Shown here: piece after piece, positions 1-64,000 of the stretch
Numbering within the stretch: the first letter of the stretch is position 1
Layout: each line of letters starts with the position of its first letter
NCBI GenBank assembly: GCA_963705985.1
Contig: CAVPLK010000002.1
Location: forward strand, 39,855 to 103,854
Source of the DNA: an uncultured Gemmatimonadales bacterium
GTDB taxonomy: Bacteria > Gemmatimonadota > Gemmatimonadetes > Gemmatimonadales > GWC2-71-9
Direction of reading: 5' to 3'
Length of the DNA stretch: 64,000 bases
Notes under the pieces: model-generated
What the model was told of the DNA's origin: nothing
Databases searched by the model: none
The model's input: only the letters and a program-made list of their open reading frames with translations
Position numbers and translations under genes: made by a program

Positions 1-45
1 CTGCATCCCCTGGCGAATCGCCTCGAGGTACGTCACCTCAGCCAT
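1..45 (-). CDS. 2-oxoacid dehydrogenase E1 component beta subunit (first 15 codons only; gene runs off the window start)
   Basis: Reverse complement of 1-45 reads MAEVTYLEAIRQGMQ, a typical E1-beta N-terminus. Its ATG (45..43) overlaps the end of the E1-alpha gene, the usual coupled alpha-beta layout. Confidence 0.55.
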   Translation of the reverse strand, partial: MAEVTYLEAIRQGMQ

Positions 46-1093
46 CGGTCCTCCGGTACCATTCGAGCTCGGCGCGGGCCGGGTCGGCCAGCACACCGTC
101 GAGCGCCGTCATCGCCTCGGGCATCGGCTCGTTCTCGCAGTGCCCGACCGCCTCGTCGAGCAGCGCCTCGACGCGGGCGTCGATCTCCGCCAGCTCCTCG
201 GCCGTGGCCCATCCCGCCGCGGAATAATCGCGTATACACCGGTCGATCGGGTCCTTCGCCTCCCACTCCGCGATTTCCGCCTTGGACTGGTAGGACTGGT
301 TGTCGTGCTCCGCATGGCCCTTGCGGCGGTAGGTGACCAGCTCGATCAGGGTACAGCCCCCGCCCTGCCGGGCCCGCTCCACCGCCGGCTTGGTCACGCC
401 GTACACCGCCACCACATCGTTCCCGTCGGCCCGTTCGCCCGGAATGCCGTAGGCCGCCGCCTTGTCCACCAGTTGCGTCACGGCGGTCTGCTTCCGCATC
501 GGCGTGCTGAACGAATACCCGTTGTTTTCGCAGACGATGACCATGGGCAGGCGCTGCACGGCGGCGAAGTTGATCCCCTCGTGGAAGGCGCCGGTGCTCA
601 TGGCGCCGTCGCCCACGTACACCAGCCCGACCCGCGGCTGCTTCCGCATCTTGAACGAGAGCGCCACCCCGGCCATCACGGGCACCATGTCGCCGAGCTG
701 GGAGATCTGCCCGATGAAGCCGCGGTCGAGGTCGCCGTAATGAATGTTGAGCTCGCGGCCGCGCGTCGGGCTCTCCGCCTTGGCCATGTACTGCCGGAAA
801 ATCTCCAGCGGCTTGGCACCCTGCACCAGCATCGAACCGAGGTTCCGGATGAGGGGCGAGAGGAAGTCACCCTGCGTGCGGTCGAGCGCGTAGGCACTGC
901 CAACGCTGTCGGCTTCCTGGCCCAGCGAGCGGAACAACCCGCCGATGACCTTGGTCTGGCGGTACAGGTTGACCAGCCGCTCCTCGAGGGAGCGGGTCAA
1001 TCGCATGTAGTAGTACATCTCGTGCAGCTGGGCCCGGCTGAGCCCGTGCGGCGGGGCGGCCGGGGTGGTGCTCGGCGCAACGGTCGGTGTCAT
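38..1093 (-). CDS. Thiamine-diphosphate-dependent 2-oxoacid dehydrogenase E1 component alpha subunit (pyruvate or branched-chain type)
   Basis: 351-aa ORF with family blocks YRQTKVIGGLF, VYVGDGAMSTGAFHEGINFAAV (TPP-binding GDG..N region) and TYRRKGHAEHD. An E1-beta start follows directly. Confidence 0.9.
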   Translation of the reverse strand: MTPTVAPSTTPAAPPHGLSRAQLHEMYYYMRLTRSLEERLVNLYRQTKVIGGLFRSLGQEADSVGSAYALDRTQGDFLSPLIRNLGSMLVQGAKPLEIFRQYMAKAESPTRGRELNIHYGDLDRGFIGQISQLGDMVPVMAGVALSFKMRKQPRVGLVYVGDGAMSTGAFHEGINFAAVQRLPMVIVCENNGYSFSTPMRKQTAVTQLVDKAAAYGIPGERADGNDVVAVYGVTKPAVERARQGGGCTLIELVTYRRKGHAEHDNQSYQSKAEIAEWEAKDPIDRCIRDYSAAGWATAEELAEIDARVEALLDEAVGHCENEPMPEAMTALDGVLADPARAELEWYRRTDG

Positions 1094-1102
1094 ATCGATC
1101 CG

Positions 1103-3550
<2,448 letters not shown>

Positions 3551-3592
3551 GACTCGGTATCTCCGGAAAGGGTGCCGCCGGCGTGCGGCGGC

Positions 3593-3883
3593 TCAGTAGG
3601 CGCCCCGCGGCTGATGCGCGGGGTCCGCCATGGTGTGGACGACGGTCAGGAATCGCTTGCCGAGCTTGTCGAGTTCGCTCTCCCCGGGCTGGTCGGTCTC
3701 GACGGTGATCAGGGTGTAGTGCCCGCCTTCGGCCTGGACCGTGACTGTGACCTGGCCCAGCGTGCCGCCGAACCGGCGGCGGCGCGGAGCTTCCTCGATC
3801 GGGGTCAGCAGCGCGCCGAAGAATTCAGCTGCGCGGCCAACGGCGGCGTCGGGGGAGACGCTGGTGCGGTGGAAGTACTTCAT
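3593..3883 (-). CDS. Hypothetical small protein (96 aa) translationally coupled to the inositol-phosphate synthase gene
   Basis: High GC3 ORF whose ATG overlaps the upstream stop (TGATG). I recognise no family. Confidence 0.5.
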   Translation of the reverse strand: MKYFHRTSVSPDAAVGRAAEFFGALLTPIEEAPRRRRFGGTLGQVTVTVQAEGGHYTLITVETDQPGESELDKLGKRFLTVVHTMADPAHQPRGAY

Positions 3884-5211
3884 CAGTCGTTCTCGTAGTA
3901 CTCAATGCCGAGGTGGGTGATCTGGTCCTCGCCCTTGAGATAGCGGAGTGTGTTCTTGAGCTTGGTCAGCTGGATGAAGAGGTCGTGCTCCGGGTAGAGC
4001 CCCGGGCCCACCTGCGGGCTCTTGAAGTAGAACGAGAGCCACTCCTGGATTCCCGAGAGGCCCGACCGGCCGGCGAGGTCGAAGAAGATGGCGAGGTCCA
4101 GCACCAGCGGGGCGGCCAGGATGGAGTCGCGGCAGAGGAAGTCCACCTTGATCTGCATCGGATAGCCGAGCCACCCGAAGATGTCGATGTTGTCCCAGCC
4201 CTCCTTGTTGTCGCCCCGCGGCGGATAGTAGTTGATCCGCACCTTGTGGAAGATGTTCCCATACAGCTCGGGATAGAGCTTCGGCTGCAGGGTGTGCTCC
4301 AGCACGCCGAGCTTCGACTCTTCCTTGGTCTTGAAGCTCTCGGGGTCGTCGAGGACTTCGCCGTCGCGGTTGCCCAGGATGTTCGTCGAGTACCACCCGG
4401 CCACGCCGAGCATCCGCGCCTTGAACATCGGCGCGAGCACGGTCTTGAGCATGGTCTGGCCGGTCTTGAAATCCTTGCCGCCGATCGGCACGCCCTTTTC
4501 GCGGGCCAGCGCCTCGAGCGCCGGAATGTCGCAGCTCAGGTTCGGGGCGCCGTTGGCGTACGGCACGCCCTCCATGATCGCCGCGTAGGCGTAGAGCATC
4601 GACGGGGCGATGGAGGGATCGTTGGCGTCCATCGCCTTCTCGAAGGTGGCCATGGTCTGGTGCGTCGGCCCCGGGGCGATGAACACCTCGGTCGACGCGC
4701 ACCAGACCATGACCAGGCGGTCGCACTTGTTGGCCGCCTTGAAGTCCCGAATGTCCTTGCGGAGCGCCTCGGCGAGTTCCCGCTTGGTCTTTTCCTTCTT
4801 CACGTTGGTGCCGACGAGCCGCTTCACGTAAAACTGGTCGAAGACCGCCGGCATCGGCTTGATGCCCTTCAGGAACTTGGCGATCGGCTCCACATGCTCG
4901 TGCTTGTCGAGCACGCCGCACTTGAGTGCCGACTCATAGGCGTCGTCCGGAATCGGGTCCCAGGCGCCGAAGACGAGGTCCTCGAGCGAGGCCAGCGACA
5001 CGAACTCCTTGATGAGCGGGGTCCGGGCCTCGGTCCGCTTGCCGAGCCGGATCGTCCCCATTTGGGTCAGCGAACCGATCGGCTTGGAGCGGCCCTGACG
5101 AATATTTTCGACGCCGGCCATGAAGGTGGTGGTCACCGCGCCGAGGCCGACGCAAAGGACACCGAGCGTGCCGTTGGCGGGCGTGATTGACCGGGCAGTC
5201 TGAGGCGCCAC
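3883..5211 (-). CDS. ino1: myo-Inositol-1-phosphate (inositol-3-phosphate) synthase
   Basis: 442-aa ORF with an N-terminal Rossmann-type LGVLCVGLGAVTTTF and family blocks ANGAPN, GGKDFKTGQT and CRDSILAAPLVLDL. GTG start preceded by AAGGAAG. Confidence 0.9.
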   Translation of the reverse strand: MAPQTARSITPANGTLGVLCVGLGAVTTTFMAGVENIRQGRSKPIGSLTQMGTIRLGKRTEARTPLIKEFVSLASLEDLVFGAWDPIPDDAYESALKCGVLDKHEHVEPIAKFLKGIKPMPAVFDQFYVKRLVGTNVKKEKTKRELAEALRKDIRDFKAANKCDRLVMVWCASTEVFIAPGPTHQTMATFEKAMDANDPSIAPSMLYAYAAIMEGVPYANGAPNLSCDIPALEALAREKGVPIGGKDFKTGQTMLKTVLAPMFKARMLGVAGWYSTNILGNRDGEVLDDPESFKTKEESKLGVLEHTLQPKLYPELYGNIFHKVRINYYPPRGDNKEGWDNIDIFGWLGYPMQIKVDFLCRDSILAAPLVLDLAIFFDLAGRSGLSGIQEWLSFYFKSPQVGPGLYPEHDLFIQLTKLKNTLRYLKGEDQITHLGIEYYEND

Positions 5212-5235
5212 GGTGGTCTTCCTTTCGGGAATAGT

Positions 5236-5922
5236 TCAGTTCAGGGCGTCGGGGCGCACAGCGGTGCGCTCTGACGAGCCCTGAGTTGCACGATAGACGA
5301 AATGAAACCGCTGCACGACGGTGATGATGGAGGCGATGGCCAGCAGCGCAACGATGCCCTCCAGCACGAGGGCCCGGGGTCCCGCCCCAACAAGCAGGGA
5401 GGCGAGCCCGAGCCCGATGATCCGTTCCGCCCGTTGCGCAATCCCGACCTTGCAGTCGACCCCGATCCCCTCGGCGCGGGCGCGGGCATAGGAGACGACC
5501 AGCGAAGCCAGGGTCGCGACCATCGCGAGAATGACGGCGAGGTTCCGATGCGCCACGTCGGGGGCGTGCAGCAGATACGCCGCGATCCCGATGAAGGTAG
5601 CGCCGTCGCTCACCCGATCGAGGGTCGAGTCGTAAAAGGCGCCGAACTTGGTCGCCGCACCGCTCAACCGCGCCACTGCCCCGTCCAGGGTGTCCATCCC
5701 CCCGCTCAGCAGGAGCAGGGCGCCGCCCAACCGGATATGCCCGAACCCGTAAAACACGGCGGAGGCCACGACCAGCAGCGTGCCGACGGTCGTGATGGTG
5801 TTCGGCCGGACGCCGGAACGCACGAGCCACCGGACCAGGGGACCGGTGGCCGAGTAATACGCACTTTCGACCCCGGGGGAGAAGAGCTTCACGGACCGGT
5901 TCGACCTCGTCAACGTCGCCAC
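5236..5922 (-). CDS. CDP-alcohol phosphatidyltransferase (phosphatidylinositol-phosphate synthase-like)
   Basis: Contains the CDP-alcohol transferase signature DGAVARLSGAATKFGAFYDSTLDRVSD (D-G-x2-A-R-x8-G-x3-D-x3-D) and several TM segments. The start is uncertain: GTG at 5922 or 5892. The track ORF start at 6036 lies inside an intergenic repeat and is rejected. Confidence 0.8.
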   Translation of the reverse strand: MATLTRSNRSVKLFSPGVESAYYSATGPLVRWLVRSGVRPNTITTVGTLLVVASAVFYGFGHIRLGGALLLLSGGMDTLDGAVARLSGAATKFGAFYDSTLDRVSDGATFIGIAAYLLHAPDVAHRNLAVILAMVATLASLVVSYARARAEGIGVDCKVGIAQRAERIIGLGLASLLVGAGPRALVLEGIVALLAIASIITVVQRFHFVYRATQGSSERTAVRPDALN

Positions 5923-5983
5923 ATTTTCGCCATGTTCAGAGCGGCGAAAAGTTAACCGGGAGAAGGCGTTAGGGCAATTCGGC

Positions 5984-6100
5984 GGGTGGGCAGCGGGGCA
6001 GCGGGGCAGCGGGGCAGGACGGTGCGGGGTCGTCATCCCGGCGCAAGCCGGGATCCATTGGCTTCAAGGGGAATGGACCCCGGCTTCCGCCGGGGTGACA
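5984..6100. repeat. Composite intergenic repeat locus: (GGGGCAGC)n tract plus two GTCAYCCCGGC-loop-GCCGGGRT hairpin modules in opposite orientation
   Basis: 5984-6017 reads GGGTGGGCAGCGGGGCAGCGGGGCAGCGGGGCAGG. Hairpins: ATCCCGGC gcaa GCCGGGAT (6035-6054) and CCCCGGC ttcc GCCGGGG (6078-6095). The same modules recur at 12 other loci. Confidence 0.85.
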
Positions 6101-7350
6101 GCGCCGCGCGGATACAGCAGTGCCGGCTGCCGGCGCTGAACAAACGCCGCGAGCTCCGCCGGCCACTCCTCCATGACGGAGTCCGGCGCCTCCCCCGATT
6201 CCAACCCCTTGCGGAGGCTGGAGTTACCCGCGAGTCGGTCGAACTGGCCCGGGGTCCACTTGAGCCGGGTCGGATGGACCGACCGGATCACCGCCATGAT
6301 GGTCACGGCTGTGACGGTCGGATCGTAGCGGTCACGATCGGTCATGGTGAGCCGGATGCCGAACAGCCTGGTGTCCGCAAACTTGTCGTCGCCCGGCTTC
6401 CTGGGGCGAAATCTCACCCCGGCAAAGGTCACTCCCGGGAGCTTGGCGGCCCGCAGACCCGCCAGCACCTTCGTGGTGTCCAGCCAGGGGGCGCCGATCT
6501 GTTCGAACGGATGATCGGTCCCCCGCCCGACGCTCAGGTTAGTGCCCTCCATCAGGCAGAGACCGGGATAGTGGAACAGCGCTTCCAGCGAGCGCAGGTT
6601 GGGGCTGGGCGGCACGAAAGGGAGGCTGGTCTCGGCGAGATCCATGGTGGGAGACCACCCCGCCACCGGGATGACGGTCAGGTCGGCCCCGATACGGAGC
6701 TCGGTATTGGCCAGGCGGGCCAGTTCGCCGAGTGTCATGCCATGCCGCATCGGGATGGGCATGATGCCCACGAACGAGGTGTACGCGGTGTCGAGGACAT
6801 TGCCCTGGACGGTGCCCCCGATCGGATTCGGCCGGTCGAGGACCACGACGCGCTTGCCGCTGCGCACGGCCGCCCGCATGACGGCCACGGTGGTGCTGAA
6901 GTAGGTGAAGTACCGGGCACCCACATCCTGCAGATCCACCAGCACGAGGTCGATTCCCGTTAGCGTGGCGGCGATGGCGGCGGTATTCTGGAGGTAGAGA
7001 CTGTAGATTGGGAGGCCGGTGGCGCTGTCGGTCTCGTGCGGCACGGCCGCACCGGGATCCGCGACACCACGATACCCGTGCTCGGGGCTGAAGAGCGCCA
7101 CCAGGTTCAGGCTGCTGGCCCGGATGCGGTCCACATCGCTCATCCCGGTGGCATCGATGCCGGCCGGATTCGTCACCAGCCCCAGGCGGAGTTGGCGGAC
7201 CAGCGACACGGAGTCGGAGAGCAGGACGTCGATGCCGGGCCGCACGGCGGCCTCAACGGGCAGGGGCTGAGGCGCCACGGCGGGCCGCGGACCACCGCAG
7301 GCCGCCACCACACCTACCATCGCAACCAGGATCGTCTGCCGGTGATTCAC
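6064..7350 (-). CDS. namZ: DUF1343 family protein, exo-beta-N-acetylmuramidase NamZ-like
   Basis: 428-aa ORF with DUF1343 blocks LGLVTNPAGID and LFSPEHGYRG. GTG start. The last about 12 codons (AVTPAEAGVHSP) and the stop lie inside the intergenic hairpin repeat. Confidence 0.85.
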   Translation of the reverse strand: MNHRQTILVAMVGVVAACGGPRPAVAPQPLPVEAAVRPGIDVLLSDSVSLVRQLRLGLVTNPAGIDATGMSDVDRIRASSLNLVALFSPEHGYRGVADPGAAVPHETDSATGLPIYSLYLQNTAAIAATLTGIDLVLVDLQDVGARYFTYFSTTVAVMRAAVRSGKRVVVLDRPNPIGGTVQGNVLDTAYTSFVGIMPIPMRHGMTLGELARLANTELRIGADLTVIPVAGWSPTMDLAETSLPFVPPSPNLRSLEALFHYPGLCLMEGTNLSVGRGTDHPFEQIGAPWLDTTKVLAGLRAAKLPGVTFAGVRFRPRKPGDDKFADTRLFGIRLTMTDRDRYDPTVTAVTIMAVIRSVHPTRLKWTPGQFDRLAGNSSLRKGLESGEAPDSVMEEWPAELAAFVQRRQPALLYPRGAVTPAEAGVHSP

Positions 7351-9109
7351 GCCCGCCTCGCCCAGTATTCAGTGGTCCTGCTCGCCTGCGCTGCGTCCGC
7401 CGCGCCGGCGCCCTCCCCTGTGCCCGTCCCCGTCTCCGCTTCCACCGTGCCGGTACCGCCGCCGATCGATCCGACCCAGCGCCTGCTCGACAGTCTCCCG
7501 CTCCGGGCCAAGGTCGGCCAGCTGGTGATGCCGTGGATACCGGGCACCTATACCGCGGACGACGACCCGGGGTTTCTCCGGGCGCAAGCGTGGGTGGATT
7601 CCCTGCAAGTCGGCGGGATCATCGTCTCGATCGGCTCGCCGCTCGATATCGCCGCCCGGCTGAACTCCCTGCAACAGCACGCTGGCATCCCGCTCCTCAT
7701 CGCGTCCGACCTCGAGGGCGGGACGGCGATGCGCTTCAATGGCGGCACCGCCTTCCCCACCAATATGGGGGTGGCCGCCACCGGCCGGGAGTCGGACGCG
7801 TACGACATGGGCCGGATCACCGCGGTCGAGGGGCGCGCCGTCGGCATCCACCTGGTCTTCGCGCCCGTGGCCGACGTCAACAACAACGCCGCCAATCCGA
7901 TCATCAACACCCGTTCCTTCGGCGGCGACCCCTCCGCCGTTGCGGCCCTCGTTTCCGCCGAGGTGCGCGGGCTCCAGGACAACGGGATGCTGGCCACCGC
8001 GAAGCATTTCCCGGGGCACGGAGACACCGGCACCGACACCCACATCGAGCTTCCCGGTCATCGACGCGCCGTGGAGCCGGCTCGACTCGGTCGAACTGGT
8101 CCCCTTCCGGGCCGCCATCAAGAGCGGTGTGGCCGCCGTCATGTCCGCGCACATCGCGCTGCCCGGGGTCGACAGCGGCAAGGTGCGCCCCGCCACCCTG
8201 ACCCCCACCCTCCTGACCGGCGTGCTGCGCGACTCCCTCGACTTCAAGGGGCTCGTGGTCACCGATGCCCTCGACATGGGCGGCATCGTGAGGACCTATG
8301 GACCGGGGGAGGCGGCCGTGCTCGCGCTGCTCGCCGGCGCCGACCTCCTCCTGCAGCCGCCCGACGCCGGTGTCGCCATCGACGCGGTGGTGGCCGCCGT
8401 CGAGCAGGGCCGGATCAGCCGGGCGCGGCTCGACGAATCGGTGCGGCGCGTCCTCGAGATGAAGCGGCGGGTCGGCCTCTTCAAGCGGCGGGGCGTGGCC
8501 CTCGACCGCGTGATGGGCCGGGTCGGCACCGCGGAACACCAGGCGGCGGCGCGCGACGTGACCGCCCGCTCGCTGGTCCTGGTCCGGGACAGCGGCGCGG
8601 TGGTGGCGACGCTCCGCGCGACCCCGCAGCCGATCTCCCTCCTGACCTACGCCGACGACCCGTCGAGTACCCTCGGCGTCTCGCTGGCCGGTTCGCTGCG
8701 CGCCGCGGGGTACACCGTCACCACCTACCGGCTCTGGCCATCGAGCGGGCCCGCCAGCTACGACTCCGCGCGCGCGGCCCTCGCCGCCTCGCCGGTCGCC
8801 GTGGTGGCGGCATCGATCCGGGTGAGCGCCTGGAGCGGCACCATCAGCCTCCCGCCCCTCGTGGCGGAGCTGGTCAACGCCACCGCCGCGGCCCAGCCGA
8901 CGGTCCTCGTCTCGTTCGGCTCGCCCTACCTGCTGACGCAGGCGCCTGGCGTGCAGGGGTACCTCCTCGCATGGGCGGCCCGCCCCATCAACGAACAGGC
9001 GGTCGCGGCGGCGCTCACCGGCACCGCGGACATCGGCGGACGGTTGCCCATCGCGCTCGATTCCAGCACACCGATCGGAACCGGGCTCCACCTCGGAGCC
9101 ACCCACTGA
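7342..9109 (+). pseudogene. nagZ: Glycoside hydrolase family 3 beta-N-acetylhexosaminidase (two-domain NagZ-like lipoprotein), frameshifted as sequenced near 8056
   Basis: Frame 1 carries a signal/lipobox (VVLLAC) and the GH3 blocks ASDLEGG and KHFPGHGDTGTDTHIELP. The family continues in frame 2 as VIDAPWSRLDSVELVPF...VVTDALDMGG up to the stop at 9109. One extra base within CCCGG (8053-8057) separates the two frames. Confidence 0.85.
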
Positions 9110-10293
9110 AGCCGAGCACGGCCGGGGCGGCCCTGCTCCTGGCCCTGCTCGGTTGTGCCCCACGGATCGCGCCCGGGCCGGTCCCGCTGTACAACAAACC
9201 AGACTGGAAACCGCTTCGGCACTTCCTCGACAGTGCCGTCGCCGCAGAGGCCGCCCCCGGGATCGTCGTCGCCGTGAGCTGGGCGGGGCATCGCTACATC
9301 TACGGCACCGGGCATCTTGGCGACGGCATCCGCCGCCGCCCCAATCACGAGACGGTCTACGACCTCGCGTCGCTCACCAAGGTGGTCGGACTGACCACCG
9401 CGATGATGTGGGCGGTGGACGAAGGGCGGATCGAGCTCGATGCCCCGATCACGCAGTACGTCCCGGCCTTCGAGGGAACCGACGCCGAATGCGTCACGAT
9501 GCGCCTCCTGCTGGCCCACGCGAGCGGCCTCCCCCCGTGGCGACCTCTCTACCTGCTCGGTTACAGCCGCCCCGCCGTCTTCGCCGTCGCCGACTCCACC
9601 GTGCTCGACACGCTTCCCGGCTCGCGGTTCGCCTACTCCGACATCGGCGCCATTCTCCTGACGCAGGCCATCGAGACGGCATATGCCGAGCGAATCGACT
9701 CCCTCCTGACACGCCGGTTGTTCGTTCCCCTCGGCATGCGCTCGACCACCTTCAACCCGCCCGCCACCTGGCTGCCGCGGGTCGCGCCCACCGAGTTCGA
9801 CTCCCTGCGGAACCGGATCGTCCGGGGGCAGGTGCACGACGAGAACGCCTGGCGGATGGATGGGGTGTCGGGGCACGCCGGGATCTTCTCCACCGGAGAC
9901 GACCTGCTGGCCTTCGGGGAGTGGTGGATTGCCCAGAATCGGGGGACGGTCCCCCCGCCGGGCCAGCCGACGGTGACCGATTCGCTGCTGCGGGCCTTCA
10001 CGGTGCCCCAGGACCTCCCGCCCGGATCCACCCGGGCACTCGGCTGGGAGACCCCGACCGCGGACAATACCGGCAGCGGGTTCCTCTCCGCCGGGAGTGT
10101 GGGGCATACCGGGTTCACGGGGACCAGTCTCTGGATGGACCCGGAGCGCGGGGTGGTGATCGTGGTCCTCTCCAACCGGGTGCATCCGACCCGGGCGAAC
10201 GGGCGGTTCGCCGGCGTGCGCCGCGGGGTCGGCGACCTGGTGCTGACCGCCCTCGACCCACGACTGCAAACGACTGCATCGGCCGCGCGTTGA
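9106..10293 (+). CDS. Serine hydrolase of the beta-lactamase family (AmiE-like; possible MurNAc-L-Ala amidase), lipoprotein
   Basis: SxxK motif in DLASLTKVVG and an HTG box in VGHTGFTGTS. The N-terminus KPSTAGAALLLALLGC is a lipoprotein signal. No ATG, GTG or TTG is available in frame. The best start is CTG at 9106, overlapping the nagZ stop (CTGA), with GGAG 7 nt upstream. Confidence 0.8.
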   Translation: MKPSTAGAALLLALLGCAPRIAPGPVPLYNKPDWKPLRHFLDSAVAAEAAPGIVVAVSWAGHRYIYGTGHLGDGIRRRPNHETVYDLASLTKVVGLTTAMMWAVDEGRIELDAPITQYVPAFEGTDAECVTMRLLLAHASGLPPWRPLYLLGYSRPAVFAVADSTVLDTLPGSRFAYSDIGAILLTQAIETAYAERIDSLLTRRLFVPLGMRSTTFNPPATWLPRVAPTEFDSLRNRIVRGQVHDENAWRMDGVSGHAGIFSTGDDLLAFGEWWIAQNRGTVPPPGQPTVTDSLLRAFTVPQDLPPGSTRALGWETPTADNTGSGFLSAGSVGHTGFTGTSLWMDPERGVVIVVLSNRVHPTRANGRFAGVRRGVGDLVLTALDPRLQTTASAAR

Positions 10294-10345
10294 CAGGTGC
10301 GGGGCGAAGTCCCTAGCTTTGATGGGTCACCCAAGGAGCACGACC

Positions 10346-10705
10346 ATGACGACCGACGCCCAGTCGACCCAATTCCAGCTCACGCTCACCGACAAGGCCG
10401 CGGAAGAGGTGCGTAAGTTCATTGCCGCCGAGGACGTCCCTGCCGAGTCGGCGGGCCTCCGCATTTCCGTCCTGCCGGGCGGATGCAGCGGGTTCAAGTA
10501 CAGCCTGAACGTCGAAGAGAAGGCGCTGGAAGATGACGTCGTCCTGGACCTGAACAGCGTGCGGGTCTTCGTGGACGGATTCAGCCTCCAGTACCTCGCG
10601 GGCGTGACGGTGGACCACGTCTCCTCGATGCAGGGCAGCGGGTTCACCTTCACGAACCCGAACTCGACCGGCGGCTGCGGCTGCGGGAGCAGCTTCACCG
10701 CATAA
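10346..10705 (+). CDS. Iron-sulfur cluster insertion/assembly protein, IscA/ErpA/HesB family
   Basis: Conserved cysteines in GGCSGFKY and the C-terminal GGCGCGSSF. AAGGAG lies 8 nt upstream of the ATG at 10346 (the track ORF starts earlier, at 10319). Confidence 0.9.
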   Translation: MTTDAQSTQFQLTLTDKAAEEVRKFIAAEDVPAESAGLRISVLPGGCSGFKYSLNVEEKALEDDVVLDLNSVRVFVDGFSLQYLAGVTVDHVSSMQGSGFTFTNPNSTGGCGCGSSFTA

Positions 10706-10720
10706 CAGCGGCGGGGCTGC

Positions 10721-12199
10721 ATGACACCTCTCGATCTCACCGTCATTGTTGCGTATTTCACGCTCACCCTGGGCGTGGGGCTCTGGGTATCCCGCTCCCA
10801 GTCCACCGCCGGCGACTATTTTCTCGGCGCGCGCAACCTCCCCGCCTGGGCCATCCTCTTTTCCATCGTCGCAACCGAAACCTCCGCCATCACCGTCATC
10901 TCGGTGCCGGGCCTCGGCGCGCGTGGCGACCTCACCTTCCTCCAACTCACGTTCGGCTACCTCCTCGGCCGATTTGGCGTGGCGCTCTGGCTCCTTCCCG
11001 GCTACTTCCGCGGCGACCAGGAAACGGCGTACCAGCGGATCGAGAGTCGCTTCGGGCCGACGAGCCGGCGCCTCGTGTCGGTCGTCTTTCTCCTCACCCG
11101 GCTGCTGGGTGACGGCGTCCGGATCTTCGCCGGCTCGATCCCGCTCGCGCTGCTGACCGGCTGGTCGGTGCCCACCGCCATCGTGGCGATGGGCACCATC
11201 ACCCTCGTCTACACCCTCCTCGGCGGATTGAAGGCGGTGGTGTGGTCGGACGTCATCCAGCTCGCGGTCTACGTGACGGGCGGCATCGCCGCGCTCGGGA
11301 TCGCCTGGCACCTCGCCGGCGGCGCCGACCAGGCGCTTGCGGCCGCTGCGGCGGCGGGCAAGCTCCGGATCTTCAACCCGGTCATCAGCTTCACCCAGAC
11401 CTACACCCTGCTCGGGGGCCTGATCGGCGGCGCCCTGCTCTCCGCCGCGTCGCACGGCACCGACCAGCTGATCGTGCAGCGCCTGCTCGCCACGCGCTCG
11501 CTGCGGGACGCGCGCATCGCCGTCGTCGGCTCCGGTGTGGCCGTCATCCTCCAGTTCGCGCTCTTCCTGCTGATTGGTTCCGCGATCTGGGCGGCGGGAC
11601 TCGCCCCCGATGACATGCCGGCCGACCAGATCTTCTCGCGCTTCATCCTCGACCAGCTACCCGCCGGGCTGGCAGGACTGATGGTGGCCGGAATCCTGGC
11701 CGCGGCGATGAGCACCATCAGCTCGTCGATCAACGCCCTGGCCAGCTCGGTGACCCACGACCTCTACTCGTCCTGGACCGGCGTGAAGGATCCCGTCCGG
11801 CTGCTCCGGCTCGGCAAGCTCTTCTCCGCCGGCTGGGGCATTGCGCTGATCGGCGCCGCCCTCTTCTTCGATCAGCTCTCCCGCGGCGGCGACACGCCGG
11901 TGGTGGTCCTGGCGCTCTCCATCGCGTCCATCACCTATGGCGCGCTGCTTGGCACCTATGTCCTTGCGGCCCGGGTGACGCGGTCCCGCGGCCGGGACGT
12001 GGTCGGCGCCGTGCTGCTGTCGGTGACGGTCATGCTCTTCGTGGTCTTCTCGGCGCCGCTGTCGGGGTCCCCAGGACTCGGGTGGCTGGCGCCGGTGGGC
12101 AGGCTGGCCTGGCCGTGGTACGTTCCTGCGGGCACCGCCCTGACCATCCTGGCAGGCTGGCTCCTCAGCACCCTTCCTCACGCGGAGAGCAGGCGATGA
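10721..12199 (+). CDS. Sodium:solute symporter family transporter
   Basis: 492-aa polytopic ORF with an SSF-type N-terminus (DYFLGARNLPAWAILFSIVATETSAITVISVPG). Its stop overlaps the next start (ATGA). Confidence 0.88.
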   Translation: MTPLDLTVIVAYFTLTLGVGLWVSRSQSTAGDYFLGARNLPAWAILFSIVATETSAITVISVPGLGARGDLTFLQLTFGYLLGRFGVALWLLPGYFRGDQETAYQRIESRFGPTSRRLVSVVFLLTRLLGDGVRIFAGSIPLALLTGWSVPTAIVAMGTITLVYTLLGGLKAVVWSDVIQLAVYVTGGIAALGIAWHLAGGADQALAAAAAAGKLRIFNPVISFTQTYTLLGGLIGGALLSAASHGTDQLIVQRLLATRSLRDARIAVVGSGVAVILQFALFLLIGSAIWAAGLAPDDMPADQIFSRFILDQLPAGLAGLMVAGILAAAMSTISSSINALASSVTHDLYSSWTGVKDPVRLLRLGKLFSAGWGIALIGAALFFDQLSRGGDTPVVVLALSIASITYGALLGTYVLAARVTRSRGRDVVGAVLLSVTVMLFVVFSAPLSGSPGLGWLAPVGRLAWPWYVPAGTALTILAGWLLSTLPHAESRR

Positions 12200-13092
12200 C
12201 CGCTCCCCTGATCGGCGCCGACGTCGGCGGTTCCAAGACCGCGGTGTCGGTGGGCGAGGCCAGCAATGTCCGGGGCCGCGCCCTCGGACCCGGCGCGGCG
12301 GTCCGTCCCGGGCGCGCCATCGCGTCGGCGGCCACCATCGCGGAAACGGTGCGCAGGGCGCTCGCGGCCGCCGGGGCGATGCGTGGGTCCGTGCTGGTGG
12401 TCGGGGCGGCCGGGACCGGGCGGGAATCGGAGCGGAACGAGCTCGAGCAGGCGCTTCGCACCGAGGCGCTCGCCGACCGCGTGAAGGTGACGACCGACAT
12501 CGAGATCGCGCTCACCGCCGCGTTCGGCGAAGGGCCGGGCATCGTCGTCGTCGCGGGGACGGGCAGCGTGGTGCTGGGGCGGGACCCGGAGGGGCGGATG
12601 CTCCGCCGGGGAGGGTACGGCTGGCAGATGGGCGACGAAGGCAGCGGCTACGCCATCGGGCGCGCCGCACTCGGCGCGGTGAGCCGCGCCAGGGACAGCC
12701 GGAGCCCCGAGACGGCGATTACCCCGGTGCTCATGGAAGCGACGAGGAGCCTCGATTTCGATGCGCTGGTGCGCTGGGCGGCGTCGGCGGGGCCGGCGGA
12801 GGTCGCCTCACTCGCGCCGCATGTGCTGCACACTGCGGAACGGGGCGATGCCGTGGCCCAGGGAATTGCCGACTACGCGGCGCGGGAGTTGAGTGCCCTC
12901 GTACTGCAGTTGGCGGATGAATTCCCGACCGGTGAACGGGTGGGCGTCGCGCTGATGGGCGGGATGCTCGCCGAGGAACGCTCGCTCCGGAGCGCCGTCC
13001 TGGAAAAGCTGGGGACGGAATCCACGCTGCGTCCGCTGGCCACCATCGTGGACGCCACGCTTGGAGCGCTGGCCATGGCGGCTCGGATGTGA
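12196..13092 (+). CDS. BadF/BadG/BcrA/BcrD-type ATPase, N-acetylglucosamine/MurNAc kinase-like
   Basis: ASKHA-fold motifs IGADVGGSKTAV, VVAGTGSVVLG and GWQMGDEGSGYAIG. The ATG at 12196 overlaps the transporter stop. Confidence 0.8.
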   Translation: MTAPLIGADVGGSKTAVSVGEASNVRGRALGPGAAVRPGRAIASAATIAETVRRALAAAGAMRGSVLVVGAAGTGRESERNELEQALRTEALADRVKVTTDIEIALTAAFGEGPGIVVVAGTGSVVLGRDPEGRMLRRGGYGWQMGDEGSGYAIGRAALGAVSRARDSRSPETAITPVLMEATRSLDFDALVRWAASAGPAEVASLAPHVLHTAERGDAVAQGIADYAARELSALVLQLADEFPTGERVGVALMGGMLAEERSLRSAVLEKLGTESTLRPLATIVDATLGALAMAARM

Positions 13093-13121
13093 TCTCCGCG
13101 ATGGCCGGAGGCCGATAGGCC

Positions 13122-13266
13122 GTCACCCCCGCGAACGCGGGGGTCCACTCGGATTGCAGATGGATTCCCGCTTTCGCGGGAATGACAATGCTACTGCCCC
13201 GCTGCCCCCTCTCCCTCCGGGCGTAGACCCCTCACCCCCTACCCCCTCTCCCTCCGGGAGAGGGGG
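13122..13266. repeat. Composite intergenic repeat locus (four modules) between convergent genes
   Basis: Hairpins: CCCCCGC gaac GCGGGGG (13126-13143), ATTCCCGC tttc GCGGGAAT (13164-13183) and an 11-bp stem CCCCCTCTCCC tcc GGGAGAGGGGG (13242-13266). A CTGCCCCGCTGCCCC tract sits at 13194-13215. Spurious ORFs here give the tell-tale peptides SRFRGND and PLSPSGRGG. Confidence 0.85.
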
Positions 13267-13273
13267 CGTTCTG

Positions 13274-14833
13274 TTACTTCTCCGCCGCCTCGCGCTCCGC
13301 GTCATCCTTGATCCGCAACCGGCTGTGCCGCACGCTGTACAGGAAGTAGATCGCCAATCCCACCAGCAGCCAGATCCCGAACCGCTCCCAGGTGACCTTG
13401 GGCAACTTGAACATCAGGTACACGCAGGCGACGATGGAGATCATCGGAGTCAGCGGCACGAGGGGCACCCGGAAGGGGCGCACCCGGTCCGGCTCCTTGT
13501 ATCGCAGCACGATGACCCCCAGCGACACCAGCACGAAGGCGAAAAGGGTGCCGATGTTGGTCAGGTCCACCACCTCGGCGATGTTCGCGAAGGCGGCGAA
13601 GATGCCGACGAAGAGGCCGGTCAGGATGGTGCCGACGTACGGCGTCTTGTACTTCGGGTGCACCTTGGCCAGGAACGGCGGGAGGAGCCCGTCGCGGGCC
13701 ATCGACATGAAGATCCGCGGCTGGCCCAGCTGGAACACGAGCAGCACGCTGAACATGGCGATGACCGCACCCAGCGAGATGATGAACCGTGAGGCGTTGA
13801 TCAGCTTCGGCGGTCCGTCGGCAAAGGCCAGGGCGGTGATCATCGGCTCCGCGGTGCCGAGCTGCTGCCAGGGCGCGATGCCGGTCATCACCGCCGAGAG
13901 GGCGATGTAGAGCACCGTGCAGATGGCCAGGCTCATGATGATGCCGAAGGGCATGTCCCGCCCCGGGTCCTTCGCCTCCTCCGCCGCCGTGGACACCGCG
14001 TCGAAGCCGATGTAACTGAAGAAGATGATGGCTGCGCCGGCGCCGATGCCGGAAATGCCGTTGGGGGCAAAGCCGCCGGTGGCCGGGTTGGTCCAGTTGT
14101 CCGGCTTGAGCAGGGTGAGGCCCACCGCAATGAAGAAGAGGATGATGGCGATCTTGAGGACGACCATCGCGTTGTTCGAGTTGGCCGACTCCTTGATGCC
14201 GTACACCAGGAGGATGGTGATCAGCATGACGGCGATGAACGCGGGAACGTTGGCAATGAACGGAAGCCCGAAGACCTCCGGCGCGCCCGTCACTGCCGAG
14301 GCGAGGTACACCGTATTCGGGTCGGCGGCACCGGCCGCCAGCGCCTTGGCGGCGTCGTAGGCGGTGCGATAGTCGGTGGCGAGCCACGCCGGCAGCGACA
14401 GCCCGAAGTGGCTGATGAGTTCCCGGAAGTGCCCTGACCACCCGATGGCCACGCCGATGTTGCCGACGGCGTATTCGATAATCAGGTCCCACCCGATGAT
14501 CCAGGCGATGAACTCGCCGAGCGAGGCGTAGGCGTAGGTATAGGCCGAGCCGGCAATCGGCACCATCGCGGCAAACTCGGCGTAGCAGAGCGCCGCGAAT
14601 CCGCAGGCCACGGCGGTGAGCAGGAAGGAGAGGATGATGGCCGGCCCGGCCCCGGGCCGCGCCGCGTCACCGACAATGGCGGTACCCGTGGTGGCGAAGA
14701 TGCCGGCGCCGATCGTGGCACCGACGCCGAGGGCGGTCAGGTGCCACTTGCCGAGGGTGCGGCGGAGGCCGCCGCGCGAGGCGAGATCGTCTTCGCAGTC
14801 CTGGACCGACTTGAGGCGGAAGAGCTGGCTCAT
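13274..14833 (-). CDS. APC-superfamily amino acid permease (cationic amino acid transporter-like)
   Basis: 519-aa ORF with about 12-14 TM segments and the typical N-terminal block LKRTLGKWHLTALGVGATIGAGIFATTG. Confidence 0.9.
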   Translation of the reverse strand: MSQLFRLKSVQDCEDDLASRGGLRRTLGKWHLTALGVGATIGAGIFATTGTAIVGDAARPGAGPAIILSFLLTAVACGFAALCYAEFAAMVPIAGSAYTYAYASLGEFIAWIIGWDLIIEYAVGNIGVAIGWSGHFRELISHFGLSLPAWLATDYRTAYDAAKALAAGAADPNTVYLASAVTGAPEVFGLPFIANVPAFIAVMLITILLVYGIKESANSNNAMVVLKIAIILFFIAVGLTLLKPDNWTNPATGGFAPNGISGIGAGAAIIFFSYIGFDAVSTAAEEAKDPGRDMPFGIIMSLAICTVLYIALSAVMTGIAPWQQLGTAEPMITALAFADGPPKLINASRFIISLGAVIAMFSVLLVFQLGQPRIFMSMARDGLLPPFLAKVHPKYKTPYVGTILTGLFVGIFAAFANIAEVVDLTNIGTLFAFVLVSLGVIVLRYKEPDRVRPFRVPLVPLTPMISIVACVYLMFKLPKVTWERFGIWLLVGLAIYFLYSVRHSRLRIKDDAEREAAEK

Positions 14834-14839
14834 CAGGTC

Positions 14840-15769
14840 CTATTTCGATGGGAGAGTAAAGGTCATCGTCGCCACTCCAGGCACGGCCACGCCCTCGGTG
14901 TTCCGCGCGGGCTTGAACCGGTAGGTCTCGGCGCGCTCCGCAAACCGGGCGGCGAATTCGCGATCGTCGATCTTCGGTTCGGTCTCGACCCGGGCCACCC
15001 GGCCGTCGGCCCGGACGTGGAAGGTGACGCGGAGGGTCTGCCCCCGCAGCTCCTTGGGTGGCTTCTCGAAGAAGAATGTCCCGTAGGTCCACTGTGGCTC
15101 GCGGCCCGACCCGCCGCCGCCCCCGCCGCCACTGCCGGGCCCGCTCCCCGCGCCGGTGCCGGTCCCCACCCCGCCGCCGGAGCCGCCCCCACTCCCGCCA
15201 CCGCTGCCAGGCCCCGATCCCGGGCCTCCGCTCCCTGCGCCGGGCGCCGTCACGCTATCCACCGACGACGCGACCACCGTCGGGGTGGGTTGGGTATCGG
15301 CTGGCACAGGGGTCGGCGCGACGACGTCAGGTGGCACCACTTCGGGCGGGGGAACGGCGAGCTGTTCCGCCGGGGCCGACACAGCGGGAGGCTGCAACGG
15401 CGGGAGCGAAATATACCGGACCCTCTGGCCCCCGCCACCCCCACCACCACCGCCGCCGGGTGCCAGCGAAGGGTTGCCCGCCGCGGGCGTCTGGATGAAC
15501 GTGTCGACAGCGCCCCGGATGATCAGGACGAGGATCGCCGCATGGAACAGCAGCGAGACCGCGGCCCCGACGAGGGAGCGCAGATCACGCTGGCGTTCCA
15601 GCAGCGGGTGCGGGGGGAGAGGGGTCTGGCTCACGGCTCCATGATACACCCGACGGGCGTCGACACCACCGCCAGAGGCGGGGGCCGGCGCCCGTCGAAT
15701 TGGGCTGAAGATGTTGGCGACACCGGCATCCGGGAGACGTCCGGGAGGCCTGGGTGCCGCACCACTCAC
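14840..15769 (-). CDS. TonB-family energy transducer-like protein with long Gly/Pro-rich linker
   Basis: One TM segment (LVGAAVSLLFHAAILVLII), Pro-rich and (GGS)n spacers, and a TonB-C-like end (TLRVTFHVRADGRVARVE...RFKPARNTEGVAVPGVATMTFTL). The start is uncertain; GTG at 15634 or 15649 are alternatives. Confidence 0.7.
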   Translation of the reverse strand: MSGAAPRPPGRLPDAGVANIFSPIRRAPAPASGGGVDARRVYHGAVSQTPLPPHPLLERQRDLRSLVGAAVSLLFHAAILVLIIRGAVDTFIQTPAAGNPSLAPGGGGGGGGGGQRVRYISLPPLQPPAVSAPAEQLAVPPPEVVPPDVVAPTPVPADTQPTPTVVASSVDSVTAPGAGSGGPGSGPGSGGGSGGGSGGGVGTGTGAGSGPGSGGGGGGGSGREPQWTYGTFFFEKPPKELRGQTLRVTFHVRADGRVARVETEPKIDDREFAARFAERAETYRFKPARNTEGVAVPGVATMTFTLPSK

Positions 15770-15776
15770 CCTGCGA

Positions 15777-16196
15777 TTACTGGCCTGCGTCTCTCGGCGT
15801 GAAGCCGATGACCTGGACTCCGGCCCCGCGGGCGATATCCATCGCCTCGACGACGTCCTGGTAGATCCGGTTCGGCCCCGCCTTGATGAACATCAGCTTG
15901 GCCGGCCGCTCATCATAAATCGCGTGGAGCTGCGCGTCGAGCTGGTCCTTCGGGTACGGCTGCGTGTTGATCGCGTACGAGCCGTCATCCAGCAGTTCCA
16001 GCACGATCTGGAACGAGGGCTGCTGCGTGGTGTTCGGCGTATCGGGGGGCGGGACCTGGATGTCCATCGCCATCCGGTTCAGCGGCTGCGTGATCATGAA
16101 GATGATCAGCAGCACCAGCAGCACGTCGATCATCGGCGTGACGTTGATTTCCGAGGAGACTTCCCCCGGGTTCGCGCCGCCAGCGGACATGGACAT
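15777..16196 (-). CDS. exbD: Biopolymer transport protein ExbD/TolR
   Basis: 139 aa with the signature INVTPMIDVLLVLLIIFM and a periplasmic domain. Confidence 0.9.
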   Translation of the reverse strand: MSMSAGGANPGEVSSEINVTPMIDVLLVLLIIFMITQPLNRMAMDIQVPPPDTPNTTQQPSFQIVLELLDDGSYAINTQPYPKDQLDAQLHAIYDERPAKLMFIKAGPNRIYQDVVEAMDIARGAGVQVIGFTPRDAGQ

Positions 16197-16199
16197 GGG

Positions 16200-16640
16200 C
16201 TACTCCTTCTTCTGCAGCAGCCCGGTGTTCTCGGGCTCCGTGATGGCGGCGAGGACCCGCACACCGGCGCGCCGCGCCAGTTCCACAGCGTCCTGCACCC
16301 GGCTGTACTTCAGGTTGTTGTCGGCCTTGAAGTACAGGATCTTGTCCTCGGTCCGGGCCGCGTAGACGGTGCGGAGGTAGTCCTCCAGGACCGCCTCGTC
16401 GACCGGCTTGGTGTCGAGGAAGAACTTCCCGTGCATGTCGATGCCGAGGATGACGTCGGTCTCCTCCTCGGGGCTGGGATCCAGGTTCTTGCCCTTGGGC
16501 AGGGTAGCCTGGAAGCCGGCCGCGATGAGGGGCGTGACGATCATGAAGATGATGAGGAGCACCAGCATCACGTCGATCATCGGCGTGACGTTGATGTCCG
16601 CGTTCACCTTGCCGCGGCCACTACCCGTGGAGATGGCCAC
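16200..16640 (-). CDS. exbD: Biopolymer transport protein ExbD/TolR (second copy)
   Basis: 146 aa with the signature INVTPMIDVMLVLLIIFM. Confidence 0.9.
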   Translation of the reverse strand: MAISTGSGRGKVNADINVTPMIDVMLVLLIIFMIVTPLIAAGFQATLPKGKNLDPSPEEETDVILGIDMHGKFFLDTKPVDEAVLEDYLRTVYAARTEDKILYFKADNNLKYSRVQDAVELARRAGVRVLAAITEPENTGLLQKKE

Positions 16641-17370
16641 TGCCGGTCACCGCTTTCTGGGCCTGGAATTCCTTGGTGAAGATCGACCGGCCCTGTGACG
16701 CGCCCACGTTCTTGATGAGCTGGTCGATGAGTTCCTTGGAGGCGTAGGTCATCTCGACGGACAGGTTCTCGATCTTGGTGGTGAAGTAGTTGTAGAACCA
16801 GACCGCGGGAATGGCCACGAGCAGGCCGAACGCCGTGGTGATCAGCGCTTCGGCGATACCGGCCGAGATGCCGGCCAGGCCGCCCGAGGCGCCGGCGGCC
16901 GCCATGCCGGTGAAGGCGTTGACGATACCCATCGTGGTGCCGAGCAGTCCGACGAACGGCGCGGTGGACCCGACCGTGCCCAGCACGCCGAGGCCGCGGC
17001 GGAACTCGGAGAGCAGGATGAGCATCTGGCGCTCAATGGCCCGCTCCGACGAGTTGATGTCGGCGGCGGTGATGGTGGCCCGGTCGCTGATGAGGGGCTT
17101 CATCTCGCCGAGGGCGCCACCGAGGACGCGCGAGATATGGCCGATCTTGTGCTTCTCGGAGAGCTGGATGGCCAACTCGAGGTTGTCCTCCATGATCGCC
17201 TTGGAGAGCTGCGGCGCGAACTTGCGGGTCGCGTTGGTGCTGCGCTTGATCTGGATGAGCTTCGTCACCGCGATCGTCAGCGAGTAGATGGACATGATGC
17301 CCAGCACGATGACGACGCCCTTGGCGAAGGCACCGGATTGGGTCCACAGTTCGAGCATGGAAACGTTCAT
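16621..17370 (-). CDS. exbB: MotA/TolQ/ExbB proton channel protein
   Basis: 249 aa, three TM segments, conserved block GTVGSTAPFVGLLGTTMGIVNAF. Confidence 0.9.
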   Translation of the reverse strand: MNVSMLELWTQSGAFAKGVVIVLGIMSIYSLTIAVTKLIQIKRSTNATRKFAPQLSKAIMEDNLELAIQLSEKHKIGHISRVLGGALGEMKPLISDRATITAADINSSERAIERQMLILLSEFRRGLGVLGTVGSTAPFVGLLGTTMGIVNAFTGMAAAGASGGLAGISAGIAEALITTAFGLLVAIPAVWFYNYFTTKIENLSVEMTYASKELIDQLIKNVGASQGRSIFTKEFQAQKAVTGSGHLHG

Positions 17371-17437
17371 CGGTCGAACCTCCTGAGAGCGTGCTGCGAG
17401 CCGCCGGCGGCGCCGGCGGCAGGGTTGAATTCAAGGG

Positions 17438-18130
17438 CTACGGATTAAACGAGACCGCCTGCTGGACCTGCACGCGCACCGCCTGCCCGCGCACCCTGCC
17501 GGGCCGGAAGACGCTCTTCATGATCATTTCCCTGGCCGGCTCGTTGAACGCCGCATTCGTGGTGCTGATGACGCGGAACCCGGCCGATTCGGGATGACCG
17601 GTGGTATCGATGACGAACGACGCGACCACCCGGCCACCGATGCCGGCCCGCTCGAGGACCGGCGGGTAGCGGCGGGGACCAGCGGAAATCAGGTCCGGCG
17701 GATCGTCCACCTGGGCCTCGAGATAGGTCTCGCCGGTCACGGGGCCGGTGCCGCCGACCACGCCGACCGCCACGCCACCCTGCACGCCGGTGCCGGTGAA
17801 GTCCTTGGGGTCGAACCGCTCGTTCAGGTTGATCGGCGGGATTTCCGTGGGGATGTCCTGCACGGCGACCACCGTCTGGAACCCGCGCGGCGGCGGATTG
17901 GCACTCACGATGGCGTCCGGCGGCGGGGCCTCGGGCGGCGGCGCCTCGGGCTTGGGAGGCGCCAGGAACACCAGCGTGGTGTCCGCCAGCCGCTCCCGCA
18001 CGACCTCGGCCGCGCCGGTCGTGGCGATGACGGCACCCGTGATCAGAATGGCGTGCAGGACGACCGAGACCACGAACTGGCCGGCGGTGCGCTGCTTTGC
18101 GGGCTTGGATTCGACCAGAACCTCGAACAC
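17438..18130 (-). CDS. tonB: Energy transducer TonB
   Basis: N-terminal anchor (VVSVVLHAILITGAVI), a PPKPEAPPPEAPPP spacer and a TonB C-terminal domain (YPPVLERAGIGGRVVASFVIDTTG). The preferred start is GTG at 18130, preceded by GGAGG (the track ORF starts at 18205). Confidence 0.82.
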   Translation of the reverse strand: MFEVLVESKPAKQRTAGQFVVSVVLHAILITGAVIATTGAAEVVRERLADTTLVFLAPPKPEAPPPEAPPPDAIVSANPPPRGFQTVVAVQDIPTEIPPINLNERFDPKDFTGTGVQGGVAVGVVGGTGPVTGETYLEAQVDDPPDLISAGPRRYPPVLERAGIGGRVVASFVIDTTGHPESAGFRVISTTNAAFNEPAREMIMKSVFRPGRVRGQAVRVQVQQAVSFNP

Positions 18131-18237
18131 GGTCCTACCTCCGTGGTGAGTCAGGCGTGTGGTGCAACCTACGCAACCCGCCTTGCCTCCGTGTGGCCCT
18201 TGCATGACAAATCGATAACAACGGAATGAGAAGTCCC

Positions 18238-18261
18238 GTCACCCCGGCCAGCCGGGGACGG
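18238..18261. repeat. Single copy of the GTCACCCCGGC..GCCGGGGAC hairpin module
   Basis: GTCACCCCGGCCAGCCGGGGAC lies just downstream of the kinase stop (minus strand). It may double as a terminator. Confidence 0.7.
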
Positions 18262-18269
18262 TCGTGAAC

Positions 18270-19730
18270 TTACCCCGCAGCGGCCCCGCCGCCACCCCCC
18301 GCCCGGGGCAAGGTCACCACGAAGCTCGACCCCCGCCCCGGCCGGCTCTGCACCGCGAGGGTCCCGCCGTGCGCCTCGGCGATCCACTTCGTGATGGCGA
18401 GCCCCAGCCCGACGCCGGGACGGTCGCCGGTGCGGGACCGCGCCGGGTCGGCGCGCCAGAACCGGTCGAAAATATGGGGCAGGTCCACTGACGCGATGCC
18501 AATCCCGGTGTCCCGCACCACCAGCCGGACGTCGTCCCCCTCGTCGTCGAGCACCACCGAGACCGACCCCCCTGCCGGCGTGTACTTGACGGCGTTGGTG
18601 ACGAGGTTGAGCAGCAATTGCTGCATCCGGTGCAGGTCGACCTGCACCTCCACGGCGTGCTCGGGCACCACCACCTGGGTGGTCAGCCCATGCTGCTCAG
18701 CCAGCATCCCCGCCGTCTCGCCCACATCGACCACCAGGGCGCGGAGGTCCCTCACTTCCAGCGCCAGCGGCGCCCGGCCCTCGTCCGCACGGGCCAGCAT
18801 CAGCAGGCTGTCGACCAGTTCGTTGAGCTGGTTCAACTGCCCCAGCGTGGTGTCCAGCGCCTCGAGCACCTCCGGTGGGGTCCCTGGGTGGACCAGCGAC
18901 CGCTCCACCCCGGCGCGCAACACCGTCAGCGGCGTCTTGAGTTCGTGGCTCGCGTCGGCCGTGAACCGGCGCAACTGGCTGAAGCTCTGTTCCAGCCGGC
19001 TGAACATCGCGTTCAGGGTGACGGCCAGCCGGGCGAGCTCGTCGCCGGAGGTCGGCACCGCCACCCGGCGGTGGAGGCTTCGGCCGTCTGTGACCTCCTG
19101 GACTTCGTCCATCAGCCGTTCGACCGGGCGCATGGCCCGCCCCGCCAGGAACCAGCCGAGCACGGCGGAGGCGAGGAGAATCAGCGGCACCACGAGCACC
19201 ATCGACTGGACGAGGTCGGCGGGCCCGAACGCGACGGCGGACAGCGGGGCGGCCACGATGACCGCCCCGACCTCGGTGCCCGCTCCATCGACGGGCAGCG
19301 CTGCGTACCGCATCGGTTCTTCGCCCGCGGGGAGGACGGTGGTGCCGATGGACGAACCGACCGGTGCGGGACCGGCCAGCGCCACCAGGCGCTCAATCGC
19401 CGCAAAATTGAGCTGTCGGACGGGATCGTTCAGGTAGAGGGTGCGCCCCGCCCGGTTGAAGACGAGGAGGAGGTCGCGTACGCCCTCGAAGTTGGCGGCC
19501 ACCCCCGGCTGGATTTCCTGCGGGTCGTCCGGTCGGAGCACCGTGGAGAGCACCTGGTAGGATTCGTTCAGCCAGCGGCGGGCGAAGTCGGCCTCGAGCG
19601 CGAGTCGCTGGTCGAGTTCGCGCACGCTCGACTGCCGGCGCTCGAGATAGAGGGCGGTGCCGAAGACCAGCACCGTCGCCGTCAGGGCGACGGTGTACCA
19701 GAAGGTGAGGCGCCCGCGAATGGTGTTCAC
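18270..19730 (-). CDS. Sensor histidine kinase (two TM segments, HAMP, HisKA, HATPase_c)
   Basis: H-box ASHELKTPLT, N-box LLNLVTNAVKYT, and G-boxes DTGIGI and GVGLGLAI. The GTG start at 19730 overlaps the regulator stop (GTGA). The upstream 270 aa of the 759-aa track ORF are an out-of-frame overlap with the regulator gene. Confidence 0.88.
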   Translation of the reverse strand: MNTIRGRLTFWYTVALTATVLVFGTALYLERRQSSVRELDQRLALEADFARRWLNESYQVLSTVLRPDDPQEIQPGVAANFEGVRDLLLVFNRAGRTLYLNDPVRQLNFAAIERLVALAGPAPVGSSIGTTVLPAGEEPMRYAALPVDGAGTEVGAVIVAAPLSAVAFGPADLVQSMVLVVPLILLASAVLGWFLAGRAMRPVERLMDEVQEVTDGRSLHRRVAVPTSGDELARLAVTLNAMFSRLEQSFSQLRRFTADASHELKTPLTVLRAGVERSLVHPGTPPEVLEALDTTLGQLNQLNELVDSLLMLARADEGRAPLALEVRDLRALVVDVGETAGMLAEQHGLTTQVVVPEHAVEVQVDLHRMQQLLLNLVTNAVKYTPAGGSVSVVLDDEGDDVRLVVRDTGIGIASVDLPHIFDRFWRADPARSRTGDRPGVGLGLAITKWIAEAHGGTLAVQSRPGRGSSFVVTLPRAGGGGGAAAG

Positions 19731-20395
19731 GCCTTGACCACGTACCCCACGCCGCGCACCGTGTGGATCAGCTTCTCGTCGTGCCCGGAGTCGACCTTCT
19801 TGCGGAGGCGGTTGATCACCACGTCGACGATGTTGGTGCCGGGATCGAAGTGGTAGTCCCAGGCGTACTCGGTAATCAGCGTCCGGCTCATGACCCGCCC
19901 CGCGTGCCGCAACAGGTACTCGAGCACCGCGTATTCCTTGGGCGTCAGGTCGAGCAGGTCGCCCCCGCGCCGGACCTCGCGGGCGCCGGTATCCAGCGAC
20001 AAGGTGCCCACGACCAGCGTGGGGGGGGCCACCTGCTTGGGCCGCCGCCCGATGGCCTCGACCCGTGCGAGGAGCTCCTCGAACGCGAACGGCTTGGTCA
20101 CGTAGTCGTCGGCGCCGGCCCGCAGCGTTTGCACCTTGAAGTCCACCGCGTCCTGGGCCGTCAGGATCAGGATCGGCGTCGTGACACCGCGGTCGCGCAG
20201 GGTGCGGACAATTTCCAGCCCGGTCATGCCCGGCAGGCGGAGGTCGAGGACCAGCAGGTCGTAGAGGCCGCCGGAGGCCAGCCGCAGCGCCTCGAGGCCG
20301 TCGTCCACCAGGTCGACCTGGTTCTGGTGCTCCTCCAGCCCGCGTTTGACGTAGGGGCCGACAGTCGGGTCGTCTTCGACGACAAGAATCTTCAT
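19727..20395 (-). CDS. OmpR/PhoB-family response regulator
   Basis: 222 aa with a receiver domain (DLLVLDLRLPG, VTKPF) and a winged-helix output domain (LTPKEYAVLEYLL...VRGVGY). Confidence 0.92.
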   Translation of the reverse strand: MKILVVEDDPTVGPYVKRGLEEHQNQVDLVDDGLEALRLASGGLYDLLVLDLRLPGMTGLEIVRTLRDRGVTTPILILTAQDAVDFKVQTLRAGADDYVTKPFAFEELLARVEAIGRRPKQVAPPTLVVGTLSLDTGAREVRRGGDLLDLTPKEYAVLEYLLRHAGRVMSRTLITEYAWDYHFDPGTNIVDVVINRLRKKVDSGHDEKLIHTVRGVGYVVKA

Positions 20396-21912
20396 GGGAT
20401 GGCCGGCAGGTAGACGCGGAAGGTGGCGCCGAGTCCGGGCTGGCTTTCGACCTCGAGCCGGCCCCGGTGGTCCTCGACGATACCGTAGCAGATGGACAGA
20501 CCCAGCCCGGTGCCTCGACCCTGGGTCTTGGTGGTGTAGAAGGGTTCAAAGATCTTGGTCAGCTCCGCGCGCGGAATCCCCACGCCCGTATCCTGCACCT
20601 CGATGACCGCCTCCTCCCCGCGGTGCCCCCCCATCCGGCTCCGCACCGTCAGGCGGCCGTTGCCCGCCTCCATGGCGTCGAGGGCGTTGAGCATCAGCGA
20701 CATCAGCACCTGCACCAGCTGCTCGGCGTTGGCGAGGACCTGCCGCAGGTCGTCGCCGAGTTCGCGCTGCACGGTCAGTTTCTTGAACCGGGTGTGATGC
20801 TTGAGGAGAAAGAAGGTGTCCTCGATGACCGCGTTGACGTTGACCGCAGCCTTCTGCATCCCCTTGGGCCGGCTGAAGTCGAGGAGCCCGTCCACGATAT
20901 TGGTGCACCGCTCGACTTCCTTGTCAATGATGTCGATGTATTCGCGGAAGGCCGCCTGTGCCGATTCCGGCACCTCCGGGACCCGGCCCTCCATGGCCGC
21001 GGCGCAGGCGCCGATGGTGGCGAGCGGATTGTTGATTTCGTGCATGATCCCCGCGGCGAGCTGGCCCACCGCCGCCAGCTTCTCGTTCTGCATGATCCGC
21101 CGGTGGATCCGGTACCAGTCGGTGACGTCTTCCCCGATCGTGATCACGTGGGAAATCTGGTCGCCGCCGAGACGCATCGGGATCTTGCTGATCCGGTAGA
21201 AGCGCCCCCCCGCAGGGTCGTCCACCTCGATATCCATCTGGGACATCTGGCCGGACTCGAAGATCTGGTCGAACTCCGCCTTGAGTTGCTCGGCCGACTG
21301 CCGGGTGAGCACCTCGAACACCGGCCGGCCGACCACTTCGTCGCGGTGGACGCCCTGGGTGCCGGTTTCCCGCTTGCGGTTCCAGATCTGGATGCGGTAC
21401 TCGCGATCCACGACGTACAGCCCCACGGGGAGGGAATCGATGACGAGTCCGGTGAACCGGCGCTGCTCCTCGATTTGCCGGGCGCGCACGGCGACCTCGA
21501 AGGCGAGGTCCTCGGAGAGTTCGATCAGCGCGATGTGCGGCGCCAGCAGGTCCGCCACGATCGCGGCGGCGATGCGGCCCGATCCGGCGGCGATGCCCTC
21601 CAGCGAGAGCATCCCGACCACCGTGCCGTCGTGCTCCAGCGGGAGGCGGAGTCCCGCGCCGTCGACCGGCGGCAGCGCGTCGAGGGTCGGCAGGACGAAG
21701 GGCGGGGTTGCGGGGACGGGCGAGACGAAGGGAGAGAACGCCGCGCCGCTGGGCTGGCGGACCCAGATCGTGACCGACGAGGCGGGCACGCCGCGACGGA
21801 GGAGATCGGCCACCTGGCCGATCGCATCCTGGGACTCGCTCCCGTTGAGGAGCCGAGCGACGGCACCGACCAGGTCGAGCGCCCCGGCGGAGCCGGCGGT
21901 GGCTTCGGTCAC
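20392..21912 (-). CDS. GAF-like/PAS sensor histidine kinase (soluble)
   Basis: A PAS block (GLYVVDREYRIQIWN), H-box MHEINNPLATI, and the boxes LMLNALDAM, DTGVGI and GTGLGLSI. Its stop overlaps the regulator start. The start is set at GTG 21912 (TTG 21915 is possible). The upstream 130 aa of the track ORF are low-GC3 and Pro/Arg/Cys-rich, and are rejected. Confidence 0.8.
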   Translation of the reverse strand: MTEATAGSAGALDLVGAVARLLNGSESQDAIGQVADLLRRGVPASSVTIWVRQPSGAAFSPFVSPVPATPPFVLPTLDALPPVDGAGLRLPLEHDGTVVGMLSLEGIAAGSGRIAAAIVADLLAPHIALIELSEDLAFEVAVRARQIEEQRRFTGLVIDSLPVGLYVVDREYRIQIWNRKRETGTQGVHRDEVVGRPVFEVLTRQSAEQLKAEFDQIFESGQMSQMDIEVDDPAGGRFYRISKIPMRLGGDQISHVITIGEDVTDWYRIHRRIMQNEKLAAVGQLAAGIMHEINNPLATIGACAAAMEGRVPEVPESAQAAFREYIDIIDKEVERCTNIVDGLLDFSRPKGMQKAAVNVNAVIEDTFFLLKHHTRFKKLTVQRELGDDLRQVLANAEQLVQVLMSLMLNALDAMEAGNGRLTVRSRMGGHRGEEAVIEVQDTGVGIPRAELTKIFEPFYTTKTQGRGTGLGLSICYGIVEDHRGRLEVESQPGLGATFRVYLPAIP

Positions 21913-21977
21913 CAAACCCTCGTCATGAACGAAATAGAACCCGCGAAGGGACGCGGCGCCAATGGTCCCGCGCGCGC

Positions 21978-22303
21978 CTAGGGCCGCTGGCGGGAGGGCG
22001 ACGCCTGATAGTCGACCGTCCACCCGGCGGCATCCCGCCGGAGGACCAGCAATCTGGTGCGTTCGCCCTGCCCCTCGTTGGAGGGGGGGAAGTGACGACC
22101 CACGCCGAGGCGAGGTCACGATCCTGGCGCACATCGGTCCGGAGTACCTGCGCCCACGGCTCGGCCTTGGCGAGCCAGGCGGACACGGAGGAGCGGATGG
22201 CCGCTTCATCGGCCGGCACGCCCGGGGGTGGATGCGACTCCAGCCGGCATCCGGCGACGAGCAGCAGGGCCAGGGCAAGGGCGGGTGGAAATGGGACGCG
22301 CAT
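21978..22303 (-). pseudogene. Small lipoprotein (possibly NTF2/DUF4440-like), frame broken in a G7/C7 homopolymer
   Basis: MRVPFPPALALALLLVAGC (lipobox) ...DLASAWVVTSPP runs in one frame. After the run of 7 G at 22083-22089, the sensible high-GC3 continuation NEGQGERTRLLVLRRDAAGWTVDYQASPSRQRP-stop (stop at 21978-21980) is in another frame. One extra C on the coding strand would restore it. Confidence 0.55.
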
Positions 22304-22330
22304 GCGATCATGGCTCACGAAAAGAGAAGC

Positions 22331-24709
22331 TCAGGAATGCCAGGTCAGCGCGTGGGTCCCGTCGGCCTCGAAGGCCACCCGGGCGCCCCGCAGCGTCACA
22401 TCGTCCACCTGCACGGTGGCGTCGGCCGGCGTGCCCTGAAGGAAGAACTCGACGTGGATGCGCGGGCCATGCACCCGCTCGACGCGGGCTGTGACTTGCC
22501 CGAACCGGCGACGGAGCCGGACGGTGAGGACCGTCCGCCCCACCCGAACCCGCTCGATCGACATGGCGTCCCAGTCGGGGGGGAACCAGGGCGCGAACCG
22601 CACCGCGCTCTCGAGCGCGTTCGGCCGGATGCCCCAGAGTCCCTCGACGCCCAGACTCGCGACGGCCGCCGATGAGGACAGATCGCCACCGCGCTCCACC
22701 ACCCGGCCCGCAAGCTGACGCCACCGCTCGAAGCCCTCGGCGCACCGGCCCTCCTGAAAGTCCACCAGTGCCGCGGACCCAGCGAGGAAAGTAGCGGTGC
22801 CGGCCGCCGCCTGTGCAGCCCCGACCGAGACCGCCAGACCCTCCGCGACCTCCGGGTGACCAAGCGCCTCGGCCAGCGGCAGCAGCGACTCCAGCGCCAC
22901 GGCCCAGGCCGCTGCGGTGGGAGCATCACGATCCCACGATTGCGTCGCCCTTCCCAGGTCATAAGCCCGGCGAATCGCGGCCCAGCGCCGCCCCAGGAAG
23001 TCGAGCTCGCCGGTCCAGGCGGCGTACCGCGCCGCCAGCAATAAATAGAGGGGGACGACGGGCATCGTCTCATACGTGGCGAGCCCGCTGGTGGAGCACC
23101 CCTCGATGATCCTGCCGTCGACGTCCTGGGTGAGCGAAAGAAACTTCAGGGTGTCGCGAGGGGGGCCACGGTCGCCGGCGGCGAGCTGCGCGATGGCACC
23201 GAGGCAGCCGTCCCGCCCTGCATACCAGACGGCACCGGGCCGCTCGGGGCCCGCCGACTCAATCGCCAGGCAGCGACCGACACCCGGTGTGCCTGTCAGC
23301 GCGCCGTCCAGTGCGCGCTTGGCCCGCTCGAACGCCTCCGCCAGGATCGGATCCGGCGTCTCGATGGATGTGGCGTAGGTGGCCAACTCGCGCTGGTGCT
23401 CGGTGCGCTGTTTCCGGAGGCCGGCCAATCCCCGGCGGGTCAGCACTTCTCGCGAGCGATCGAGGTCGGCGGCGTCGGCGGCCCCGGTGAAGCGGATCCG
23501 GCACCGGCCACTCCCGCGCAACGCAAACCGCACCGCAGGCCCGTCCACCGGCGCCGCTTCGAGCGTGCCACCTTCCACGTCGATGATCAGCCGGAAGGGA
23601 TCGCCGACCGACCCGAGCACGGCGCGGCGTCCGCCGGGGGCCACCACCAGCTCGAGGTCGCCCGCACACCCGGCGGGATAGGGCCAGGCGCGACGGAGGT
23701 CGCTGGTCCATTCGACCAGCAGCGCCGATTCGGCGGCCGCCGACACCTCCCAGTACACGACAGGATGCTCGAGCGCCGCCATCCAGCGTTGCGATGTGCT
23801 GCCGTCGGCAGGTTGCAGCAGGGCACCCCGCGCCGACACCGAGGCCTCACGAACCACGGACCAGGGATGTATCCACGCCTCTCGAACGCCGCCCCCCTCG
23901 CCACCCGCCAGCGAGGCCCGGCGACCAGTGACGCGCCACTGCGCTGCGAGGGGCGCCGGCGAGCCGTCGAGCCAGTCGCCGCTCAGGGCAGGGAGTTCGG
24001 GAACCGGGGCGAGATCGTTCCGCAGCACCCGCTCGGCCGGGAGTGGCCAGTGCTGAACGGCAAGTGCTCGGTCGCGATGGGGAATTCCCTGCCCGACGAG
24101 CGCATTCCCGATGAGGGTGCGCAGCTGCGGTGCGCACGGCTGGTCGGCCTGTTCCGGGTGAATGCCGCTGCCGAGGCAGAGCAATCCGCCATTACCGACG
24201 GGGTACTCCCACGCCACGATGCGTGAGGAATTGAGTTCGAGGCCGACCCGTTCGACCGCCACGACTCCCGCGGCGGCCGGCCGGCCTGCGGCGTAGACCG
24301 CCCACCGATACGGCGTCCCGACCCCCGGCGACCAGGTGCAGGTCCCCTGCTGCAGCCCTGCGAAGAGGGGGTGTGGTCCGAAGCCCGCCATCCCGCGCAG
24401 CGAGGGGTCGGCGGCGCCCGCCTCCCAGAGCGTGTCGCGCACATCATCGGGGGCGATGCTCTCCACTCCGAGCGTCACCGCCACCTGCACCGCGCTGAGC
24501 GTGGCGAGCAGGCGGCCGCCGGAGAGGAGCCAGGGCTGGAGGTCGGGAGGAATCAGGGAAACGTCGTGCAGCCAGAGGCAGGCGATGTCCTGCAGCGTCA
24601 CGTCATCGAGCGCCGTCGTGACGCGTGCGCTGACGCCGGGCAGCGCGACAAGCCACTCGCGCAGCTCGCCGACCGCGCCTTCGCGGGCCACCACCACGAC
24701 CCGCCTCAC
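22331..24709 (-). CDS. Large hypothetical protein; C-terminal part resembles (alpha/alpha)6 six-hairpin glycosidase-like proteins (debranching-enzyme or rhamnosidase type)
   Basis: Uninterrupted 792-aa ORF with high GC3 and a GTG start. The C-terminal half has a helical-repeat character (PLYLLLAARYAAWTGELDFL..., AAWAVALESLLPLAEALG) followed by a beta-rich tail. The functional call is inference only. Confidence 0.6.
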   Translation of the reverse strand: MRRVVVVAREGAVGELREWLVALPGVSARVTTALDDVTLQDIACLWLHDVSLIPPDLQPWLLSGGRLLATLSAVQVAVTLGVESIAPDDVRDTLWEAGAADPSLRGMAGFGPHPLFAGLQQGTCTWSPGVGTPYRWAVYAAGRPAAAGVVAVERVGLELNSSRIVAWEYPVGNGGLLCLGSGIHPEQADQPCAPQLRTLIGNALVGQGIPHRDRALAVQHWPLPAERVLRNDLAPVPELPALSGDWLDGSPAPLAAQWRVTGRRASLAGGEGGGVREAWIHPWSVVREASVSARGALLQPADGSTSQRWMAALEHPVVYWEVSAAAESALLVEWTSDLRRAWPYPAGCAGDLELVVAPGGRRAVLGSVGDPFRLIIDVEGGTLEAAPVDGPAVRFALRGSGRCRIRFTGAADAADLDRSREVLTRRGLAGLRKQRTEHQRELATYATSIETPDPILAEAFERAKRALDGALTGTPGVGRCLAIESAGPERPGAVWYAGRDGCLGAIAQLAAGDRGPPRDTLKFLSLTQDVDGRIIEGCSTSGLATYETMPVVPLYLLLAARYAAWTGELDFLGRRWAAIRRAYDLGRATQSWDRDAPTAAAWAVALESLLPLAEALGHPEVAEGLAVSVGAAQAAAGTATFLAGSAALVDFQEGRCAEGFERWRQLAGRVVERGGDLSSSAAVASLGVEGLWGIRPNALESAVRFAPWFPPDWDAMSIERVRVGRTVLTVRLRRRFGQVTARVERVHGPRIHVEFFLQGTPADATVQVDDVTLRGARVAFEADGTHALTWHS

Positions 24710-24730
24710 GGTGTGTGCCGACGCGGCGGG

Positions 24731-25336
24731 CTACTTGCCGTAGCGCCCCGCGACGACATCCCAGTTGACCACGTTCCACCACGCCGCCATGTAGTCCGGG
24801 CGCCGGTTCTGATACTTGAGGTAGTAGGCGTGTTCCCAGACATCGCAGCCGAGGAGGGGGGTGCGGCCGGAGGAGAGGGGGCTGTCCTGGTTCGGCGTGC
24901 TCTCGACGACGAGCTTGCCGGAGGTATCCATCGAAAGCCAGGCCCAGCCGGACCCGAAGCGGGTCGCGCCGGCCTTGGCGAACTGTTCCTTGAAGGTGCC
25001 GAACGCCCCGAAGGTGTCCTTGATCGCCGTGGCGAGCGCGCCGCCCGGTTCGGTGGCGCCGCCCGGCGTCATCATTTCCCAGAAGATGGTGTGGTTGTAG
25101 TGCCCGCCGCCGTTGTTGCGGACCGCCGTCCGGATCTCCTCCGGGACCATTTCGAGATCGGCGAGGATCGCCTCGATGGCCTTCCCGCTGAGGGCAGCCT
25201 GGCCGTCGAGCGCCGCATTCAGGTTGTTGACGTAGGCGGCGTGATGCTTGTCGTGGTGGATCCGCATCGTCGCTTCGTCGATGTGGGGCTCCAGCGCGGT
25301 GTAATCATAGGGGAGGGGGGGCAGGGCGAACGTCAT
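24731..25336 (-). CDS. sodA: Fe/Mn-family superoxide dismutase (Mn-type residues)
   Basis: 201 aa with [28 protein letters not shown] and [18 protein letters not shown]. The TPNQDSPL block is typical of the Mn form. AGGAG lies upstream. Confidence 0.95.
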
Positions 25337-25409
25337 AATGGACTCCTGATAATGGCGAGCGAATAGGTCCGGCTTGACTCCCGCAATATGGACGGCCCTC
25401 GGGGGAGGG

Positions 25410-26288
25410 TCAACGCGAGTCGGATTCCTCCCGCGACGCTTGCGAGGCGAGCTGTGCCAGCAACCCGGTGACCGCCGCGGTCAGGAGCACGGTGAATACG
25501 ACTTCCTGATCGAGCAAGGCGGGCCAGACGAGAAAGGTGCCGAAAGCGGCGGCGAGGGCGACCACCCGGGGCCGCGCCTGTCCGCCGAGCGCGGCGGCAG
25601 ACAGGACCAGCCAGCCGCCGATGGTCGCGTCGGGAGCGGAGAATGTCGCCGCACAGGCGATGGCACCGAGTGCCAGCGAAGCCCGGCCGGTTGCCGCTGC
25701 CCAAATGACGCCGAGGACGGCGATGCCGACGCCGATCGGTTGCCAGGAGAGCACCCAGAGGGGCCAGAGGAACCAGGCGACATGCAACAGGATGGCGCCT
25801 GTGATGAACGCCAGGGCGCCCCAACTGTATTTGCCGCGGAGCGCAGGGATTCGGCGGTCCAGCCACCGGACCCCCCGCCCCAGTCCGAGCCCCTCGGCCA
25901 CCATCCAGTAGAGGAGAGCGTCGAAGGCGAGGGCACCGGCGCTGAGCACCGCCGGGAGCGCCCCTCCCCTGTCCAGCGTGGGCCAGGCGGCAGCGAGGCC
26001 CGCCACGACCGCAACCCCGCCGGACCAGAGCGCCACACCGCCGACGCTCAGACGGGTGCGTGCCCGCCAGGCCGCGATCCCGAGCAGCGCGGGTCCGAGG
26101 AGGAGCAGCGCCCCGCTGACCCAGACGGTCAGCGAGGGGCCGTGAAAATCAGGGAGGAAGGGGAGGCTCGCGGCGCCGAGCAGAAAAGCGGGGATGCCGA
26201 GCGCGCCGCGCAGACGGTCCGCCCGACCGGGGAGGAGGAGCGCCGCCGCCACCATCGCGGCGTAGGCGATGGGCACGATGCTGGTCAC
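25410..26288 (-). CDS. Hypothetical polytopic membrane protein
   Basis: 292-aa ORF with about 8 hydrophobic segments and high GC3. I recognise no family. Confidence 0.6.
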
Positions 26289-26312
26289 CGGCGCTCCCTC
26301 CTTCGGGCGGCG

Positions 26313-28097
26313 TTACTTGCCCGTCATGATCCCCTGCCGAATCTGGACCGCACTCGGCGAGGCATCGGGATCGACCACGAGGCGGTAGCTGACGATCGTC
26401 ACGAAGCGGAGCGGCATCTGCAGGGTGAGCCGGTTCTCGCCGCGCTGCACCATCACCGGAATGATGGTCCCGTCGGCGCCAGTGCCGTACTTGGCCCGGA
26501 ACTCGGCGGCCCAGTTCGGCTTCGCGGCGTCGAATTCCCCGACTCGGACCAGTTCGTCGCCCGCGAGCCCACCCGCTTCGCTGTACGCGGAACCCGGCGC
26601 GACCGCAATCACGGCGGCCGCGTTGTCGTTCGAACTCTGGATGCCGAGCCGCGCGATGCGGTTGCTGTCCACCAGCGCCGAGAGGCCCGCGAGGGCAAAG
26701 TCCGCGGCGTAGGGAAACGGGTCTCGCCCGTCAATATAGCGGGCGTTGAACTCGGTGAAGGAAACGCCACCGGCCGCGGTGGAGACCGCCTCCCACCATT
26801 CCTTGCCGGTGAACCCCCTGCCCTTTTCGTAGGTCGACCGATAGAGCGACGCCATCACGTCGTCGAGCGACTTCCGGTTGCCGCTGGCGGCGCGGATGCG
26901 GATGTCGAGCAGCATTCCGGCCAGCGACCCCTTCGGATAGTAGATCGACCCCGTCCCGTCCGTCATCCCGATCCACGCCGACAGCGAGGCGTCTTCGAGC
27001 GACACCACCGGAACGTCCGCCACTTCCTGCATCTTCCCGGCGGTCAGCGCCAGAAACTCCGCGGCATCGATGACGCCGGCGCGCACCAGGGCCACATCGG
27101 CGTAGTAGTCGGTGATGCCCTCGCTCACCCAGAGCCAGGGGGTCGGCATCCAGCGGTCGTACGCGTAGGGCACCATGTCCGCCGGCCGGAACCGCTTCAC
27201 GTTCCAGAGGTGGAAGATCTCGTGCGCGGTGATGGAAGGCAGAACCGGGTTGCCGATGAGCAGCGGCGTGTAGATGCCCACGTGAGAGTTCTGGTGTTCG
27301 AGGGCGCTGCCCCCGCCGTACTCCTCGTCGAAGATGAGCAGGTTGGTATAGCTCTCGTAGGGGGCGACCCCGAACACCGCGATCTCGACCGGGAGGTACT
27401 GCTTCAGCTCGGTCCAGAACGTCGCGCGCGGCGCGCCGGCCAGGGTACCGGCCGGATAGCTCGCCAGGCGGACCCACTTCCCCTCCACCTGGGCGCTGTC
27501 GAAATCGAATTGCCCGATGAAGAACGGCATGTCGACGAGGTCGTGGTAATTGGCGGCGCGATACGCGCGGGGGGCACCAGCCGGAGTCATGCCGGTGGCC
27601 ACCCGCCAGGCCGGCTCGGTGGTGACCGTGACCGTCGCCGGGAACTCGAGGCTGCGGCCTTCCGGATAGAGGAACACGTTGGTCCCGTTGACCAGCAGGA
27701 AGTCGGATCGGCTCCACGCCATGGCGTTGTCGAGCTGATTGGCCAGGAAGTCGAAGGTGATCGTGACCTCACCGCGCCCGGAGGGCCGGATCCGCCAGGT
27801 GTCGGGATCGGCCTTGTCCCACGAGAGGGGGGCGCCGCCCTGGGTGACGTGGAGGCTCGAGACCCGCCGCGCAAAATTGGAGATCTCGTAGGCGCCCGGC
27901 GTCCAGCTCGGCAGCGAAAGGAGCACCGGATCGCTCCCGGCCACCTGGAACCGGGTGGTGACGGTGAGGCTCTGCGCCTGCGCCGTCGTGCGGGTGAAGG
28001 TCAGGTCATAGCGGATGTCAGTGACAGGCGCGGACTGCTGGGCCAGGGCGGCGGTGGGCAGTGCCGCGACGGCGAGGAGAGTCAGAAGGCGACGCAT
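26313..28097 (-). CDS. M61 family glycyl aminopeptidase with C-terminal PDZ domain
   Basis: The HExxH site HEIFHLWNVKRFRP is typical of M61. A PDZ-like segment (EAGGLAGDELVRVG) is present. The signal peptide MRRLLTLLAVAALPTAALAQQ starts at ATG 28097; TTG at 28112 is an alternative. Confidence 0.85.
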   Translation of the reverse strand: MRRLLTLLAVAALPTAALAQQSAPVTDIRYDLTFTRTTAQAQSLTVTTRFQVAGSDPVLLSLPSWTPGAYEISNFARRVSSLHVTQGGAPLSWDKADPDTWRIRPSGRGEVTITFDFLANQLDNAMAWSRSDFLLVNGTNVFLYPEGRSLEFPATVTVTTEPAWRVATGMTPAGAPRAYRAANYHDLVDMPFFIGQFDFDSAQVEGKWVRLASYPAGTLAGAPRATFWTELKQYLPVEIAVFGVAPYESYTNLLIFDEEYGGGSALEHQNSHVGIYTPLLIGNPVLPSITAHEIFHLWNVKRFRPADMVPYAYDRWMPTPWLWVSEGITDYYADVALVRAGVIDAAEFLALTAGKMQEVADVPVVSLEDASLSAWIGMTDGTGSIYYPKGSLAGMLLDIRIRAASGNRKSLDDVMASLYRSTYEKGRGFTGKEWWEAVSTAAGGVSFTEFNARYIDGRDPFPYAADFALAGLSALVDSNRIARLGIQSSNDNAAAVIAVAPGSAYSEAGGLAGDELVRVGEFDAAKPNWAAEFRAKYGTGADGTIIPVMVQRGENRLTLQMPLRFVTIVSYRLVVDPDASPSAVQIRQGIMTGK

Positions 28098-28112
28098 GGG
28101 GCTCGAGAGCAA

Positions 28113-28177
28113 GGGGTGGGCAGGGAGGCAGGGCGGCAGATCGGCAGGGCTGCGGGGCAGCGGGGCCGGGCTGCGGG
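28113..28177. repeat. G-rich (GGGCAG/GGGGCAGC)n tract
   Basis: GGGGTGGGCAGGGAGGCAGGGCGGCAGATCGGCAGGGCTGCGGGGCAGCGGGGCCGGGCTGCGGG. Confidence 0.8.
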
Positions 28178-28312
28178 AATTTCGTCCCTACGACCCCGAT
28201 CGATCAATGGTGTCAACCTGAGTTCGAGGCCGCATCGCGGATGCGACACGGCCGCCGGCGTGCGGTGTTCCGCACGCCGACGGCCGCTGCAGCCAGGGGC
28301 TGCCAGTCGGTG

Positions 28313-29506
28313 CTACAGGCCGTAGATCGAGGCCGGGACCTTCAGCAGGTAGCTGTTGTAGTTGAAGGCCTCGTCGTAGGCCGTCCCGACGATCACCGTG
28401 CCGTCGGCCGACGCGGCCACGACGGACTGCCACCAGTAGTTCGCCGGCAGCGTGATCCCGTTGGCCGTGGCGATGTCGAGCAGCGACACGACTCCACCGG
28501 CCTGGGTCCAGAAGAACGGGAAGGGGACGCCGAAGAAGCCTTCCTGCATGGTGCCGTAGATCACCTGGCCGTTGAGGGCGGTCGCCTGGCCGTACCCGAA
28601 GTACCCCTCGTAGCTGCCCGAGGCGACGTTGATGGTGCCGAGCGCCGAGCTCCAGACGAACGGCATCTGGTTCCAGACGCCAGTCACGACCAGGCCGTTG
28701 CCGGAGATGGCCAGCACCTCGCCTGGGCTGTCGTCGGTGAAGACCCCGCCGCCGGGCACGAAGGAGCCGACCCCGTTCGCGGTCCACATCGCCGGGCGGC
28801 GGTCGATCCAGTAGGTGTAGCCGCCGACGTTCGCGTACTGCGAGGCGAACCCGCCGACCATCGTGCCGTCATCCGAGATGACGGTGGCGCGGTTGCTCGC
28901 CGGATTGCCTTGCGCCGTGTCGGCGTCGCCGATCAGGTCGAGCGCGATGAAGCCGCCGGGGCCGGCCGCGTCCGTCCAGAGGAACCCCTCGGCGTTGCAG
29001 AGGTTCCACATGAGGCCGACCGTGGTGTGACCCGCCGTGTCGATGTCCCAGGCGCCGCTGAGGTCCTGCGCCCCGGTCTCAGAGTCAAACTCGCAGCCGT
29101 CCGTGTAGATGCTGCCCAAGTCCAGCCAGCCGGTGCCTTCCTGCCAGAGGCCGGCGATTTCCGGCTTGCCGTGGATGGCGCTGACCCGCTTGCCGTTGGA
29201 GATGCCGGTGGTGAAATCCCACAGCCCGTCCCCGGCGGACCCCTTCAGGGTCGTGGTGCCGGTGGCCACGTCGAAGAAGTAGAACTCCGCGGTGATCGAC
29301 TGGTAGTCGCTGAGGAGCACGGTGGTGCCGTTCGGCGTCGATGTCTTCGGCGCGCAGGCTCGGGATCACGACGAGGCTGGCATCGGGAATCGGGGTCGGT
29401 TCGGTGGGGTCGTCGCTGCAGGCGGCGACGGTACCGGCCAGCAGGCCGACGACGAACAGCGAGCGCAGGGCGCGCGCCGACGGGTCCAGCGGTGGGTCTC
29501 GGTCAC
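28313..29506 (-). pseudogene. Secreted lipoprotein with repeated beta-propeller-like units; needs two frame changes near the 5' end as sequenced
   Basis: The body (335-aa ORF) has repeated G-x-V-x-G..W units. The GTG at 29506 has GGAG 5 nt upstream and gives MTETHRWTRRRA. The next segment, LRSLFVVGLLAGTVAACSDDPTEPTPIPDASLVVIPSLRAEDIDA, is in a second frame (change near 29469-29476). The body resumes, as TPNGTTVLLSDYQ, in the first frame (change near 29330-29350). Confidence 0.6.
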
Positions 29507-29782
29507 TTGCACTCCGGTGGTAATGTGTGGGGCGTGGCAATGCCACATCTCGCGACCCATCACGAGGGCGAGACTGGAAGGGTTGGAGCACAGAGTCAGG
29601 GGGACTCGGGCATGCGAACCAGCGGGGGGGCCTGCCGTGCGCTGCGGGCACAAGGATAGACGGGGGTCCCGGAACTGTCAATCGGGGGCGGGCGGGGTGC
29701 CAACGGCCCCCGATGGGGCTATTTTCTGGGCATTCCCCGCCAGCACGACGGCGCCCCTGCAGCCCCAGTTGAGGTGCACGAG

Positions 29783-30406
29783 ATGACCCGTTCCCGAACC
29801 CGCTCCACCCTGTTCGGCCTCGCCCTGACATCGGGCCTCTTCGCGGCCGCCTGCTCCCCGCCGAGCATCACCTCTGAGCGGAACAGCGCCATCCCGATCC
29901 CGGCCGCCGCGACGGTCGCATTCGTCGGCGGGACCGCCGAGGGGAACACCCAGGTGAACCCGGCTGTGTCGAACGACATCATGCACGCCCGGATCCAGGC
30001 GGCCATCCAGGCCCAGCTGCAGAAGAAGGGCTACACCGTCGTCGACAGCACCGCGACCGGGCTCTTCAACATCCGCTATTACGTCGGGGTCAAGCAGAGC
30101 ACCTCGTACGTGACCACCACCACCGGCGTCGGCGTGGGCGGCCCCTACTACGGCGGCTACGGGCCCTACGGCTACGGCTATGGCTACGGGTACGGGTACG
30201 GCTACGGCGGCTACGGCGTCAGCACGACGACCCCGGTCACCAACAGCAACGTCTCGTTCGTCGTGGACCTGGTCGAGGTTTCGAGCGGGAAGGTGGCCTG
30301 GCGCGGCATCTACAATGGCGAGGCCTCGAGCTCACCGCCCAGCGACTCCAAGCTCAACTCCCTGGCGACCTCGATCTTCAGCACGCTGCCGAAGGTGCCG
30401 CAGTAA
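29783..30406 (+). CDS. DUF4136-like lipoprotein with internal (Gly-Tyr)n low-complexity insert
   Basis: Signal and lipobox MTRSRTRSTLFGLALTSGLFAAAC, with GAGGTG 6 nt upstream of the ATG. It is paralogous to the next gene (shared TSERN-A-PIP, KGYTVVDS and VAWRG blocks). Confidence 0.75.
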   Translation: MTRSRTRSTLFGLALTSGLFAAACSPPSITSERNSAIPIPAAATVAFVGGTAEGNTQVNPAVSNDIMHARIQAAIQAQLQKKGYTVVDSTATGLFNIRYYVGVKQSTSYVTTTTGVGVGGPYYGGYGPYGYGYGYGYGYGYGGYGVSTTTPVTNSNVSFVVDLVEVSSGKVAWRGIYNGEASSSPPSDSKLNSLATSIFSTLPKVPQ

Positions 30407-30407
30407 G

Positions 30408-30479
30408 GCGGGGCAGCGGGGCAGCGGGGAAGCGGGGAGCCAATCGAAGTTCGTCACCCCGGCGAAAGCCGGGGTCCAG
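30408..30479. repeat. Composite repeat: (GGGGCAGC)n tract plus GTCACCCCGGC gaaa GCCGGGGTCCAG hairpin
   Basis: 30408-30440 reads GGCGGGGCAGCGGGGCAGCGGGGAAGCGGGGAG. Hairpin stem at 30457-30474. Confidence 0.85.
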
Positions 30480-30502
30480 TCCAAGCAGGCGAGGCTATCC
30501 AA

Positions 30503-31100
30503 GTGTCCATCAACCGAACAGACTGCACGACTCGCGCCTGGCCGGGGCGCTGGTGGCCCTCGCTGGCCAGTGACCGCGTGCAGCGCCAGCACCACCTCGG
30601 AGCGCAACGACGCGGTCCCCATCCCCGGCGGCGCCACCGTGACCCTCCCCATCTCAGGGTCGCGGGCCGGGCCGGACGTGTACCCCAGTGTGTCGAACGA
30701 CAGCATCCGTCACATGATCGCGCGAGCGCTCACGGCCCAATTCAGGGCGAAGGGGTACACCGTCGTCGACAGCGGCCAGCCGGCGATGTTCGTGGCGCGC
30801 TTCTTCCTCGGGGTGCAGGCCACGACCCAGTACGCCCCCACCGGGGGCGGAGTCAGCGGACCGCCGATCCAGGGCATCGGCAACGGGTATGGCAGGACGC
30901 AGGACACCCAGCTGTCGTCGCTACCGCCGCCGGATCAGGCCCAGAACGTGACGTTTGAAGCGTCGCTGGTGGATGAGAAGGCGGGGCGGACGGCCTGGCG
31001 CGGCACGTTGGAGCGCCAACCGAAGAGTACGGCGCCGGACCAGGCGCGGATCAACTCGGTCGTCGCCGAGGTGATGAAGTCCCTGCCCCGCGTGCCCTGA
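30503..31100 (+). pseudogene. DUF4136-like lipoprotein paralog; signal-peptide region split over three frames as sequenced
   Basis: The GTG at 30503 (GAGG 8 nt upstream) gives MSINRTD... The hydrophobic core SRLAGALVALAG is in a second frame, which ends in TGA. The lipobox and mature part, VTACSASTTSERNDAVPIPG... up to the stop at 31100, are in a third frame. Confidence 0.6.
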
Positions 31101-31106
31101 GCCGCC

Positions 31107-32356
31107 GTGCCGCAAGATCTCTCGTACGTCCTGCTGCTGTTCGTCCTGTTCGTCGTCCCGCGGTTCCTCCAGCGCTACCGGCTGCCGGGGGCGGTGACGG
31201 CACTCGCGCTCGGCGTCGCCGCCACGGCGCTCGGCCTCTTCCAGCACGACGAGACGATCGCCCTGATGTCCACCTTCGGCATCGTGGCGCTCTTTCTCTT
31301 CGCCGGCCTCGACGTCGACCTCGAGGCGCTCAAGCCCGACGCGCGGGTGCTGGCGCAGCACCTGGCCATCTGGACCGTCACCCTCGCCCTCCTCACCTGG
31401 GCGGCCACCTGGATCTTCGCCCTGGCCTTCCGGGAAGGGGCGCTCGTCGCCCTCGCGCTGATCACCCCGTCGACCGGCTTCATCCTCGACTCCCTCGGCC
31501 TCTTCGGGCTCTCCGACAGCGAACGACGATGGACCAAGGCCAAGGCCATCGCGTCGGAGATCCTCGCCCTGACGGTGATGTTCCTCGCCCTCCAGTCCAA
31601 GTCCGCCGAACAACTCGGACTCAGCGTGCTCGCGATGACCGCCCTCATCGTGATGCTGCCTCCCATCTTCCGGTGGTTCGCCGGCCGCATCGCGCCCTTC
31701 GCGCCCGCGCTCGGAGTTCGCCTTCCTGCTGATGGTCGCGGTCGTCGCCGCCTCGGCCACCCAGCGCCTGGGCGTCTACTACCTCGTCGGCGCGTTCATC
31801 GTCGGCCTCGCCGCCCGTCAGTTCCGGGCGCGGCTGCCCGCCATGTCGTCGGAGCGCATGCTGGGTGCGGTGGAGTCCTTTGCGTCGTTCTTCGTGCCGT
31901 TCTACTTCTTTCACGCCGGGGAGTACATCAGCCCGGACGAGCTGAACTGGGGAGTGCTGGCAATCGGGGTGGCGTTCCTGGTGGTCTTCGCCTCGCTCCG
32001 GCTCGGCGAGGTCATCCTGCACCGGTGGGTCGCGCTGCGGGAGGCGCCGAAGAAGAGCCTCCGCATCGGCGTGGCACTCCTCCCGACCCTGGTGTTCACG
32101 CTGGTGATCGTGGATATCCTGCGGGGCCGTCCCGGCGTGACCCCGACCCTCCTGGGGGCGCTGGTCCTCTACACCACGCTCATCACACTGCTGCCGGGCC
32201 TCATCCTCCGGATGCCCGCCGATCGACTACGCGACCATCCACCTCGACCCGATCACCCCCGCCCTGGACTCCGGGGTCGGCGGATCGGCGCCGGAGTGGC
32301 GGGGTGCGGCCTCGACCGACCCTCCACAGCCCCCACCGCCCGCCGCGCCCGAGTAG
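31107..32356 (+). pseudogene. Cation:proton antiporter (CPA2/Kef-NapA type), two frameshifts as sequenced
   Basis: Frame 3 gives MPQDLSYVLLLFVLF...FRWFAGRIAPFAP. It continues in frame 1 as RSEFAFLLMVAVVAASATQRLGVYYLVGAFIVGLAA...LILRMP (break near 31704-31708). The high-GC3 tail PIDYATIHLDPITPALDSG...AAPE-stop (32354-32356) is in frame 2 (break near 32215-32221). Confidence 0.72.
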
Positions 32357-32389
32357 AAGCGGTCACGACCCCGCCCCGGCACCCTCCGA

Positions 32390-34722
32390 TCAACCGGCGC
32401 CGCTGCCCCCCGGCTCCCCGGCCCCGCGAACATCCGGCGCACCCTGTCCTCCCGCCTCGGCGGCAAGCTCCCGCAGGGTCAGCGCGAGGCCGCGCCCATC
32501 CGCCGCCGCGATCCAGCGCGGGAGGAAGCCGTCCAGTGACGCGACCGACGAGATGGCCCAGAGCAGGTACAGGTAGGGCTTCCGCCGCCGCGGGTCGCTG
32601 GCGATCGCGAAGAAGGCGTGGACCGGCGGGTGCCCCTCCGCGAAAATGATCCCCTGCCGGCACCGCCCCACGACCACGACCGGCTGGTCCAGCCCCGGCA
32701 CCAGCGCGTGCGGCACGGCGATGCCGGGCGCCACGACCGTCGTCATCGTCTGTTCGCGTTCCCGGAGGAGCGCGTCCAGTTCCGTCTCGGGACGGGCCGT
32801 GGCGGCGGCGAGCCGCGCGGCCAGCGACCGGACCACCGCATCGGCGCTCTCCGGCTGCTGCAGGTCCACCACCTCCGCCTCCCGCAGCAGGTCGAGCGCG
32901 CGCGCGCGGGGCTCTGCCAGCTCCGCCCGGGCCTGGCGCCTCAGCACCCAGACCGTGGAGCCGGGGTGCAGCGTGGCGCCGTGGAAGAGCGGCTGGGTCA
33001 GTCCGTCCTGGCGGAACCCCAGCGGGATCGCCTCACCGTCCGGGGCGAAGACCAGCAGCGTCTCCTCGCCGGTCATGAGGTCCGGCGCCACCTCCTCGCT
33101 CAACTCATAGCGGTCGAGGTCGCTCCGGAACTGCACCCGTGCGAGCTCGTCCTTCGTGAGGAGGAGGCGGCGAATCCCGAGCCGCTGTACCTCGGACTCG
33201 GTCGCCGACTCCTTCCTCGGGGCCCCGAGCAGGTAGGACTCCGGCACGCCGAACTCCACGAGGGCGTACCGCGCCAGCGCCACCGACACCGGCTCCTCCC
33301 CCAGCAGCGACAGGATTGTCCGCGCGTCGGCCGCTCCCGCCTCGGCCAGGACGTCGCGATCCAGCACGTCCCCGTGGACCGCGCGGAACCCCTCCCGCTC
33401 GGCCTCGTGGCAGCTGACCGCGTGGCGGTCAACGAAGGTCACCGTCTCGCCCCCGGCACGTACCACCACCGCCAGCTTGAGCCCCACCCCGGTCACCGGG
33501 GTGATGATCACGCCGCGCCGGCCGGTGGCCGCCGGGACCAGCTCGTTCCGCCCCCGAAGCCAGCGGACCATCCAAGTCAGCATGAACGGCACCGACAGGG
33601 TGGTCAGGAACGCCATCACGACCAGGATCGAGAACACCTCCTGCGAGATGAGCCCCATGGCCAGCCCGATCTCGGCCACGATCACCTCGACCGCGCCCCG
33701 CCCGTTCATCCCGGCGCCGACGGTCAGCCCTTCCCGCCACCCGTGCCCGCTGGGGAGGTAGAAGAGCGTCGTGCCGATGATCTTGCCGACAGTGGCCAGC
33801 ACGACCACGAGCGCCAGGAGTTCCCAGTTGGCGGCCACCGCGGTGAGCGAAATGTGGAAGCCGGCGGACACGAAGAACACCGGCGCCAGGAACCCAATGG
33901 AGAGATCGTGGACCACGTCGGTGATCTCGTACGACCACTTCCGCTGGAGGATGCCCTCCTTGAGGAAGAGACCGGCGATAAACGCGCCGAGGATGGCGTG
34001 GAGCCCGTTACCTCGGCCAGCTCCCCGAACATCAGCGCCACGATCAGGACCATCGTGAAGTTGCTGGTGCGCTTCCCCAGCTCCCACCGGGCGAGCAGCC
34101 GTCCGATCCATGGAAAGACGCGCATGCCGACGAAGCCCGCGACGGCGAAGAAGACGACCGCCTTGCCGACGGTGAACGCCACGCCCGTCCAGGCGCCGCC
34201 CCCCAGCTCCTGCGAGGAGAGCGCCAGGATCGCGGCGAAGGTCATGAGCGCCAGCGTGTCGGCAAAGACGGCGCCCACCAGCAGGACGCTGGCGATGCGG
34301 GTGCCCAGCAGGTTGAGGTCGATGAGGATCCGGGACTTGGTGGCGAGGGAGGTGACGCCCATCGCCATGCCCATGAAGAGGGCGGCCGGGGTGGAGTAGC
34401 CGAGCGCGAGCATGAGGCCGACACCGGCACCGAACGGCACCACGAAGCCGCCGAGAGCCGCCAGCATCCCTGCCCGCGACGCCGAGAGGAGCGTCCGGGG
34501 CTGGATCTCCATCCCGATGTAGAGCATGAGGAGGTAGACGCCGAGGTCGGCGAGCACCTTGACGGAGGCGTTCGGCTCCAGCCAGCCGAGCAGCGCCGGA
34601 CCGAACACGACGCCAGCGGCCAGCTCGCCCAGGATCGCGGGGAAGCCGAGGCGGACGGCGAGGAGCCCGCCGCCCCAGGCCGCCAGCAGGATCATCAGGA
34701 GGTGGATCAGATCGAGGCTCAC
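32390..34722 (-). pseudogene. CPA2 cation:proton antiporter fused to an RCK/TrkA-N-like domain and a PTS EIIA(Ntr/fructose-type) domain; one frameshift as sequenced
   Basis: The N-terminal transporter half MSLDLIHLLMILLAAWGG...MVLIVALMFGELAE is in one frame. The continuation NGLHAILGAFIAGLFL..., the RCK-like VIITPVTGVGLKLAVVV... and the EIIA block VAPGIAVPHALVPGLDQPVVVVG are in another frame. The break is near 34006-34014. Confidence 0.75.
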
Positions 34723-34822
34723 GCCGTCCCCCTCAACGAGCTACGGTGGATCCTCAGACACGAAACGCAGCCGAGGGCCGCGTTCCTGAAGATACACCCG
34801 CGGTCGCCATCGGGGGGCTCGC

Positions 34823-36712
34823 CTACGCCGGCCCCGCCTCGCCGCCCCCCTGCCCCGCCGCCCCACCGGCCTCCGGTGCCCCCGCGAGGATCCTTCCGTA
34901 GAGGCTCAGCACATCGCTGCGCCGCAGCAGGCCGACGAAACGCCCCGACTCCGGGTCCACGACCGGCAGCGCGGCGGCGCCGCGCGCCCCCATCCTCCGG
35001 GTCGCCTCAAGGAGCGAGTCCTCCGGCGCCAGCGACTCCGTCGGCTGCGCCGCCTCCGCGGCGATCAGCAGCTGGTGGAGTTCCCGCGGCTCGTTGGCGA
35101 TGCGGGCCAGGTCCGCGATCGTCAGCACGCCGCTCAGCTCGCCGTACTCCGTCACCACCGGGAAGACATCCTGGGTCCCGGCGCCGAGGTGGGTCAGAAA
35201 CTGCGCCGCGGGGGTGCGTTCCAGGATGACGATCGGCTTCCGGTGGTACGCCTCCGCCACGCGGAGGCTCGCGAGCACGTCGCGATCGGTCCCGTGCACG
35301 ATGTGTTCACCCTGGCGCCGCAGCCATCCGCTGTAGAGCGAGTCGCGCTCCAGTCGCCGCGCCACGAAGTGGCTCACCACCACCGCCAGCATCAGCGGCA
35401 GCATGATGGCGGAGTTGTCGGTCATTTCCCAGACCATCAGGATGCCGGTCATCGGCGCGTCGAGCGCCGCCGCCACCACCGCGCCCATCCCCACCAGCGC
35501 GTACGGTTCGACCGTCAGGTTGAGCCCGGGAAAGAGGACGATCAGCACCGCGCCGAACGCCGCGCCGGCGGTGGCGCCGACGTAGAGCGACGGGGTAAAC
35601 AGCCCGCCCGACCCGCCGGTATTGAGGGTGATGGAGGTGGCGAGGATCTTCATCCCCGCCAGCGCGAGGAGGAGATACCAGGCCAGGTCGTCGAAGCGGT
35701 CGAGCGGAATGGCCAGGTGCCCGAAGCCGACGAGCAGTCCGCTGGAAAAGAAGGCCAGCCCGCCGACGGCGGCCCCGCCCGCGAGGGCCAGCAGGACCGG
35801 CATCCGCCGCCGGAATCGTTCCGCCCAGGTATCGACGCCGAAGTAGAACCGGACGAAGGCCACGGAGGCGAGGCCCGCGACGAGCCCCAGCAACGGGTAG
35901 AAGAGGACGACCTCGCGGGTCAGGCCGTAGCCCTGCTCGAAGGGCACCGGAAAGACGGGATGGTTGCCGAACACGGAGCGGGAGACGACGGCGGCCACGA
36001 CGCTGCTGACGACGACCGGCGCAAAGGCGGCGATGCTGAACGACCCGAGGATCTCCTCGAGCGCGAAGAAGGCGCCGGCCAGCGGTGCGTTGAACGCCGC
36101 GGAAATGCCGGCCGCGGCCCCGGCGCCGACCAGGATGATGGTGCGGTTGCCGGAGAAGCGGAACGAGCGCCCCAGCCGGGAGCCGACGGCGGCGCCGAAG
36201 ACGGCGATCGGGCCCTCTGCCCCCGCCGAGCCGCCGCTCCCGATCGTGATGGCGCTCGCCGCCGTCCGCACCATCACTGCGCGGCTGGGGATGACCCCCT
36301 GCCGCCGCACGACCGCGAGCTGGACGTCGGGGATGGTCAGCCCCTTCTGCCCTGGCGCAAAGCGCCGCATCGTCCACCAGGCGGCGACCGCCCCGGCGCC
36401 GGTCAGGAGCGGACGGTACGCCAGCTGCCCCAGCTCCGGCAGGTACGACTCGGGCCAGCTGAAGAAGACCAGGTGCGCGAGGTCGATCAGCTTGTAGAAC
36501 CCGATGACGCCGAGGGCCGCGGCGAGGCCGATCACGACGGCGAAGCCGAGGAGAATGGTGTTCTCGCTCAGCCCGAGGCCGTTGAACCAGTCCACCACGT
36601 CGTCCCAGACGCCCTGGGCGACGTTGACGGGCCCGTACGTCGTGCGGCGCGCCTGCGCGGCGAGCCGGCGCAGGTGCCAGCGCAGGGTGCGAAGGATGTC
36701 GACGGGTTTCAC
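34823..36712 (-). CDS. ClC-family voltage-gated chloride channel/antiporter with C-terminal CBS pair
   Basis: 629 aa with ClC selectivity blocks GSGGSAGAEGP, GAFFALEEILG and GGLFTPSLYVGA. The C-terminus has tandem CBS-like segments. Confidence 0.9.
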   Translation of the reverse strand: MKPVDILRTLRWHLRRLAAQARRTTYGPVNVAQGVWDDVVDWFNGLGLSENTILLGFAVVIGLAAALGVIGFYKLIDLAHLVFFSWPESYLPELGQLAYRPLLTGAGAVAAWWTMRRFAPGQKGLTIPDVQLAVVRRQGVIPSRAVMVRTAASAITIGSGGSAGAEGPIAVFGAAVGSRLGRSFRFSGNRTIILVGAGAAAGISAAFNAPLAGAFFALEEILGSFSIAAFAPVVVSSVVAAVVSRSVFGNHPVFPVPFEQGYGLTREVVLFYPLLGLVAGLASVAFVRFYFGVDTWAERFRRRMPVLLALAGGAAVGGLAFFSSGLLVGFGHLAIPLDRFDDLAWYLLLALAGMKILATSITLNTGGSGGLFTPSLYVGATAGAAFGAVLIVLFPGLNLTVEPYALVGMGAVVAAALDAPMTGILMVWEMTDNSAIMLPLMLAVVVSHFVARRLERDSLYSGWLRRQGEHIVHGTDRDVLASLRVAEAYHRKPIVILERTPAAQFLTHLGAGTQDVFPVVTEYGELSGVLTIADLARIANEPRELHQLLIAAEAAQPTESLAPEDSLLEATRRMGARGAAALPVVDPESGRFVGLLRRSDVLSLYGRILAGAPEAGGAAGQGGGEAGPA

Positions 36713-36809
36713 TTCAGCAGAATCTTTCCGGTTGCGAATTCGTCTGACAAGGTAGCACTATTCACGCCCTCGTCACAGCGACGCGCCACCACCCACGTTG
36801 AGAGATGTC

Positions 36810-39238
36810 ATGCGGTCTCCCCTCCGCCGCTTCACCGTCCTGCGGCCCTGCTCCCTCGCCCTCGCCGCCAGTCTCGCCTGCATTCCCGCCGCAGCCGTCG
36901 GCCAGTCCATCGGCGCCTACACGCCGCCGGTCCAGTGGCCGGAGCGGCCGCCGCGGTTCGACCTCGTCAACCAGCGCATCGAGCTGAGCGTCGACTGGGC
37001 GCGGCTGGCCATCACCGGCAGGGTGACCACGCTCGTGACGCTCACCACGGTCACCGACACCGTGCGGCTCGACGCCGACCATCTGACCATCACCGGCGCC
37101 ACCGACGCGACCGGACGCAAGCTCCGCTTCCAGGCGGATTCGACCCACGTGACGGTCAGGCTCCCGCGGCGCATGCAGCCCGGCGACGCGGCCGAGTTCA
37201 CGCTGACCTACACCGGCGTCCCCGAGCGCGGCCTCTACTTCGTGCCGCGGAGCCACGTGGTCTGGACCCAGGGCGAGGCGATCGAGACCCGGAGCTGGGT
37301 CCCGACCTACGACTTCCCCAATGACAAGGCGACCTGGGAGTTCCTGGTGACCGCCGACTCCGGGCATGTCGGTCCTCTCCAACGGCACGCTGAAGGACGT
37401 GACGCCGGCGGCCGGGGGGCCGGCAGGTCTGGCACTGGGTGCAGGAGCAGCCCGCCTCCACCTATCTCTATTCGGTCGTCATCGGGCCGTTCACCGTGCT
37501 CCGTGACCAGTGGCGCGGCCGCCCGGTCGACTACTGGGTGGCGCCGGACACGGTGCCCGCCGGCTGGCGCACCTTCGGCGAGACGCCGTCGATGATCGAG
37601 ATCTACTCCCAGGTGCTCGGCGTCAACTACCCCTGGCCCAAGTACAGCCAATCGGTCATTCCCGACTTCACCTACGGTGGAATGGAAAACGTCTCGGCCA
37701 CGACGCAGACCGACCAGGTCCTGCACGGCGCCGAGGGGGAGCCGGAGGAGAGCGGCCGCGGCCTGGCCGCCCACGAGCTGGCCCACCAGTGGTTCGGCGA
37801 CTACACCACCACCGCCACCTGGTCGCACGCCTGGCTCAACGAGGGATTGACCACCTACATGGAGTCGGTGCAGAACGAGAAGAGCCGCGGGTGGCCGGCC
37901 GGTCAGCGGTCGTGGTACAGCCAGCAGCAGCAGGCGATGCGCGCCGATCTCCGGCAGGAGCGCCCGCTGGTCTGGGGCGACACGCTGGCCGACCCGATCC
38001 AGCTCTTCTTCAGCGGGCACATCTACCCGAAGGGTGCCCAGGTGGCGCACCAGCTCCGCCGGTTGCTCGGTGATTCGCTCTTCTGGGGCGGCATGCAGCG
38101 CTTCCTGGTGGACAACGCCTACCAGCCGGTCCGGACCGAGGATTTCGCGGTCGCGTTCGAGCAGACCGCCAATCGCGACCTCGACTGGTTCTTCGACCAG
38201 TGGGTGTACGGCATCGGGTACCCGAAGGTGAACGTGACGCGGCACTGGGATGCGGCGGCAAGGCAGCTGCACGTCACCGTCACCCAGACCCAGAAGATCG
38301 ACTCCACCCATCCCCTCTTCCGCTTCCCAGTCACCATCCGGCTGATCACCCCCGACTCGGTGCTGCGGAAGGAGATCATGGTGACGAAGCAGGCGGAGAC
38401 CTTCACGCTCCCGGTCTCGCAGCAGCCGCTCTCGTTCCGGTTCGACGAGGGGGCATGGCTGCTCGGTACGGTGGCCACCGACCAGACGCCCACCGAGTTG
38501 TCCGACATGGCGAAGCACGATCTGGACTACGGCGCGCGGAACTGGGCGCTCCGGGCGCTGGCCGGGAACACCACGCCGGTGGCCGACAGCGCGCGGCGGT
38601 TCATCGTGTTGAATGAGCGAGAGGCCGCGCTGCGCGAGATCGCGCTGGCACAACTCGCCGAGCGGAAGGACACGGCGGACCTGCCGCTGATCCAGTCGGC
38701 GCTGCGCGACCCGCCAGCGGCGTGCGCGGCGGCGCCATCGAGGCGTGGGCCGCCTTCGACTCCCTGACCGTCCAGTGGCAGGCGCGCCAGATGCTGCTGA
38801 CCGACCCCAACTCGGCGGTCCGGCAGGCGGCGATCGGCGTCCTCAACCCTGCCGACCTCGAGGTCCGCACGCTGCTGACGACCAGCACGGAGCCGAAGTG
38901 GCCGCTGGGCATCCGCCAGTCGGCGGCCTACCAGATCCGGAACCAGGACGATCCGGCGGTCGTGGCGGCGCTGATCGCGCTCACCGATCCCTCGAACCCG
39001 CGCAACCTGCGGCAGGCGGGGCTTCGCTACCTGGCCGGGCGGAGCGACAAGGCGCCGGCCATCGCCACAGCCACCACGTACCTCAGCGATCCCGATCCGC
39101 TCTTCGCGGTGAGCGCCGTGCAGACGCTGGCGCGGGTCGGCGGTGCCGGCCGGCACGGCCACCCTGACGCAGCGGCTCAAGGTGGAAAAGCGGGTGACGG
39201 TCGATGACGCGATTCGTGGAGCGCTGACGTCGAAATAA
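36810..39238 (+). pseudogene. M1-family aminopeptidase (aminopeptidase N-like) with C-terminal HEAT/ARM repeats; four frame changes as sequenced
   Basis: Signal peptide MRSPLRRFTVLRPCSLALAASLA. The exopeptidase motif YGGMENV and the zinc site HELAHQWFGD...WLNEGLT are present. Frame path is 3 > 1 (about 37365) > 2 (G6 run 37414-37420) > 1 (about 38717-38722) > 2 (about 39151), ending at TAA 39236-39238. Confidence 0.8.
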
Positions 39239-39257
39239 GCAGGCTCGCCGGGGTCGC

Positions 39258-39336
39258 CTCACCCCCTGACCCCCTCTCCACCATGTGGAGAGGGGGAACA
39301 CCGACAGCACTCACCCCGGACCCGGCCTTCGCCGGG
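39258..39336. repeat. Composite repeat: CTCACCCCCT..CCCCCTCTCCA-loop-TGGAGAGGGGG hairpin plus CCCGGC cttc GCCGGG hairpin
   Basis: An 11-bp stem at 39270-39296 and a second stem at 39321-39336. Same family as 13242-13266 and 53915-53941. Confidence 0.85.
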
Positions 39337-39438
39337 GCATGCTCGCAGGGGTCCATGTCGATGCCGCCAGGCCCAACCCTCTTAACGCCTCCATGCATTG
39401 GCCGTCTCCCCTGTGTACATCAACCAGGGGAGCACCGC

Positions 39439-40134
39439 ATGCGCCGCCTTGCCCCGACCGCCGCGGCGGTCGTCCTCATCCTCACCATCGCCGCCCTTCC
39501 CGCTGCCGCGCAGGGTACCGCCGCTCAGCATGACATGGCGATGATGGGCACCACCGATGTCGCCAGCAAGCACCTTACCGTCACCCCACGCCGGCCGACG
39601 CAGCCGGGCGACTCGGCTCGCGCCGACAGCATCGTGCAGGTCGCCGAAGCGGCGCTGGCCAGGTATGGGGACGTTTCGGTAGCCGAGGCGGACGGCTTCC
39701 GGATGTTCGCGCCGAAGGTCAAGAAGCAGAAGATCTATCACTACAGCCGGCGCATGAACGCCGTGAAGGCACGCTGGACGTTCGACGCCACGGCGCCAAG
39801 TGCCCTGCTGTACGAGCCGCAGGCCGATGGCACCGTACGACTCATCGGCGCGATGTACACCGCACCTCCCACATTCACACTTGACCAGCTCGATGCGCGC
39901 ATTCCCCTCAGCATTGCCCAGTGGCATCAGCACACCAGCATCTGCCTCCCGCCAGGCGCGAACGAGGAGATGGGGCTCTTCACCCGTGACCCGCGATTCG
40001 GCCCGCGGGGCAGCATCTCGACCGAGGAAGCGTGTCAGGAGGCTGGGGGCACCTTCAAGCAGCGGATGGCGGGGTGGATGGTGCACGTGAACATGTTCGA
40101 GGCGCCGGACCAGGTGTGGGAGCACAGGCACTGA
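39439..40134 (+). CDS. Hypothetical secreted protein
   Basis: The ATG at 39439 follows GGGGAG. The signal peptide is MRRLAPTAAAVVLILTIAALPAAAQG. 231 aa with high GC3 and no family I recognise. Confidence 0.6.
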   Translation: MRRLAPTAAAVVLILTIAALPAAAQGTAAQHDMAMMGTTDVASKHLTVTPRRPTQPGDSARADSIVQVAEAALARYGDVSVAEADGFRMFAPKVKKQKIYHYSRRMNAVKARWTFDATAPSALLYEPQADGTVRLIGAMYTAPPTFTLDQLDARIPLSIAQWHQHTSICLPPGANEEMGLFTRDPRFGPRGSISTEEACQEAGGTFKQRMAGWMVHVNMFEAPDQVWEHRH

Positions 40135-40142
40135 CATGAAGA

Positions 40143-40185
40143 GGCAGGGCAGCGGGGCAGCCGGGCAGGGCTTGGTGTGGGGATT
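40143..40185. repeat. G-rich (GGGCAGC)n tract
   Basis: GGCAGGGCAGCGGGGCAGCCGGGCAGGGCTTGGTGTGGGG. Confidence 0.75.
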
Positions 40186-40271
40186 CGAGGCCGGGTCGTC
40201 CATATTGATGTCGGCGCGACGTTGCGCCGTGGCAACGCCGACCAGACTCACCTCCCAGCGCGAGACCTCAC

Positions 40272-40946
40272 GTGATACTCACGACACTCCTTCTGGCGGC
40301 GCTCCAGGGCCCGGCTGTCGCGCCGTCCGACACCGCCCGGACCGTCTTCGGGGCGTGGCAGTTCAACAAGGTGGACAGCGACAATCCCCAGCCCTACCTC
40401 GGCGGTCCCAACCAGGGCGGGTACGGTGCCGGAGGAGGCAACGGGGGCGGCCAGCGTGGCGGGGGCGGTCAGGGTGTCCAGGGTGGTGGCGGCGGGGGTG
40501 CTGGATCGGGTGGCGGCGGGATGGGCGGCGGACGGGGCGGCCCCCCTCCGGGAGGAGCTCAATCACCCTCGTCCTCGCAGATGGCAGGGCACCGGGAACT
40601 CACGGCCCTTGCCCTGCGGGCCCCCGAGTTGCTCGTGCTTCGCGAGTGGGGAGATACCCTGGCCGTGACTGCTGACAGCGCGGCCACGATCACTCTGCGG
40701 ACCAGTGGGAAGAAGGTAAAGTGGCTCACGACTGACAGCGTGAAAGTCGAGACCCGCGCCGAATGGGAGAATGGGCGCCTGGTGCTCACCCACGACGTGA
40801 AGGACGCCGGAAAGGTCTCGTATACCTTCTACCTCTCGCCGAAGCGCACCCAGCTGTTCGTGGCGGTGCGGGTCTACCCGAAGGGTGGACCCACCGATCC
40901 GGTTCCATTCCGTCGCGTGTACGACGTGGCCGAAGGCAGCCGCTAG
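40272..40946 (+). CDS. Hypothetical exported protein with a long Gly-rich linker
   Basis: 224-aa ORF with a GTG start and a hydrophobic N-terminus (ILTTLLLAAL), about 60 residues of G-rich low complexity, then a beta-rich C-terminal domain. The start is uncertain. Confidence 0.5.
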   Translation: MILTTLLLAALQGPAVAPSDTARTVFGAWQFNKVDSDNPQPYLGGPNQGGYGAGGGNGGGQRGGGGQGVQGGGGGGAGSGGGGMGGGRGGPPPGGAQSPSSSQMAGHRELTALALRAPELLVLREWGDTLAVTADSAATITLRTSGKKVKWLTTDSVKVETRAEWENGRLVLTHDVKDAGKVSYTFYLSPKRTQLFVAVRVYPKGGPTDPVPFRRVYDVAEGSR

Positions 40947-40982
40947 CCCGTCTGACCGGAGGTTCGCCGCCTCCCCCCGCCG

Positions 40983-43900
40983 TCACCTCACGCGCACCTC
41001 GATGACGGTGGTCGCCAGCGCGAGGGGCTTGTATCCCGCAATGTGCTGGAAGAACCAGGGACGGCGCAACTGGCCACGCGCGTTGGCCTCCGCCACCTCC
41101 GCTCCGGAGAGGTCGGCCAGGTCGTTTCCGTCGTCCCACATCGGCGTCCCCACCGCCCAGTTGGTCCCCGACGCGATCCACCGGGCATCGGTCTCGGCGG
41201 CGAACGACAGCACCAGATGGTACTCACCCGGGGTGTCCGGCCCGCGGAGGGCGAGCGTGTGGCGTGAGACGGCTTCCACGGCCGGCGTCGCGAGGGCGGA
41301 GACGGTGAGGTAGCTCTCGCGCTTGTCGCCCCAGCTCGGGAAGGCACCGAGAATGACCGAGGCGGCCGGCCAGTAGGCGGAGTAGCGAAGCGTGACCTCC
41401 CCCCGAATCATCTCCCCCGGCTGCACCATGAGCTGCCGATGCTCCGGGAGGAGCGTCTGCCCGTTCAGGTCCGCGCGGTCGAGCCAGAGGGTGGCGCCGC
41501 CGGGCGGATCGAGCACGACGGTGACTGCGTCCAGCCCCTTGGCCGAGAATCGAAGCTGCGTTCCCCCCGGCGCGGACGCGCCGAGCGCGACGCGATTGAA
41601 CGTCGCCAGCCCGTCCACCGCCGTGACCGAGGTGGATCCGACGACTCGCGCGGAATCACCCACGGCCTCGACCAGCACGTCGATGCTCCTGTTGCGCACC
41701 CGTCGGCCCGAGCCGTCCTGAATTTCCACGATGGGAACTGGAACCAGCGCGGACTGGTTGCCGGAAATCGGCGCCTGCAAGACGACCAGGCGCGCCGGAC
41801 GGTCGGCGCCCTGGTTCGCGAGCACCGCCAGGGCGGAGACCACCAGGAGCCCGGCCCCCGCGGCGCTCCACCGCCTGGGGCGAGTGTCGAGTCCCAGCCG
41901 CCGATGAACCGGCCGCACCCGCAGCACCCGGCGGAGGCGATCCGACGTGCCCGCACTCCCGAGCAGCGCCCGCGCGAGCTCCATGTCACTCCGCGGATCG
42001 CGCCTCCGATGCGCCGACGCCAGCCATCGACGGTAGAGGGGGGCGAGCGTTTCCTCCGCTCCCCCGTGGATCAGCAACTCGGCGGCGCGCTGATGGTCGA
42101 AGGGCGAGATCGACGGCTCGAGGACGAGCGCGACGCCGAGCCGGCGGGCGAGGTCGTGCACGGCCTCCGGCGTGGCGTCCTGGAGGGCGACCTCGGCCAG
42201 CTCGTCGTGCCCCAGGCGCCAGCGGTCCTCGACGAGCGCGACGAAGCCGCGGAGTTCGAGCGAAGCGAGGAGGGCGGCCACCTCCTCCTCGGGCAGGATC
42301 GCCGCCCAGGCGAGGACTCGCGCGCCCATCGGGGCGGCGGCGGTCGCGAGGAGCGAGAGGAGCAGCCGCGAACGCGCCTCGAGCGCTTCCACGCGTCGGC
42401 GAAGCGCGTCTCCTGCCGGGAGTTCCGCCGCAATGCGGCCGGGGTCCGCGCAACTCCACCCGCGATCGTCGAGCCCCAGCCACCCCCGGTCGAGCGCCAG
42501 TTGCAGGCTCTCGAGGATCAGGTGCGGCGATCCCGCGGAGGCGCCGTGGAGTCGATCGACCAGCAGCGACGACCATGCTGCGTCGGGCAGGGCACCGACG
42601 CTCATGACCAGCGCCTCGACCTGGGCCGCCGTCAGGGCCGCCAGCGCGAGGGTCTCGGCGTCGGCCTCGATCGATTCCATGCCCCGGACCGGCCGCCCGG
42701 CCGTCACCACCAGCATCCTCGAACCGGTCGCCCTGGCGCAGAGCCCGGCGAGGACCTGCAGCGACTCGCGATCCATCCAGTGGACATCGTCGAGCAGGAG
42801 CGCCAGCGGGGCTTCCTCGCTCAGCGCCAGCAGCAGGTCGGAGAGCGCGAGGGTGCGGCGACGGAGCGCCTCCGCCCCCTCGCTGGTGTCGGCGGTTCCC
42901 TGGAATCCGGTGGCCAGCGAGGGATCGAGCGCCTGGAGGGTGGCGAGCGCGGTCGGTGACACCCCCGAGGCGCCGGGGAGCACGAGGAGCGCACGGGCGA
43001 GCTCGGCGGCGAAGACGTAGGCGATCTGGCGGGACCCCGGCGGGGCGCGCAGGTAGAGGATTCGCCCGCCCATGGCGCGGAGCCGGCGTTCGGCGTCGCG
43101 CAGGAGGCGGGTCTTGCCGATTCCGGCGGGCGCGGAGAGGTGCAGGTGCCCCCCCTGCCCGGCACGGGTGCGCTCCCACGCCTGCGTGATCCGACGAAAC
43201 TCCCCCTCCCGTCCGATCAGTTCCCCGGTCAGCACGGTGGACGCCGATCGCGTCGCGGCGGGAGGCATCGCGCGAACCCGCGCCAGGAACGGCACTGTTT
43301 GCGCTTCGGGATCGCGCCGCTCCTCGAGGAGCATCGTCTCCAGCGCATCGGCCTCGATCCCGGCGCCGATCGGGTCGCCGGCGAGCAACAGGGTGTCGAG
43401 CAAGAACCTCCACACCGCCTCGTTGGACGGGTCGGCGTCCCGGTGCTGGCGGGCCAGCGCGATCGCTTCCCGCACCGCACCGCGGTCCAGGCGCTCCCGG
43501 GCGAGGGCGTCGAGCGCGCGCATCCAGCCGGAGCGCAGACGATCCCTCGTCTTGTCGGCCCAGTGCTCAAACCCCGCGCCCCCCGGGACGCCGAACTCGC
43601 CGAGGAAGTCTCCCTGGTAGCGGCGGACCGCCTCCTCAAAGCGGGACGCGCGCAGCGCGTCCCCCACCTCGGCATAGTCGGAGACGAGGGGGAGCCGAAG
43701 GGTGAGCTGTTCCCCCTCACCGGCAAGGGTGGACTCGCCGAGCTTGCTTCGGATCTGCCAGATGGCCTGCCTGAGAGACTGACGGGCGCGTTCCAGGTCG
43801 GCATCGGTCCAGAGGAGGTCGGTCAGGTGCACCCGGCTTGCCGTCCGACCGGCGGCCATGGTCAGGTAGATGATGATGGCGAGCGGCTTGCCGGGGCCGA

Positions 43901-44000
43901 AGATCAACGTCTCCTCGCCCCCCTCCCCGACCTGGACAAGGCGTGGCATGGGTCCAAGCGTTCTGAGACGAAGGTCGGCGTCCGGCAATTCGGCTGTCAT
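40983..44000 (-). CDS. Membrane-anchored SARP-type regulator: OmpR-like winged helix + BTAD + AAA/STAND ATPase + helical region + TM segment + extracytoplasmic Ig-like and C-terminal domains
   Basis: wHTH/BTAD region (LHLTDLLW...ARQSLRQAIWQIR; YQGDFLGEF...ADPSNEAVWRFLLDTLLLAGD), Walker A APAGIGKTRLL, Walker B LALLLDDVHWMD, a TM segment WSAAGAGLLVVSALAVLA, then an Ig-like unit (VPVPIVEIQDGSGRRV...VDGLATFNRVALG). The start is set at ATG 44000 (the track ORF starts at 44159). Confidence 0.75.
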   Translation of the reverse strand: MTAELPDADLRLRTLGPMPRLVQVGEGGEETLIFGPGKPLAIIIYLTMAAGRTASRVHLTDLLWTDADLERARQSLRQAIWQIRSKLGESTLAGEGEQLTLRLPLVSDYAEVGDALRASRFEEAVRRYQGDFLGEFGVPGGAGFEHWADKTRDRLRSGWMRALDALARERLDRGAVREAIALARQHRDADPSNEAVWRFLLDTLLLAGDPIGAGIEADALETMLLEERRDPEAQTVPFLARVRAMPPAATRSASTVLTGELIGREGEFRRITQAWERTRAGQGGHLHLSAPAGIGKTRLLRDAERRLRAMGGRILYLRAPPGSRQIAYVFAAELARALLVLPGASGVSPTALATLQALDPSLATGFQGTADTSEGAEALRRRTLALSDLLLALSEEAPLALLLDDVHWMDRESLQVLAGLCARATGSRMLVVTAGRPVRGMESIEADAETLALAALTAAQVEALVMSVGALPDAAWSSLLVDRLHGASAGSPHLILESLQLALDRGWLGLDDRGWSCADPGRIAAELPAGDALRRRVEALEARSRLLLSLLATAAAPMGARVLAWAAILPEEEVAALLASLELRGFVALVEDRWRLGHDELAEVALQDATPEAVHDLARRLGVALVLEPSISPFDHQRAAELLIHGGAEETLAPLYRRWLASAHRRRDPRSDMELARALLGSAGTSDRLRRVLRVRPVHRRLGLDTRPRRWSAAGAGLLVVSALAVLANQGADRPARLVVLQAPISGNQSALVPVPIVEIQDGSGRRVRNRSIDVLVEAVGDSARVVGSTSVTAVDGLATFNRVALGASAPGGTQLRFSAKGLDAVTVVLDPPGGATLWLDRADLNGQTLLPEHRQLMVQPGEMIRGEVTLRYSAYWPAASVILGAFPSWGDKRESYLTVSALATPAVEAVSRHTLALRGPDTPGEYHLVLSFAAETDARWIASGTNWAVGTPMWDDGNDLADLSGAEVAEANARGQLRRPWFFQHIAGYKPLALATTVIEVRVR

Positions 44001-44082
44001 GGGGTCAGGTGGAAGGATACCATCCGTCGGAGCTTCCGGGAGGGGCAACTCATTTTCCGCCAAACAATTGCGACGATTTCGC

Positions 44083-44104
44083 GGGGGATTGACGGGGGAT
44101 TGAC
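44083..44104 (+). promoter_or_regulatory. Two perfect tandem 11-bp direct repeats GGGGGATTGAC in the divergent promoter region (candidate SARP operator)
   Basis: GGGGGATTGAC (44083-44093) is followed directly by GGGGGATTGAC (44094-44104), then a degenerate third unit GGCGGGGTGCT and a TAnnnT hexamer TAGCGT at 44115-20. This lies 67 nt upstream of the 44171 ATG. Confidence 0.45.
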
Positions 44105-44170
44105 GGCGGGGTGCTAGCGTGGACGGACTCACTGCCACGCCGCCCGGGGCGGCCTTCAAGGAGTTCGGTC

Positions 44171-46009
44171 ATGCCGCGATTGCCGATGCACCTGCTGGTG
44201 CTTGGGGTCACCGCCCTGCTCACTGCCGTCGCCGGCTGCGACTCGACCGCCCCGTACGAGCCAGCGACCAGACTGGGATTCTCCCAGCAACCGACCCCGA
44301 CGACGGCGGGAGCGGTCGTGTCCCCCGCGGTCACGGTCTCCGTCCTCACGGCGGGGGGAGACCGGTCCACCGGATCTTCCGTCACCATCACCGTGGCCAT
44401 CACGGTGGGCACCGGTGCGGCCGGGGCCATCCTGGGAGGCACGACCACGAGGACGGCGGTCAACGGGGTCGCGACCTTCAACGATCTCACGCTCGACAAG
44501 GCGGGAACCGGGTACACCATCACGGCCACGAGCAGCACCCTGACAGCGGCCACCAGCACGGGCTTCGCGGTGACGGCAGGGGCGGCGAGCGCCTTGACCT
44601 TTCGCACGCAGCCCGCGACGGCCGAGGCCGGGGTACCGATTTCGCCGGCCGTCGAGGTGCAGGCGCTGGATGCGTACGGCAATCCCGCCTCGGGCAACGT
44701 CACCATCGCCATCGCCCCAGGCACCGGGGCGGCCGGCGCCGTCCTCGGCGGCACGCTCACGAAACCGACGGCGAACGGGATCGCCACCTTCGATGATCTC
44801 ACGGTGGACAAGGCGGCGGGTGGGTATACGCTCGCGGCAACAGGGGCGGCTGCGCCCACGGCGACCAGCGACCTCTTCGGCGTGATGGCCGGCCCGCCCG
44901 CCGTGCTTATTGCGCTGGCGGGGGATGGTCAGTCGGCACCCGTCGGCACTGCACCACCTGTCATGCCCTCTGTCGAGGTTCGCGACCAGTTCGGCAATCT
45001 CGTTCCGAGTGCCGCCGTCGTGTTTACGGTCACCCAGGGGAGCGGCATCATCATCGATACCTTTCATGTGACCGGCGCGGACGGGCGCGCCACCCTCGGA
45101 GGCTGGGAGGTGGACGGGCTCGGCATCAACCGGGTGACCGCGCTCACCGCCGGCGGCGCGATAACGACCCCCTTCACCGCCACCGCCAGCAATTTGAGTT
45201 TTGCCTATACGCCGGATGTCATCGGCGGAGGCTGGACGCTCTGGGCGGCCAATGAGGACACCATTTTTGTCGGGGGCGGATTCCAGTTGCTGCGGTACTT
45301 CAATGGCACCACCTGGAGCAGCATGACCTCGGCGCTGGGAGCCAACACCTACGGGATCTGCGGGCGCGCCAGTACTGACGTCTACACCACCGGGCAATGG
45401 GGCGTCCAGCACTACGCCGGCACGAGCTGGGCCTCAATTCTGGGCGGAACAGACGAGATCATCGACTGCTGGGCCGGGACGAGCACCGTCTATGCGGTCG
45501 GCGATGGCACGCTGCGGGTTTACGCGAACGGCAGCTGGACGAGCATTCCAACGGGGCTGTCCCAGGCCTTCAACGTGGACCGCCTCGAGCAGGTCTGGGG
45601 CACCGGGACTGGTGTGGTCTACGCCGCCGGCAGGCCGGGCGTGCTCAAGTATGACGGTGTGGCCGCGGCGCTCGTCCCCGGCCTCCCGGCGAACATGGTC
45701 GGCATCCACGGGAGCTCGGCCGATAACGTGTTCGCCGTCGGATCCAACGGCGCCATCTGGCGCTACGACGGCACCTCCTGGGCCCCGATGAACAGCGGCA
45801 CGACTGAAACCCTCACGGGCGTGGCCGCCTTGTCCCCCAAGAACGTCTATGTCGTCGGCAACACCGGACTCCTGCTTCGCTACGACGGCATCGATTGGCA
45901 GCCGGTCAGCACGGGAAACACCTCGGCCTGGTATTCGGAGATTCAGGCCCTTTCGGCGACCAGTCTTCTGATCACGGCCCCACCGGGCATGCTGGCGGGG
46001 AAACCATGA
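44171..46009 (+). CDS. Lipoprotein with three tandem Ig-like repeats and a C-terminal beta-propeller-like domain
   Basis: AAGGAG lies 8 nt upstream of the ATG. The signal and lipobox are MPRLPMHLLVLGVTALLTAVAGC. Three units of about 95 aa each end in GVATFNDLTLDKAG / GIATFDDLTVDKAA. Then come six blades with the pattern h-h-R-Y-D/N-G-x-x-W. Confidence 0.75.
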   Translation: MPRLPMHLLVLGVTALLTAVAGCDSTAPYEPATRLGFSQQPTPTTAGAVVSPAVTVSVLTAGGDRSTGSSVTITVAITVGTGAAGAILGGTTTRTAVNGVATFNDLTLDKAGTGYTITATSSTLTAATSTGFAVTAGAASALTFRTQPATAEAGVPISPAVEVQALDAYGNPASGNVTIAIAPGTGAAGAVLGGTLTKPTANGIATFDDLTVDKAAGGYTLAATGAAAPTATSDLFGVMAGPPAVLIALAGDGQSAPVGTAPPVMPSVEVRDQFGNLVPSAAVVFTVTQGSGIIIDTFHVTGADGRATLGGWEVDGLGINRVTALTAGGAITTPFTATASNLSFAYTPDVIGGGWTLWAANEDTIFVGGGFQLLRYFNGTTWSSMTSALGANTYGICGRASTDVYTTGQWGVQHYAGTSWASILGGTDEIIDCWAGTSTVYAVGDGTLRVYANGSWTSIPTGLSQAFNVDRLEQVWGTGTGVVYAAGRPGVLKYDGVAAALVPGLPANMVGIHGSSADNVFAVGSNGAIWRYDGTSWAPMNSGTTETLTGVAALSPKNVYVVGNTGLLLRYDGIDWQPVSTGNTSAWYSEIQALSATSLLITAPPGMLAGKP

Positions 46010-46425
46010 GCGAACCGTCGCCGAGGATGCAGAGCCCAGTCCTCTCGCCGCTTGAAGACACCGCCAAGGCCTCGCGTGACCATCTCGACGACTTCGCTGA
46101 TTCCGTACTGGTCACCACCTCCCCCGGCGTCAACCGCTTTCGGATCGAGCGGCAGGTCGGACAGGAGCGCATCGAGTTCGTGACCGAAGGGGGGCTGATC
46201 TCGGAATTCACCGCGGAGTTCTACAGCCTGCTCGGCCAGCGCACCGATGACACCCACGGCCCGCTCCGGTCCAAGCGCCACCCCGCCATCCGGGCGCTGA
46301 TGCTGCGCGCCGCGCGGCAGGGCGCCAACGCCGTCATCAATGTGGAGCTCGACTACGAGGGACATACGGGCGAGCGGGCGCGGTACGTCCTCAGCGGGAC
46401 GATGGTGGTCTTGGTACCGATGTAA
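46006..46425 (+). CDS. YbjQ/DUF74-family protein
   Basis: The ATG overlaps the upstream stop (ATGA). The C-terminal block RQGANAVINVELDYE...SGTMVVL is typical of the YbjQ fold family. Confidence 0.65.
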   Translation: MSEPSPRMQSPVLSPLEDTAKASRDHLDDFADSVLVTTSPGVNRFRIERQVGQERIEFVTEGGLISEFTAEFYSLLGQRTDDTHGPLRSKRHPAIRALMLRAARQGANAVINVELDYEGHTGERARYVLSGTMVVLVPM

Positions 46426-46945
46426 GCGGGGAGGCGGACTGCCCCCGGAGGAACGCGACCGTGGTAATGACCTGGCCGGCATGCCGCTGCGCGTGCTCGC
46501 CGGCGTGGGCCAGCAGTCCCAGCACATTGCTCGGCCGCTGAGCGCGCCCGACTCCGCGGAACTCGAGGAGGGTGTCCGGAGACGTGGCCCGGAGGACGGC
46601 GAGCGCCGCATCCACCGTCGCCCCGAGCGCGGCGAGAAGCTCCCCGGCCGATGTGTCGGACGGACCAGGCGCCTGCTCGTGCGTAAGGGCCTCACGCTGC
46701 CCCTCCGTAAGCGGCACGCCCCGCGCGTAGGTGACCAGCCGGTCAATGCTGCCGGCGATGTGACGCAGGTGAAATCCCACCGACGCCGCCCCGCCCGGCC
46801 GGGCCCAGAGTTCGTCGGCGGTCAGGTCGCTGGCGACGCGCTCGACGTCCCGCCGCGCCTGGAGCAGCCCGTGGGCCACCGGCATCAGGAGCGGAGGCAC
46901 TCCCTCCACCGGTCCGGCGAGCCAGGCGTCGATGGCGGTACTCAT
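46391..46945 (-). CDS. DinB-superfamily protein
   Basis: 184-aa four-helix-bundle-type sequence with the DinB histidines (FHLRHIAGSIDRL, LAHAGEHAQRHAGQ). Its 3' end overlaps the convergent YbjQ gene by 35 nt. Confidence 0.8.
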   Translation of the reverse strand: MSTAIDAWLAGPVEGVPPLLMPVAHGLLQARRDVERVASDLTADELWARPGGAASVGFHLRHIAGSIDRLVTYARGVPLTEGQREALTHEQAPGPSDTSAGELLAALGATVDAALAVLRATSPDTLLEFRGVGRAQRPSNVLGLLAHAGEHAQRHAGQVITTVAFLRGQSASPLTSVPRPPSSR

Positions 46946-47037
46946 GGTGCCTCCTGGTGATTGGATCGTCAGTATGATGCGCCAGAGATTGCTTCGTCGG
47001 CCACTGCGTGACCTCCTCGCAATGACAGAAGGGACGG

Positions 47038-47166
47038 CGCTGCCCCGCTCCCCCGCCCCCTGCGGTCACCTCACAAGGACCGAAGTCCATTCGCTCGCGT
47101 CGCTTTAGCGACATCAGCCGAGCCGCGGCTTCAGCCGCGACTCGCGCTGCCCCCCTGCCCCGCCCC
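47038..47166. repeat. Composite repeat: C-rich tracts flanking the double hairpin GTCGC ttta GCGAC - ATCAGCCGAGC - CGCGGC ttca GCCGCG
   Basis: Hairpins at 47099-47112 and 47124-47139. The whole 41-nt unit recurs inverted at 51361-51401 with one base difference. Confidence 0.85.
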
Positions 47167-47249
47167 AATAGCATTCCCTCCCCGGCCGGATAAGTTACGA
47201 AGGTCGCACGCACCCCCCTGCATTTTCGCGGCGAATCGGAGACTAAATA

Positions 47250-49007
47250 GTGAGAGCACGCCCGATCATGGCTGTCGTCGTACTTCTGGCCGGAATCTCG
47301 GTGCACCCAGCCTCGGCCCAGGCCCCCTCTACCGGCTACCAGAACGCCGCCGCCCTCCAGAAGGCCATCGACCAACTGGGCCGGGACTATCGCAACGTGG
47401 TGACGCTGTCCACCGTGGCACAGTCGCCTGGCAAGCGGCCGGTCCGAGCAATACGCCTCGGCGCGGGCAACGATCCCGACGGCCGCCCCGCGCTGCTGGT
47501 GCTGGCCAACGCGTTCGGGCCCCACGTCGTGGGGAGCGAGATGGCCATCCGGGTGGCCACGCAACTGGCCAACGGCTATGGCAAGGACAGCTCGGTCACC
47601 TCGCTCCTCAACACCCGCACCATCTATATCATCCCCCGCGTCAACCCGGACGCGGCCGAGGGATTTTTCCAAACCCCGCTCTATGAACGGATCCGGAACG
47701 ACGGCACCGCCGACGACGATCACGACTGGGAAGCGGACGAAGACGGCCCGGAGGACCTGAACGGCGACGGCCTGATCACCATGATGCGGGTGCGCGATCC
47801 GGCCGGAGAATGGATGGCCGACTCCGCCAACCCGGCACTGCTCCGTAAGGCCGACCGCGCCAAAGGCGAGATCGGCGTCTATCGCCTCTACACCGAGGGG
47901 CGCGACAACGACCACGACCAGGCCTGGAACGAGGACCCCGTCGGCAGCACCGCCGTCAGCGCCAACTTCACCTATCAATATGATTTCTTCGGCGACGCCA
48001 CCGGACTCTACCCGATGTCCGCGCCGGAAACAAAAGGCGTGGCCGACTTCTTCATTGCCCATCCTAACATCGCCGCCGTGTACGTCCTCGGCCCCCAGGA
48101 CAACCTGCTGACCCCGTGGAAGCACACGAGCGGCCGCGGGCTCGGTGGCAAGGACGAGGGCACCTCGGCGGGAGGGCCCTACACCAGCATCCTGGAGGCC
48201 GACCAGCCCTTCTTCGAGGAGATGGCCACCCGCTTCCAGGCCGCGACCGGACGGAAGGCCGGACCGGCCTCGGACGCGCTGAGCGGCGACCCCCTCTCGT
48301 GGGCCTATTTTTCCATGGGCCGCTGGGCGTTCGGCTCGCGTGCCTGGTGGATTCCCGAGACACCCGCGAAGGACACGACGGCGACGGACAGCCTCGCTCC
48401 GACAAAGGAGGCCAAGCCGGGCGACGGCAAGAAGACCGCCGCGTACCCCGACTCCCTCAAGGCGGAGTCGAACGCGTACCGCTGGGTCGCGGCGAACAAC
48501 GCACGCGGCTTCGTCGCCTGGACTCGCGTGGATCACCCCGATTTCCCGGGTCGCGAGGTGGAGATCGGGGGCTTCGCGCCGTTCGTCGGCATCAACCCGC
48601 CCGCCGCGATGCTCGACTCGCTCTCGCGCGGCCAGCTGACGTTCGTGACCGGCCTGGCCGGCGCCCTCCCGCGCGTCACCCTGCGCAACGCGCACGTCAC
48701 CCGGGTCGGCGATCGGACCTACCGGATCGAGGTCGAGGTGGCCAACGACGGGTACTTCCCGACGCTGGCCGCCATCGGCGTGAAAGCGTTCTGGCCGCGA
48801 CGCATTCGACTCGCGCTCGACAAGGGGAAGACGGAGATCGTCGGGGGTCGCGCCGTACAGCTGGTCGGGCCAATCCCCGGCAGCGGGGCGTCGGAGAAGT
48901 TCCGGTGGGTGGTGGTGGGGGACGCGGGGGCCACCGTAGACGATCACGGCCACGAGTCCGGTCGCGGGGTCCGCGTCCGAACCCCTGACGCTGCGTTGAG
49001 GCGATGA
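47250..49007 (+). CDS. M14-family carboxypeptidase-like protein (zinc-binding HxxE apparently not conserved)
   Basis: 585 aa with a signal peptide, paralogous to the next gene. Where the neighbour has IDGNIHANEIQGSE, this protein has VLANAFGPHVVGSE. Confidence 0.75.
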   Translation: MRARPIMAVVVLLAGISVHPASAQAPSTGYQNAAALQKAIDQLGRDYRNVVTLSTVAQSPGKRPVRAIRLGAGNDPDGRPALLVLANAFGPHVVGSEMAIRVATQLANGYGKDSSVTSLLNTRTIYIIPRVNPDAAEGFFQTPLYERIRNDGTADDDHDWEADEDGPEDLNGDGLITMMRVRDPAGEWMADSANPALLRKADRAKGEIGVYRLYTEGRDNDHDQAWNEDPVGSTAVSANFTYQYDFFGDATGLYPMSAPETKGVADFFIAHPNIAAVYVLGPQDNLLTPWKHTSGRGLGGKDEGTSAGGPYTSILEADQPFFEEMATRFQAATGRKAGPASDALSGDPLSWAYFSMGRWAFGSRAWWIPETPAKDTTATDSLAPTKEAKPGDGKKTAAYPDSLKAESNAYRWVAANNARGFVAWTRVDHPDFPGREVEIGGFAPFVGINPPAAMLDSLSRGQLTFVTGLAGALPRVTLRNAHVTRVGDRTYRIEVEVANDGYFPTLAAIGVKAFWPRRIRLALDKGKTEIVGGRAVQLVGPIPGSGASEKFRWVVVGDAGATVDDHGHESGRGVRVRTPDAALRR

Positions 49008-50782
49008 CCATGACGATCAGATACCGAGCCACCGCACTCGCGCTGACCCTTGCCGCCCTGACCCTTGCCGGCGCCGGACGCGCCGCGGCCCAGGATGTCC
49101 TGGCGGCGATGGGGTCGCCGCCGAACCCCAAGGTGGCCGTCTCCTGGGACCGGTACTACGACCACGCCGCCATCGGCGACATCGGACGCCGGCTCCAGAA
49201 GGCGTATCCCGACCGCTGCCGCCTCGGCTCCATCGGCACCTCCCACGGGGGCCGCGAACTGTGGCTCCTCACGGTCACCAACTTCACGACCGGCAATCCT
49301 GACGACAAGCCGGGGATGTACATCGACGGCAACATCCACGCGAACGAGATCCAGGGCTCCGAAATCTCGCTCTACACCGCCTGGTATCTCTGCGAAATGG
49401 CCGACCGGGTCCCGTGGGTGGACTCGCTGCTCGACGCGCGGGTGTTCTACATCGTGCCGACCATCAACCCCGACGGGCGCGACGACTTCATCCACAACCC
49501 CAACAATCCCAGTTCGCCGAGGGCCGGCATCGTCCCCCGCGACAGCGACGGCGACGGGGTGGTGGACGAAGACGCCTACGACGACCTCGACGGCGACGGC
49601 AGCATCACCCAGATGCGCCGCCGCAACCCGAACGGGCGGTGGATCACCTCCCCCGTGGATTCGCGCATCATGATCCGCGCCGACGCCGACCAGCCGGGCG
49701 AGTACGAACTGCTCGGCGAGGAGGGCATCGACAACGACGGCGATGGCCTCGTGAACGAGGACGGGGTCGCGTTCTCCTACGACCCGAACCGCAACTGGCC
49801 CTGGAACTGGCAGCCGCGGTACGTCCAGGGCGGTGCCGACTACTACCCGGGCTCGCTGCCGGAGACCCGCGCCGTCATGCAGTTCATCATCGGCCATCCC
49901 AACATTGCGGGCGTGCAGACCTACCACAATTCCGGCGGGATGATCCTGCGGGGCCCCGGCGTGCAGAGTGACGAGTACCAGGCCGCGGACATCGCGGTCT
50001 ACGACGCCATCGGCAAGGTCGGCGAGACCATCCTGCCGGGGTATCGCTACATCGTCATCTGGAGCGGGCTCTACACCACGTGGGGCAACGAACTGGACTG
50101 GACCTACGCCGGCCGCGGGATCATCAGTTACAGCAACGAACTGTGGACCCCGTTCAAGTACTTCGAAAAGCAGCCGGAGCGGGACAAGTACGACCGGCCG
50201 GAATACCAGTTCGACCGCCTGGTGCTCATGAAGGAGGCGGTGGTCCCGTGGACGCCGTACAACCATCCCCAGTACGGCCTGATCGAGATTGGCGGAGTCA
50301 AGAAGCAGTACACCCGGGCCATTCCCGGCTTCCTGCTCCCCGCCGAGGCGCACCGGAACATGGCCTTCACGCTCTATCAGGCGAGCCAGATGCCGCTGGT
50401 CACCGTGGACTCGATTGCCACGAAGGCACTGGGCGGCGGATTGACGGAGGTGACGGCCATCGTCGCGAACAAGCGGCTCGCGCCGACGCATGTGCAGCAG
50501 GACATCAAGAACCACATCACGCGCCCCGACTGGGTGACGATCGAGGGGGGCGAGGTGGTCGCGGGCTTCGTGGTCGAGGACCCGCTGTCGGGCCGGGCGC
50601 GCGAGCAGGAGCGCAACCCGCGCCGGATCGAGGTGGACAACATCCCCGGCATGGGAACGGCGGTGGTGCGGTGGGTGGTTCGGGGAAAGGGACCCTTCAC
50701 GGTGACGGTGGATTCGGAGAAGGGCGGGATTGGACGGCAGGGCAGCGGGGCAGCAGGGCAGCGGGGCAGCGAATCTCACTGA
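49004..50782 (+). CDS. M14-family zinc carboxypeptidase
   Basis: 592 aa with a signal peptide and the HxxE motif in IDGNIHANEIQGSE. The start is ATG 49004 (ATGA overlap) or ATG 49010. The last about 15 codons and the stop lie in the (GGGGCAGC)n repeat. Confidence 0.82.
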   Translation: MTMTIRYRATALALTLAALTLAGAGRAAAQDVLAAMGSPPNPKVAVSWDRYYDHAAIGDIGRRLQKAYPDRCRLGSIGTSHGGRELWLLTVTNFTTGNPDDKPGMYIDGNIHANEIQGSEISLYTAWYLCEMADRVPWVDSLLDARVFYIVPTINPDGRDDFIHNPNNPSSPRAGIVPRDSDGDGVVDEDAYDDLDGDGSITQMRRRNPNGRWITSPVDSRIMIRADADQPGEYELLGEEGIDNDGDGLVNEDGVAFSYDPNRNWPWNWQPRYVQGGADYYPGSLPETRAVMQFIIGHPNIAGVQTYHNSGGMILRGPGVQSDEYQAADIAVYDAIGKVGETILPGYRYIVIWSGLYTTWGNELDWTYAGRGIISYSNELWTPFKYFEKQPERDKYDRPEYQFDRLVLMKEAVVPWTPYNHPQYGLIEIGGVKKQYTRAIPGFLLPAEAHRNMAFTLYQASQMPLVTVDSIATKALGGGLTEVTAIVANKRLAPTHVQQDIKNHITRPDWVTIEGGEVVAGFVVEDPLSGRAREQERNPRRIEVDNIPGMGTAVVRWVVRGKGPFTVTVDSEKGGIGRQGSGAAGQRGSESH

Positions 50783-50834
50783 ACGTCACCCCGGCGAAAG
50801 CAGGAGCGTCACCCCCGCGAAGGCCGGGGTCCAG
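50736..50834. repeat. Composite repeat: (GGGCAGC)n tract, a truncated hairpin module and a complete one
   Basis: 50736-50770 reads GGCAGGGCAGCGGGGCAGCAGGGCAGCGGGGCAGC. GTCACCCCGGCGAAAGC (truncated) is at 50785-50801, and GTCACCCCCGCGAAGGCCGGGGTCCAG is at 50808-50834. Confidence 0.85.
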
Positions 50835-50874
50835 GGCCAACGAAGCAATCTCACCACATCGAAAGGGAGCAATC

Positions 50875-51321
50875 ATGACTGGGTCACAGGCAGGCACGAC
50901 CGGCAAGATGCCCTGGCACTTCTGGGTGATCGGCGTCCTGGGGACGCTCTGGAACGCCTTCGGGTCCCTCGACTATTACATGACGGAAAGTCGCAACGAG
51001 GCGTGGTTGAGCGCGGCCCCGCCCGCCCAGCTGGAGTTCATCTATGCGGCGCCGAGCTGGGTGGTGGCGATGTGGGCCATCGGAGTCTGGGGTGGCCTGG
51101 TGGGATGCCTGCTCCTGCTGCTCCGGAAGGGGGCCGCCGTGCCGGTGCTCCTCGCCTCCCTGGTCGGCGCGACACTCCTCTTCGTCCACAACTTTCTCCT
51201 CTCCACCGGCCTCGAGGTCTCGGGCACGGGTGGGGCCGTCTTCGCCGTGTTCATCATCGCGGTCGCGTTCGGGCTGTGGTGGTACGCGCGGGGGTTGAAG
51301 CAGAAGGGGATGCTGGTCTAA
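50875..51321 (+). CDS. Hypothetical membrane protein (4 TM segments)
   Basis: GGGAG lies upstream of the ATG at 50875. 148 aa with hydrophobic segments and high GC3. The remainder of the 413-aa track ORF is read-through of the repeat and an antisense shadow. Confidence 0.65.
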   Translation: MTGSQAGTTGKMPWHFWVIGVLGTLWNAFGSLDYYMTESRNEAWLSAAPPAQLEFIYAAPSWVVAMWAIGVWGGLVGCLLLLLRKGAAVPVLLASLVGATLLFVHNFLLSTGLEVSGTGGAVFAVFIIAVAFGLWWYARGLKQKGMLV

Positions 51322-51438
51322 AGCGGGGAAGCGGACCGAAGATCGTTACCCCCGGCGAGGCGCGGCTGAAGCCGCGGCTCGGCTGATGTCGCTGAAGCGA
51401 CACGGGCAAGAGTCACCCCGGCGAAGGCCGGGGTCCAG
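51322..51438. repeat. Composite repeat: inverted copy of the double-hairpin unit plus GTCACCCCGGC gaag GCCGGGGTCCAG hairpin
   Basis: CGCGGC tgaa GCCGCG (51361-51376), GTCGC tgaa GCGAC (51388-51401), and a stem at 51416-51433. Confidence 0.85.
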
Positions 51439-51473
51439 TGCAGATGCATCGACCTCCCCTTGAGGAGTTTTTC

Positions 51474-53852
51474 ATGACTGATCGGTCCCGAGCCCTCCTG
51501 CTCGCCGCCTCGTTTGCGCTCACTCCGACCCTCGCGGCATCCGCGTCGGCGCAGGAGGTCCTGCCCTTTCCGCCGAAGCCCTCCGGCAGCACGGCCGGGA
51601 TCACGATGCAACAGTCACGGTACAGCCCGCTGCCGCCGGAGAACCACCTGCCGGCGGGCGCCCCGAACATCCTGATCATCCTGATCGACGATGTTGGGCC
51701 GGCCCAGAACGACACCTATGGCGGCGCGATTCACACGCCCACGCTGAGCAGGATCGCCGCCGAAGGGATTTCCTACAACCGGTTTCACACCACCGCCATG
51801 TGTTCCCCGACGCGGGCCGCGCTGTTGACCGGCCGCAACCAGCATCGGGTCCACAGCGGCCAGATCACCGAGCTGGCCAACGACTGGGACGGCTACATGG
51901 GGGTCATCCCGAAGTCGAGCGCCACGGTGGCCGAGGTGCTCAGGAACTACGGCTATCACACCGGCGCGTGGGGGAAGTGGCACAATTCGCCGGCCGAACA
52001 GACCACGCAGGCTGGCCCCTTCGACTACTGGCCCACCGGCTACGGCTTCGAATACTTCTACGGCTTCCTCGCGGGCGAGGCCTCGCAGTACGAGCCGATG
52101 ATGGTGCGCAACACCACCTACGTCGAGCATCCCCACACCTCCGGGGGACATGAATACTACCAGCTGAGCGAGGACCTGGCCGACGACGCCATCTCCTGGC
52201 TGCGGCAGCACAAGGCCCTCGCTCCCACCAAGCCCTTCTTCATGTACTGGGCCACCGGCGCGTCGCACGGCCCGCACCAGGTCCCCGCGGCCTGGGCCGA
52301 CAAGTACGCCGGCAAGTTCGACGACGGCTGGGACGCCTATCGGGCGCGCGCCTACGAAGGGGCCAAGCGGAAGGGGTGGATTCCGGCCAACGCCCAGCTG
52401 ACGCCGCGCCCGGCCACCCTCGCCTCGTGGGCCTCCATCCCCGAGAGCCAGAAGCCGTTTCAGCGCCGGCTCATGGAGGTGTTTGCCGGCTTCACGGAGC
52501 ATGCCGACGTCCAGGCGGGGCGGGTGGTGGACGAGATCGACCAGCTGGGCTACGGCGACAACACGCTGATCTTCTACATCTGGGGCGACAACGGCGCCTC
52601 GGCCGAGGGGCAGAACGGCACCATCAGCGAACTGCTCGCGCAGAACGGCATCCCGAGCACCACGGAGCAGCAGATCAAGGCCCTCGACGGTCTGGGCGGC
52701 CTGAGCGCGCTGGGCACGCCCAAGACCGACAACATGTACCACGCCGGCTGGGCCTGGGCGGGGAGCGCGCCATACAAGTACACCAAGCTGATCGCGTCCC
52801 ACTTCGGCGGCACCCGCAATCCGATGGCGGTGCGCTGGCCGGCGCGGATCCAGGCCGACCCGACACCCCGCGCGCAGTTCCTGCACGTCAACGATGTGGT
52901 GCCGACGATCTACGACCTTGTCGGCATCACGCCACCAAGGGTCGTCAACGGCATCCCGCAGGACCGGTTCGACGGCGTGAGCTTCGAGGCGAGCTTCGGC
53001 GACGCCACGGCCAGGGTCGGGAAGCCCACACAATACTTCGAGGTGATGGGCAGCCGGTCGATCTATCACGACGGATGGATCGCCTCGGCGTTCGGCCCGC
53101 GCTCGCCCTGGATTCCCGGATTGCCCCCGGGGATCGCGAACTGGGACCCCGAGAAGGACACCTGGGAGCTCTACAACCTCGACGACGACTGGTCGCAAGC
53201 GAACGACCTGGCGGCCAGGATGCCGGACAAGCTCCAGGAGATGAAGGACTTGTTCCTGGTCGAGTTCGCCCAGAATAGCGGGCTCCCCGTCGGCGGCGGG
53301 CTGTGGGTCATGGCGTTTCACCCTGAGCTGCGGCTGGTTCCGCCGTACACCTCGTGGACCTTCCCCGGCGCCATCACGCGGATGCCGGAGGTCGCCGCAC
53401 CGGCGTTGGGCAACAAGCCGAACACCGTCCGCATAACCGCCGATATCCCCCCCAATGCGAACGGCGTCCTCTACGCGCTGGGCGGTTTCTCGGGCGGCCT
53501 CGCGCTATATGTGCAGGATGGCGCGCTGTCCTACGAGTACAATCTCTTCGCAATGACCCGCACCCACATCCGGGGGGACGGCACGCTCCCCACCGGACGG
53601 GTCACGATCGAGGTGGTCACGTCGTATGTGGAACGGAAGCCGGCCGGACCGCTGCGGATCGTGCTGAGGGTCAACGGGCGGGAGGTCGGATCGGGCGTCG
53701 TCCCGGTCAGCGCTCCGCTGGCGTTCACCGCGAATGATGCCCTGGACTTCGGTATTGATCTCGGCTCGCCAGTCAGCATCGACTACTATGACCGGGCACC
53801 ATTCAAGTTCACTGGCACGATTGCCGGGGCGACGGTGGAGTATGCACGGTAG
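51474..53852 (+). CDS. Arylsulfatase (Cys-type, formylglycine-dependent)
   Basis: The sulfatase signature CSPTRAALLTGRN is present. The signal peptide MTDRSRALLLAASFALTPTLAASASAQ follows GAGGAG. About 790 aa uninterrupted. Confidence 0.9.
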   Translation: MTDRSRALLLAASFALTPTLAASASAQEVLPFPPKPSGSTAGITMQQSRYSPLPPENHLPAGAPNILIILIDDVGPAQNDTYGGAIHTPTLSRIAAEGISYNRFHTTAMCSPTRAALLTGRNQHRVHSGQITELANDWDGYMGVIPKSSATVAEVLRNYGYHTGAWGKWHNSPAEQTTQAGPFDYWPTGYGFEYFYGFLAGEASQYEPMMVRNTTYVEHPHTSGGHEYYQLSEDLADDAISWLRQHKALAPTKPFFMYWATGASHGPHQVPAAWADKYAGKFDDGWDAYRARAYEGAKRKGWIPANAQLTPRPATLASWASIPESQKPFQRRLMEVFAGFTEHADVQAGRVVDEIDQLGYGDNTLIFYIWGDNGASAEGQNGTISELLAQNGIPSTTEQQIKALDGLGGLSALGTPKTDNMYHAGWAWAGSAPYKYTKLIASHFGGTRNPMAVRWPARIQADPTPRAQFLHVNDVVPTIYDLVGITPPRVVNGIPQDRFDGVSFEASFGDATARVGKPTQYFEVMGSRSIYHDGWIASAFGPRSPWIPGLPPGIANWDPEKDTWELYNLDDDWSQANDLAARMPDKLQEMKDLFLVEFAQNSGLPVGGGLWVMAFHPELRLVPPYTSWTFPGAITRMPEVAAPALGNKPNTVRITADIPPNANGVLYALGGFSGGLALYVQDGALSYEYNLFAMTRTHIRGDGTLPTGRVTIEVVTSYVERKPAGPLRIVLRVNGREVGSGVVPVSAPLAFTANDALDFGIDLGSPVSIDYYDRAPFKFTGTIAGATVEYAR

Positions 53853-53941
53853 GGCGGCGGGGTGGCGGGGCGTGAGTCGCGGCGGAAGCCGCGCGATCTC
53901 ACCTCACCCCCTGTCCCCCTCTCCATGAGATGGAGAGGGGG
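53852..53941. repeat. Composite repeat: G-rich tract, CGCGGC ggaa GCCGCG hairpin, CCCCCTCTCCA-loop-TGGAGAGGGGG hairpin
   Basis: Stems at 53878-53893 and 53915-53941. Confidence 0.85.
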
Positions 53942-53983
53942 AACGCCGCACTTGGAACAGTCTATCATTCTGGAGAACTGTCT

Positions 53984-54337
53984 ATGCGCTACGTCGATGC
54001 CTATGTCATTCCCATTCCCAAGCGGAAGCTCAAGGCCTACTGGGCCATGGCGCGCGTGGGGAAGAAGACGTGGATGAAGCACGGCGCACTCGCCTACTAT
54101 GAGTGCGTCGGGGACGACCTGAAGGCGTCGTGGGGCCAGGGCTTCCCGAAGATGGCGAAGTTGAAACGCGGGGAGACGGTCGTCGTCGCCTTCGTGGTGT
54201 ACAAGTCGCGGGCCCATCGCGACCGGGTCAACGCGAAGGTGATGAAGGAGTTCGCCGCGGCAGAGGCCCCGATGGAGATGCCGTTCGACATCAAGCGGAT
54301 GGCGAACGGCGGGTTTACGGTGGTCGTGGGGACGTGA
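53984..54337 (+). CDS. DUF1428 family protein
   Basis: 117 aa: MRYVDAYVIPIPKRKLKAYW...KSRAHRDRVNAKVMKE. It is about 60-65 percent identical by eye to the paralog at 59524. Confidence 0.85.
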   Translation: MRYVDAYVIPIPKRKLKAYWAMARVGKKTWMKHGALAYYECVGDDLKASWGQGFPKMAKLKRGETVVVAFVVYKSRAHRDRVNAKVMKEFAAAEAPMEMPFDIKRMANGGFTVVVGT

Positions 54338-54360
54338 ACCACCGTCCGGAGCAGTCTCCC

Positions 54361-54906
54361 ATGGCGCTGAGCTCGACCATCTACAACTTCGACATCGAGC
54401 TCGCCGACGTGGACCGGGGCGTCTACGAGTCGCTGGCGCTGCGGGTGGCGCGCCACCCGTCGGAGACCACCGAGTACCTGCTCACCCGGGTGCTGGCCTA
54501 CTGCCTCGAGTTCGCCGAGGGGATCAGCTTCGGCAAGGGGTTGTCGGAGCCGGACGAGCCGGCGCTCACGGTGCGGGACCTGACCGGGGCGCTGGTGGCC
54601 TGGATCGAGGTGGGGGCCCCCGACGCTCGGCGGCTCCACAAGGCGAGCCGGGAGGCGCCCCGCGTCGCCATTTACACCCACAGGGATCCAGCGTTCCTGG
54701 TCCGGCAACTCGCGGGAGAACGCATCCATCGCGCCGAGGACATTGAACTGCATGCGGTGGACCGGGAGTTCCTGGCGGTGCTGTCCGGGAGACTGGAACG
54801 CCGGATGACCTTCGGGCTCTCGGTGAGTCACGGCCACCTCTACGTCACCCTCGACGGCGAGACGATCGCCGGCGCGGTGGAGCGGCACGGGCTGGGGGCG
54901 AGGTAG
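54361..54906 (+). CDS. yaeQ: YaeQ family protein
   Basis: The N-terminus MALSSTIYNFDIELADVDRGVYESLALRVARHPSETTEYLLTRVLAYCLE matches the YaeQ family pattern. Confidence 0.85.
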   Translation: MALSSTIYNFDIELADVDRGVYESLALRVARHPSETTEYLLTRVLAYCLEFAEGISFGKGLSEPDEPALTVRDLTGALVAWIEVGAPDARRLHKASREAPRVAIYTHRDPAFLVRQLAGERIHRAEDIELHAVDREFLAVLSGRLERRMTFGLSVSHGHLYVTLDGETIAGAVERHGLGAR

Positions 54907-54925
54907 ATCCGCTTCCCCGCCAGCC

Positions 54926-56116
54926 TCAGTTGTTCCAGTCGTCGCCCGGCATGATCCGCCGCATGAACTCGTCGAAGAGCGGCACCGTAAAGGCGGTGTC
55001 GCCGTGGGCCGGGCTGTAAATCATCCCCTTGGCAATCAGGGAACTGCGGATGGGGCCGAGCGCGGTCACTCGCCGCTCGAGGATGTCGGCGATGTCCCCC
55101 GACCGATGGGGACCCGCACCCAGTTCCGACATCGCGCGGAGGTAACGCTTTTCCGACGGGGTCAGCCGGTCGAACCGCACCCGGAAGAAGCTCTCGTCCA
55201 GCGCCGCCACCGCGGACCGGGACGCCCTGGCCACGTCGTCCGCGGTGATCGGCGACGCGTCTGCGACGTCCCAGGCATGCTTGCCCCATTCCTGCACGAA
55301 GTACGGATAGCCCCGGGTTTCCTTCGCGATGCGATCGAGCGCCTCCGGCGTCACCACCACCCCCTGCTCCAGCGCCGGCTTGGCGATCGCGCTCCTCGAG
55401 GCGGCCTCGGTGAGCGGCCCGACCTCGGGGAAATCGAACAGCCGCTCGGCGTATGACTTGGCCCGCCCCATCCGGCCGCGGAGCTGCGGCAGGCCCGCCC
55501 CGACCAGCACCACCGGGAGCCGGCGCTGCGCGGTCCGGTGCAGCGCCGTGATGAGGGCCTCGAGCTGTGTCTCGGGGACGTACTGCAGTTCATCCACAAA
55601 CATCGCCAGGGCGGTGTCCCCAGCCTGGGCGGCCTCGCCCGCCACCTCGAGAAGCGCCTGCAGGTCGTGCTCAAGGTCGCCGTTGTCGGCAAGGCCGGGT
55701 TCCGGCTCGAAATCGAAACCGACCTCGATGTCGGAAAATTTCAGCTTCAGCCCCTTGGCAAAACCAGCCAGGCCACGCAGCGCGCGCACCGCCAGGTCCC
55801 TGGCCTTGGCACTGTGCGACAGGCGCAGGAGACCCTGGCGCAGTTGCGGCGCCAGGATGGCGGGGAGCGAGCGATTTTCCGGCGCCTCCACCCGCAGGGT
55901 CTGGATGCCGGCGGCCTCGGCGTCGTCCCGCATCTGGTCGAGGAGGACGGTCTTCCCCACCCCCCGGAGCCCAACCATCAGGACGCTCTTGGTGGGCAGC
56001 CCGCGCCGCACCCGGGCGAGCGCGATCCGGACCGTCTCAAGCAGGTCATCCCGACCGGCAAGCTCGGGAGGCGGGGCTCCGGCGCCAGGAGCGAAGGGGT
56101 TGGAGACAGGATCCAT
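54926..56116 (-). CDS. AAA/STAND-like ATP-binding protein with C-terminal winged-helix region
   Basis: N-terminal NPFAPGAGAPPPELAGRDDLL, Walker A GLRGVGKTVLL, Walker B AMFVDELQYV, and a C-terminal LTPSEKRYLRAMSELG. Confidence 0.8.
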   Translation of the reverse strand: MDPVSNPFAPGAGAPPPELAGRDDLLETVRIALARVRRGLPTKSVLMVGLRGVGKTVLLDQMRDDAEAAGIQTLRVEAPENRSLPAILAPQLRQGLLRLSHSAKARDLAVRALRGLAGFAKGLKLKFSDIEVGFDFEPEPGLADNGDLEHDLQALLEVAGEAAQAGDTALAMFVDELQYVPETQLEALITALHRTAQRRLPVVLVGAGLPQLRGRMGRAKSYAERLFDFPEVGPLTEAASRSAIAKPALEQGVVVTPEALDRIAKETRGYPYFVQEWGKHAWDVADASPITADDVARASRSAVAALDESFFRVRFDRLTPSEKRYLRAMSELGAGPHRSGDIADILERRVTALGPIRSSLIAKGMIYSPAHGDTAFTVPLFDEFMRRIMPGDDWNN

Positions 56117-56121
56117 GCGCC

Positions 56122-56150
56122 ATTATAGTGAGTTTAGTCAGTTTATGCAA
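56122..56150 (-). promoter_or_regulatory. Near-consensus sigma70-type promoter placed for a leaderless transcript of the ATPase gene
   Basis: The minus strand reads TTGCAT (56150-56145), a 17-nt spacer, TATAAT (56127-56122), then GGCGC and the ATG (56116). It sits in a strikingly AT-rich patch of about 65 bp. Confidence 0.55.
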
Positions 56151-56167
56151 ATGTCATAATATCGCAA

Positions 56168-56177
56168 ATATCGATAT
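56168..56177. promoter_or_regulatory. Perfect 10-bp palindrome ATATCGATAT next to a direct ATATCG half-site (possible operator)
   Basis: TAATATCGCAAATATCGATATAAA lies immediately upstream of the -35 element. Confidence 0.35.
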
Positions 56178-56240
56178 AAACCTGCCCTCCAGGGCGGCCG
56201 TCCTCCTCTCTGCCCTCGGCCCACCTTTCCGCCGCAGACC

Positions 56241-57713
56241 CTACTCGGTCACCAGCACCGGCACCATGCGGGCATCGAAGGTCGAGTCGCCGAGTTCCCC
56301 CTGGCCGTTGCTCCCCCAGCAGTAGAGCACCTGTTTCGTGGTGATGCCGCAGGTGTGGTCCCACCCCGCCCGAACCGAGGCGAACGTGTGGCCCCCCGCC
56401 ACGGCGACCGGAGTGGTCCGCGGAGTGGTGCTGCCGTCCCCAAGGGCGCCTTCCCAGTTGTCCCCCCAGCAATAGCCGGCGCCGTCCACGGTCAGACCGC
56501 AGGTGTACTCGAGCCCGGCGCTGATCCCTGAAAACCGCAGCCCGCCCGCCGCTGCGACCGGGGTCGGCCGGATGGTCGTCGACCCGTCGCCGAGCTGGCC
56601 CTTCGCGTTCCCACCCCAGCAATAGGCGGCGCCCGTCCCGGTGAGTCCGCAGGTGAAGTTGAGGCCGGCACTGATGGCGGTGAAGCTCCGCCCCCCCGCC
56701 ACCGGCACGGGAGAGGTCGCGTCGAGGCCCGAGCCGTCGCCCAGCTGCCCGACCTGGTTGTTGCCCCAGCAGTGGGCGGCGCCGGCGGCAGTCAACCCGC
56801 AGGCGTGCCAGGCACCGGCGGTCACGGCGGTGAACGTCAGCCCTCCCGTCACCGGCGTGGGCGTCGAGCGATTGGTGGTCGTTCCGTCGCCGACCTGGCC
56901 GGCGCTGTTGTCACCCCAGCAGTACGCCGCCCCGGCCGTGGTCACCGCGCAGGTCAGGTGCATGTACCCGAGGCTCACGCCGGCGAAGCTCAGCCCCCCC
57001 GCGACGGGAGTCGGCAGGGCCCGGTCGGTCGTGGTGCCGTCACCCAGCTGGCCGCTGCTGTTGTAGCCCCAGCAGTAGAGGAGGGACGCGGTGGTGAGGC
57101 CGCAGGAGTGCAGCACCCCGGTGCTGATCCGTCCGAAGGTCAGGGTGCCCGAGACGATCCGGGCGTAGGGTTGTGCCATGGCAGTACCGTTGCCGAGTTG
57201 TCCGGCGGTGTTGTCGCCCCAGCAGTAGGCGGTCCCGGCGAGGGTGAGCCCGCAGCTATGGGACATCCCGCCGGGGCTGACACCGGCCATCGCGAGGGTG
57301 ACGGCAAAGGAAGAGCTGGAGGCGATCTGGAGCTGGTCGGCGTTGGCGGCGAGGGAGTAGCCGCGCCCCCGCACGGTCATGCGCAAATCGGAAAATGTGG
57401 CGACGCCCTTCACGGCCGAGACCGTCCTGGTGCCGGCGAGGGCGGTGCCGGACCCACCCGACCAGATCGAGAGCGAGACGGGATTGGTGGCGGTCGTCAC
57501 CGTCGCGCCCGATTCGTCGAGCACGGCGACGCGGACCGCGGGCGAGATCACGGTCCCGTCGGGACCGGTGGACGGCTGGACGGTGAACGCCAGCTTGCTT
57601 GGAACCCCGGTACCGTCGGGCCCGCTGCCGCCATTTCCGTCGCTGCAGGCGAGGACGACGGCGAGAAGTCCCGGAAACAGCCGGGACAGCTGGTGAAGCG
57701 TTGGTGCACGCAT
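56241..57713 (-). CDS. RCC1-repeat (beta-propeller) lipoprotein with N-terminal Ig-like domain
   Basis: Seven CWG-x-N-x-x-GQLGDG repeats. The N-terminal unit ends in GVATFSDLRM, like the Ig-like units at 44171-46009. The signal and lipobox MRAPTLHQLSRLFPGLLAVVLAC start at ATG 57713. Confidence 0.85.
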   Translation of the reverse strand: MRAPTLHQLSRLFPGLLAVVLACSDGNGGSGPDGTGVPSKLAFTVQPSTGPDGTVISPAVRVAVLDESGATVTTATNPVSLSIWSGGSGTALAGTRTVSAVKGVATFSDLRMTVRGRGYSLAANADQLQIASSSSFAVTLAMAGVSPGGMSHSCGLTLAGTAYCWGDNTAGQLGNGTAMAQPYARIVSGTLTFGRISTGVLHSCGLTTASLLYCWGYNSSGQLGDGTTTDRALPTPVAGGLSFAGVSLGYMHLTCAVTTAGAAYCWGDNSAGQVGDGTTTNRSTPTPVTGGLTFTAVTAGAWHACGLTAAGAAHCWGNNQVGQLGDGSGLDATSPVPVAGGRSFTAISAGLNFTCGLTGTGAAYCWGGNAKGQLGDGSTTIRPTPVAAAGGLRFSGISAGLEYTCGLTVDGAGYCWGDNWEGALGDGSTTPRTTPVAVAGGHTFASVRAGWDHTCGITTKQVLYCWGSNGQGELGDSTFDARMVPVLVTE

Positions 57714-57783
57714 GATCCCTCCCTGGTCGAGTGCCGGCCGCGGTCCGCAACGGCATGGCCACACGATCGGAAGGTGGCGTCAA

Positions 57784-57840
57784 GCGGGGGTCAAGCCGGA
57801 GTCCAGGTTTTCTGGTGCCGCCCTGCCCCCCTGCCCCGCC
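57784..57840. repeat. Degenerate hairpin module plus C-rich (GCTGCCCC-type) tract
   Basis: GCCGCCCTGCCCCCCTGCCCCGCC at 57818-57840. Confidence 0.65.
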
Positions 57841-58556
57841 TACATCAGCCCGAGCTTCCTGAGTCCTCCGGCGTCCACTCGGCGCGGGCCGCCGTCGAGG
57901 CCGTAGACCACGGCCTTGGCTTCTCCGATCAGTGACAGGTCGCTGCCTTCCAGCCGGAGTCCGGTGCCCTCAGGCAGGCCGACCACCGGCATGCCGGGGT
58001 TGGCGTGGGCGAACTCATTCAGCCGGTCCACCCGGGTCTCGCCGCCGTGGTCGCCGAGGCGGGCTTCGGTGTAGTGAGCGTTGATCTGGAAGGGGATCAG
58101 GCTCAGCGCCGACAGTCCTGGTGGTTCGACGATCGGCATGTCGTTGGTGGTACGGATGGTGGGACAGGCCACGTTGGAACCGGCGCTCCAGCCGATGTAG
58201 GGCATCCCGTTGCGTGCCGCGGCACGGATGGCGTCGAGCAGGCCGGTGTCGTACATCTGCGCGAGGAGCTGAAAGGTGTTGCCGCCCCCGACGGCGACCG
58301 CGTCCGAATCGGCCAGTGCGGCCACCGGATCGTCAGGCTCGTGGGCGCCCACCACCTCGTAACCGAGCGCGCCGAACACCTCGCGCACCGCCTCGGTGTA
58401 CTCGTCCCAGGGCTTGGTCACGCCGGCATACGGCACAAAGAGCACCCGGCACACCGAAGAGCCCAGGAAATCGTGGATGTGCGCCCGGGCCCAGGCGAGA
58501 TAGCCCTGACCGGGGAGCATGGAGTTGCTGAGCAGGAGAAGGCGGGGGTCGGGCAC
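57840..58556 (-). CDS. pepE: Peptidase S51, dipeptidase E-like
   Basis: PRLLLLSNSMLPGQGYLAWA... and GGNTFQLL, with the nucleophile context IGWSAGSN. GTG at 58556 is preceded by GAGGA (the track ORF starts at 58652). Confidence 0.8.
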   Translation of the reverse strand: MPDPRLLLLSNSMLPGQGYLAWARAHIHDFLGSSVCRVLFVPYAGVTKPWDEYTEAVREVFGALGYEVVGAHEPDDPVAALADSDAVAVGGGNTFQLLAQMYDTGLLDAIRAAARNGMPYIGWSAGSNVACPTIRTTNDMPIVEPPGLSALSLIPFQINAHYTEARLGDHGGETRVDRLNEFAHANPGMPVVGLPEGTGLRLEGSDLSLIGEAKAVVYGLDGGPRRVDAGGLRKLGLM

Positions 58557-58675
58557 AGTGTCCTCGGTGGTGCGGGTGGGGGCAGCGACTGAGGATAGCC
58601 TTTCAAGGCCCGGTGTGGGAAGGACGAGGCATGAGGAACTCTGTGTTGGCACCTCAATCTGTGCACGCCGGGAAC

Positions 58676-59203
58676 CTACCCGCCTGCTGGCCGTTGAAAT
58701 CCGATCTGTTTCGCTGGCTTGGCATTTTCGTGAAGGAGTGCGCGGATCGCATCAAACACAGCCCTGAACTGCTGGTCGTACCGGGCCTCCATCGCATCGA
58801 GCTTCCGGGCCAACTCGGCGTGGGTCCCCAGTGCGACCCGCAGCTTCACAAAGGCCCGAACCACCTGCACACTCGTCTCCACGGCCACCTGGCTCTTGAG
58901 CACACTGGCCAGCATCACCGCGCCGTGCTCGGTGAAGGCCATAGGCACATGTCGACGCCCGCCCCACGCCCCACTTGAGGTCGCAATTTGCGACCTCAAG
59001 TTGGCGGCTTCCTCCGGCGTCAGTTGGAACGCAAAGTCGCCCGGAAATCGCGCCCGGTTCCGCCTGACCTGCTCCTTGAGCCGCTTGGTCGTTACGCCGT
59101 AGAGTGCGGCCAGGTCGGAGTCCAGCATCACCCGGTGCCCTCGCACCTCCCGGATCAGGCTGGCTACTCCCTCGACCACCACCGGATTCTCACTCTCGGG
59201 CAT
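58676..59203 (-). CDS. ORF6N (KilA-N-related) domain DNA-binding protein
   Basis: IREVRGHRVMLDSDLAALYGVTTKRLKEQVRRNRARFPGDFAFQLT...HVPMAFTEHGAVMLASVL matches the ORF6N family pattern. Confidence 0.8.
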   Translation of the reverse strand: MPESENPVVVEGVASLIREVRGHRVMLDSDLAALYGVTTKRLKEQVRRNRARFPGDFAFQLTPEEAANLRSQIATSSGAWGGRRHVPMAFTEHGAVMLASVLKSQVAVETSVQVVRAFVKLRVALGTHAELARKLDAMEARYDQQFRAVFDAIRALLHENAKPAKQIGFQRPAGG

Positions 59204-59312
59204 CTCACCCCCGCCTCGCTCGGTGGGAATGAAGGATGGCTCGCGTGTTCAGGAACCCAGTCATCCAAATCCTGCGAGCTAGACCCCGCAATCGCGAGGG
59301 TGAGAGGAAGGA

Positions 59313-59339
59313 CTGGACCCACGCTTTCGCGGGGGTGAC
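59313..59339. repeat. Inverted, slightly degenerate copy of the GTCACCCCCGC gaaa GCGTGGGTCCAG hairpin module
   Basis: CTGGACCCACGCTTTCGCGGGGGTGAC. Confidence 0.75.
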
Positions 59340-59523
59340 GGCCATGCAGAAAGCCCCACCGCAGAAGTCGCAGTGAGGCAGTGAGTTACTGAGCGGAGCG
59401 GAGAGCGCGGGGTCGGGGGGGAGCGACCGTCTGGGGCCGACTTGCAAAACCATCGGGCTCCGGGGCTGGCGGCTCGTAACGTAACTCTTAGGATACAGGC
59501 TCACCACAAACCGAGGGGTTCCA

Positions 59524-59877
59524 ATGCGCTATGTCGACAGCTTTGTCCTGCCGATCCCCACCAAGAACCTCAAGAAGTACCTGGGCATGGCACGGCTGGG
59601 GAAGCGGCTGTGGATGAAGCACGGCGCGCTCGCCTACATGGAGTGCGTCGGAGACGATCTCAAGAACGCGTGGGGCGCCACCTTTCCCAAACAGATGAAG
59701 CTGAAGCCGCGCGAGTCGGTGATTGTCGCCTATATCGTGTTCAAGTCCCGGGCCCATCGCGATCGAGTCAACGCCAAGGTGATGAAGGAGCTGATGGGCG
59801 ACGGCGTCGAAATGGAGATGCCGTTCGATCCGAGGCGTGGGTTGTACGGCGGGTTCAAGGTGATCGTGGGGAGTTGA
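59524..59877 (+). CDS. DUF1428 family protein (second paralog)
   Basis: MRYVDSFVLPIPTKNLKKYL...KSRAHRDRVNAKVMKE. Confidence 0.85.
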   Translation: MRYVDSFVLPIPTKNLKKYLGMARLGKRLWMKHGALAYMECVGDDLKNAWGATFPKQMKLKPRESVIVAYIVFKSRAHRDRVNAKVMKELMGDGVEMEMPFDPRRGLYGGFKVIVGS

Positions 59878-59994
59878 GGGGGGGGCTGAGTTGATCTTCG
59901 GGCAGTGAGATCGGATATGGTAAGGCGACAGGCGAAGCCGGCATTCTTGCCCTTGGCACGAGCACCCATCCCGCAAGTCCCCCACGGAGGTCCC

Positions 59995-60942
59995 GTGCGA
60001 GCGACAATCTTGGCCTGCCTCCTATTGGTAACGGCGACCCCTGCGGCGCCCCAGGCCTCCCGGGTCCCCCTGCGCAAGGGAGATCGCGTCTACCTGCGAG
60101 TCCCCCTTCACGAGTTCCACCACGTCCCCACCAAGTTCCGGCTCTGGCTCGCTGAAGCGGCAGTCAGGGATTCGGTCGTGGTGGTCAATGGCGATCCGAA
60201 CTGGCAAAGCTCCGGCTTCCTCTACCCGAACGCGGTGCGCGTGTCTGACATCAGGATCGATGCGCGCAATCACCTCTGGCGTGCTCGATTTGCCCGCGGG
60301 CGGGAGCCTGACCTTACGCTTACGGTGCCCCTTTCGGATACCGCCGCTGTGATCCCCCGATTGGTCGCCGACTCCGCCGACTCCGCTGCGGTCGTCGCAG
60401 AATCCTACGCCGCCATCGGGCGGCGCATCTTCCCGGGAGCCGCTGACTCGCTGCCCGCTCCCATTCTGAGTCGACTCCTGGGCGTCATCGACTCCCTCCT
60501 GGGGGGCGACTCGCTTCGCCTCGTCGACTTCCAGGGCGTGCCGTACGTCGAGATCCCGGCGCCGTCGCCTGAAGGAGTCTACGTCTACTCGAACCTGCCA
60601 CCGCCCCGGCAACGTGGTGCGGTGATGAACAAGCTGGTCATTCCGATCGTCTGCCATCTCGGGCGTGCCGACACGAGTTTGCCCCGATCGCTCCGGTTCA
60701 GCATTCCGGTTCGAGTGACGGTGTACGACTACGTCCCGACGGGGATCGTGGTCGCAGACCTGTTGCTCGGAACGGGAGCCACGACGTCACGTGGGAAGCC
60801 GGCGTATCAGGACGTGACCTTCTACTTTGACGGAGAACTGGCCTCTCGGTTTGCCGCTGGTGCCATTTCGAGCCAGGAGCTGGTGGATCAGTCCGTGGCG
60901 ATCCTGAAGGGCAGTTATGTGGGGGTGGACCTCTCCCAATAG
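59995..60942 (+). CDS. Hypothetical secreted protein
   Basis: GGAGG lies 4 nt upstream of the GTG at 59995. The signal peptide is VRATILACLLLVTATPAAPQAS. About 315 aa with no family I recognise. Confidence 0.55.
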   Translation: MRATILACLLLVTATPAAPQASRVPLRKGDRVYLRVPLHEFHHVPTKFRLWLAEAAVRDSVVVVNGDPNWQSSGFLYPNAVRVSDIRIDARNHLWRARFARGREPDLTLTVPLSDTAAVIPRLVADSADSAAVVAESYAAIGRRIFPGAADSLPAPILSRLLGVIDSLLGGDSLRLVDFQGVPYVEIPAPSPEGVYVYSNLPPPRQRGAVMNKLVIPIVCHLGRADTSLPRSLRFSIPVRVTVYDYVPTGIVVADLLLGTGATTSRGKPAYQDVTFYFDGELASRFAAGAISSQELVDQSVAILKGSYVGVDLSQ

Positions 60943-61056
60943 GGCGTACGCCCATCGCGTGGGTCGTGCCCTGGGGCCCGTTTGGCTGGAATTATCGGAG
61001 GGGGAAGATTTTGCCAAAGTCCCGCAAGGCCTTGGCGCAGCCGAAGGTGAACGAAG

Positions 61057-61098
61057 TGGAGCGGAGGGGGATCGAACCCCTGACCCCCTGCTTGCAAA
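61057..61098 (-). other. 3' fragment of a tRNA-Ala(UGC) gene (anticodon loop to discriminator); putative attachment-site remnant
   Basis: The minus strand reads TTTGCAA (loop, anticodon TGC) GCAGG GGGTC AGGGG TTCGATC CCCCT CCGCTCC A. This gives a perfect T arm, a 5-nt variable loop and a 3' acceptor with U70 (Ala identity). No D arm or 5' acceptor exists upstream (CCAAC replaces CCTGC and the homology stops there). Confidence 0.7.
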
Positions 61099-61174
61099 GT
61101 TGGATCGTAAGTCATTGTCCTGCAACAACTTGTAGCACTCACGCGTCGTTCTGGGCATCGGTGTTGTGAGTCGG

Positions 61175-61199
61175 GGGCCCGAAAGGGCCCTTTTGTTGT
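61175..61199 (+). terminator. Rho-independent terminator-like hairpin
   Basis: GGGCCC gaaa GGGCCC (a perfect 6-bp GC stem) followed by TTTTGTTGT. Confidence 0.6.
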
Positions 61200-61205
61200 C
61201 CTGGA

Positions 61206-61636
61206 CACACAACAAAACACACAACAGGGGCCGATTTCGGCTGAAATCGTGGTTCGTTCGCCACATTCCATTTGCAGGCCGGAAGAAGAATTCCGCAACG
61301 ACTGCCAGTGCAGTTAACTTGTTGTCTTGTCTAGCGTTACTGGTCACTTCAGCGCCCCTCCATTTCACCCAACTCACAACAGACTCACAACGGTTACCCC
61401 CTTTGGATTTCGTAAGCAGGGGGTCGAGCTGATTCCAATAACTGAAGGCAGGGGGTCAGCGGTTTGATCTGAACTCACAACAGAAAGCCTGGTTCTCCCG
61501 CACCAACTCATGACAGAAGGGCTACTCCGCCGCCCGAACTCACAACAAATACGCAACGCTGATTCCATTTCGCCGAGGAAAGCAGGGGGTCCGAGGAAGG
61601 CAGGGGGTCGGAATGTTTGAGTTGGGCTCGCAACAG
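61206..61636 (+). repeat. Phased array of short direct repeats C(T/A)CACAACA(G/A), with companion motifs GCAGGGGGTC (x4) and GCTGATTCCA (x2)
   Basis: Direct copies start at 61206, 61218, 61372, 61383, 61473, 61506 (degenerate), 61538 and 61627 (CTCGCAACAG). Inverted copies are at 61163-61171 and 61618-61624. GCAGGGGGTC is at 61416, 61448, 61582 and 61600. GCTGATTCCA is at 61428 and 61558. The hairpin GATTTC ggct GAAATC is at 61233-61248. Confidence 0.75.
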
Positions 61637-61773
61637 GGACGCCTGCCGAGGTATTTTGGACCTGAGGGCGGTATCGTGGAAAACTGGGAAATCCCCACCA
61701 CGCGTTCACGATGGCAGCCCAACGGACGTTCGTCCGGGCGTATCTGAGTCTTGTACTGACCCTGGAGTAAGAC

Positions 61774-62157
61774 ATGGCCCCGCGTCGCACAGTGCTATTG
61801 CTTCTTCCACTCGCGGTGCTGGCGATCGCGGCTTGTGCTTCCGGCTCCGCCATCGTTACAGGCGACACGAGGCCAGCGGTCCCTCAGGAGCAAGTGAAGA
61901 TCTATCTCGAACCACCAGACACGTTCGAGGTGATTGGCCTCGTCAGTGCATCCAGCGACGCCGGATGGACGGATCAAGGATCACTGAACTATGCGATTGC
62001 AGAGTTGAAGAAGCAGGCTGCGAAGCTTGGAGCGAATGGAGTGCTCATAGTCGCCACTGGCGAGACGACGACAGGTGTTGTTAATGGGAAGTACTATTCC
62101 ATCCCTGTCACCGCGAAGACCGTTCAAGGCAAGGCCATCTTCGTCAAAGAGCAGTAG
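61774..62157 (+). CDS. Small lipoprotein (127 aa), cassette-like ORF 1
   Basis: GGAG lies 7 nt upstream of the ATG. The signal and lipobox are MAPRRTVLLLLPLAVLAIAAC. The C-terminal part (AIAELKKQAAKLGANGVLIV) resembles the small DUF4156/YbjQ-like lipoprotein fold families; this is inference. Confidence 0.65.
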   Translation: MAPRRTVLLLLPLAVLAIAACASGSAIVTGDTRPAVPQEQVKIYLEPPDTFEVIGLVSASSDAGWTDQGSLNYAIAELKKQAAKLGANGVLIVATGETTTGVVNGKYYSIPVTAKTVQGKAIFVKEQ

Positions 62158-62225
62158 GCAGTGACGTCAAAGGTGCGGTCTTACCAGCACGTGCAGCTGC
62201 GGAGTACGCGCTGGCTCTGGCGGCC

Positions 62226-62318
62226 GCCGCACCGTAGGTTCTAACTGAGGGCGACGCGGCGGCTGCCACGCAGCGCCCTCGCAGCTGATACGCCAGTCGG
62301 TAGGCAGCTCAGTTCACA
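62226..62318 (+). repeat. attC-like GC-rich imperfect palindrome, copy 1
   Basis: GCCGCAC..AGGTTCTAACTGAGGGCGACGCGGCGGCTGCCACGCAGCGCCCTCGCAGCTGATACGCCAGTCGGTAGGCAGCTCAGTTCACA. GAGGGCG (62247-53) pairs with CGCCCTC (62274-80). It is alignable to copies 2 and 3. Confidence 0.45.
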
Positions 62319-62336
62319 TCTTCGTGCAGGCGGCCA

Positions 62337-63251
62337 GTGGACCTTTCCCAGGTGTTTCAGCTCTTCAGCCGGCGCCAAGCGCCAGCGGTCAAAGGCCTCA
62401 AGACGCTCACCGAAGAATTCCGGAATAGAGTTCTGATGAGGGTGCGCGACACATTTGGACACTCGGGATACGATCTTCACCTTTGGACGGAGGTTCATCA
62501 GAAACTCACCTACTTGGTCGGAAAGCTAAGCCTCACTGGCATTCCGGCCTCTCAAGGCCACCAGGTGGACGTGCTGCGATTCCTCGCGACCTGCTCAGAT
62601 GCCCATTTCCTAGATTTTATCGAGGCGGTGTTTCAGACTAGCGCGATCGATCGCATCACCAATACCGCCCAGCTGGCGCTGGTCCGTGATATCAACACAT
62701 TCTTCAGCATCGACGATCTACCATACGCCCTCACCGATTTCGTCTGGGTGACTGGCACATCCGTCGTCCACGGCTCTACCCACACGGTGATGACCCGGAC
62801 CGCCATTCCGCAGGTTCTCTTGAAGGAGTCTGGCTCCATTCACGAGACCATCGTCAAACCGGTACTTGAACTGATCGCCGACCCGCGCTTCAGTGTCGTG
62901 AACACCGAGTACAGGGAGGCGTTGCAGGACTATCGCAAATTGGACTATGGGGATTGCCTTACCAAGTGCGGGAGTGCCTTCGAGAGCACACTCAAGGTGA
63001 TCTGCAGCGCCAATAGGTGGCCCTTTTCACCAAACGACACTGCTGCGCCACTGCTCAAGACAGTTGTCTCGAGGTCAAGCCTCGATGGGTATTTTGAACA
63101 GCCGTTAATGTTGATCGCAACGGTCCGGAACCGCTTGAGCAAGTCTCACGGCGGTGGGACCGTCCCTCGGGAGGCAGAAAAGCACGTCGCTGAATGGGCC
63201 ATGAACGCAACGGGTGCTGCCATCCTATTGCTGGTCCAAGAATGTTTGTAA
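62337..63251 (+). CDS. AbiJ-like abortive-infection protein (AbiJ N-terminal domain + C-terminal HEPN-type RNase domain)
   Basis: The N-terminus VFQLFSRRQ...LTEEFRNRVLMRVRDTF matches the AbiJ N-terminal pattern (FS-x-R ... LRNRLW). The C-terminus has the HEPN R-x4-6-H signature in ATVRNRLSKSHGGG, preceded by a conserved acidic helix (GSAFESTLKVI). Confidence 0.6.
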   Translation: MDLSQVFQLFSRRQAPAVKGLKTLTEEFRNRVLMRVRDTFGHSGYDLHLWTEVHQKLTYLVGKLSLTGIPASQGHQVDVLRFLATCSDAHFLDFIEAVFQTSAIDRITNTAQLALVRDINTFFSIDDLPYALTDFVWVTGTSVVHGSTHTVMTRTAIPQVLLKESGSIHETIVKPVLELIADPRFSVVNTEYREALQDYRKLDYGDCLTKCGSAFESTLKVICSANRWPFSPNDTAAPLLKTVVSRSSLDGYFEQPLMLIATVRNRLSKSHGGGTVPREAEKHVAEWAMNATGAAILLLVQECL

Positions 63252-63265
63252 TCGCTAATGGAGCC

Positions 63266-63352
63266 GCCGAACCAGCGCATGCAGGTGACGAGGGCGCATG
63301 TCTTGCGGCCGCGCCGCCGGCGCCCTCGCCGCTGATGCGCGTTTCGTTAGGC
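63266..63352 (+). repeat. attC-like GC-rich imperfect palindrome, copy 2 (best preserved, 87 bp)
   Basis: It begins GCCGAAC (63266-72; compare R'' RYYYAAC) and ends GTTAGGC (63346-52; R' GTTRRRY); these are complementary at 6 of 7 positions. The arms CAGCGCATGCAGGTGACGAGGGCG and CGCCCTCGCCGCTGATGCGCG pair with bulges. Confidence 0.5.
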
Positions 63353-63395
63353 CGCCCGCGTCAGATGTAATTTCATCTCGCCATTGGGAACCCGA

Positions 63396-63917
63396 ATGCC
63401 CAGGAAACATGCGTTATCGCAATACCACTGTGGCGTGGCGGCGGAAGCGTTTGCAGCCGGCTTGCTGGCGCGGTGCGGCTGCGACGTACTGGTGCAATAC
63501 GGCGCCAATCAGCCCGAATACGACCTCGTGGCAAAGCGTGCACAGCAGGCTCTATGGATCTCGGTAAAGGGTAGCCAGGACGGCGGCTGGGGCTTAACCC
63601 AGTCGTTCAAGAAACCAGGCGTGTCGTACGCTGAGGCCGCCAAGGCGTGGGCTGCGAAGCATGATCCGCGAATCATTATGTGCTTTGTGCAGTTCAAAGA
63701 CGTGGCAATCGACGCATGTCCCGAAGTCTATCTGGCACCAATCGGGGACGTAGCGAAGCAGATGGTCAAAGCGCGGAACGGCCTCGGAGATACCACGATC
63801 CAGACATTCCACACTTGGGCCACTGGCCAATGTGCAGGTTGGACTGACGCGATCCCTTCCTCCTGGAGTTTCTCTGCCAAACGGCTTGATCAGATGTTTG
63901 AATGGGCGGCGGCCTAG
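63396..63917 (+). CDS. PD-(D/E)xK nuclease-fold protein (hypothetical)
   Basis: The order of elements is AAEAFAAGLL (helix with Glu), EYDLVA (Asp strand), then WISVKGS (S-x-K strand). This is the classic restriction-endonuclease-like core. The start is ATG 63396 (TTG 63384 is possible). Confidence 0.5.
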   Translation: MPRKHALSQYHCGVAAEAFAAGLLARCGCDVLVQYGANQPEYDLVAKRAQQALWISVKGSQDGGWGLTQSFKKPGVSYAEAAKAWAAKHDPRIIMCFVQFKDVAIDACPEVYLAPIGDVAKQMVKARNGLGDTTIQTFHTWATGQCAGWTDAIPSSWSFSAKRLDQMFEWAAA

Positions 63918-63940
63918 CCAGCGCATACCGCTGGCAAGGG

Positions 63941-64000
63941 CGCGCTGGCTTGGGCGGACGCCACGCCTTAGGTTGTGAACTGAGGATGCCGCGGCGGCTG
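63941..64000 (+). repeat. attC-like element, copy 3 (left arm only; truncated by the window end)
   Basis: GCGCTGGCTTGGGCGGACGCCACGCCTTAGGTTGTGAACTGAGGATGCCGCGGCGGCTG aligns base-for-base with the left arm of copy 1. TGTGAAC (63974-80) is the exact reverse complement of GTTCACA at 62312-18. Confidence 0.45.

Follow-up and report, generated by a model that had tools for sequence, protein, structure and literature searches.

The locus lies in a 64,000-nucleotide stretch of DNA, called the window throughout, and consists of a large minus-strand gene for a predicted membrane-bound regulator and of a divergent intergenic region and two plus-strand genes that it faces. The features are as follows.

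40983-44000, minus strand: the whole gene, for a predicted SARP-STAND-TM-Ig-X protein (open reading frame, GC at third codon positions, orthologs, continuous frame)
43701-43976, minus strand: predicted OmpR-type winged-helix DNA-binding domain, residues ~9-100 (Trans_reg_C, profile alignments)
43251-43688, minus strand: predicted BTAD helical activation domain, residues ~105-250 (Pfam BTAD, AfsR alignment)
42705-43223, minus strand: STAND P-loop NTPase core, residues 260-432 (Pfam AAA_16)
41871-42704, minus strand: predicted STAND helical and winged-helix domains, short helical arm and Arg-rich juxtamembrane end, residues 433-710
41817-41870, minus strand: predicted single TM helix, N-in/C-out, residues 711-728 (hydropathy, charge bias)
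41505-41798, minus strand: Ig-like beta-sandwich, predicted extracytoplasmic, residues ~735-832 (AF2 model, profile)
40986-41504, minus strand: X domain, a beta-sandwich of ~170 residues with a helical insert, residues 833-1005 (AF2)
44089-44106, plus strand: candidate operator TTGACGG-gggA-TTGACGG with an 11-bp period (conservation in orthologous loci)
44115-44120, plus strand: -10-like hexamer TAGCGT, oriented towards the lipoprotein gene, 8 nt past the 3' repeat
44171-46009, plus strand: divergent lipoprotein gene, 612 aa, lipobox LTAVAGC, the predicted target
46006-46425, plus strand: YbjQ_1-family gene (Pfam YbjQ_1, E 7.6e-12)

Translation of the window gave one intact open reading frame at 40983-44000 on the minus strand, running from an ATG at 44000 to a stop at 40983-40985 (1005 codons plus stop), which bears out the coordinates at which the preliminary description had placed it. 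The GC content of its codon positions (0.76/0.53/0.86, in a genome of 70% GC) is as expected of a real coding sequence, and ortholog N-termini favoured the ATG at 44000 over two other starts, a TTG further upstream (44159) and Met18 inside the frame, with which the database entry P0001 begins. About 20 full-length orthologs were found, with identities of 33-71%. The survey across Gemmatimonadota that had been proposed earlier showed the architecture to be common there, about 24 species representatives having a stop-to-stop frame of 1000-1100 codons that runs unbroken through every module. It had been considered that the frame might prove to be two genes, with an internal start after the ATPase; since the frame is continuous in all these representatives, we conclude that it is one gene. 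The domain order first read from it, namely SARP, P-loop STAND, helical region, hydrophobic span, Ig-like unit and beta domain, was recovered by Pfam and profile matches together with the structure model.

The protein had been described as beginning like a SARP, that is, with an OmpR-type winged helix followed by a BTAD. The domain search suggested for it matched Trans_reg_C, BTAD and AAA_16. Trans_reg_C aligned to residues 39-90 of the window protein at E 6e-4 and 20.3 bits, below the Pfam cut-off of 26.2, and it matched 20/23 orthologs with a best E of 4e-8. BTAD (PF03704) covered residues 117-208 at E 1.5e-7, above the cut-off with 32.3 bits versus 22.1, and was present in 19/23 orthologs. 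In a PDB profile search the ortholog profile aligned to residues 22-349 of AfsR (8k60) at E 3e-8, the BTAD stretch lying within this alignment, and to the winged helix of ToxR (8b4c) at E 2.7e-3. The BTAD score and the AfsR match thus support the N-terminal SARP, and the window protein has, as predicted from these matches, the winged helix directly before the BTAD that marks a SARP. The other half of the usual definition, an actinobacterial protein of a secondary-metabolite cluster, does not apply, as the close relatives all come from Gemmatimonadota MAGs.

Behind the SARP module, AAA_16 matched residues 260-432 (E 8e-22) and was present in 23/23 orthologs, and the NTPase region of NCBIfam TOMM_kin_cyc was matched as well (E 1.9e-14). 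Both motifs quoted in the preliminary description were found, APAGIGKTRLL at 290-300 and LLLDDVHWMD at 401-410, comprising the Walker A GIGKT (residues 293-297) and the Walker B LLLDD (401-405). G293, G295, K296, D405, P437, G490, P492 and H598 are invariant in the 23 orthologs, and D404, R436 and D599 are kept in at least 90% of them; residues 433-710 accordingly carry, as conserved columns of alignment A4, R436-P437, a GxP motif (G490, P492) and an MHD-like H598-D599. The set of features that marks a STAND NTPase, namely Walker A, Walker B (hhhhDD), a sensor-1 Arg, GxP and a winged helix with a conserved His, is complete in it, and judged by its sequence the NTPase appears able to work as a nucleotide switch. 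Positions 402-624, in the helical and winged-helix region, gave a profile match to the MalT-like STAND protein PH0952 (6mfv; E 2e-3), weak MarR-type winged-helix matches fell at 523-595, and a second AfsR alignment segment, weak and non-significant, put H598-D599 opposite the HD of AfsR. By these profile matches the NTPase is an AAA_16 member of the MalT/LAL-like clade. NB-ARC gave no match in the window protein and one weak match among the 23 orthologs, no GerE/LuxR helix-turn-helix was matched in the window protein with Pfam or NCBIfam, and TPR domains were matched in only 2/23 orthologs and not in the window protein. STAND proteins usually carry a TPR, WD40 or LRR sensor. Here a long C-terminal cytoplasmic repeat sensor of that kind is missing and the C-terminus is made up of the TM helix, the Ig unit and the X domain; the helical stretch that separates the winged-helix domain from the TM helix counts just ~100 residues, far below the length of a STAND sensor arm. 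The comparison with AfsR-like regulators made at the outset therefore holds for the SARP module and the P-loop STAND but not for the rest, the NTPase being AAA_16 rather than NB-ARC and the long TPR sensor being absent, and on both counts the cytoplasmic half appears nearer to the 'SARP-LAL' regulators than to AfsR.

The C-terminal 277 residues, for which structure prediction had been advised, were modelled by AF2 as an Ig-like sandwich and a second beta-sandwich (pLDDT 93.4), in agreement with the Ig-like unit and further beta-rich domain reported earlier. The Ig unit had been called the same type as that of the neighbouring lipoprotein; indeed, its profile matched that protein 3 times (iE 5e-9, 5e-6 and 0.03). 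Giant proteins contain 10-57 copies of the same unit, and among 11 giant or large proteins with Ig repeats that were inspected, 5 start with a lipobox and most others look N-terminally truncated. The second sandwich, which we call the X domain (AF2 pLDDT 94.8), matched no Pfam or NCBIfam family; its best PDB match was a CARDB domain (3idu; E 5e-4, target-normalised TM 0.51), and its PDB matches were generic sandwiches only, so that no ligand can be named from them. It contains an invariant motif, E..TNW..WxDGND, on a surface loop, which suggests a binding site. Elsewhere, bacterial and archaeal proteins with signal peptides carry 3-6 X domains in tandem, together with BACON, PKD and CarboxypepD_reg modules, and those non-regulator X-domain proteins whose N-terminus looks complete mostly begin with signal peptides. 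As an extracellular module the X domain is widespread in bacteria and methanogenic archaea, and it has no family name.

Ahead of these domains lies the hydrophobic segment WSAAGAGLLVVSALAVLA, residues 711-728, flanked by 8 Arg on its N-side, within the 20 residues 691-710, and by 2 on its C-side. Its Kyte-Doolittle mean is 1.67 and its simple Hessa-scale sum +3.0 kcal/mol, and it is Ala/Gly-rich; the helix of the window protein itself is only marginally hydrophobic. An equal Kyte-Doolittle score is found at residues 546-564, in a cytoplasmic segment. In the alignment of 23 orthologs, residues 711-727 form the sole 17-column stretch without any charged residue, and their mean hydropathy across the orthologs (2.05) is the highest among the stretches listed. 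An equivalent hydrophobic segment was found in 113/116 homologues of 950 aa or more, many relatives being clearly hydrophobic there (Kyte-Doolittle up to 2.9). In these 113 homologues Lys and Arg in the 15 flanking residues average 3.95 on the N-side versus 1.81 on the C-side, with N exceeding C in 94 and falling below it in 4. What had been described as a clear TM segment about 300 residues from the end is therefore confirmed as a segment, followed by 277 residues and charge-free in the 23 orthologs, whereas 'clear' overstated the hydrophobicity of this member. The predicted N-in/C-out orientation agrees with the positive-inside bias in 94/113 homologues and with the occurrence of both C-terminal domains in exported proteins bearing signal peptides or lipoboxes; from these two observations we infer that the C-terminal domains lie outside the cell. 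The predicted layout is then that of ToxR, with an N-terminal winged helix inside, a single TM helix and the C-terminus outside. If WSAAGAGLLVVSALAVLA were instead not inserted, the protein would be wholly cytoplasmic and its C-terminal sandwiches would be a STAND sensor inside the cell, a reading compatible with the marginal hydrophobicity, with the equal score of residues 546-564 and with the existence of Ig-like sandwiches in cytoplasmic proteins. We consider it very improbable, however, in view of the helix that is free of charge in 23/23 orthologs and clearly hydrophobic in many relatives, the strong and consistent charge bias, and the signal peptides and lipoboxes of X-domain and several Ig-unit proteins. 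The PD40 repeats of paralogues are moreover of the type known from TolB, where they are periplasmic.

Membrane-tethered factors that are freed by proteolysis are common, and a signal peptidase or a site-1/site-2 protease, cutting within the helix or close to it, might likewise release a soluble SARP-STAND activator from a membrane form that serves as an inactive store. The small-residue end of the helix (AVLA|NQ, with VIA|N, VAA|D and FVA|N in orthologs) is compatible with signal-peptidase cleavage, and SARP-LAL regulators, which are soluble, need no membrane anchor to function (PMC10972967). However, no protease gene is conserved beside the regulator gene, regulators of the ToxR/CadC type act from the membrane, and the STAND switch already offers a mechanism of activation, so that we regard release by proteolysis as unlikely.

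Evidence on the role of the outer half came from its exchange among relatives. More than 100 paralogues keep the cytoplasmic half and the helix but carry Tricorn/PD40 (Tricorn_N) propellers behind it, which is the pattern expected of exchangeable sensor modules. Together with the invariant surface loop of the X domain and a cytoplasmic arm that, at ~100 residues, falls well short of those in which STAND sensors lie, this argues against the idea that the outer domains anchor or localise the protein only, for example by docking to Ig-unit lipoproteins, while the signal is read by the cytoplasmic STAND and its arm. Such anchoring would accord with the fact that Ig unit and X domain are otherwise parts of large surface or adhesin-like proteins and not known ligand sensors, with the generic nature of the structural matches of the X fold, and with a variant (P0259) that is without the STAND yet retains the TM, Ig and X parts; on balance it seems to us a rather improbable account. 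Hundreds of Gemmatimonadota homologues are present in databases, annotated just as 'SARP family activator' or 'AAA family ATPase', and no description of the SARP-STAND-TM-Ig-X architecture was found in the literature searched. To that extent the remark that the architecture is not known as described stands, but the class is known: transmembrane transcription regulators (TTRs) occur widely, and in a 2023 census of them (PMC10269533) 213 have BTAD, 34 have AAA_16, and some have NACHT or PD40.

The divergent lipoprotein contains three Ig units and propeller-like repeats, its ATG is preceded at 7 nt by the Shine-Dalgarno sequence AAGGAG, and its stop overlaps the start of the YbjQ_1 gene (ATGA), with which it probably forms an operon. 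The divergent gene is not the same at all loci: it is YbjQ at the orthologous loci L001/L005, L002 and L003, and encodes a LamG lipoprotein at L006 and Ig-like or Big-like lipoproteins in the window and at L057. No biosynthetic genes or cluster lie nearby; the neighbours encode peptidases, a sulfatase, transporters, lipoproteins and YbjQ. The regulator probably activates the envelope genes beside it.

A candidate for its binding site lies in the divergent intergenic region, where no sigma-70 consensus promoter was found. The TTGACGG tandem is the best-conserved intergenic block in five orthologous loci, and the layout of repeats, 8 nt and a -10-like hexamer is kept in the window and in L002, L003, L005, L006 and L057, the hexamers at the same offset in five loci being TAGCGT, TAGACT, TACCGT, TACCGT and CAGATT. 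In SARP promoters, direct repeats are 11 (or 22) bp apart and the 3' repeat is 8 bp from the -10 (PMC10936776); the element at 44089-44120, a candidate by its sequence, fits this published rule. Upstream of family genes the tandem motif is ~60-fold enriched (13 matches in 9 kb versus 6 in the flanking 257 kb), a figure that includes the five loci from which the pattern was derived. Outside this defining set, 8 further family loci have the motif upstream, 7 of them facing the regulator gene, versus about 0.17 expected by our estimate from the flanking 257 kb. About half of the family loci, and two of three PD40-type paralogue loci, lack the motif, and as TTGACG resembles a -35 hexamer, the element could also be bound by another protein or be part of an unusual promoter.

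Taken together, the protein is probably a single-pass, N-in/C-out transmembrane one-component activator with a SARP and an AAA_16 STAND inside and the Ig and X domains outside, a reading in which we infer its topology, DNA binding, direction of regulation, signal and the role of ATP. In such an activator the Ig-like spacer and the X domain would replace, on the outer side, the usual cytoplasmic repeat sensor of STAND proteins. An envelope or external ligand would bind the X domain and alter the self-association of the single-pass protein, which in turn would lead to ADP-to-ATP exchange and STAND oligomerisation, as in MalT and AfsR. Oligomerisation would bring two SARP domains side by side onto the tandem TTGACGG at 44089-44106, and the pair would recruit RNA polymerase to a promoter without a usable -35, so that the divergent lipoprotein-YbjQ operon is transcribed, with the regulator staying membrane-bound throughout, like ToxR and CadC.

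STAND/NLR switches are regarded as intracellular sensors. We tentatively propose, as a broader idea about which we remain somewhat doubtful, that Gemmatimonadota turned such a switch into a transmembrane receptor, in which an extracytoplasmic domain (Ig and X here, a Tricorn/PD40 propeller in more than 100 paralogues) stands in for the repeat sensor, a ligand outside drives nucleotide-dependent oligomerisation inside by way of one helix, and SARP dimers assembled on tandem TTGACGG activate adjacent envelope genes without leaving the membrane. If true, this would be a signalling family that is neither a two-component system, an ECF sigma/anti-sigma pair nor a simple ToxR-like regulator, and the first NLR-type switch gated from outside the cell; it would raise the question of how a single helix gates ADP/ATP exchange and oligomerisation, and would offer a compact system in which to test this, with the predicted TTGACGG operator as an immediate experimental handle. 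Gemmatimonadota are common in soils and their signalling seems little studied; given its expansion in this phylum and its interchangeable outer modules, the family may be a main route by which they read the environment. A recent review confines SARPs to actinobacteria and links them with antibiotic clusters (PMC10972967); in Gemmatimonadota the SARP module, seemingly with its promoter geometry, would be used for envelope-related genes.

Among known systems, the SARP-LAL class combines a SARP module with an NTPase of the LAL/guanylate-cyclase-associated type and binds direct heptamer repeats with an 11-bp spacing, which overlap the -35 region (PMC10972967). Its members PimR, SanG, FilR and PteR of Streptomyces, likened here by description, share with the window protein a SARP and an AAA_16 P-loop without a LuxR helix-turn-helix, but they are soluble, actinobacterial and located in antibiotic clusters, whereas the window protein adds a membrane helix with 277 residues beyond it that are predicted to be extracytoplasmic, and so is not, by prediction, a soluble cytoplasmic protein. 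Among proteins of solved structure, AfsR (8k60, 8jke, 8hvr) is the closest to the N-terminal 300 residues; its SARP dimer sits on two 11-bp repeats, with a STAND/NLR-like switch behind the SARP and an HD in the winged-helix domain. On the alignments the likeness is restricted to the SARP module and the P-loop, since AfsR has NB-ARC and a long cytoplasmic TPR where the window protein has AAA_16, a TM helix and outer domains. TTRs of the ToxR/CadC type likewise cross the membrane by a single helix, with an N-terminal OmpR-type winged helix inside and the C-terminal domain outside. In their classical members the helix follows soon after the DNA-binding domain and no NTPase is known, whereas in the window protein ~600 residues (BTAD and STAND) intervene, the outer domains are others, and the candidate operator is a SARP-style tandem repeat. 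Finally, MalT and PH0952 (6mfv) belong to the same AAA_16 clade, as the PH0952 profile match indicates, and the ligand-relieved autoinhibition and subsequent ATP-dependent oligomerisation of MalT are the basis for the mechanism proposed here. MalT has a C-terminal LuxR helix-turn-helix and a cytoplasmic repeat-arm sensor, whereas in the window protein the DNA-binding module is a predicted N-terminal SARP and the presumed sensor lies beyond the membrane.

Reading and translating the minus strand revealed an intact gene of 1005 codons at window 40983-44000, whose GC content per codon position (0.76/0.53/0.86) fits a real coding sequence of a genome with about 70% GC and thus supports its coding status. 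Its start codon is likely the ATG at 44000, because the orthologs start at the equivalent position and share the initial winged-helix strand (LRLRTLGP), which is lost from the database entry P0001 with its start at Met18. We recovered about 20 full-length orthologs of the regulator with 33-71% identity, every one from Gemmatimonadota metagenomes or MAGs, named in databases, if at all, 'DNA-binding SARP family transcriptional activator' or 'AAA family ATPase'. When the GTDB representative genomes were surveyed across Gemmatimonadota, as the preliminary description had proposed, the full architecture was found in about 24 species, in stop-to-stop frames of 1000-1100 codons encoding SARP, AAA, helical region, TM, (Ig) and X domain (the C-terminal beta-sandwich). 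The concern that the ORF might be two separate genes is ruled out by these continuous frames; since they run uninterrupted across every module, we regard the regulator as the product of a single gene. Some genomes carry two regulator-type loci (L015/L052 and L040/L049). Elsewhere in the window, an M1 aminopeptidase gene (36846-39144, plus strand) lies in three frames (36846-37364, 37424-38710 and 38710-39144), and its pieces have 71-90% identity to an intact 805-aa ortholog in the homologous locus L001. Either this gene has decayed to a pseudogene or indel errors in the assembly have split it; the latter possibility calls for caution in reading other frames of the window.

The preliminary description held that the protein begins like a SARP, with a winged helix and BTAD, followed by a P-loop STAND/AAA module, and this was confirmed by Pfam, NCBIfam and PDB profile matches; all three Pfam domains that it had suggested searching for in this half were detected, Trans_reg_C at a sub-threshold score. 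The features of this half are as follows.

Residues 39-90: Trans_reg_C (Pfam, E 6e-4, sub-threshold)
Residues 117-208: BTAD (Pfam, E 1.5e-7)
Residues 260-432: AAA_16 (Pfam, E 8e-22)
Residues G293, G295 and K296: Walker A (ortholog alignment)
Residues D404 and D405: Walker B (ortholog alignment)
Residues R436-P437: STAND pair (ortholog alignment)
Residues G490 and P492: GxP motif (ortholog alignment)
Residues H598-D599: H-D motif (ortholog alignment)

Among 23 orthologs, Pfam found AAA_16 in all 23, Trans_reg_C in 20 and BTAD in 19. A phmmer search of the cytoplasmic 710 residues against PDB gave no match, and the relationship to AfsR was reached only with an ortholog profile, not with single-sequence phmmer. 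Against PDB, this profile matched AfsR (8k60, E 3e-8) across the winged helix, BTAD and P-loop, the ToxR DNA-binding domain (E 2.7e-3), and, at positions 402-624, the MalT-like STAND protein PH0952 (E 2e-3). Across the ortholog alignment the STAND hallmarks show complete or almost complete conservation, and H598-D599 is placed opposite the AfsR HD motif by a second segment of the AfsR alignment that is weak and not significant. Since the Walker A and B, R-P, GxP and H-D motifs are kept in the orthologs, the STAND module looks like a working nucleotide switch. The NCBIfam model for the TOMM kinase/cyclase NTPase region also matches the regulator (E 1.9e-14), and by its sequence relationships the NTPase is of the AAA_16/LAL clade, not NB-ARC. 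Only about 100 helical residues lie between the STAND winged-helix domain and the membrane span, so the regulator has no TPR sensor. The description as AfsR-like thus holds for the SARP module and P-loop, which align to AfsR, but not for the NTPase clade or a TPR region. PADLOC gave no match for the regulator, which makes it unlikely to belong to a known anti-phage STAND system.

The cytoplasmic half is followed by a hydrophobic segment.

Window 41817-41870, minus strand, residues 711-728: hydrophobic span, predicted TM, WSAAGAGLLVVSALAVLA

By itself this span is marginally hydrophobic (KD 1.67, simple Hessa sum +3.0), so that the clear TM segment announced in the preliminary description is less clear in the window protein than in its family. 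Eight Arg residues lie in the 20 residues before it and only 2 in the region after it. In the 23 aligned orthologs the span is the only charge-free window of 17 columns and has the top mean hydropathy among the alignment windows listed; its hydrophobic character persists although the sequence itself varies. An equivalent uncharged hydrophobic 17-mer occurs at residues 640-800 in 113 of the 116 homologues of at least 950 aa, and K+R in the 15 flanking residues average 3.95 on the N-side vs 1.81 on the C-side (N>C in 94 proteins, N<C in 4). The charge-free conserved span together with this family-wide bias is the signature expected of an N-in/C-out signal anchor. That the regulator is not inserted in the membrane at all, as the marginal hydropathy of its own span might permit, appears very improbable beside the conservation and charge bias of the family.

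AlphaFold2, with the ortholog alignment as input, modelled the last 277 residues with high confidence (pLDDT 93.4), and in this model the C-terminal region resolves into two sandwiches, the second being the further beta-rich domain noticed earlier.

Residues ~735-832: Ig-like sandwich, the Ig unit (AlphaFold2 model)
Window 40986-41504, minus strand, residues 833-1005: X domain, ~170-residue sandwich with helical insert (AlphaFold2 model of this domain alone, pLDDT 94.8)

No Pfam or NCBIfam model matches these 277 residues, neither the Ig unit nor the X domain, and Foldseek returned generic sandwiches only, the best match of the X domain being the CARDB domain 3idu (E 5e-4, TM 0.51). When the C-terminus alone served as query, a word-indexed homolog search yielded just 7 fragments; relatives required an exhaustive profile search, which gave 8961 proteins. 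Giant proteins 2-7 thousand residues long carry 10-57 repeats of the Ig unit, and several of them start with a lipobox; the Ig profile also matches the adjacent lipoprotein three times, in agreement with the earlier remark that the two are of the same type. The X domain occurs, often as 3-6 tandem copies, in classic signal-peptide proteins, beside BACON, PKD or CarboxypepD_reg modules, in many bacteria as well as in methanogenic and related archaea (Methanocella, Methanomassiliicoccales, Methanophagales); the occurrences include the protein entries P0142, P0143, P0195, P0272 and P0127 and the loci L029-L055. Its invariant residues E936, N947, W948, W955, G958 and D960, within E..TNW..WxDGND, come together in the loop and the helical insert of the model, which may be the place to look for a ligand or metal site. 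The Ig profile also matches an Ig-RCC1 lipoprotein at window 56244-57779 (minus strand), which has one copy of the Ig unit and then an RCC1 propeller; it adjoins a gene for a 398-residue AAA_16/nSTAND1-type ATPase (54929-56122, minus strand), which is without a SARP domain and without a PADLOC match.

Over 100 additional homologues, about 1340 residues long, have the cytoplasmic 70% and the hydrophobic span in common with the regulator, and carry Tricorn_N/PD40 propellers, sometimes with Big_2, after the span. Since these proteins share the cytoplasmic part and differ beyond the span, the sequences indicate a cytoplasmic chassis that stays the same across the family while the outer module is swapped. 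Such a chassis could itself read a signal in the cytoplasm, with the outer domains merely anchoring or localising the regulator; beside the invariant cluster in the X domain, we consider this quite unlikely. The entry P0259 (L057, 847-2568; 573 residues), seen once, on a 2.6-kb contig, combines SARP, TM, Ig and X but lacks the STAND NTPase.

The regulator and lipoprotein genes are divergent, and the 170 bp between them contain a candidate operator with the following elements.

44089-44095, plus strand: TTGACGG, 5' repeat
4 nt, plus strand: gggA, spacer between the repeats
44100-44106, plus strand: TTGACGG, 3' repeat
8 nt, plus strand: cggggtgc, between the 3' repeat and the hexamer
44115-44120, plus strand: TAGCGT, -10-like hexamer

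This tandem-repeat block, with its 11-bp period, is the most conserved intergenic block in five orthologous loci, and the complete layout (heptamer, 4 nt, heptamer, 8 nt, -10-like hexamer) also occurs in L002, L003, L005, L006 and L057. It fits the SARP promoter rule, in which repeats stand 11 bp apart and the 3' repeat lies 8 bp from the -10 element (PMC10936776). By our own count the 5' heptamer is 20 nt from the hexamer; the coordinates given for the -35 element of the afsS promoter (-38 to -33; PMC10936776) suggest that its extended spacing is equal to this. A loosened motif had 13 matches in 9.0 kb of immediate upstream sequence from 24 family genes vs 6 in the remaining 257 kb, an enrichment of about 60-fold; 8 matching loci lay outside the motif-defining set, where we estimate about 0.17 chance matches. 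A second loose-motif match at window 26311-26327, at a gene junction and with no -10-like hexamer, was taken as chance.

In close orthologs the candidate operator points towards the divergent neighbour and not the regulator gene. This neighbour is a YbjQ_1-family gene in L002, L003 and L005, where the start codon lies just 10-12 nt past the hexamer and suggests leaderless or near-leaderless transcripts; in L006 and L057 it encodes a LamG and a Big-like lipoprotein, respectively. In the window the element faces the gene of a 612-residue Ig-propeller lipoprotein (ATG 44171, Shine-Dalgarno AAGGAG), whose stop overlaps the YbjQ start (ATGA, 46006-46009, plus strand); on the basis of this overlap the two genes probably form an operon, and translational coupling is suggested. 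The lipoprotein as a fixed conserved partner is ruled out, as YbjQ directly occupies that position in orthologous loci, although lipoproteins still recur as divergent neighbours in L006 and L057. In more distant family members the same element points at the regulator gene itself, and in L016 and L019 the regulator start likewise lies shortly past the hexamer, as for the YbjQ genes. We found no sigma-70 consensus promoter in the regulator-lipoprotein intergenic region. We regard the conserved SARP-type layout, its enrichment, its orientations and the lack of such a promoter together as good circumstantial evidence for classical DNA binding by the SARP module and for the adjacent envelope genes as its targets. 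Among the PD40-type paralogue loci the tandem element is present upstream in L058 and not in L059 or L060, so it cannot be claimed for the whole superfamily. L058 (~3870-3920) and L059 (~3855-3920), both PD40/Tricorn-type, have a common upstream block, CCTTGC[CT]GACC ... TA[AC]CTT ... GAGTGCGACCC, which looks like a promoter with 5' leader belonging to the paralogues themselves and differs from the tandem-repeat element. The window also contains, at 47247-53849 (plus strand), two adjacent M14 carboxypeptidase genes and then a sulfatase gene.

In the mechanism that we propose for the observed domain order and charge-biased span, the regulator would sit in the inner membrane and keep residues 1-710 on the cytoplasmic side. 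A signal reaching the X domain, whose relatives are exported, would change the self-association of the single-pass protein, and the STAND module, its switch motifs intact, would then replace ADP by ATP and form oligomers, as MalT and AfsR do. A pair of SARP domains would thereby be set on the tandem repeats of the operator-like element, recruiting RNA polymerase to a target promoter without a usable -35 element, and the protein would activate transcription while anchored in the membrane, in the manner of ToxR and CadC. Activation could alternatively follow proteolytic release of the cytoplasmic part, which holds the SARP and STAND modules together; with the precedent of ToxR and CadC we consider release unlikely and favour activation from the membrane.

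The reading as a SARP-STAND-TM-Ig-X protein is thus confirmed, and its interpretation is supported, with the topology predicted. The preliminary description knew of no such architecture, and our literature search found no explicit description of a TM-anchored SARP-STAND protein, only mention in census tables. The 2023 census of transmembrane regulators counted BTAD in 213, AAA_16 in 34, NACHT in 134 and PD40 in 321 proteins (PMC10269533), so membrane-anchored SARP-like and STAND-bearing regulators are already catalogued; its text does not discuss BTAD/AAA_16 transmembrane regulators, and among the entries listed in its single-pass list Gemmatimonas aurantiaca has an AsnC-type entry only. The regulator therefore extends a known class and is not a new category. 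Its significance lies in an unusual domain combination that is expanded in an understudied phylum, Gemmatimonadota, in the reach of SARPs beyond actinobacteria, in the question of how a STAND switch is gated across the membrane, and in the concrete candidate operator that comes with it. Compared with known systems, the regulator is not a member of the AfsR type, having neither NB-ARC nor TPR. Its cytoplasmic half fits, more closely than AfsR, the definition of 'SARP-LAL' regulators in the classification of PMC10972967, but it differs from them in that it is predicted not to be soluble, is not actinobacterial and has no adjoining biosynthetic cluster. By its predicted topology it would work like the ToxR/CadC-type regulators, but with about 600 extra residues, BTAD and the STAND switch, separating its DNA-binding domain from the membrane.

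Follow-up and report, generated by a model that had tools for sequence, protein, structure and literature searches.

A tRNA-Ala(UGC) 3′ fragment as a candidate integration scar beside an integron-type cassette array in an uncultured Gemmatimonadales genome

The scar that integration into a tRNA gene leaves at the edge of an island is a well-known phenomenon. Among the canonical sublocations within a tRNA gene (anticodon loop, T loop or 3′ end), the anticodon loop is the classical class I site of tyrosine integrases that target tRNAs. The locus described here resembles the islands and prophages integrated into tRNA genes (class I; P4-like and other tyrosine integrases) in that a 3′ tRNA part, running from the anticodon loop to the discriminator, lies in gene-like orientation on a native downstream flank, with foreign DNA of lower G+C on its 5′ side and with unoccupied sites in relatives. 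It differs from them in carrying integron-type cassettes as its cargo and in having an arm with inverted extra copies of the tRNA core, which is unusual. The likeness is drawn from one end of the scar; neither an integrase nor an intact tRNA nor a second copy of the repeat was found in the window (the whole 64,000-nt stretch of DNA that was analysed).

The cargo itself can be compared with CALINs, which are common (PMC8618304, PMC4889954) and whose formation by off-target insertion has been documented (PMC4889954, PMC8618304); integrons have also been reported in Gemmatimonadota (PMC8618304). As in a CALIN, co-oriented single-gene cassettes with unknown or defence-like genes are accompanied by attC-type hairpins, one of them validated by an external covariance model, and no intI is found nearby. 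Unlike a typical CALIN, however, only one of the three sites is intact here, and the array meets a tRNA fragment through a 674-bp region that is not cassette-like.

The orphan tRNA-Ala fragment and its junction with foreign DNA

An orphan 3′ half of tRNA-Ala(UGC) lacking its 5′ half had been predicted on the minus strand of the window, and this was borne out. Positions 61099 to 61057 are 100% identical (43/43) to the intact tRNA-Ala(UGC) of more than 10 Gemmatimonadales genomes by alignment and BLAST, and the 30 nt upstream of this block showed no likeness to a D arm or 5′ acceptor strand when aligned. The block comprises the last base of the 5′ anticodon stem (C31), the loop TTTGCAA, the 3′ anticodon stem, the variable loop, the T arm, the 3′ acceptor strand with U70 and the discriminator A, and CCA is not encoded. 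The minus strand from 61103 to 61057 reads cca-aC TTTGCAA GCAGG GGGTC AGGGG TTCGATC CCCCT CCGCTCC A, as had been described, but the identity block is 43 nt long, and 61100-61103 are four extra, non-tRNA bases. Similarly, the similarity does stop at the anticodon stem as claimed, although its limit has to be moved to one base inside the 5′ strand. The break therefore falls at the boundary of the anticodon loop, identity starting at nt 31, one base before the loop. Matches to tRNA-Ala in a plasmid collection also ended exactly at query base 43 (BLAST). The coordinates of this and the other features of the locus are collected in Table 1.

Table 1. Features on either side of the tRNA/foreign junction (window coordinates)
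Feature	Position	Strand	Remarks
Ancestral flank F downstream of the tRNA (GTAACTCACTGCCTCACTGCGACTTCTGCGGTGGGGC...)	59313..59392	-	Right after the tRNA region in L078
Decayed tRNA 3′-end repeat CTCCGCTCCG	59393..59405	-	Positional homology with the 14/17 repeat GATCCCGGTCCGCTCCA of L078
Older inserted block	59406..61056	.	98.7% identical to L001; absent from L078
DUF1428 gene in older block	59524-59877	+	
315/345-aa gene in older block	59905-60942	+	
Orphan tRNA-Ala(UGC) 3′ part, nt 31-73	61057..61099	-	43/43 against intact Gemmatimonadales tRNA-Ala genes
tRNA/foreign junction, G|TTGGAT	61099..61105	+	Fits integron crossover motif G|TTRRRY
Non-coding repeat-rich stretch, 674 bp	61100..61773	.	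Proposed element-side att arm
Terminator-like hairpin GGGGGCCC-GAAA-GGGCCC with T-rich tail	61173..61192	+	Fold of 61150-61235, z = -3.9
Cassette gene 1, 127 aa	61774..62157	+	Lipoprotein-like N-terminus; GC3 0.64; weak sub-threshold DUF4156 match
Decayed attC-type site 1	62175..62305	+	Outer boxes GTCTTAC/GGTAGGC; both essential triplets mutated (TAC/GGT)
Cassette gene 2, 304 aa, AbiJ-like	62337..63251	+	AbiJ_NTD4 + DUF7014 / Abi_C; GC3 0.69
Intact attC site 2	63266..63352	+	Matched end to end by external covariance model, 30.9 bits, E 1.3e-6
Cassette gene 3, 177 aa	63384..63917	+	173 aa from ATG 63396; GC3 0.67
attC-type site 3, 5′ part	63909..64000	+	R″ GCCTAGC (AAC -> AGC); cut by window end

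The tRNA search proposed with the original prediction was carried out at the scope of the window: ARAGORN, run over all 64 kb, reported no tRNA and no tmRNA, and no second copy of the fragment was found in the window, even in degenerate form (up to 3 mismatches in 17-22 nt). A complete cloverleaf, and with it a functional tRNA gene, is absent at the fragment (ARAGORN; 5′ half unrelated). In Rfam the last 35 nt matched the tRNA-like 3′ end of tmRNA below threshold, at 17 bits against a gathering score of 47. A tmRNA, including a two-piece tmRNA, was rejected on the basis of this sub-threshold score, the full anticodon loop and 3′ stem, the 43/43 match to tRNA-Ala and the negative ARAGORN result.

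A scan of the 35-nt 3′ segment against species-representative genomes returned 15 loci, all from Gemmatimonadota, of which 14 carry an intact tRNA-Ala(UGC) and the remaining one (L003) an orphan fragment. Because the 35-nt pattern occurs once per genome in all 15 matching genomes, tRNA-Ala(UGC) is suggested to be a single-copy gene, one to be restored rather than split. The L003 orphan, from another Gemmatimonadaceae MAG (203-251, minus strand), is a second tRNA-Ala 3′ part, which keeps both strands of the anticodon stem and has an altered loop (TTTGGGA). Its neighbourhood is of lower G+C (0.60) and contains a beta-lactamase-family gene together with unknowns, and the arm beside it is without motif copies. 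This scar arose independently at the same tRNA.

The G+C content falls from about 0.66 to the left of 61099 to about 0.55 to its right (windowed values of 0.62-0.73 against 0.53-0.61 around ~61.0 kb), and GC3 falls from 0.76-0.96 in the genes on the left to 0.64-0.69 in the three genes on the right; the DNA to the right of 61099 is therefore foreign. The profile is thus not unchanged across 61.0-61.2 kb, and the change in G+C content and gene character that had been placed at the fragment held, as did the position of the element to the right that had been deduced from the orientation of the fragment. On the plus strand, which is also that of the cassette genes, the junction reads ...CTTGCAAAG|TTGGATC. 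By calculation, TTRRRY would turn up at any one given position with a probability of about 1/256.

Unoccupied sites in relatives and older layers to the left

The DNA on the left has a counterpart in L001, a contig of 1.13 Mb from a Gemmatimonadales MAG (L016 is an identical record). Window 59351-61075 is 98.7% identical to L001 9828-11551, and L001 has an intact tRNA-Ala(UGC) at the matching place on the minus strand, with a flat G+C profile across the site. An intact tRNA-Ala is present at the same locus in L078 and L074 as well. Since the tRNA is intact in L001 and L078 and no drop in G+C is seen there, both serve as unoccupied sites. In the orientation of the tRNA, the gene in L001 is followed, after 82 nt of spacer, by a 17-nt copy of its own 3′ end (GATCCCCCTCCGCTCCA, 17/17) and then by the flank cttcgttcaccttcggctgcgcc..., which is exactly what follows the 43-nt block in the window; the fragment thus sits on its native downstream flank. 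In L078 the order is tRNA, 67 nt, the repeat GATCCCGGTCCGCTCCA (14/17) and the flank GGTAACTCAC...GGGGCTTC. No integrase adjoins the intact tRNA-Ala in the 12 other Gemmatimonadales loci checked.

In both the window and L001, this L078 flank (ancestral flank F) lies beyond the block of DUF1428 and 315-aa genes and is preceded by the decayed repeat CTCCGCTCCG, giving the window the order island, 43-nt repeat, older block (59406-61056), decayed repeat and ancestral flank. Judged from this arrangement, the block of 1.65 kb is an earlier insertion at the same tRNA, bounded by a decayed 3′-end repeat, and the site has seen several duplications of the tRNA 3′ end. It is a hypervariable, layered locus: on either side of the tRNA the window, L001, L074 and L078 differ from one another, and their partial tRNA duplications are of unequal length. 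The island boundary of the original prediction consequently stands in that the DNA to the right is foreign, but it is not a divide between core and island, as the 1.65-kb block on the left is itself an older insertion at the same tRNA. In the interval from one DUF1428 gene to the other (54.3-59.4 kb), a search allowing up to 3 mismatches gave no further tRNA remnants; the short decayed repeat at 59393-59405 alone was recognised, through its positional homology with L078.

A number of further observations concern the same neighbourhood. Homology with L001 halts abruptly at 59351, L001 continuing with a PemK toxin gene and the window with an ORF6N gene. The latter (58676-59203, minus strand) encodes an ORF6N-domain protein matching the PADLOC candidate defence family PDC-S05 (E 1e-50) and lies immediately to the left of the ancestral flank, where the window, L001 and L078 have different DNA. 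The other window genes that resemble L001 or L074 genes (BTAD/AAA_16, YbjQ and the other DUF1428) are only ~70-86% identical to them; set beside the 98.7% block, this means that either the block was transferred recently or the less similar genes are paralogs. DUF1428 itself is represented twice, by paralogs at 53930-54337 (85-86% identical to the copy adjoining tRNA-Ala in L005 and L074) and at 59524-59877 (98.7%, L001), and the placement of a DUF1428 gene downstream of tRNA-Ala appears to be a conserved arrangement, here duplicated or stacked. The variable region between them holds a STAND/AAA_16 ATPase and a 507-aa RCC1-repeat protein (54926-57764, minus strand). An intergenic sequence of ~50-77 nt, 88-95% identical between copies, is found at window 47092-47140 and 51361-51437, L078 2294-2373 and L001 18961-19004, and may be a dispersed REP- or MITE-like repeat. 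L074 has, at 8021-8095, after a Big_2-like gene and 1.8 kb from the intact tRNA, an extra copy of ~80 bp of the tRNA-Ala 5′ half and its upstream region, an unusual partial duplication of the 5′ side at the same locus.

Two Logan data sets also bear on this tRNA. L076, considered as an occupied site, was discarded as a chimeric contig: in its positions 1-186 shared k-mers link the 5′ part of a Gemmatimonadales tRNA-Ala to the tRNA-Ala of an AT-rich rRNA spacer and to the 5′ end of a 23S rRNA, both from an unrelated organism. In ERR12037370, coordinate arithmetic places a 1747-nt contig at window 59353-61099, which is precisely the extent of the L001-homologous block together with the 43 nt of tRNA, and a 2199-nt contig at ~61821-64019, the latter being the only contig obtained from exact-protein look-ups of the island genes. 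The breaks at both ends of the block in this assembly suggest alternative contexts, either occupied and unoccupied alleles or several strains.

The repeat-rich arm and the cassette array

The stretch between the junction and the first cassette gene is rich in two motif families. Repeats of the AACTCACAACAG type lie at 61204, 61216, 61371, 61383, 61472, 61505 and 61537, with an inverted copy at 61162-61171; four matches within one mismatch were counted, plus looser copies, where 0.08 would be expected. The second motif, GCAGGGGGTC, corresponds to the 3′ anticodon stem and variable loop of the tRNA and is present in the arm as four plus-strand copies (61416, 61448, 61582 and 61600), which are inverted relative to the tRNA fragment. 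The window as a whole contains six matches to it (0.5 expected), five of them within 530 bp. In addition, 61443-61469 is 85% identical to tRNA nt 37-63, a 58-nt module is duplicated (61368-61425 and 61534-61591), and several of the repeat spacings are of 32-33 nt. The repeats are interpreted as a putative protein-binding array forming the element-side att arm.

No ORF of 61100-61773 gave a Pfam match. BLAST and scans found no relatives of the arm in phages, viral contigs or 78 other loci, and in plasmids matched only the 43 tRNA bases; viral contigs likewise contained neither the 42-nt att sequence nor the arm motif. Neither motif family (GCAGGGGGTC or AACTCACAACAG) recurs in the 78 loci, including the arm beside the L003 orphan. 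The tRNA-core copies, found in this arm alone among the 78 loci, tie the inserted DNA specifically to tRNA-Ala. The external covariance model described below detected no attC in 61050-61800. A hairpin at 61621-61723 (GTTGGGC...GCCCAAC) was considered as an attC and rejected, its boxes being in the wrong orientation and its score nil.

Beyond the arm lie three co-oriented single-gene cassettes, each followed within ~15 nt on the 3′ side by an attC-type member of one repeat family. The product of gene 3 has a weak sub-threshold match to PD-(D/E)XK (PDDEXK_5, E 0.06), which, beside the AbiJ-like cassette, hints at a defence-type cargo. Homologs of the 304-aa AbiJ-like protein were found at 56 metagenome loci with 25-64% identity, and in L019, L020, L022, L025, L026, L028, L047 and L057 they are bracketed by attC sites; these brackets are RYYYAAC...GTTRRRY hairpins, tight and seen at many loci. 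L047 has three attC sites of one family (...AAC-AAGCGCAT-C-CAGC...GCTGATGCGC-CnnAC-GTT...) around its homolog, and the covariance model was built from these three external sites only, as a mixed alignment of 11 attC sites yielded nothing but the AAC/GTT pairs. A generic structural scan (RYYYAAC...GTTRRRY plus hairpin) was abandoned as unspecific in DNA of 70% G+C, where it gave 27 matches, mostly inside genes.

Site 2 is the only clear match to the model on either strand of the 64-kb window. It runs from R″ GCCGAAC through an unpaired spacer, the L box GCGCAT/ATGCGC (which has a bulged G), CAG/CTG and a variable top to R′ GTTAGGC, and its bottom-strand hairpin has a z of -2.4. Sites 1 and 3 have arms with 69-77% identity to those of site 2. 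Neither site is matched by the model, the triplets of both are mutated and the piece of site 3 is incomplete; the essential AAC/GTT triplets are thus missing from two of the three sites. Site 1, which reaches only 6 bits with the model, has arms homologous to those of site 2, a long central insert in common with site 3 and a 3′ arm that by eye is ~23/26 identical to an L047 attC arm. Site 3 is 73-77% identical to sites 1 and 2. Neither the remaining 61 kb of the window nor any of the loci searched contains this repeat family. The central insert common to sites 1 and 3 (62210-62270 and 63944-64000) is ~57 nt long and lacking in site 2; it reads GCTGGCTykGGCGG...TAGGTTnTnAACTGAGG..CGCGGCGGCTG, and its element GGTTGTGAAC resembles the arm repeat GTTGTGAGT.

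No intI-like ORF was detected in the window by tblastn with an approximate class 1 IntI query or by Pfam on the flanking ORFs, nor is there a tyrosine-recombinase integrase in the 2.9 kb of the element that are visible; such a gene would be expected at the far end. As the cassette array has no adjacent intI, the visible cargo is a short, partly decayed integron-type array that is CALIN-like. The description of the visible part of the element has to be amended to that of a cassette array with no integrase within these 2.9 kb.

Site-specific integration and its alternatives

The fragment is probably an attR-type scar of site-specific integration into a stand-alone tRNA-Ala(UGC), with the crossover at the anticodon loop. 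An element would have integrated at this loop in a Gemmatimonadales chromosome, bringing its own copy of tRNA nt ~31-73, which would complete the gene at the far (right-hand) end of the element, and the host's original 3′ part would have been left behind, orphaned on its native downstream flank. The element would then extend to the right of 61099, with the att arm as its first 674 bp followed by the cassette array with its AbiJ-like, abortive-infection-type gene. In this scheme the duplication step and the binding of a protein to the arm repeats are inferred, as are a second copy, an intact tRNA and an integrase.

Integration of this kind is favoured because the 43/43 match runs directly into the sequence found after the tRNA locus in L001, because unoccupied sites exist (L001 and L078), because G+C and GC3 shift abruptly at the junction, because the break falls at the anticodon-loop boundary, a canonical sublocation, and because the arm carries four GCAGGGGGTC copies as well as the 85% copy of nt 37-63. 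The single match per genome in the 15 genomes scanned also speaks for it, as an apparently single-copy gene would need restoring. Furthermore, the 3′-end duplications (17/17 in L001, 14/17 in L078 and the decayed copy at window 59393-59405) show that integrase-type events occur here, since integrase-mediated integration duplicates the 3′ end and simple gene disruption does not. Counting against it, neither a second 43-nt copy nor an intact tRNA or integrase is found within the window, no integrase lies by the tRNA-Ala of the 12 other loci and no viral contig contains the att sequence, the element-side half of the core (GATCCAAC) is a poor inverted repeat of GCAGG, and the junction fits G|TTRRRY with the cassettes pointing away from it, as they would from an attI. 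The tyrosine-recombinase footprint of the original prediction accordingly gains from the native flank, the unoccupied sites, the break at the anticodon loop and the 3′-end duplications, with the qualification that the junction fits the integron motif as well.

An alternative is that the fragment is the relic of an older integration, like the 17-nt repeats of L001 and L078, and that the DNA now on its right arrived later by deletion, replacement or rearrangement. The hypervariable, layered nature of the locus, with its partial tRNA duplications of differing length, would be in keeping with such a history, and the decay of two of the three attC sites suggests that the cargo is old. However, the 43 nt are themselves undecayed (43/43), the arm abutting them carries tRNA-core copies, and the composition changes exactly where the tRNA identity ends; a relic of this kind is considered unlikely.

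Alternatively, IntI, encoded elsewhere, could have inserted one or more cassettes off target into the tRNA as a secondary, attG-like site, splitting the gene rather than duplicating part of it. The array (61100-64000+) would then start at G|TTGGAT, and the tRNA 5′ half would be expected at its far end. As with known secondary-site insertions, the junction fits G|TTRRRY when read in the direction of the cassette genes and of the attC top strand, all three cassettes point away from it in the expected orientation, as from attI, and there is no intI beside the array; CALINs formed in this way and integrons in Gemmatimonadota are both on record (see above). A secondary site for IntI needs GTT or GNT after the crossover G. 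The intact tRNA target, ...CAAAG|CAGG, has neither after its G and would be a poor site, and the 674-bp leader between the junction and gene 1 is long, not cassette-like and devoid of attC. Nor would a random insertion explain the multiple tRNA-core copies in the adjoining arm, or a break exactly at the anticodon-loop boundary. The essential AAC/GTT triplets are lost in two of the three attC sites, and the splitting of an apparently single-copy tRNA-Ala(UGC) would presumably be costly. Off-target insertion is thus judged quite improbable.

There is a slimmer chance that the junction is a true integron-type joint, left by an integron integrase that inserted a cassette array into the tRNA anticodon arm, or that the element is an 'int-att-cassettes' platform with an attachment site that also acts as an attP specific for tRNA-Ala, in which case integration into the chromosome would separate the integrase from the cassette array. 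Finally, an assembly chimera, in which two genomes were joined through a common tRNA-Ala sequence, is very unlikely, for although L076 is demonstrably chimeric at the same tRNA, many co-occurring Gemmatimonadales have an identical tRNA 3′ half and 59351-61099 is 98.7% identical to L001 when other L001/L074-like window genes are only ~70% so, the sequence ...GATCCAAC|TTTGCAAGC... must still exist in some genome, which makes the orphan and the arm real, and the independent short-read assembly ERR12037370 reproduces the flank and the 43 nt up to 61099, with the cassettes on another contig (coordinate arithmetic).

The fragment locates one edge of a mobile region to the base pair in the genome of an uncultured member of the Gemmatimonadales, which is of practical use for delimiting islands and for annotation. 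In concept the phenomenon is a familiar one, unless the junction proves to be the work of an integron integrase. The less common details of this scar are its setting among at least three nested scars, the inverted core copies in the arm, a cassette array that begins 674 bp from the junction and a junction that fits G|TTRRRY. The at least three nested scar layers across four genomes show the stand-alone tRNA-Ala(UGC) to be a recurrent insertion hot spot in this lineage, and integron-type cassettes, including an AbiJ-like defence-type gene, are recorded in Gemmatimonadota beside a tRNA insertion site. If the integron-type joint or the split platform were true, the capture of cassettes would be linked to the tRNA-targeted integration of islands.

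Follow-up and report, generated by a model that had tools for sequence, protein, structure and literature searches.

The window analysed here, a stretch of 64,000 nucleotides of DNA, changes in composition at about position 61000, where the GC content falls from ~68% to ~57%. Close to this step, on the minus strand, lies the displaced 3' half of a tRNA-Ala(TGC) gene, confirming the tRNA fragment that the initial annotation had placed beside a set of short repeats. A partial tRNA/tmRNA-type CM match covers this half (61057-61099), which is 93.7% identical to the 3' part of an intact tRNA-Ala in a related contig, and ARAGORN found no complete tRNA in the whole window. The related contig (L001/L003) belongs to a Gemmatimonadales MAG, is 1.1 Mb long and was retrieved via the neighbouring DUF1428 protein. 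It is 98.7% identical to window positions 59351-61075 and carries, in the same place, the intact tRNA-Ala without an island, with ordinary chromosomal genes beyond the tRNA. The identity of the window to the intact tRNA gene ends after ...CTTGCAAAG, inside the anticodon loop, so that the junction falls between 61099 and 61100. Since this identity stops in the anticodon loop and the corresponding site is empty in the related contig, the window holds one end of a tRNA-Ala island. Displaced tRNA fragments generally identify the island end that lies away from the integrase (PMC4383910). The contig scan with the flank protein returned solely the island-free MAG, and the far chromosomal flank proteins P0001, P0002 and P0067 led to empty or decayed sites only. 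The features of the junction, of the arm that starts at 61100, one base past the tRNA half, and of the cargo beyond it are as follows.

61057 to 61099, minus strand: displaced 3' half of tRNA-Ala(TGC), from the anticodon loop to the discriminator base; core of the attachment site
61082 to 61091: core half-site GACCCCCTGC (that is, GCAGGGGGTC on the tRNA strand), within the displaced tRNA half
61092 to 61098: overlap TTGCAAA, within the displaced tRNA half
61147 to 61175, no strand assigned: invariant block GTTCTGGGCATCGGTGTTGTGAGTCGG, holding site S1, the sole inverted motif copy, ~70 bp from the overlap
61173 to 61199, plus strand: intrinsic-terminator-like hairpin GGGGGCCCGAAAGGGCCC followed by TTTTGTTGT, from a terminator scan; kept in loci L017 and L032
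61204 to 61227, plus strand: tandem pair S2/S3, CACACAAC (61206 and 61218, 12 nt apart), about -114/-126 from the overlap
61371 to 61393, plus strand: tandem pair S4/S5, CTCACAAC (61373 and 61384, 11 nt apart), at -282/-292
61396 to 61425, no strand assigned: imperfect inverted repeat ACCCCCT...AGGGGGT, ending in the first core-like GCAGGGGGTC (61416-61425)
61448 to 61457, plus strand: second core-like GCAGGGGGTC, which with its flanks (61443-61469) is 85% complementary to the tRNA fragment
61470 to 61557, plus strand: ~33-nt tandem array with one motif per unit (S6 at 61474, degenerate S7 CTCATGAC at 61507, S8 at 61539)
61550, plus strand: weak motif copy TACGCAAC, within the region of the ~33-nt array
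61573 to 61609, plus strand: 18-nt tandem duplication with core-like copies 3 and 4 (GCAGGGGGTC at 61582 and 61600)
61621 to 61680, plus strand: distal arm end, with GTTGGGC (61621-61627) and a non-conserved motif copy CTCGCAAC (61627)
61774 to 64000, plus strand: three cargo ORFs right after the arm and outside it
~62178-62305, 63268-63353 and 63938 to the window end: attC-like imperfect palindromes between the ORFs

The clustering of the short repeats in this arm lies far beyond chance. The strict decamer C(T/A)CACAACA(G/A), searched as an exact match, occurs five times in the 64-kb window (61206, 61218, 61373, 61474 and 61539, all on the plus strand) against 0.19 expected, and none of 100 shuffles reached five copies. 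Searching for the 8-mer core CTCACAAC while allowing one mismatch gave eight sites in 61163-61634, seven of them direct (61206, 61218, 61373, 61384, 61474, 61539 and 61627) and one inverted (61163-61170, minus strand), while the remaining 61 kb of the window holds only scattered one-mismatch matches, at or below chance. The coordinates given for the cluster in the initial annotation are right, but its copy counts need relaxed matching: the eight direct copies are seven by the 8-mer core, the eighth being the degenerate CTCATGAC at 61507 with two mismatches, and only one of the two inverted copies (61163-61170) is convincing. The spacings of 12, 11, 33, 32, 90 and 88 nt were read correctly; however, 88-90 nt corresponds to ~8.5 helical turns, so these spacings are not in helical phase as had been proposed. 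Two further repeats hold as described, namely GCAGGGGGTC four times on the plus strand (61416, 61448, 61582 and 61600) and GCTGATTCCA twice (61428 and 61558), and a fifth copy of GCAGGGGGTC, inside the tRNA fragment (61082, minus strand), had been missed. The two repeat units of ~60-110 nt that had been delimited are 71% identical to each other. The hairpin followed by a T-run, annotated as a terminator, was recovered at 61173-61192 by the terminator scan, and the view that the arm contains no credible ORF was borne out. The one candidate, an 88-aa ORF at 61166-61432, was rejected as coding because an indel breaks its frame in the L032 orthologue. At ~580 bp and with up to 10 motif copies, the arm is longer than classical attP arms.

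Relatives of this arm were sought with a metagenome pattern scan, which returned mostly irrelevant AT-rich coding matches plus five true relatives. Loci L017, L032, L040 and L042 have orthologous arms with the junction as in the window; L017 and L032 are ~90% identical to it over 61070-61427 and differ in the numbers of their distal units. Locus L022 begins inside the arm and continues into unrelated cargo, and the homology of the window to the L040/L022 arm fades between ~61645 and 61680, the cargo being unrelated from there. Loci L031 and L036 carry a more distant arm, adjoining a tRNA-Pro(GGG) fragment that is also cut at the anticodon loop. Outside these loci, the arm had no blastn match in PLSDB or INPHARED, and a conserved 20-mer of block 1 was absent from IMG/VR. 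Viral contigs with the three-copy motif pattern were also considered as candidates; these were only AT-rich phage contigs with (CTCACAACTTNG)n arrays, and they were judged unrelated.

Comparison of the Ala-type and Pro-type arms showed that 71 of the 85 motif-block columns are invariant (84%), against 52 of 247 elsewhere in the arm (21%). The elements kept between the two subfamilies are the motif blocks, the 27-nt block round the inverted copy (GTTCTGGGCATCGGTGTTGTGAGTCGG), with 24 of 26 scored columns at 61147-61172 invariant in all five arms, and GCAGGGGGTCG. Positions are kept as well as letters: S1 lies at -68 to -74 from the overlap in every locus, and the S2/S3 pair, invariant across the subfamilies, lies at an equal distance from the overlap in all arms. 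The S4/S5 pair is kept in L017, L032 and L040 and is shifted to -235/-245 in L031/L036. This pattern of columns indicates strong purifying selection on the motif blocks, acting across the subfamilies. In the distal part, the arrays of 33-nt, 32-nt and 18-nt units differ in their number of copies among arms that are otherwise ~90% identical (the orthologous array in L040 has 3.5 copies of the 33-nt unit), and are probably accessory, either as dispensable extra sites or as products of replication slippage or serial integration. The conserved functional set would be the proximal sites S1 (-70), S2/S3 (-114/-126) and S4/S5 (~-285).

The second repeat proved to be of another kind. GCAGGGGGTC is tRNA anticodon-stem/variable-loop sequence, that is, the core half-site, an identity that the initial annotation had overlooked, and its four copies in the arm lie in the opposite orientation to the copy in the tRNA fragment. 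The arm motif CTCACAAC is distinct from this core, which reads CCTGC-TTTGCAA-GCAGGGGGTC. Four core-like copies within one arm are not accounted for by the classical model. These inverted copies could provide additional binding sites for the core domain, form terminator stems like those of the Pro-type arms, or have been left behind by serial integration. In the Pro-type arms a different plus-strand terminator hairpin is made from the CAGGGGGTC motif, and there the motif forms hairpins GACCCCCTG...CAGGGGGTC.

Complete elements made it possible to look at both ends of the island. Loci L040, L041 and L042 were reached from the last gene of L022 by protein search and contig look-up, and the full order in the relatives (L040-L042 and L056) is tRNA, tyrosine integrase, excisionase-family genes, cargo, arm and tRNA fragment. 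The 19-kb locus L040 is organised as follows.

557 to 630: intact tRNA-Ala
Strand opposite to the tRNA-Ala: tyrosine integrase of 411 aa (PF00589, residues 202-369)
After the integrase: three excisionase-family HTH genes (TIGR01764)
First part of the cargo: methyltransferase, SNF2 helicase and AAA protein
Second part of the cargo: sigma-70-region-4-like protein, Mrr, DUF4411 with M78 peptidase, NERD and small ORFs
About 17960 to 18640: long arm, then the tRNA fragment

All eight exact copies of CTCACAAC in this locus fall in the two arms, seven in the long arm and one on the integrase side, with none in the 17-kb interior. The integrase-side copy lies ~110 bp past the anticodon loop, beside a neighbouring CACACAAC. 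The initial annotation had asked whether the other island end carries the decamer, and in the complete relatives the answer is positive, as motif sites adjoin the integrase gene in L040/L041, L046-L055, L056 and L057. On this short arm, designated P', tandem pairs occur at +104/+116 in L040, +108/+120 in L056 and +104/+116 in L057. The ten loci L046-L055, of 5-21 kb and with a 67%-identical integrase, have a single exact CTCACAAC after the integrase stop codon and a degenerate neighbour, TTCACACA, at ~+118, with no second exact copy. Across four integrase lineages with 62-100% identity, the motif sites on the integrase side thus stand at 104-120 bp from the overlap. In tRNA-sense coordinates, the site map is constant, with one copy in tRNA-sense orientation at ~-70, pairs at -112/-124 and +104/+116, a further pair at ~-285 (Ala-type) or ~-240 (Pro-type), and optional distal arrays reaching -600; distances of the long-arm (P) sites from the overlap are kept in six loci. 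A P arm adjoining a tRNA-Pro fragment is present in L056 too, and beside it lies the decayed integrase remnant of an older tandem island; tandem accretion and decay are observed within the family. Excisionase-family genes (TIGR01764/HTH_17) adjoin the integrase gene in L040, L046, L056 and L057.

The integrase belongs to a family of more than 800 members at E <= 1e-10, mostly of 387 aa, from soil, sludge and sediment metagenomes. The 67%-identical integrase occurs with identical sequence on more than 77 contigs, at tRNA-Pro(TGG) genes in no fewer than three chromosomal contexts, and carries czc/mer-type cargo, while a 62%-identical integrase lies at tRNA-Pro(GGG) (L056) and a 72%-identical one at tRNA-Ala (L057). 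An AlphaFold model, built on an alignment of 37 sequences, reached a mean pLDDT of 75, with the C-terminal 80 residues poorly modelled. It predicts an N-terminal four-stranded sheet with a long helix (residues 9-72, pLDDT ~90), followed by helical core-binding and catalytic domains. The best Foldseek matches were XerA and full-length lambda integrase, the latter over 353-378 columns, and PHROG family 1 (phrog_1, integrase) matched residues 17-368. No Pfam arm-binding family matched the N-terminal domain, and the N-domain modelled in isolation matched none of the solved arm-binding domains significantly. Taken as a whole, the model supports a three-domain, lambda-like architecture. Conservation in the integrase is among its highest in the N-terminal 50 residues, in keeping with a DNA motif that stays constant throughout the family.

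These observations suggest, with good confidence, that the region from 61100 to ~61680 is the long (P) arm of a tRNA-Ala(TGC) island attachment site and that the repeated motif is the arm-type site of the integrase. Of the two functions that the initial annotation had offered for the repeats, arm-type sites and origin iterons, the former is supported: the region abuts the crossover in the tRNA-Ala half, the motif stands on both arms in complete relatives and is absent from the island interiors and from 61 kb of chromosome, and its positions form a conserved footprint between subfamilies. Judged from sequence, CTCACAAC(A/G) is very probably where the island's own lambda-like tyrosine integrase docks on the DNA. 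From arms 82-91% identical in other contigs, we infer that the island of the window carries such an integrase beyond base 64000, where its P' arm would also lie.

According to the proposed mechanism, the window would show the island-distal junction (attR-type) beside the displaced tRNA 3' half. In the excised circle, the long arm, the tRNA-derived core and the short P' arm next to the integrase gene would together make up attP. The core would consist of the 7-nt anticodon loop as overlap, flanked by the anticodon stem, with GCAGGGGGTC as half-site, and the P' arm would bear a tandem pair of the arm motif. Lambda Int is heterobivalent and binds core and arm sites (PMC9791396). By analogy with lambda (PMC9791396, PMC4880445), the integrase N-domains may bind the copies of CTCACAAC, the core being contacted by the C-terminal domains. 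Integrase bridging arm and core sites, together with an excisionase-family protein and probably DNA bending, would then build an intasome. Wrapping of the arm could yield integrative and excisive forms, which would set the direction between integration and excision, the HTH_17 protein setting directionality. The plus-strand terminator could serve in both states: in the integrated state it would stop read-through from the chromosomal gene at 59905-60942, and in the excised circle read-through from the integrase gene, which is co-directional with the arm.

It is also conceivable, though unlikely, that the motif is bound not by the integrase but by an RDF or regulator (excisionase-family HTH_17/MerR-like); the region would still be an att arm, with the repeats setting directionality or repressing transcription. 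RDFs such as lambda Xis, P2 Cox and L5 Xis typically recognise direct repeats arranged in tandem at intervals of about one helical turn, and their sites are normally found in one arm only, between the core and the arm-type sites. The pairs spaced by 11-12 nt in the present arm resemble such repeats, and the three excisionase-family genes of L040 adjoin its integrase gene. However, the motif stands on both sides of the core at about +/-110, with an additional inverted copy at -70, which is the pattern of Int arm-type sites, and it remains constant across integrases of 62-100% identity with a nearly invariant N-terminal domain.

Other alternatives concern the cargo that follows the arm. The downstream ORFs form an integron-type cassette array without intI nearby, and the attC-like sites between them were overlooked by the initial annotation. 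The bottom strand of the second site, attC2, folds into a long hairpin (z = -3.0). No tyrosine recombinase signature was found in the 64-kb window, and literature searches on integrons at tRNA genes or in Gemmatimonadetes returned nothing specific. A quite improbable reading of this arrangement is that the arm does more than serve as a passive scaffold for the intasome, and that its repeat units (arm-type site, ~33 nt and core-like GCAGGGGGTC) are secondary recombination sites for the capture or exchange of cargo, including attC cassettes, with a non-IntI integrase, or IntI acting in trans, as the enzyme. Hints in this direction are the unrelated cargo after near-identical arms, the attC cassettes after the arms of two subfamilies and a degenerate unit copy inside the L040 island that brackets a four-gene segment. 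If true, it would make the arm an integron-like acquisition platform.

A related proposal, that the arm is itself an attI-like platform whose repeats are accessory integrase-binding sites, like DR1/DR2 of attI1, for the capture of attC cassettes, is very unlikely. It would account for the attC-type cassettes directly after the arm, in the orientation expected downstream of attI, for the attC-like sites that also follow the related arms in L022/L040 and L031, for the GTTRRRY-type heptamer GTTGGGC at 61621 and for the change of cargo immediately after the arm between close relatives. It was rejected as the main explanation for three reasons: there is no intI in the window or in the complete relatives; the sole recombinase of the latter scores 18 bits with the integron-integrase model TIGR02249 against a cut-off of 265; and the arm homology runs 20-55 nt beyond GTTGGGC, so that the heptamer is probably not the cassette junction. 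In addition, the motif is tied to both arms of the tRNA att site, and in L056 an RHS toxin gene, in place of cassettes, comes after the arm.

That the repeats serve as iterons in an origin of replication or transfer of the excised circle, the other function offered by the initial annotation, is highly improbable. The distal 33-nt tandem array with one motif per unit, the only regular array, has the look of iterons, and relatives of the island encode uncharacterised HTH proteins of 288-325 aa. However, no Rep, relaxase or DnaA-box context is adjacent, the motif also adjoins the integrase gene across the core and so flanks the recombination core on both sides, and the array varies in copy number among near-identical arms whereas the conserved sites are the proximal ones outside the arrays. 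Finally, a structured non-coding RNA or a decayed scar of serial integration without present function is extremely doubtful: the terminator, the decayed tRNA pieces in the arm and in the chromosomal flank, and the tandem accretion and decay of the family would suit such an origin, but no Rfam match rose above the gathering threshold (weak sub-threshold matches only), the folding z-scores are +0.75 and -0.36 for the two strands, and the selection on the motif blocks is unlike that of pure scars. Past integrations may nevertheless explain the variable distal units and the core-like copies.

With the arm read as an integrase-binding P arm, an attachment site and a likely integrase-recognition motif are defined for a widespread, uncharacterised family of islands, of which literature searches found no description. 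Its hosts are uncultured Gemmatimonadota-type soil and sludge bacteria, between which the family carries defence genes, heavy-metal resistance genes and integron cassettes via tRNA-Ala and tRNA-Pro genes. No new mechanism is revealed. The motif map provides a ready design for binding and recombination assays, and the signature of a tRNA half with CTCACAAC pairs at fixed distances could be used to delimit islands in metagenome assemblies.

The closest known systems are the attP sites of lambda (P1/P2/P'1-3) and of mycobacteriophage L5 (P1-P7). These share with the present island a motif of 8-10 bp that is unlike the core and flanks the crossover on either side, frequent tandem pairing at 10-12 bp, a mixed orientation of sites, an excisionase-family gene beside the integrase gene and an integrase gene that adjoins the short arm. 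In contrast to lambda and L5, the arm measures ~580 bp instead of ~150 bp, contains extra variable motif arrays and four copies of the core half-site, and the N-terminal domain of the integrase, whose motif binding is deduced here from sequence, is without a Pfam arm-binding match. Similarities extend to islands of the Islander type (anticodon-loop sublocation class), in which the tRNA is likewise split and restored by an island copy next to the integrase gene, with a displaced 3' fragment at the far end and a symmetric anticodon stem flanking the overlap. The present family differs from them in using at least tRNA-Ala(TGC), tRNA-Pro(GGG) and tRNA-Pro(TGG). The Ala(TGC) and Pro(GGG) genes have CAGGGGGTC in common 3' of the anticodon loop, and this sequence differs in the Pro(TGG) gene of L046. 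With attI1 and its DR1/DR2 the arm shares repeated short motifs and a position upstream of attC cassettes that run in the correct orientation; however, the present system lacks an integron integrase, its repeats are part of an att site used by another integrase, and the cassette junction does not appear to be at a conserved GTT. The arm is therefore of the classical P-arm kind known from lambda, L5, P2 and HP1, but longer and more repetitive than the textbook cases.

Beyond the repeat-rich end of the island, or arm, an integron-type cassette array without intI in the window (CALIN) begins immediately; no intI was detected anywhere within the window. The array and the attC-like sites located beside related arms are as follows.

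Window 61774-64000: cargo directly past the arm, three ORFs with an attC-like imperfect palindrome after each
First ORF: lipoprotein-like protein, 127 aa
Second ORF: AbiJ/DUF7014-like protein, 304 aa
Third ORF: unknown protein, 173-177 aa
Window ~62178-62305, 63268-63353 and 63938 to window end: the attC-like imperfect palindromes
L031 (tRNA-Pro-type island) 1256-1345 and 2005-2075: attC-like sites after the first cargo ORFs past the arm
L022 (L040-type island) 1415-1527: attC-like site after the first cargo ORFs past the arm

The presence of attC-like sites in both L031 and L022 means that cassettes recur beside this arm family, although the folding of these L031 and L022 sites is less convincing than that of the sites in the window. 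A second record of the 173-aa cassette protein was found on another contig, of 50-200 kb.

Additional decayed copies of the tRNA 3' end were observed on the chromosomal side of the tRNA in the window (60996-61005), in L001, the near-identical genome without the island (11522-11551), and in L040, a complete relative island at tRNA-Ala (18740-18926), where they take the form of 2.2 tandem copies of an 87-nt unit, each containing ...TCGATCCCC.TCCGCTCCA. These copies resemble traces left by successive rounds of integration and excision at this site. Integrase remnants of the same family were identified at two further loci.

L039 (window's species group) 3150-3240: integrase pseudogene fragment adjoining an intact tRNA-Ala
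L056 (tRNA-Pro relative) 683-919: integrase pseudogene fragment beside a tRNA-Pro fragment

The occurrence of these fragments indicates tandem accretion and decay of the islands. A second strain-variable spot is located just upstream of the flank shared with L001, where window 57840-59350 encodes an S51 peptidase along with an ORF6N-domain protein and L001 ~9079-9653 instead has a PemK-toxin pair.

Among the relatives at tRNA-Pro(TGG) (L046-L055), the 387-aa integrase P0090 is a single sequence recorded on 77 contigs (98 index blocks), with insertions in three or more distinct chromosomal contexts, and is accompanied by czc-type RND efflux, P-type ATPase and mer genes, and it appears to belong to an actively spreading heavy-metal-resistance island. 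The arm 8-mer was also observed in AT-rich viral contigs from IMG/VR (L004-L011), within long 12-nt tandem arrays (CTCACAACTTNG)n, where sharing is probably coincidence or a coding repeat.

The interior of L040 contains a sequence related to the arm.

L040 ~15250-15330 (= L022 2760-2820): degenerate arm-unit copy (CGAACACACAAC, 28 nt, GCAGGGGGTCG) in the island interior

This copy is located between the NERD and M78-peptidase genes and, together with the arm, brackets a four-gene arm-proximal segment. At the integrase end, the ORF of L040-type islands continues ~24 codons beyond the usual C-terminus of the family (L040 638-712), and this extension spans both P' motif copies (...LLTTNTQHAVL...). 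In the 387-aa integrase relatives, the P' sites are found immediately past the stop codon.

Follow-up and report, generated by a model that had tools for sequence, protein, structure and literature searches.

A probable integrase-less cassette array with Gemmatimonadales-type attC sites beside a tRNA-Ala fragment

We analysed a stretch of 64,000 nt (the window) from an uncultured Gemmatimonadales bacterium, the right end of which holds a truncated tRNA gene, a repeat-rich leader and three plus-strand open reading frames. A GC-rich imperfect palindrome stands after each frame, and the three palindromes are related. An earlier note, made from the letters alone, had located these reading frames correctly, had seen the palindromes after them, and had recognised the tRNA fragment nearby. 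The features of the locus are as follows:

61057-61099, minus strand: last 43 nt (3' end) of a tRNA-Ala(UGC) gene, with the same sequence as the corresponding stretch of the tRNA gene in a related genome (L174)
61100-61773, no strand: repeat-rich non-coding leader, 55% GC, between the tRNA fragment and ORF1
61774-62157, plus strand: ORF1, 127 aa, the first gene of the array
62178-62305, plus strand: attC1, a decayed member of the long form (128 nt); R'' is GTCTTAC and R' is GGTAGGC
62337-63251, plus strand: ORF2, 304 aa, an AbiJ-like protein of the STM4504 family
63266-63352, plus strand: attC2, short form, 87 nt, with most of the central region missing; R'' is GCCGAAC and R' is GTTAGGC
63396-63917, plus strand: ORF3, 173 aa, or 177 aa with a TTG start at 63384
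63912-64000, plus strand: attC3, long form, running past the window end; R'' is GCCTAGC

ORF1 encodes a small predicted lipoprotein with a signal peptide and the lipobox IAAC, and is similar to phrog_27267 (1.4e-12), while its matches to DUF4156/YdgH-like proteins are weak. No cassette boundary is recognisable upstream of it, with neither an attC remnant nor an attI-like sequence found 5' of ORF1; for this reason, and because attC1 is degenerate, ORF1 may be something other than a cassette gene. The product of ORF2 carries DUF7014 above the Pfam cut-off and AbiJ_NTD4 and Abi_C below it, and the gene is a candidate abortive-infection cassette gene. Its cassette spans 62300-63346 (1047 nt). Metagenomic homologs of ORF2 (n=56) share 36-51% identity with it and some of them reside in cassettes with other attC families; the metagenome scan returned no close relative, the best identity being 51%. 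ORF3 weakly resembles YraN/PD-(D/E)XK proteins, its TAG stop falls within R'' of attC3, and none of its homologs was found adjoining a homolog of ORF2. PADLOC matched 0/3 of ORF1, ORF2 and ORF3, and we found none of the three shared with any other array. Sequencing run ERR12037370, from the source sample, contains the same three genes.

The units of the window each look like one promoterless ORF followed by an attC site, no sigma-70-like promoter having been found for the cassette ORFs. Spacing from stop codon to R'' is 20 nt, 14 nt and an overlap, and from R' to the following start codon 31-43 nt, in agreement with the earlier observation that the ORFs begin shortly after the elements. The lower GC content ascribed to the ORFs was also confirmed (56-58% in the cassette bodies vs 69-74% in the attC elements). 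As is characteristic of gene cassettes, a single co-oriented ORF lies close to each attC, and content differs between arrays.

The same palindromes recur in other Gemmatimonadales genomes, where they form a family with a well-defined structure. The consensus of 103 full-length copies reads GCCTAAC-CA-GCGCAT-G-CAGCTG-N-CGAGGGCGC...GCGCCCTCG-CAGCTG-ATGCGC-CATTC-GTTAGGC, and its ends, GCCTAAC and GTTAGGC, are canonical attC cores (RYYYAAC and GTTRRRY). RNAalifold predicts an R box of 7 bp followed by an asymmetric spacer and an L box, with two bulges on the R''/L'' arm (alignment columns 20 and 27), which is the hairpin structure of an attC site. In an alignment of 44 diverged members, which was model-fitted and whose sequences are related, pairing holds in 93.6% of cells and compensatory changes occur in 28 of 38 pairs; 0/500 shuffles reached this level and slid controls gave 24-42%. 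The family exists in a long form of 128 nt and a short form of 87-95 nt that differ in the centre alone, and the folds of reference attC bottom strands have z-scores of -8.9 and -6.9.

Across 83 cassettes of related arrays, neighbouring attCs stand a median of 569 bp apart, 69 of the 83 have a co-oriented longest ORF, and cassette GC is 62% vs 65-69% in the flanks. Arrays in related Gemmatimonadales MAGs hold at least 33 cassettes, with attC sites of about 128 nt and 77-95% mutual identity; between genomes, the arrays match in attC only and their cargo differs. In viral contigs we found no array with this attC family, the matches there being chance or tRNA matches only.

A covariance model of the family, R1, was trained on 52 copies that adjoin integron integrase genes elsewhere, with no copies from the window. 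R1 matched the 64 kb at three places, all on the plus strand: 62174-62309 (86 bits, E=6e-21), 63262-63356 (71.1 bits, E=6e-17) and 63908-64000 (48.7 bits, E=7e-11). The third match covers model positions 1-93 of 136, and the 3' arm of the element lies outside the window. The next-best match in the 64 kb has E=0.6, and with filters off R1 returned no further attC 5' of the array in the window. Typical family members score 120-164 bits and short-form members in integrase-linked arrays 79-88 bits (e.g. 87.6 bits for L103:5527-5622). Rfam, searched at the gathering threshold and at E<=10, gave no attC-type family in the region, only noise. Of the GC-rich blocks that the earlier note had seen shared among the elements, the motif CGCCCTCGCMGCTGATRCGC occurs in the 64 kb at 62274 and 63321 only, with a chance expectation of 0.09. 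We hold, on these sequence comparisons, that the window elements belong to the attC family used by Gemmatimonadales chromosomal integrons.

The three elements differ in their state of preservation. attC1 is decayed: R'' (62178-62184) and R' (62299-62305) have lost the conserved GTT/AAC triplet and match neither RYYYAAC nor GTTRRRY, and 7 of 38 pairs are broken. The earlier note was right that its cores are degenerate and that R' is GGTAGGC, but it had taken GCCGCAC for R'' and so misplaced the left edge of the copy; the GAGGGCG block that it aligned there belongs to the central variable region and not to the stem. attC2, the boundaries of which had been given exactly from its GCCGAAC start to its GTTAGGC end, was counted as having both cores, with one core mismatch; it keeps both bulges and 36/38 pairs, with 2 broken, and it looks structurally intact and competent for recombination. 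Folding of the bottom strands as DNA, a check that the earlier note had proposed, gave -30.1 kcal/mol with z=-3.2 for attC2 and -34.5 kcal/mol with z=-1.6 for attC1, where the R box is absent; the integrase-proximal reference has z=-8.9. The R'' of attC3 has one mismatch to RYYYAAC and its R' lies beyond the window, and attC3 may be recombination-competent, with its right arm beyond the window. GTTCACA at 62312-62318 and TGTGAAC at 63974-63980 are literal reverse complements, as reported, but the argument for cassette circularisation built on them does not hold and the match is coincidental. The pair is uninformative on circularisation because GTTCACA falls 7 nt beyond R' of attC1 and TGTGAAC in the centre of attC3, a central region in which family members read TCTAAC where attC3 has TGTGAAC.

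A common feature of the arrays in related genomes is their linkage to an integron integrase. Family arrays begin 550-780 nt 3' of such a gene in 7 Gemmatimonadales MAG loci among the matches listed, and in all seven complete integrons (7/7) among these matches the integrase precedes cassette 1 and reads in the same direction. The integrase at L047:2253-3281, on the minus strand, scores 421.6 bits against TIGR02249 over positions 1-315 of 315, with a cut-off of 265 bits, and aligns end to end with VchIntIA (2A3V, E=2e-79); its homologs in L082, L103, L086, L079, L032 and L095 are 62-99% identical. This linkage, together with the three R1 matches, supports the earlier reading of the palindromes as attC sites in a cassette array. 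No IntI homolog or intI remnant was found in the 64-kb window (best tblastn E=0.78), as the same note had remarked of the part in view, and the slot that intI occupies in related integrons is filled by unrelated genes, the tRNA fragment and a 670-nt stretch of non-coding repeats. A complete integron is marked by attI and by an intI within 4 kb of the attC cluster, a tyrosine recombinase gene with the IntI-specific additional domain; no such gene was found within the 64-kb window. Integrase-less clusters also occur beside complete integrons in related MAGs (L107/L108 and L111/L027 alongside L047 and L095).

The tRNA fragment comprises the acceptor 3' strand, T arm, variable loop, and the 3' half of the anticodon stem with its loop; it breaks at the anticodon stem, which forms the left boundary of the inserted segment. 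ARAGORN called no complete tRNA at the fragment. Rfam gave a partial tmRNA/tRNA-clan match at 61054-61088 on the minus strand (E=4e-4); a tmRNA origin was rejected, as tRNA-Ala(UGC) is matched including the anticodon loop. Window positions 59351-61075 correspond to 9358-11081 of L174 at 98.7%, and synteny is broken left of 59351. Past the matched segment, L174 carries an intact tRNA-Ala(TGC), in which 11162-11204 is the counterpart of the window fragment, and no attC within 21 kb. In L182 and L183 the tRNA is conserved together with its right flank; the 3' side varies (4 genomes). Orthologs of the right-flank gene of L174 were found in L182, L183 and two short Logan contigs, L184 and L185. Big_2-like and beta-lactamase genes occur in L174, L182 and L183. 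L184 is possibly a chimera, with its join at the conserved 5' half of the tRNA.

The leader (61100-61773) is missing from the orthologous site in L174. It contains five copies of AACTCACAACAG, four copies of AAGCAGGGGGTC, which is an inverted tRNA-derived motif, and one direct repeat of 58 nt, and we found no attC, attI homolog or intI remnant in it. A similarity of 46 nt between window 61023-61066 and the start of an array in L081 was too weak to interpret. Neither an island integrase nor a second att repeat is visible within the window, up to 64000; in a tRNA-targeted island these, and the intact tRNA, would be expected past that point. Since the orthologous site in a related MAG is array-free, with its tRNA-Ala(UGC) intact, and the window retains only the 3' 43 nt of this tRNA, the array appears to lie within an insertion at a tRNA hotspot. 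It may be part of a tRNA-targeted island, of which the window shows one junction.

Taken together, we consider it highly probable that the region is a proximal cassette array without an integrase, i.e. a CALIN, with attC sites of the family of Gemmatimonadales chromosomal integrons. A cluster counts as a CALIN when two or more attC sites share a strand at distances below 4 kb and no integron integrase lies nearby (Cury 2016, PMC4889954); here, three attC sites lie on the plus strand within 1.8 kb, and the 61 kb upstream yielded neither intI nor an intI pseudogene. Since the window contains no integrase and intI precedes cassette 1 in this clade, the array is a CALIN barring a rearranged integrase past 64000. 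Judging from the VchIntIA-VCR structure 2A3V and Cury et al. 2016, the single-stranded bottom strand of an attC would fold into a hairpin in which IntI would read the R and L boxes and the extrahelical bases. By established integron biology, recombination between two attC sites would free a cassette as a circle, and recombination between attI and attC would put the circular cassette back. With no intI in cis, the cassettes would be mobile only with IntI acting in trans from elsewhere in the genome. ORF1 and ORF2 can probably no longer move, since attC1 lacks the GTT/AAC cleavage triplet and a large part of its pairing is gone; recombination between attC2 and attC3 could still excise cassette 3. 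The array was most likely imported with, or assembled inside, a putative tRNA-targeted island; that it is the remnant of an in-situ integron is unlikely.

Other explanations of the array draw on some of the same evidence. The most serious is that its attC sites are relics beyond the reach of any integrase and its ORFs ordinary, fixed island genes, which we regard as rather unlikely. Such decay would fit attC1, which scores 86 bits vs the 120-164 typical of the family, lacks the GTT of R' and the AAC of R'', and has a bottom-strand fold no better than shuffles (z=-1.6); it would also fit the single core mismatches in attC2 and attC3 and the lack of an integrase in view. It fits attC2 poorly, however, since this site retains R' GTTAGGC, 36/38 pairs and both bulges, and at 71 bits comes near the 79-88 bits of short forms in integrase-linked arrays; moreover, IntI enzymes accept attC sites of diverse sequence (Cury 2016, PMC4889954). 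An actual integrase could instead lie past 64000, at the distal end of the array, were this a complete integron that has been rearranged or inverted. The window does end within attC3, and related MAGs do have complete integrons with the same attC family, yet intI precedes cassette 1 and is co-oriented with it in 7/7 complete integrons among the matches listed, and the upstream slot is filled by the tRNA fragment, repeats and unrelated genes, with no intI-like sequence in the 61 kb upstream. We therefore find a distal integrase improbable.

The least credible account, largely refuted, is that the palindromes are generic REP-like or terminator-like intergenic repeats with no tie to integrons. 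They are indeed GC-rich hairpins right after stop codons, and both of their strands are able to fold. A generic REP family, which the earlier note had named as a finding that would overturn its reading, should nevertheless recur in the window's other 62 kb, and there are 0 copies there; elsewhere the copies are same-strand and evenly spaced and start beside intI in 7/7 loci among the matches listed. Canonical RYYYAAC/GTTRRRY cores are also present, no T-run follows the elements, and no terminator-like site was called at any of the three.

Within the preferred reading of the region as a CALIN, the array may further be the cargo of a site-specific integrative island whose target is the stretch of tRNA-Ala(UGC) from the anticodon loop to the 3' end, a possibility that we put forward tentatively and below even chances. 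If it were so, a non-IntI integrase would move attC arrays en bloc between Gemmatimonadales chromosomes, recipients would be seeded with CALINs that a resident IntI could mine, and the leader at 61100-61773, with its AACTCACAACAG and AAGCAGGGGGTC repeats, would be the recombination arm of the island. A CALIN inside a tRNA-hotspot insertion bears on the origin of integrase-less arrays. More generally, the analysis yields a defined attC family and a covariance model for Gemmatimonadales integrons, which have large arrays and co-oriented intI, and confirms that attC arrays in a high-GC soil phylum that has been little studied can be spotted from the sequence alone. One more abortive-infection-like gene is added to those carried as cassettes; recent work has found that integrons store phage-defence genes (bioRxiv 10.1101/2024.07.02.601719; PMC12614218). 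The current understanding of integrons is unchanged by these results.

The array is an ordinary element of a kind already described. Like the CALINs of earlier surveys (PMC4889954; IntegronFinder 2.0, PMC9024848), the window has at least three same-strand attC sites spaced by less than 4 kb, each with its own ORF, no nearby intI or intI pseudogene, and cargo unrelated to resistance cassettes, and clusters of this type coexist with complete integrons in related genomes; the IntegronFinder rule would class the array as a 'complete' integron if an intI lay no more than 4 kb from its last attC. It differs from them in that its first attC is decayed and the array is cut by the window end. Cury et al. 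(PMC4889954) list secondary-site insertion, intI loss, rearrangement and IntI-independent cassette genesis as routes to CALINs, and a position within a tRNA-Ala insertion is a route missing from that list.

The long arrays of homogeneous attC sites in related MAGs resemble the Vibrio cholerae superintegron with its VCR sites, and the IntI of a related MAG aligns full-length with Vibrio IntI4/VchIntIA (2A3V, E=2e-79). Unlike that superintegron, the window itself has no IntI, and intI in Gemmatimonadales is co-oriented with the cassettes ('inverted integrase') whereas in Vibrio it is divergent. The bulged bases of the bottom strand also differ, being C and N in the Gemmatimonadales family and G and T in VCR and attCaadA7. 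By gene orientation, the related complete integrons, in which intI runs array-wise in 7/7 listed loci, are similar to the 'inverted integrase' integrons of Treponema, Planctomycetes, Cyanobacteria and others, as Boucher 2007 is cited in PMC3575428. Salmonella genomic island 1 (SGI1), inserted at trmE, has its resistance cassettes in a complete, mobile class 1 integron (PMC3575428). The window array, in contrast, is integrase-less, has an environmental attC family and lies at tRNA-Ala, with the island integrase outside view; as in SGI1, it is a cassette array within DNA inserted at a conserved chromosomal target.

Three forward-strand open reading frames at the right end of the window, in its final 2.2 kb (ORF1 to ORF3), are each followed directly on the 3' side by a GC-rich imperfect palindrome (attC1 to attC3), as the earlier note had read them. 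From ~61000 on, GC content falls from a backbone of ~69% to 55-58%, and the palindromic elements within this low-GC end have 69-74% GC. The 20-mer CGCCCTCGCMGCTGATRCGC is common to 62274 and 63321, its sole two sites in 64 kb (0.09 expected). Rfam at gathering thresholds gave no match across the window, and a search for sigma-70-like promoters at the array detected none. The features are listed with their matches to R1, a covariance model of the element family.

Left of the array: unrelated genes encoding peptidase S51, ORF6N, DUF1428 and a 345-aa protein (no function assigned)
61057-61099, reverse strand: truncated tRNA-Ala(UGC), 3' 43 nt, diverging from the intact gene in the anticodon stem
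61774-62157, forward strand: ORF1, 127 aa
62174-62309, forward strand: attC1, 86 bits, E=6e-21
62337-63251, forward strand: ORF2, 304 aa
63262-63356, forward strand: attC2, 71.1 bits, E=6e-17
63384/63396-63917, forward strand: ORF3, 177/173 aa by start chosen
63908-64000, forward strand: attC3, 48.7 bits, E=7e-11, 3' end cut by the window

Scanning the 20-mer against one genome per species returned at least 117 tiles. Many of these tiles belong to MAGs of Gemmatimonadales, where as many as ten copies lie on one strand within 8 kb, spaced 600-1100 bp apart. The element alone could be aligned between the window and these related arrays (77-88% identity); the window ORFs had no match in them. Iterative nhmmer recovered a family with a 128-nt form and shorter forms without the centre, whose consensus (103 copies) reads GCCTAAC-CA-GCGCAT-G-CAGCTG-N-CGAGGGCGC ... 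GCGCCCTCG-CAGCTG-ATGCGC-CATTC-GTTAGGC. Its ends correspond to the canonical attC cores, RYYYAAC and GTTRRRY, and its layout comprises R and L boxes, an unpaired spacer, a variable centre and, on the R''/L'' arm, two bulged bases. Seven arrays (L047, L082, L103, L086, L079, L032, L095) are headed by a co-oriented tyrosine recombinase, 550-780 nt upstream of the first element. The L047 recombinase matches the integron-integrase model TIGR02249 over its full length (421.6 bits; cut-off 265 bits), and its alignment with VchIntIA (PDB 2A3V; E=2e-79) covers both proteins from end to end, integron-specific region included. Given the canonical cores and structure and the co-oriented IntI heading the arrays, the elements make up the attC family that chromosomal integrons of Gemmatimonadales use. 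One such integron, on CAVVKJ010000008.1, spans ~26 kb with at least 33 cassettes (tiles L100, L013, L006, L047). The related arrays gave 83 cassettes with a median of 569 bp between attC sites; in 69 of them the longest ORF runs in the direction of the attC, and GC is 62% versus 65-69% in the flanks. The window units match this pattern at its low-GC end.

The training set of R1 was 52 integrase-linked copies and contained no window sequence. After the three attC sites, its next-best match across the 64 kb is at E=0.6, and upstream of ORF1 it found none even with filters off. The hairpin is conserved: among 44 diverged members, in an alignment fitted to the model, 93.6% of cells are paired and compensatory changes occur at 28 of 38 pairs, a level reached by 0 of 500 shuffles, with slid controls at 24-42%. 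The window copies differ in state. With 86 bits against the 120-164 of typical long members, attC1 is decayed; it reads GTCTTAC and GGTAGGC at the cores, has 7 broken pairs out of 38, and is no more stably folded on the bottom strand than shuffled sequence (z=-1.6 versus -8.9 for an integrase-proximal reference). A short form like L103:5527-5622 within an integrase-linked array, attC2 keeps intact cores (GCCGAAC/GTTAGGC) and has only two broken pairs. The R'' of attC3 is GCCTAGC, with the ORF3 TAG stop inside, and its right arm lies beyond 64000. Some finer details of the earlier note are revised: attC1 starts at 62178, not near 62225, and its GAGGGCG, taken for a shared block, falls in the central region, where one subtype of the family reads TAGGTTCTAACCGAGGACG. 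Since the TGTGAAC of attC3 also lies in that region, its match to GTTCACA, offered as a circularisation signature, is coincidental.

In all seven complete integrons among the matches listed, intI precedes cassette 1 in the same orientation, 550-780 nt separating its stop from the first attC (the 'inverted integrase' layout). At this position the window holds unrelated genes, the tRNA fragment and a 670-nt stretch of non-coding repeats, and tblastn with a Gemmatimonadales IntI found no homolog in the 64 kb (best E=0.78), bearing out the report of no integrase in view. The non-coding leader (61100-61773, 55% GC) carries AACTCACAACAG five times and AAGCAGGGGGTC four times on the forward strand, the latter being inverted copies of the tRNA anticodon-stem/variable-loop segment, as well as a 58-nt direct repeat (61368-61425/61534-61591); a 27-nt inverted repeat (61070-61096/61443-61469) links it to the tRNA fragment. 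It had no match or homolog in Rfam, Pfam or any fetched locus, and might serve an island as its recombination arm.

The tRNA fragment noted beside the array is the 3' part of a tRNA-Ala gene; ARAGORN called no tRNA anywhere in the 64 kb, and Rfam at a relaxed threshold gave one meaningful match, a tRNA/tmRNA-clan fragment (61054-61088, reverse strand). A homolog 98% identical to the 345-aa gene lies in MAG CAWEMJ010000008.1, which holds both the orthologous locus L174 and the complete integron L095. Window 59351-61075 is 98.7% identical to L174, which then continues into an intact tRNA-Ala(TGC) and has no attC in 21 kb; the DNA from 61100 to beyond 64000 is thus an insertion relative to L174. 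The tRNA and its right flank are also present in two further relatives, L182 and L183, whose DNA on the tRNA 3' side differs; this flank carries a Big_2-like gene, with a beta-lactamase-family gene after it in L182. The intact sites are listed below; their right flank is conserved and their left flank differs from genome to genome, the mark of an integration hotspot.

L174 11063-11234: intact tRNA-Ala site
L183 3734-3890: intact tRNA-Ala site
L182 6164-6237: intact tRNA-Ala site

We consider it somewhat more likely than not that the insertion is, or lies within, a site-specific integrative island, whose far end, intact tRNA and integrase would lie past 64000; such a tRNA-targeted island may carry the cassette array as cargo.

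Several further observations concern this site. In L174 and L183, an extra 19-nt piece of the tRNA 3' end lies at a distance of 66-82 nt from the intact gene and looks like a leftover of earlier integration and excision. An ORF6N-domain gene, of a kind typical of mobile elements (58676-59203, reverse strand), lies just left of the synteny break at 59351, where L174 has a PemK toxin-antitoxin pair instead; with the tRNA insertion, this break leaves the DUF1428 and 345-aa segment (98.7%) with variable DNA to its left and to its right. One short Logan contig with the conserved right flank (L185, position 1) ends exactly at the window junction base (CAGGTG...), and another (L184, 1-230) joins that flank at the same point to an AT-rich stretch in which the tRNA 3' half is a different one. 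Breaks in the assembly graph or a chimera formed at a repeat could explain these contigs, or they could be more hotspot variants. A 46-nt stretch of another Gemmatimonadales array (L081 7921-7964, reverse strand), ~30 nt upstream of its first visible attC, is 85% identical to window 61023-61066, just left of the tRNA fragment, a match too short to indicate site identity.

ORF2 matches DUF7014 above the Pfam cut-off and AbiJ_NTD4, Abi_C and STM4504 families below theirs; PADLOC gave no match. It has 56 metagenomic homologs (36-51% identity). AbiJ-like homologs (41-43% identity) occur in arrays of other attC families from unrelated metagenomes (L147 214-1252, L142 141-1247, L144 245-6878), with GGCTAAC...GTTGGAC directly 3' of the stop codon in L147, and the gene family is therefore recurrent integron cargo. 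No ORF3 homolog lies beside any ORF2 homolog, which fits independent cassettes. ORF3 (63396-63917, forward strand, 173 aa) has no match in PADLOC or PHROG and resembles YraN/PD-(D/E)XK proteins only weakly (E=1e-3 to 6e-2); it may be a small nuclease cassette.

By established integron biology, the attC bottom strand would fold and then be recognized by IntI, and a cassette would be excised by attC x attC recombination and reinserted at attI. Applied to the states of the window attC sites, this biology suggests that cassette 3 alone (63347 onward) still looks excisable, given IntI supplied in trans, and that ORF1 and ORF2 are probably fixed in place.

The R1 matches at all three sites and the tie of the family to IntI elsewhere support the cassette-array interpretation put forward earlier. 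Integrase-less arrays accompany a complete integron in the same related MAGs (e.g. L107/L108, L111, L027), and integrons from Gemmatimonadota have been reported before (PMC8618304). Under the criteria set out by Cury et al. 2016 (PMC4889954), the window array is a CALIN, a cluster of attC sites lacking an integron integrase, with an environmental attC family, and as such an already known type of element.
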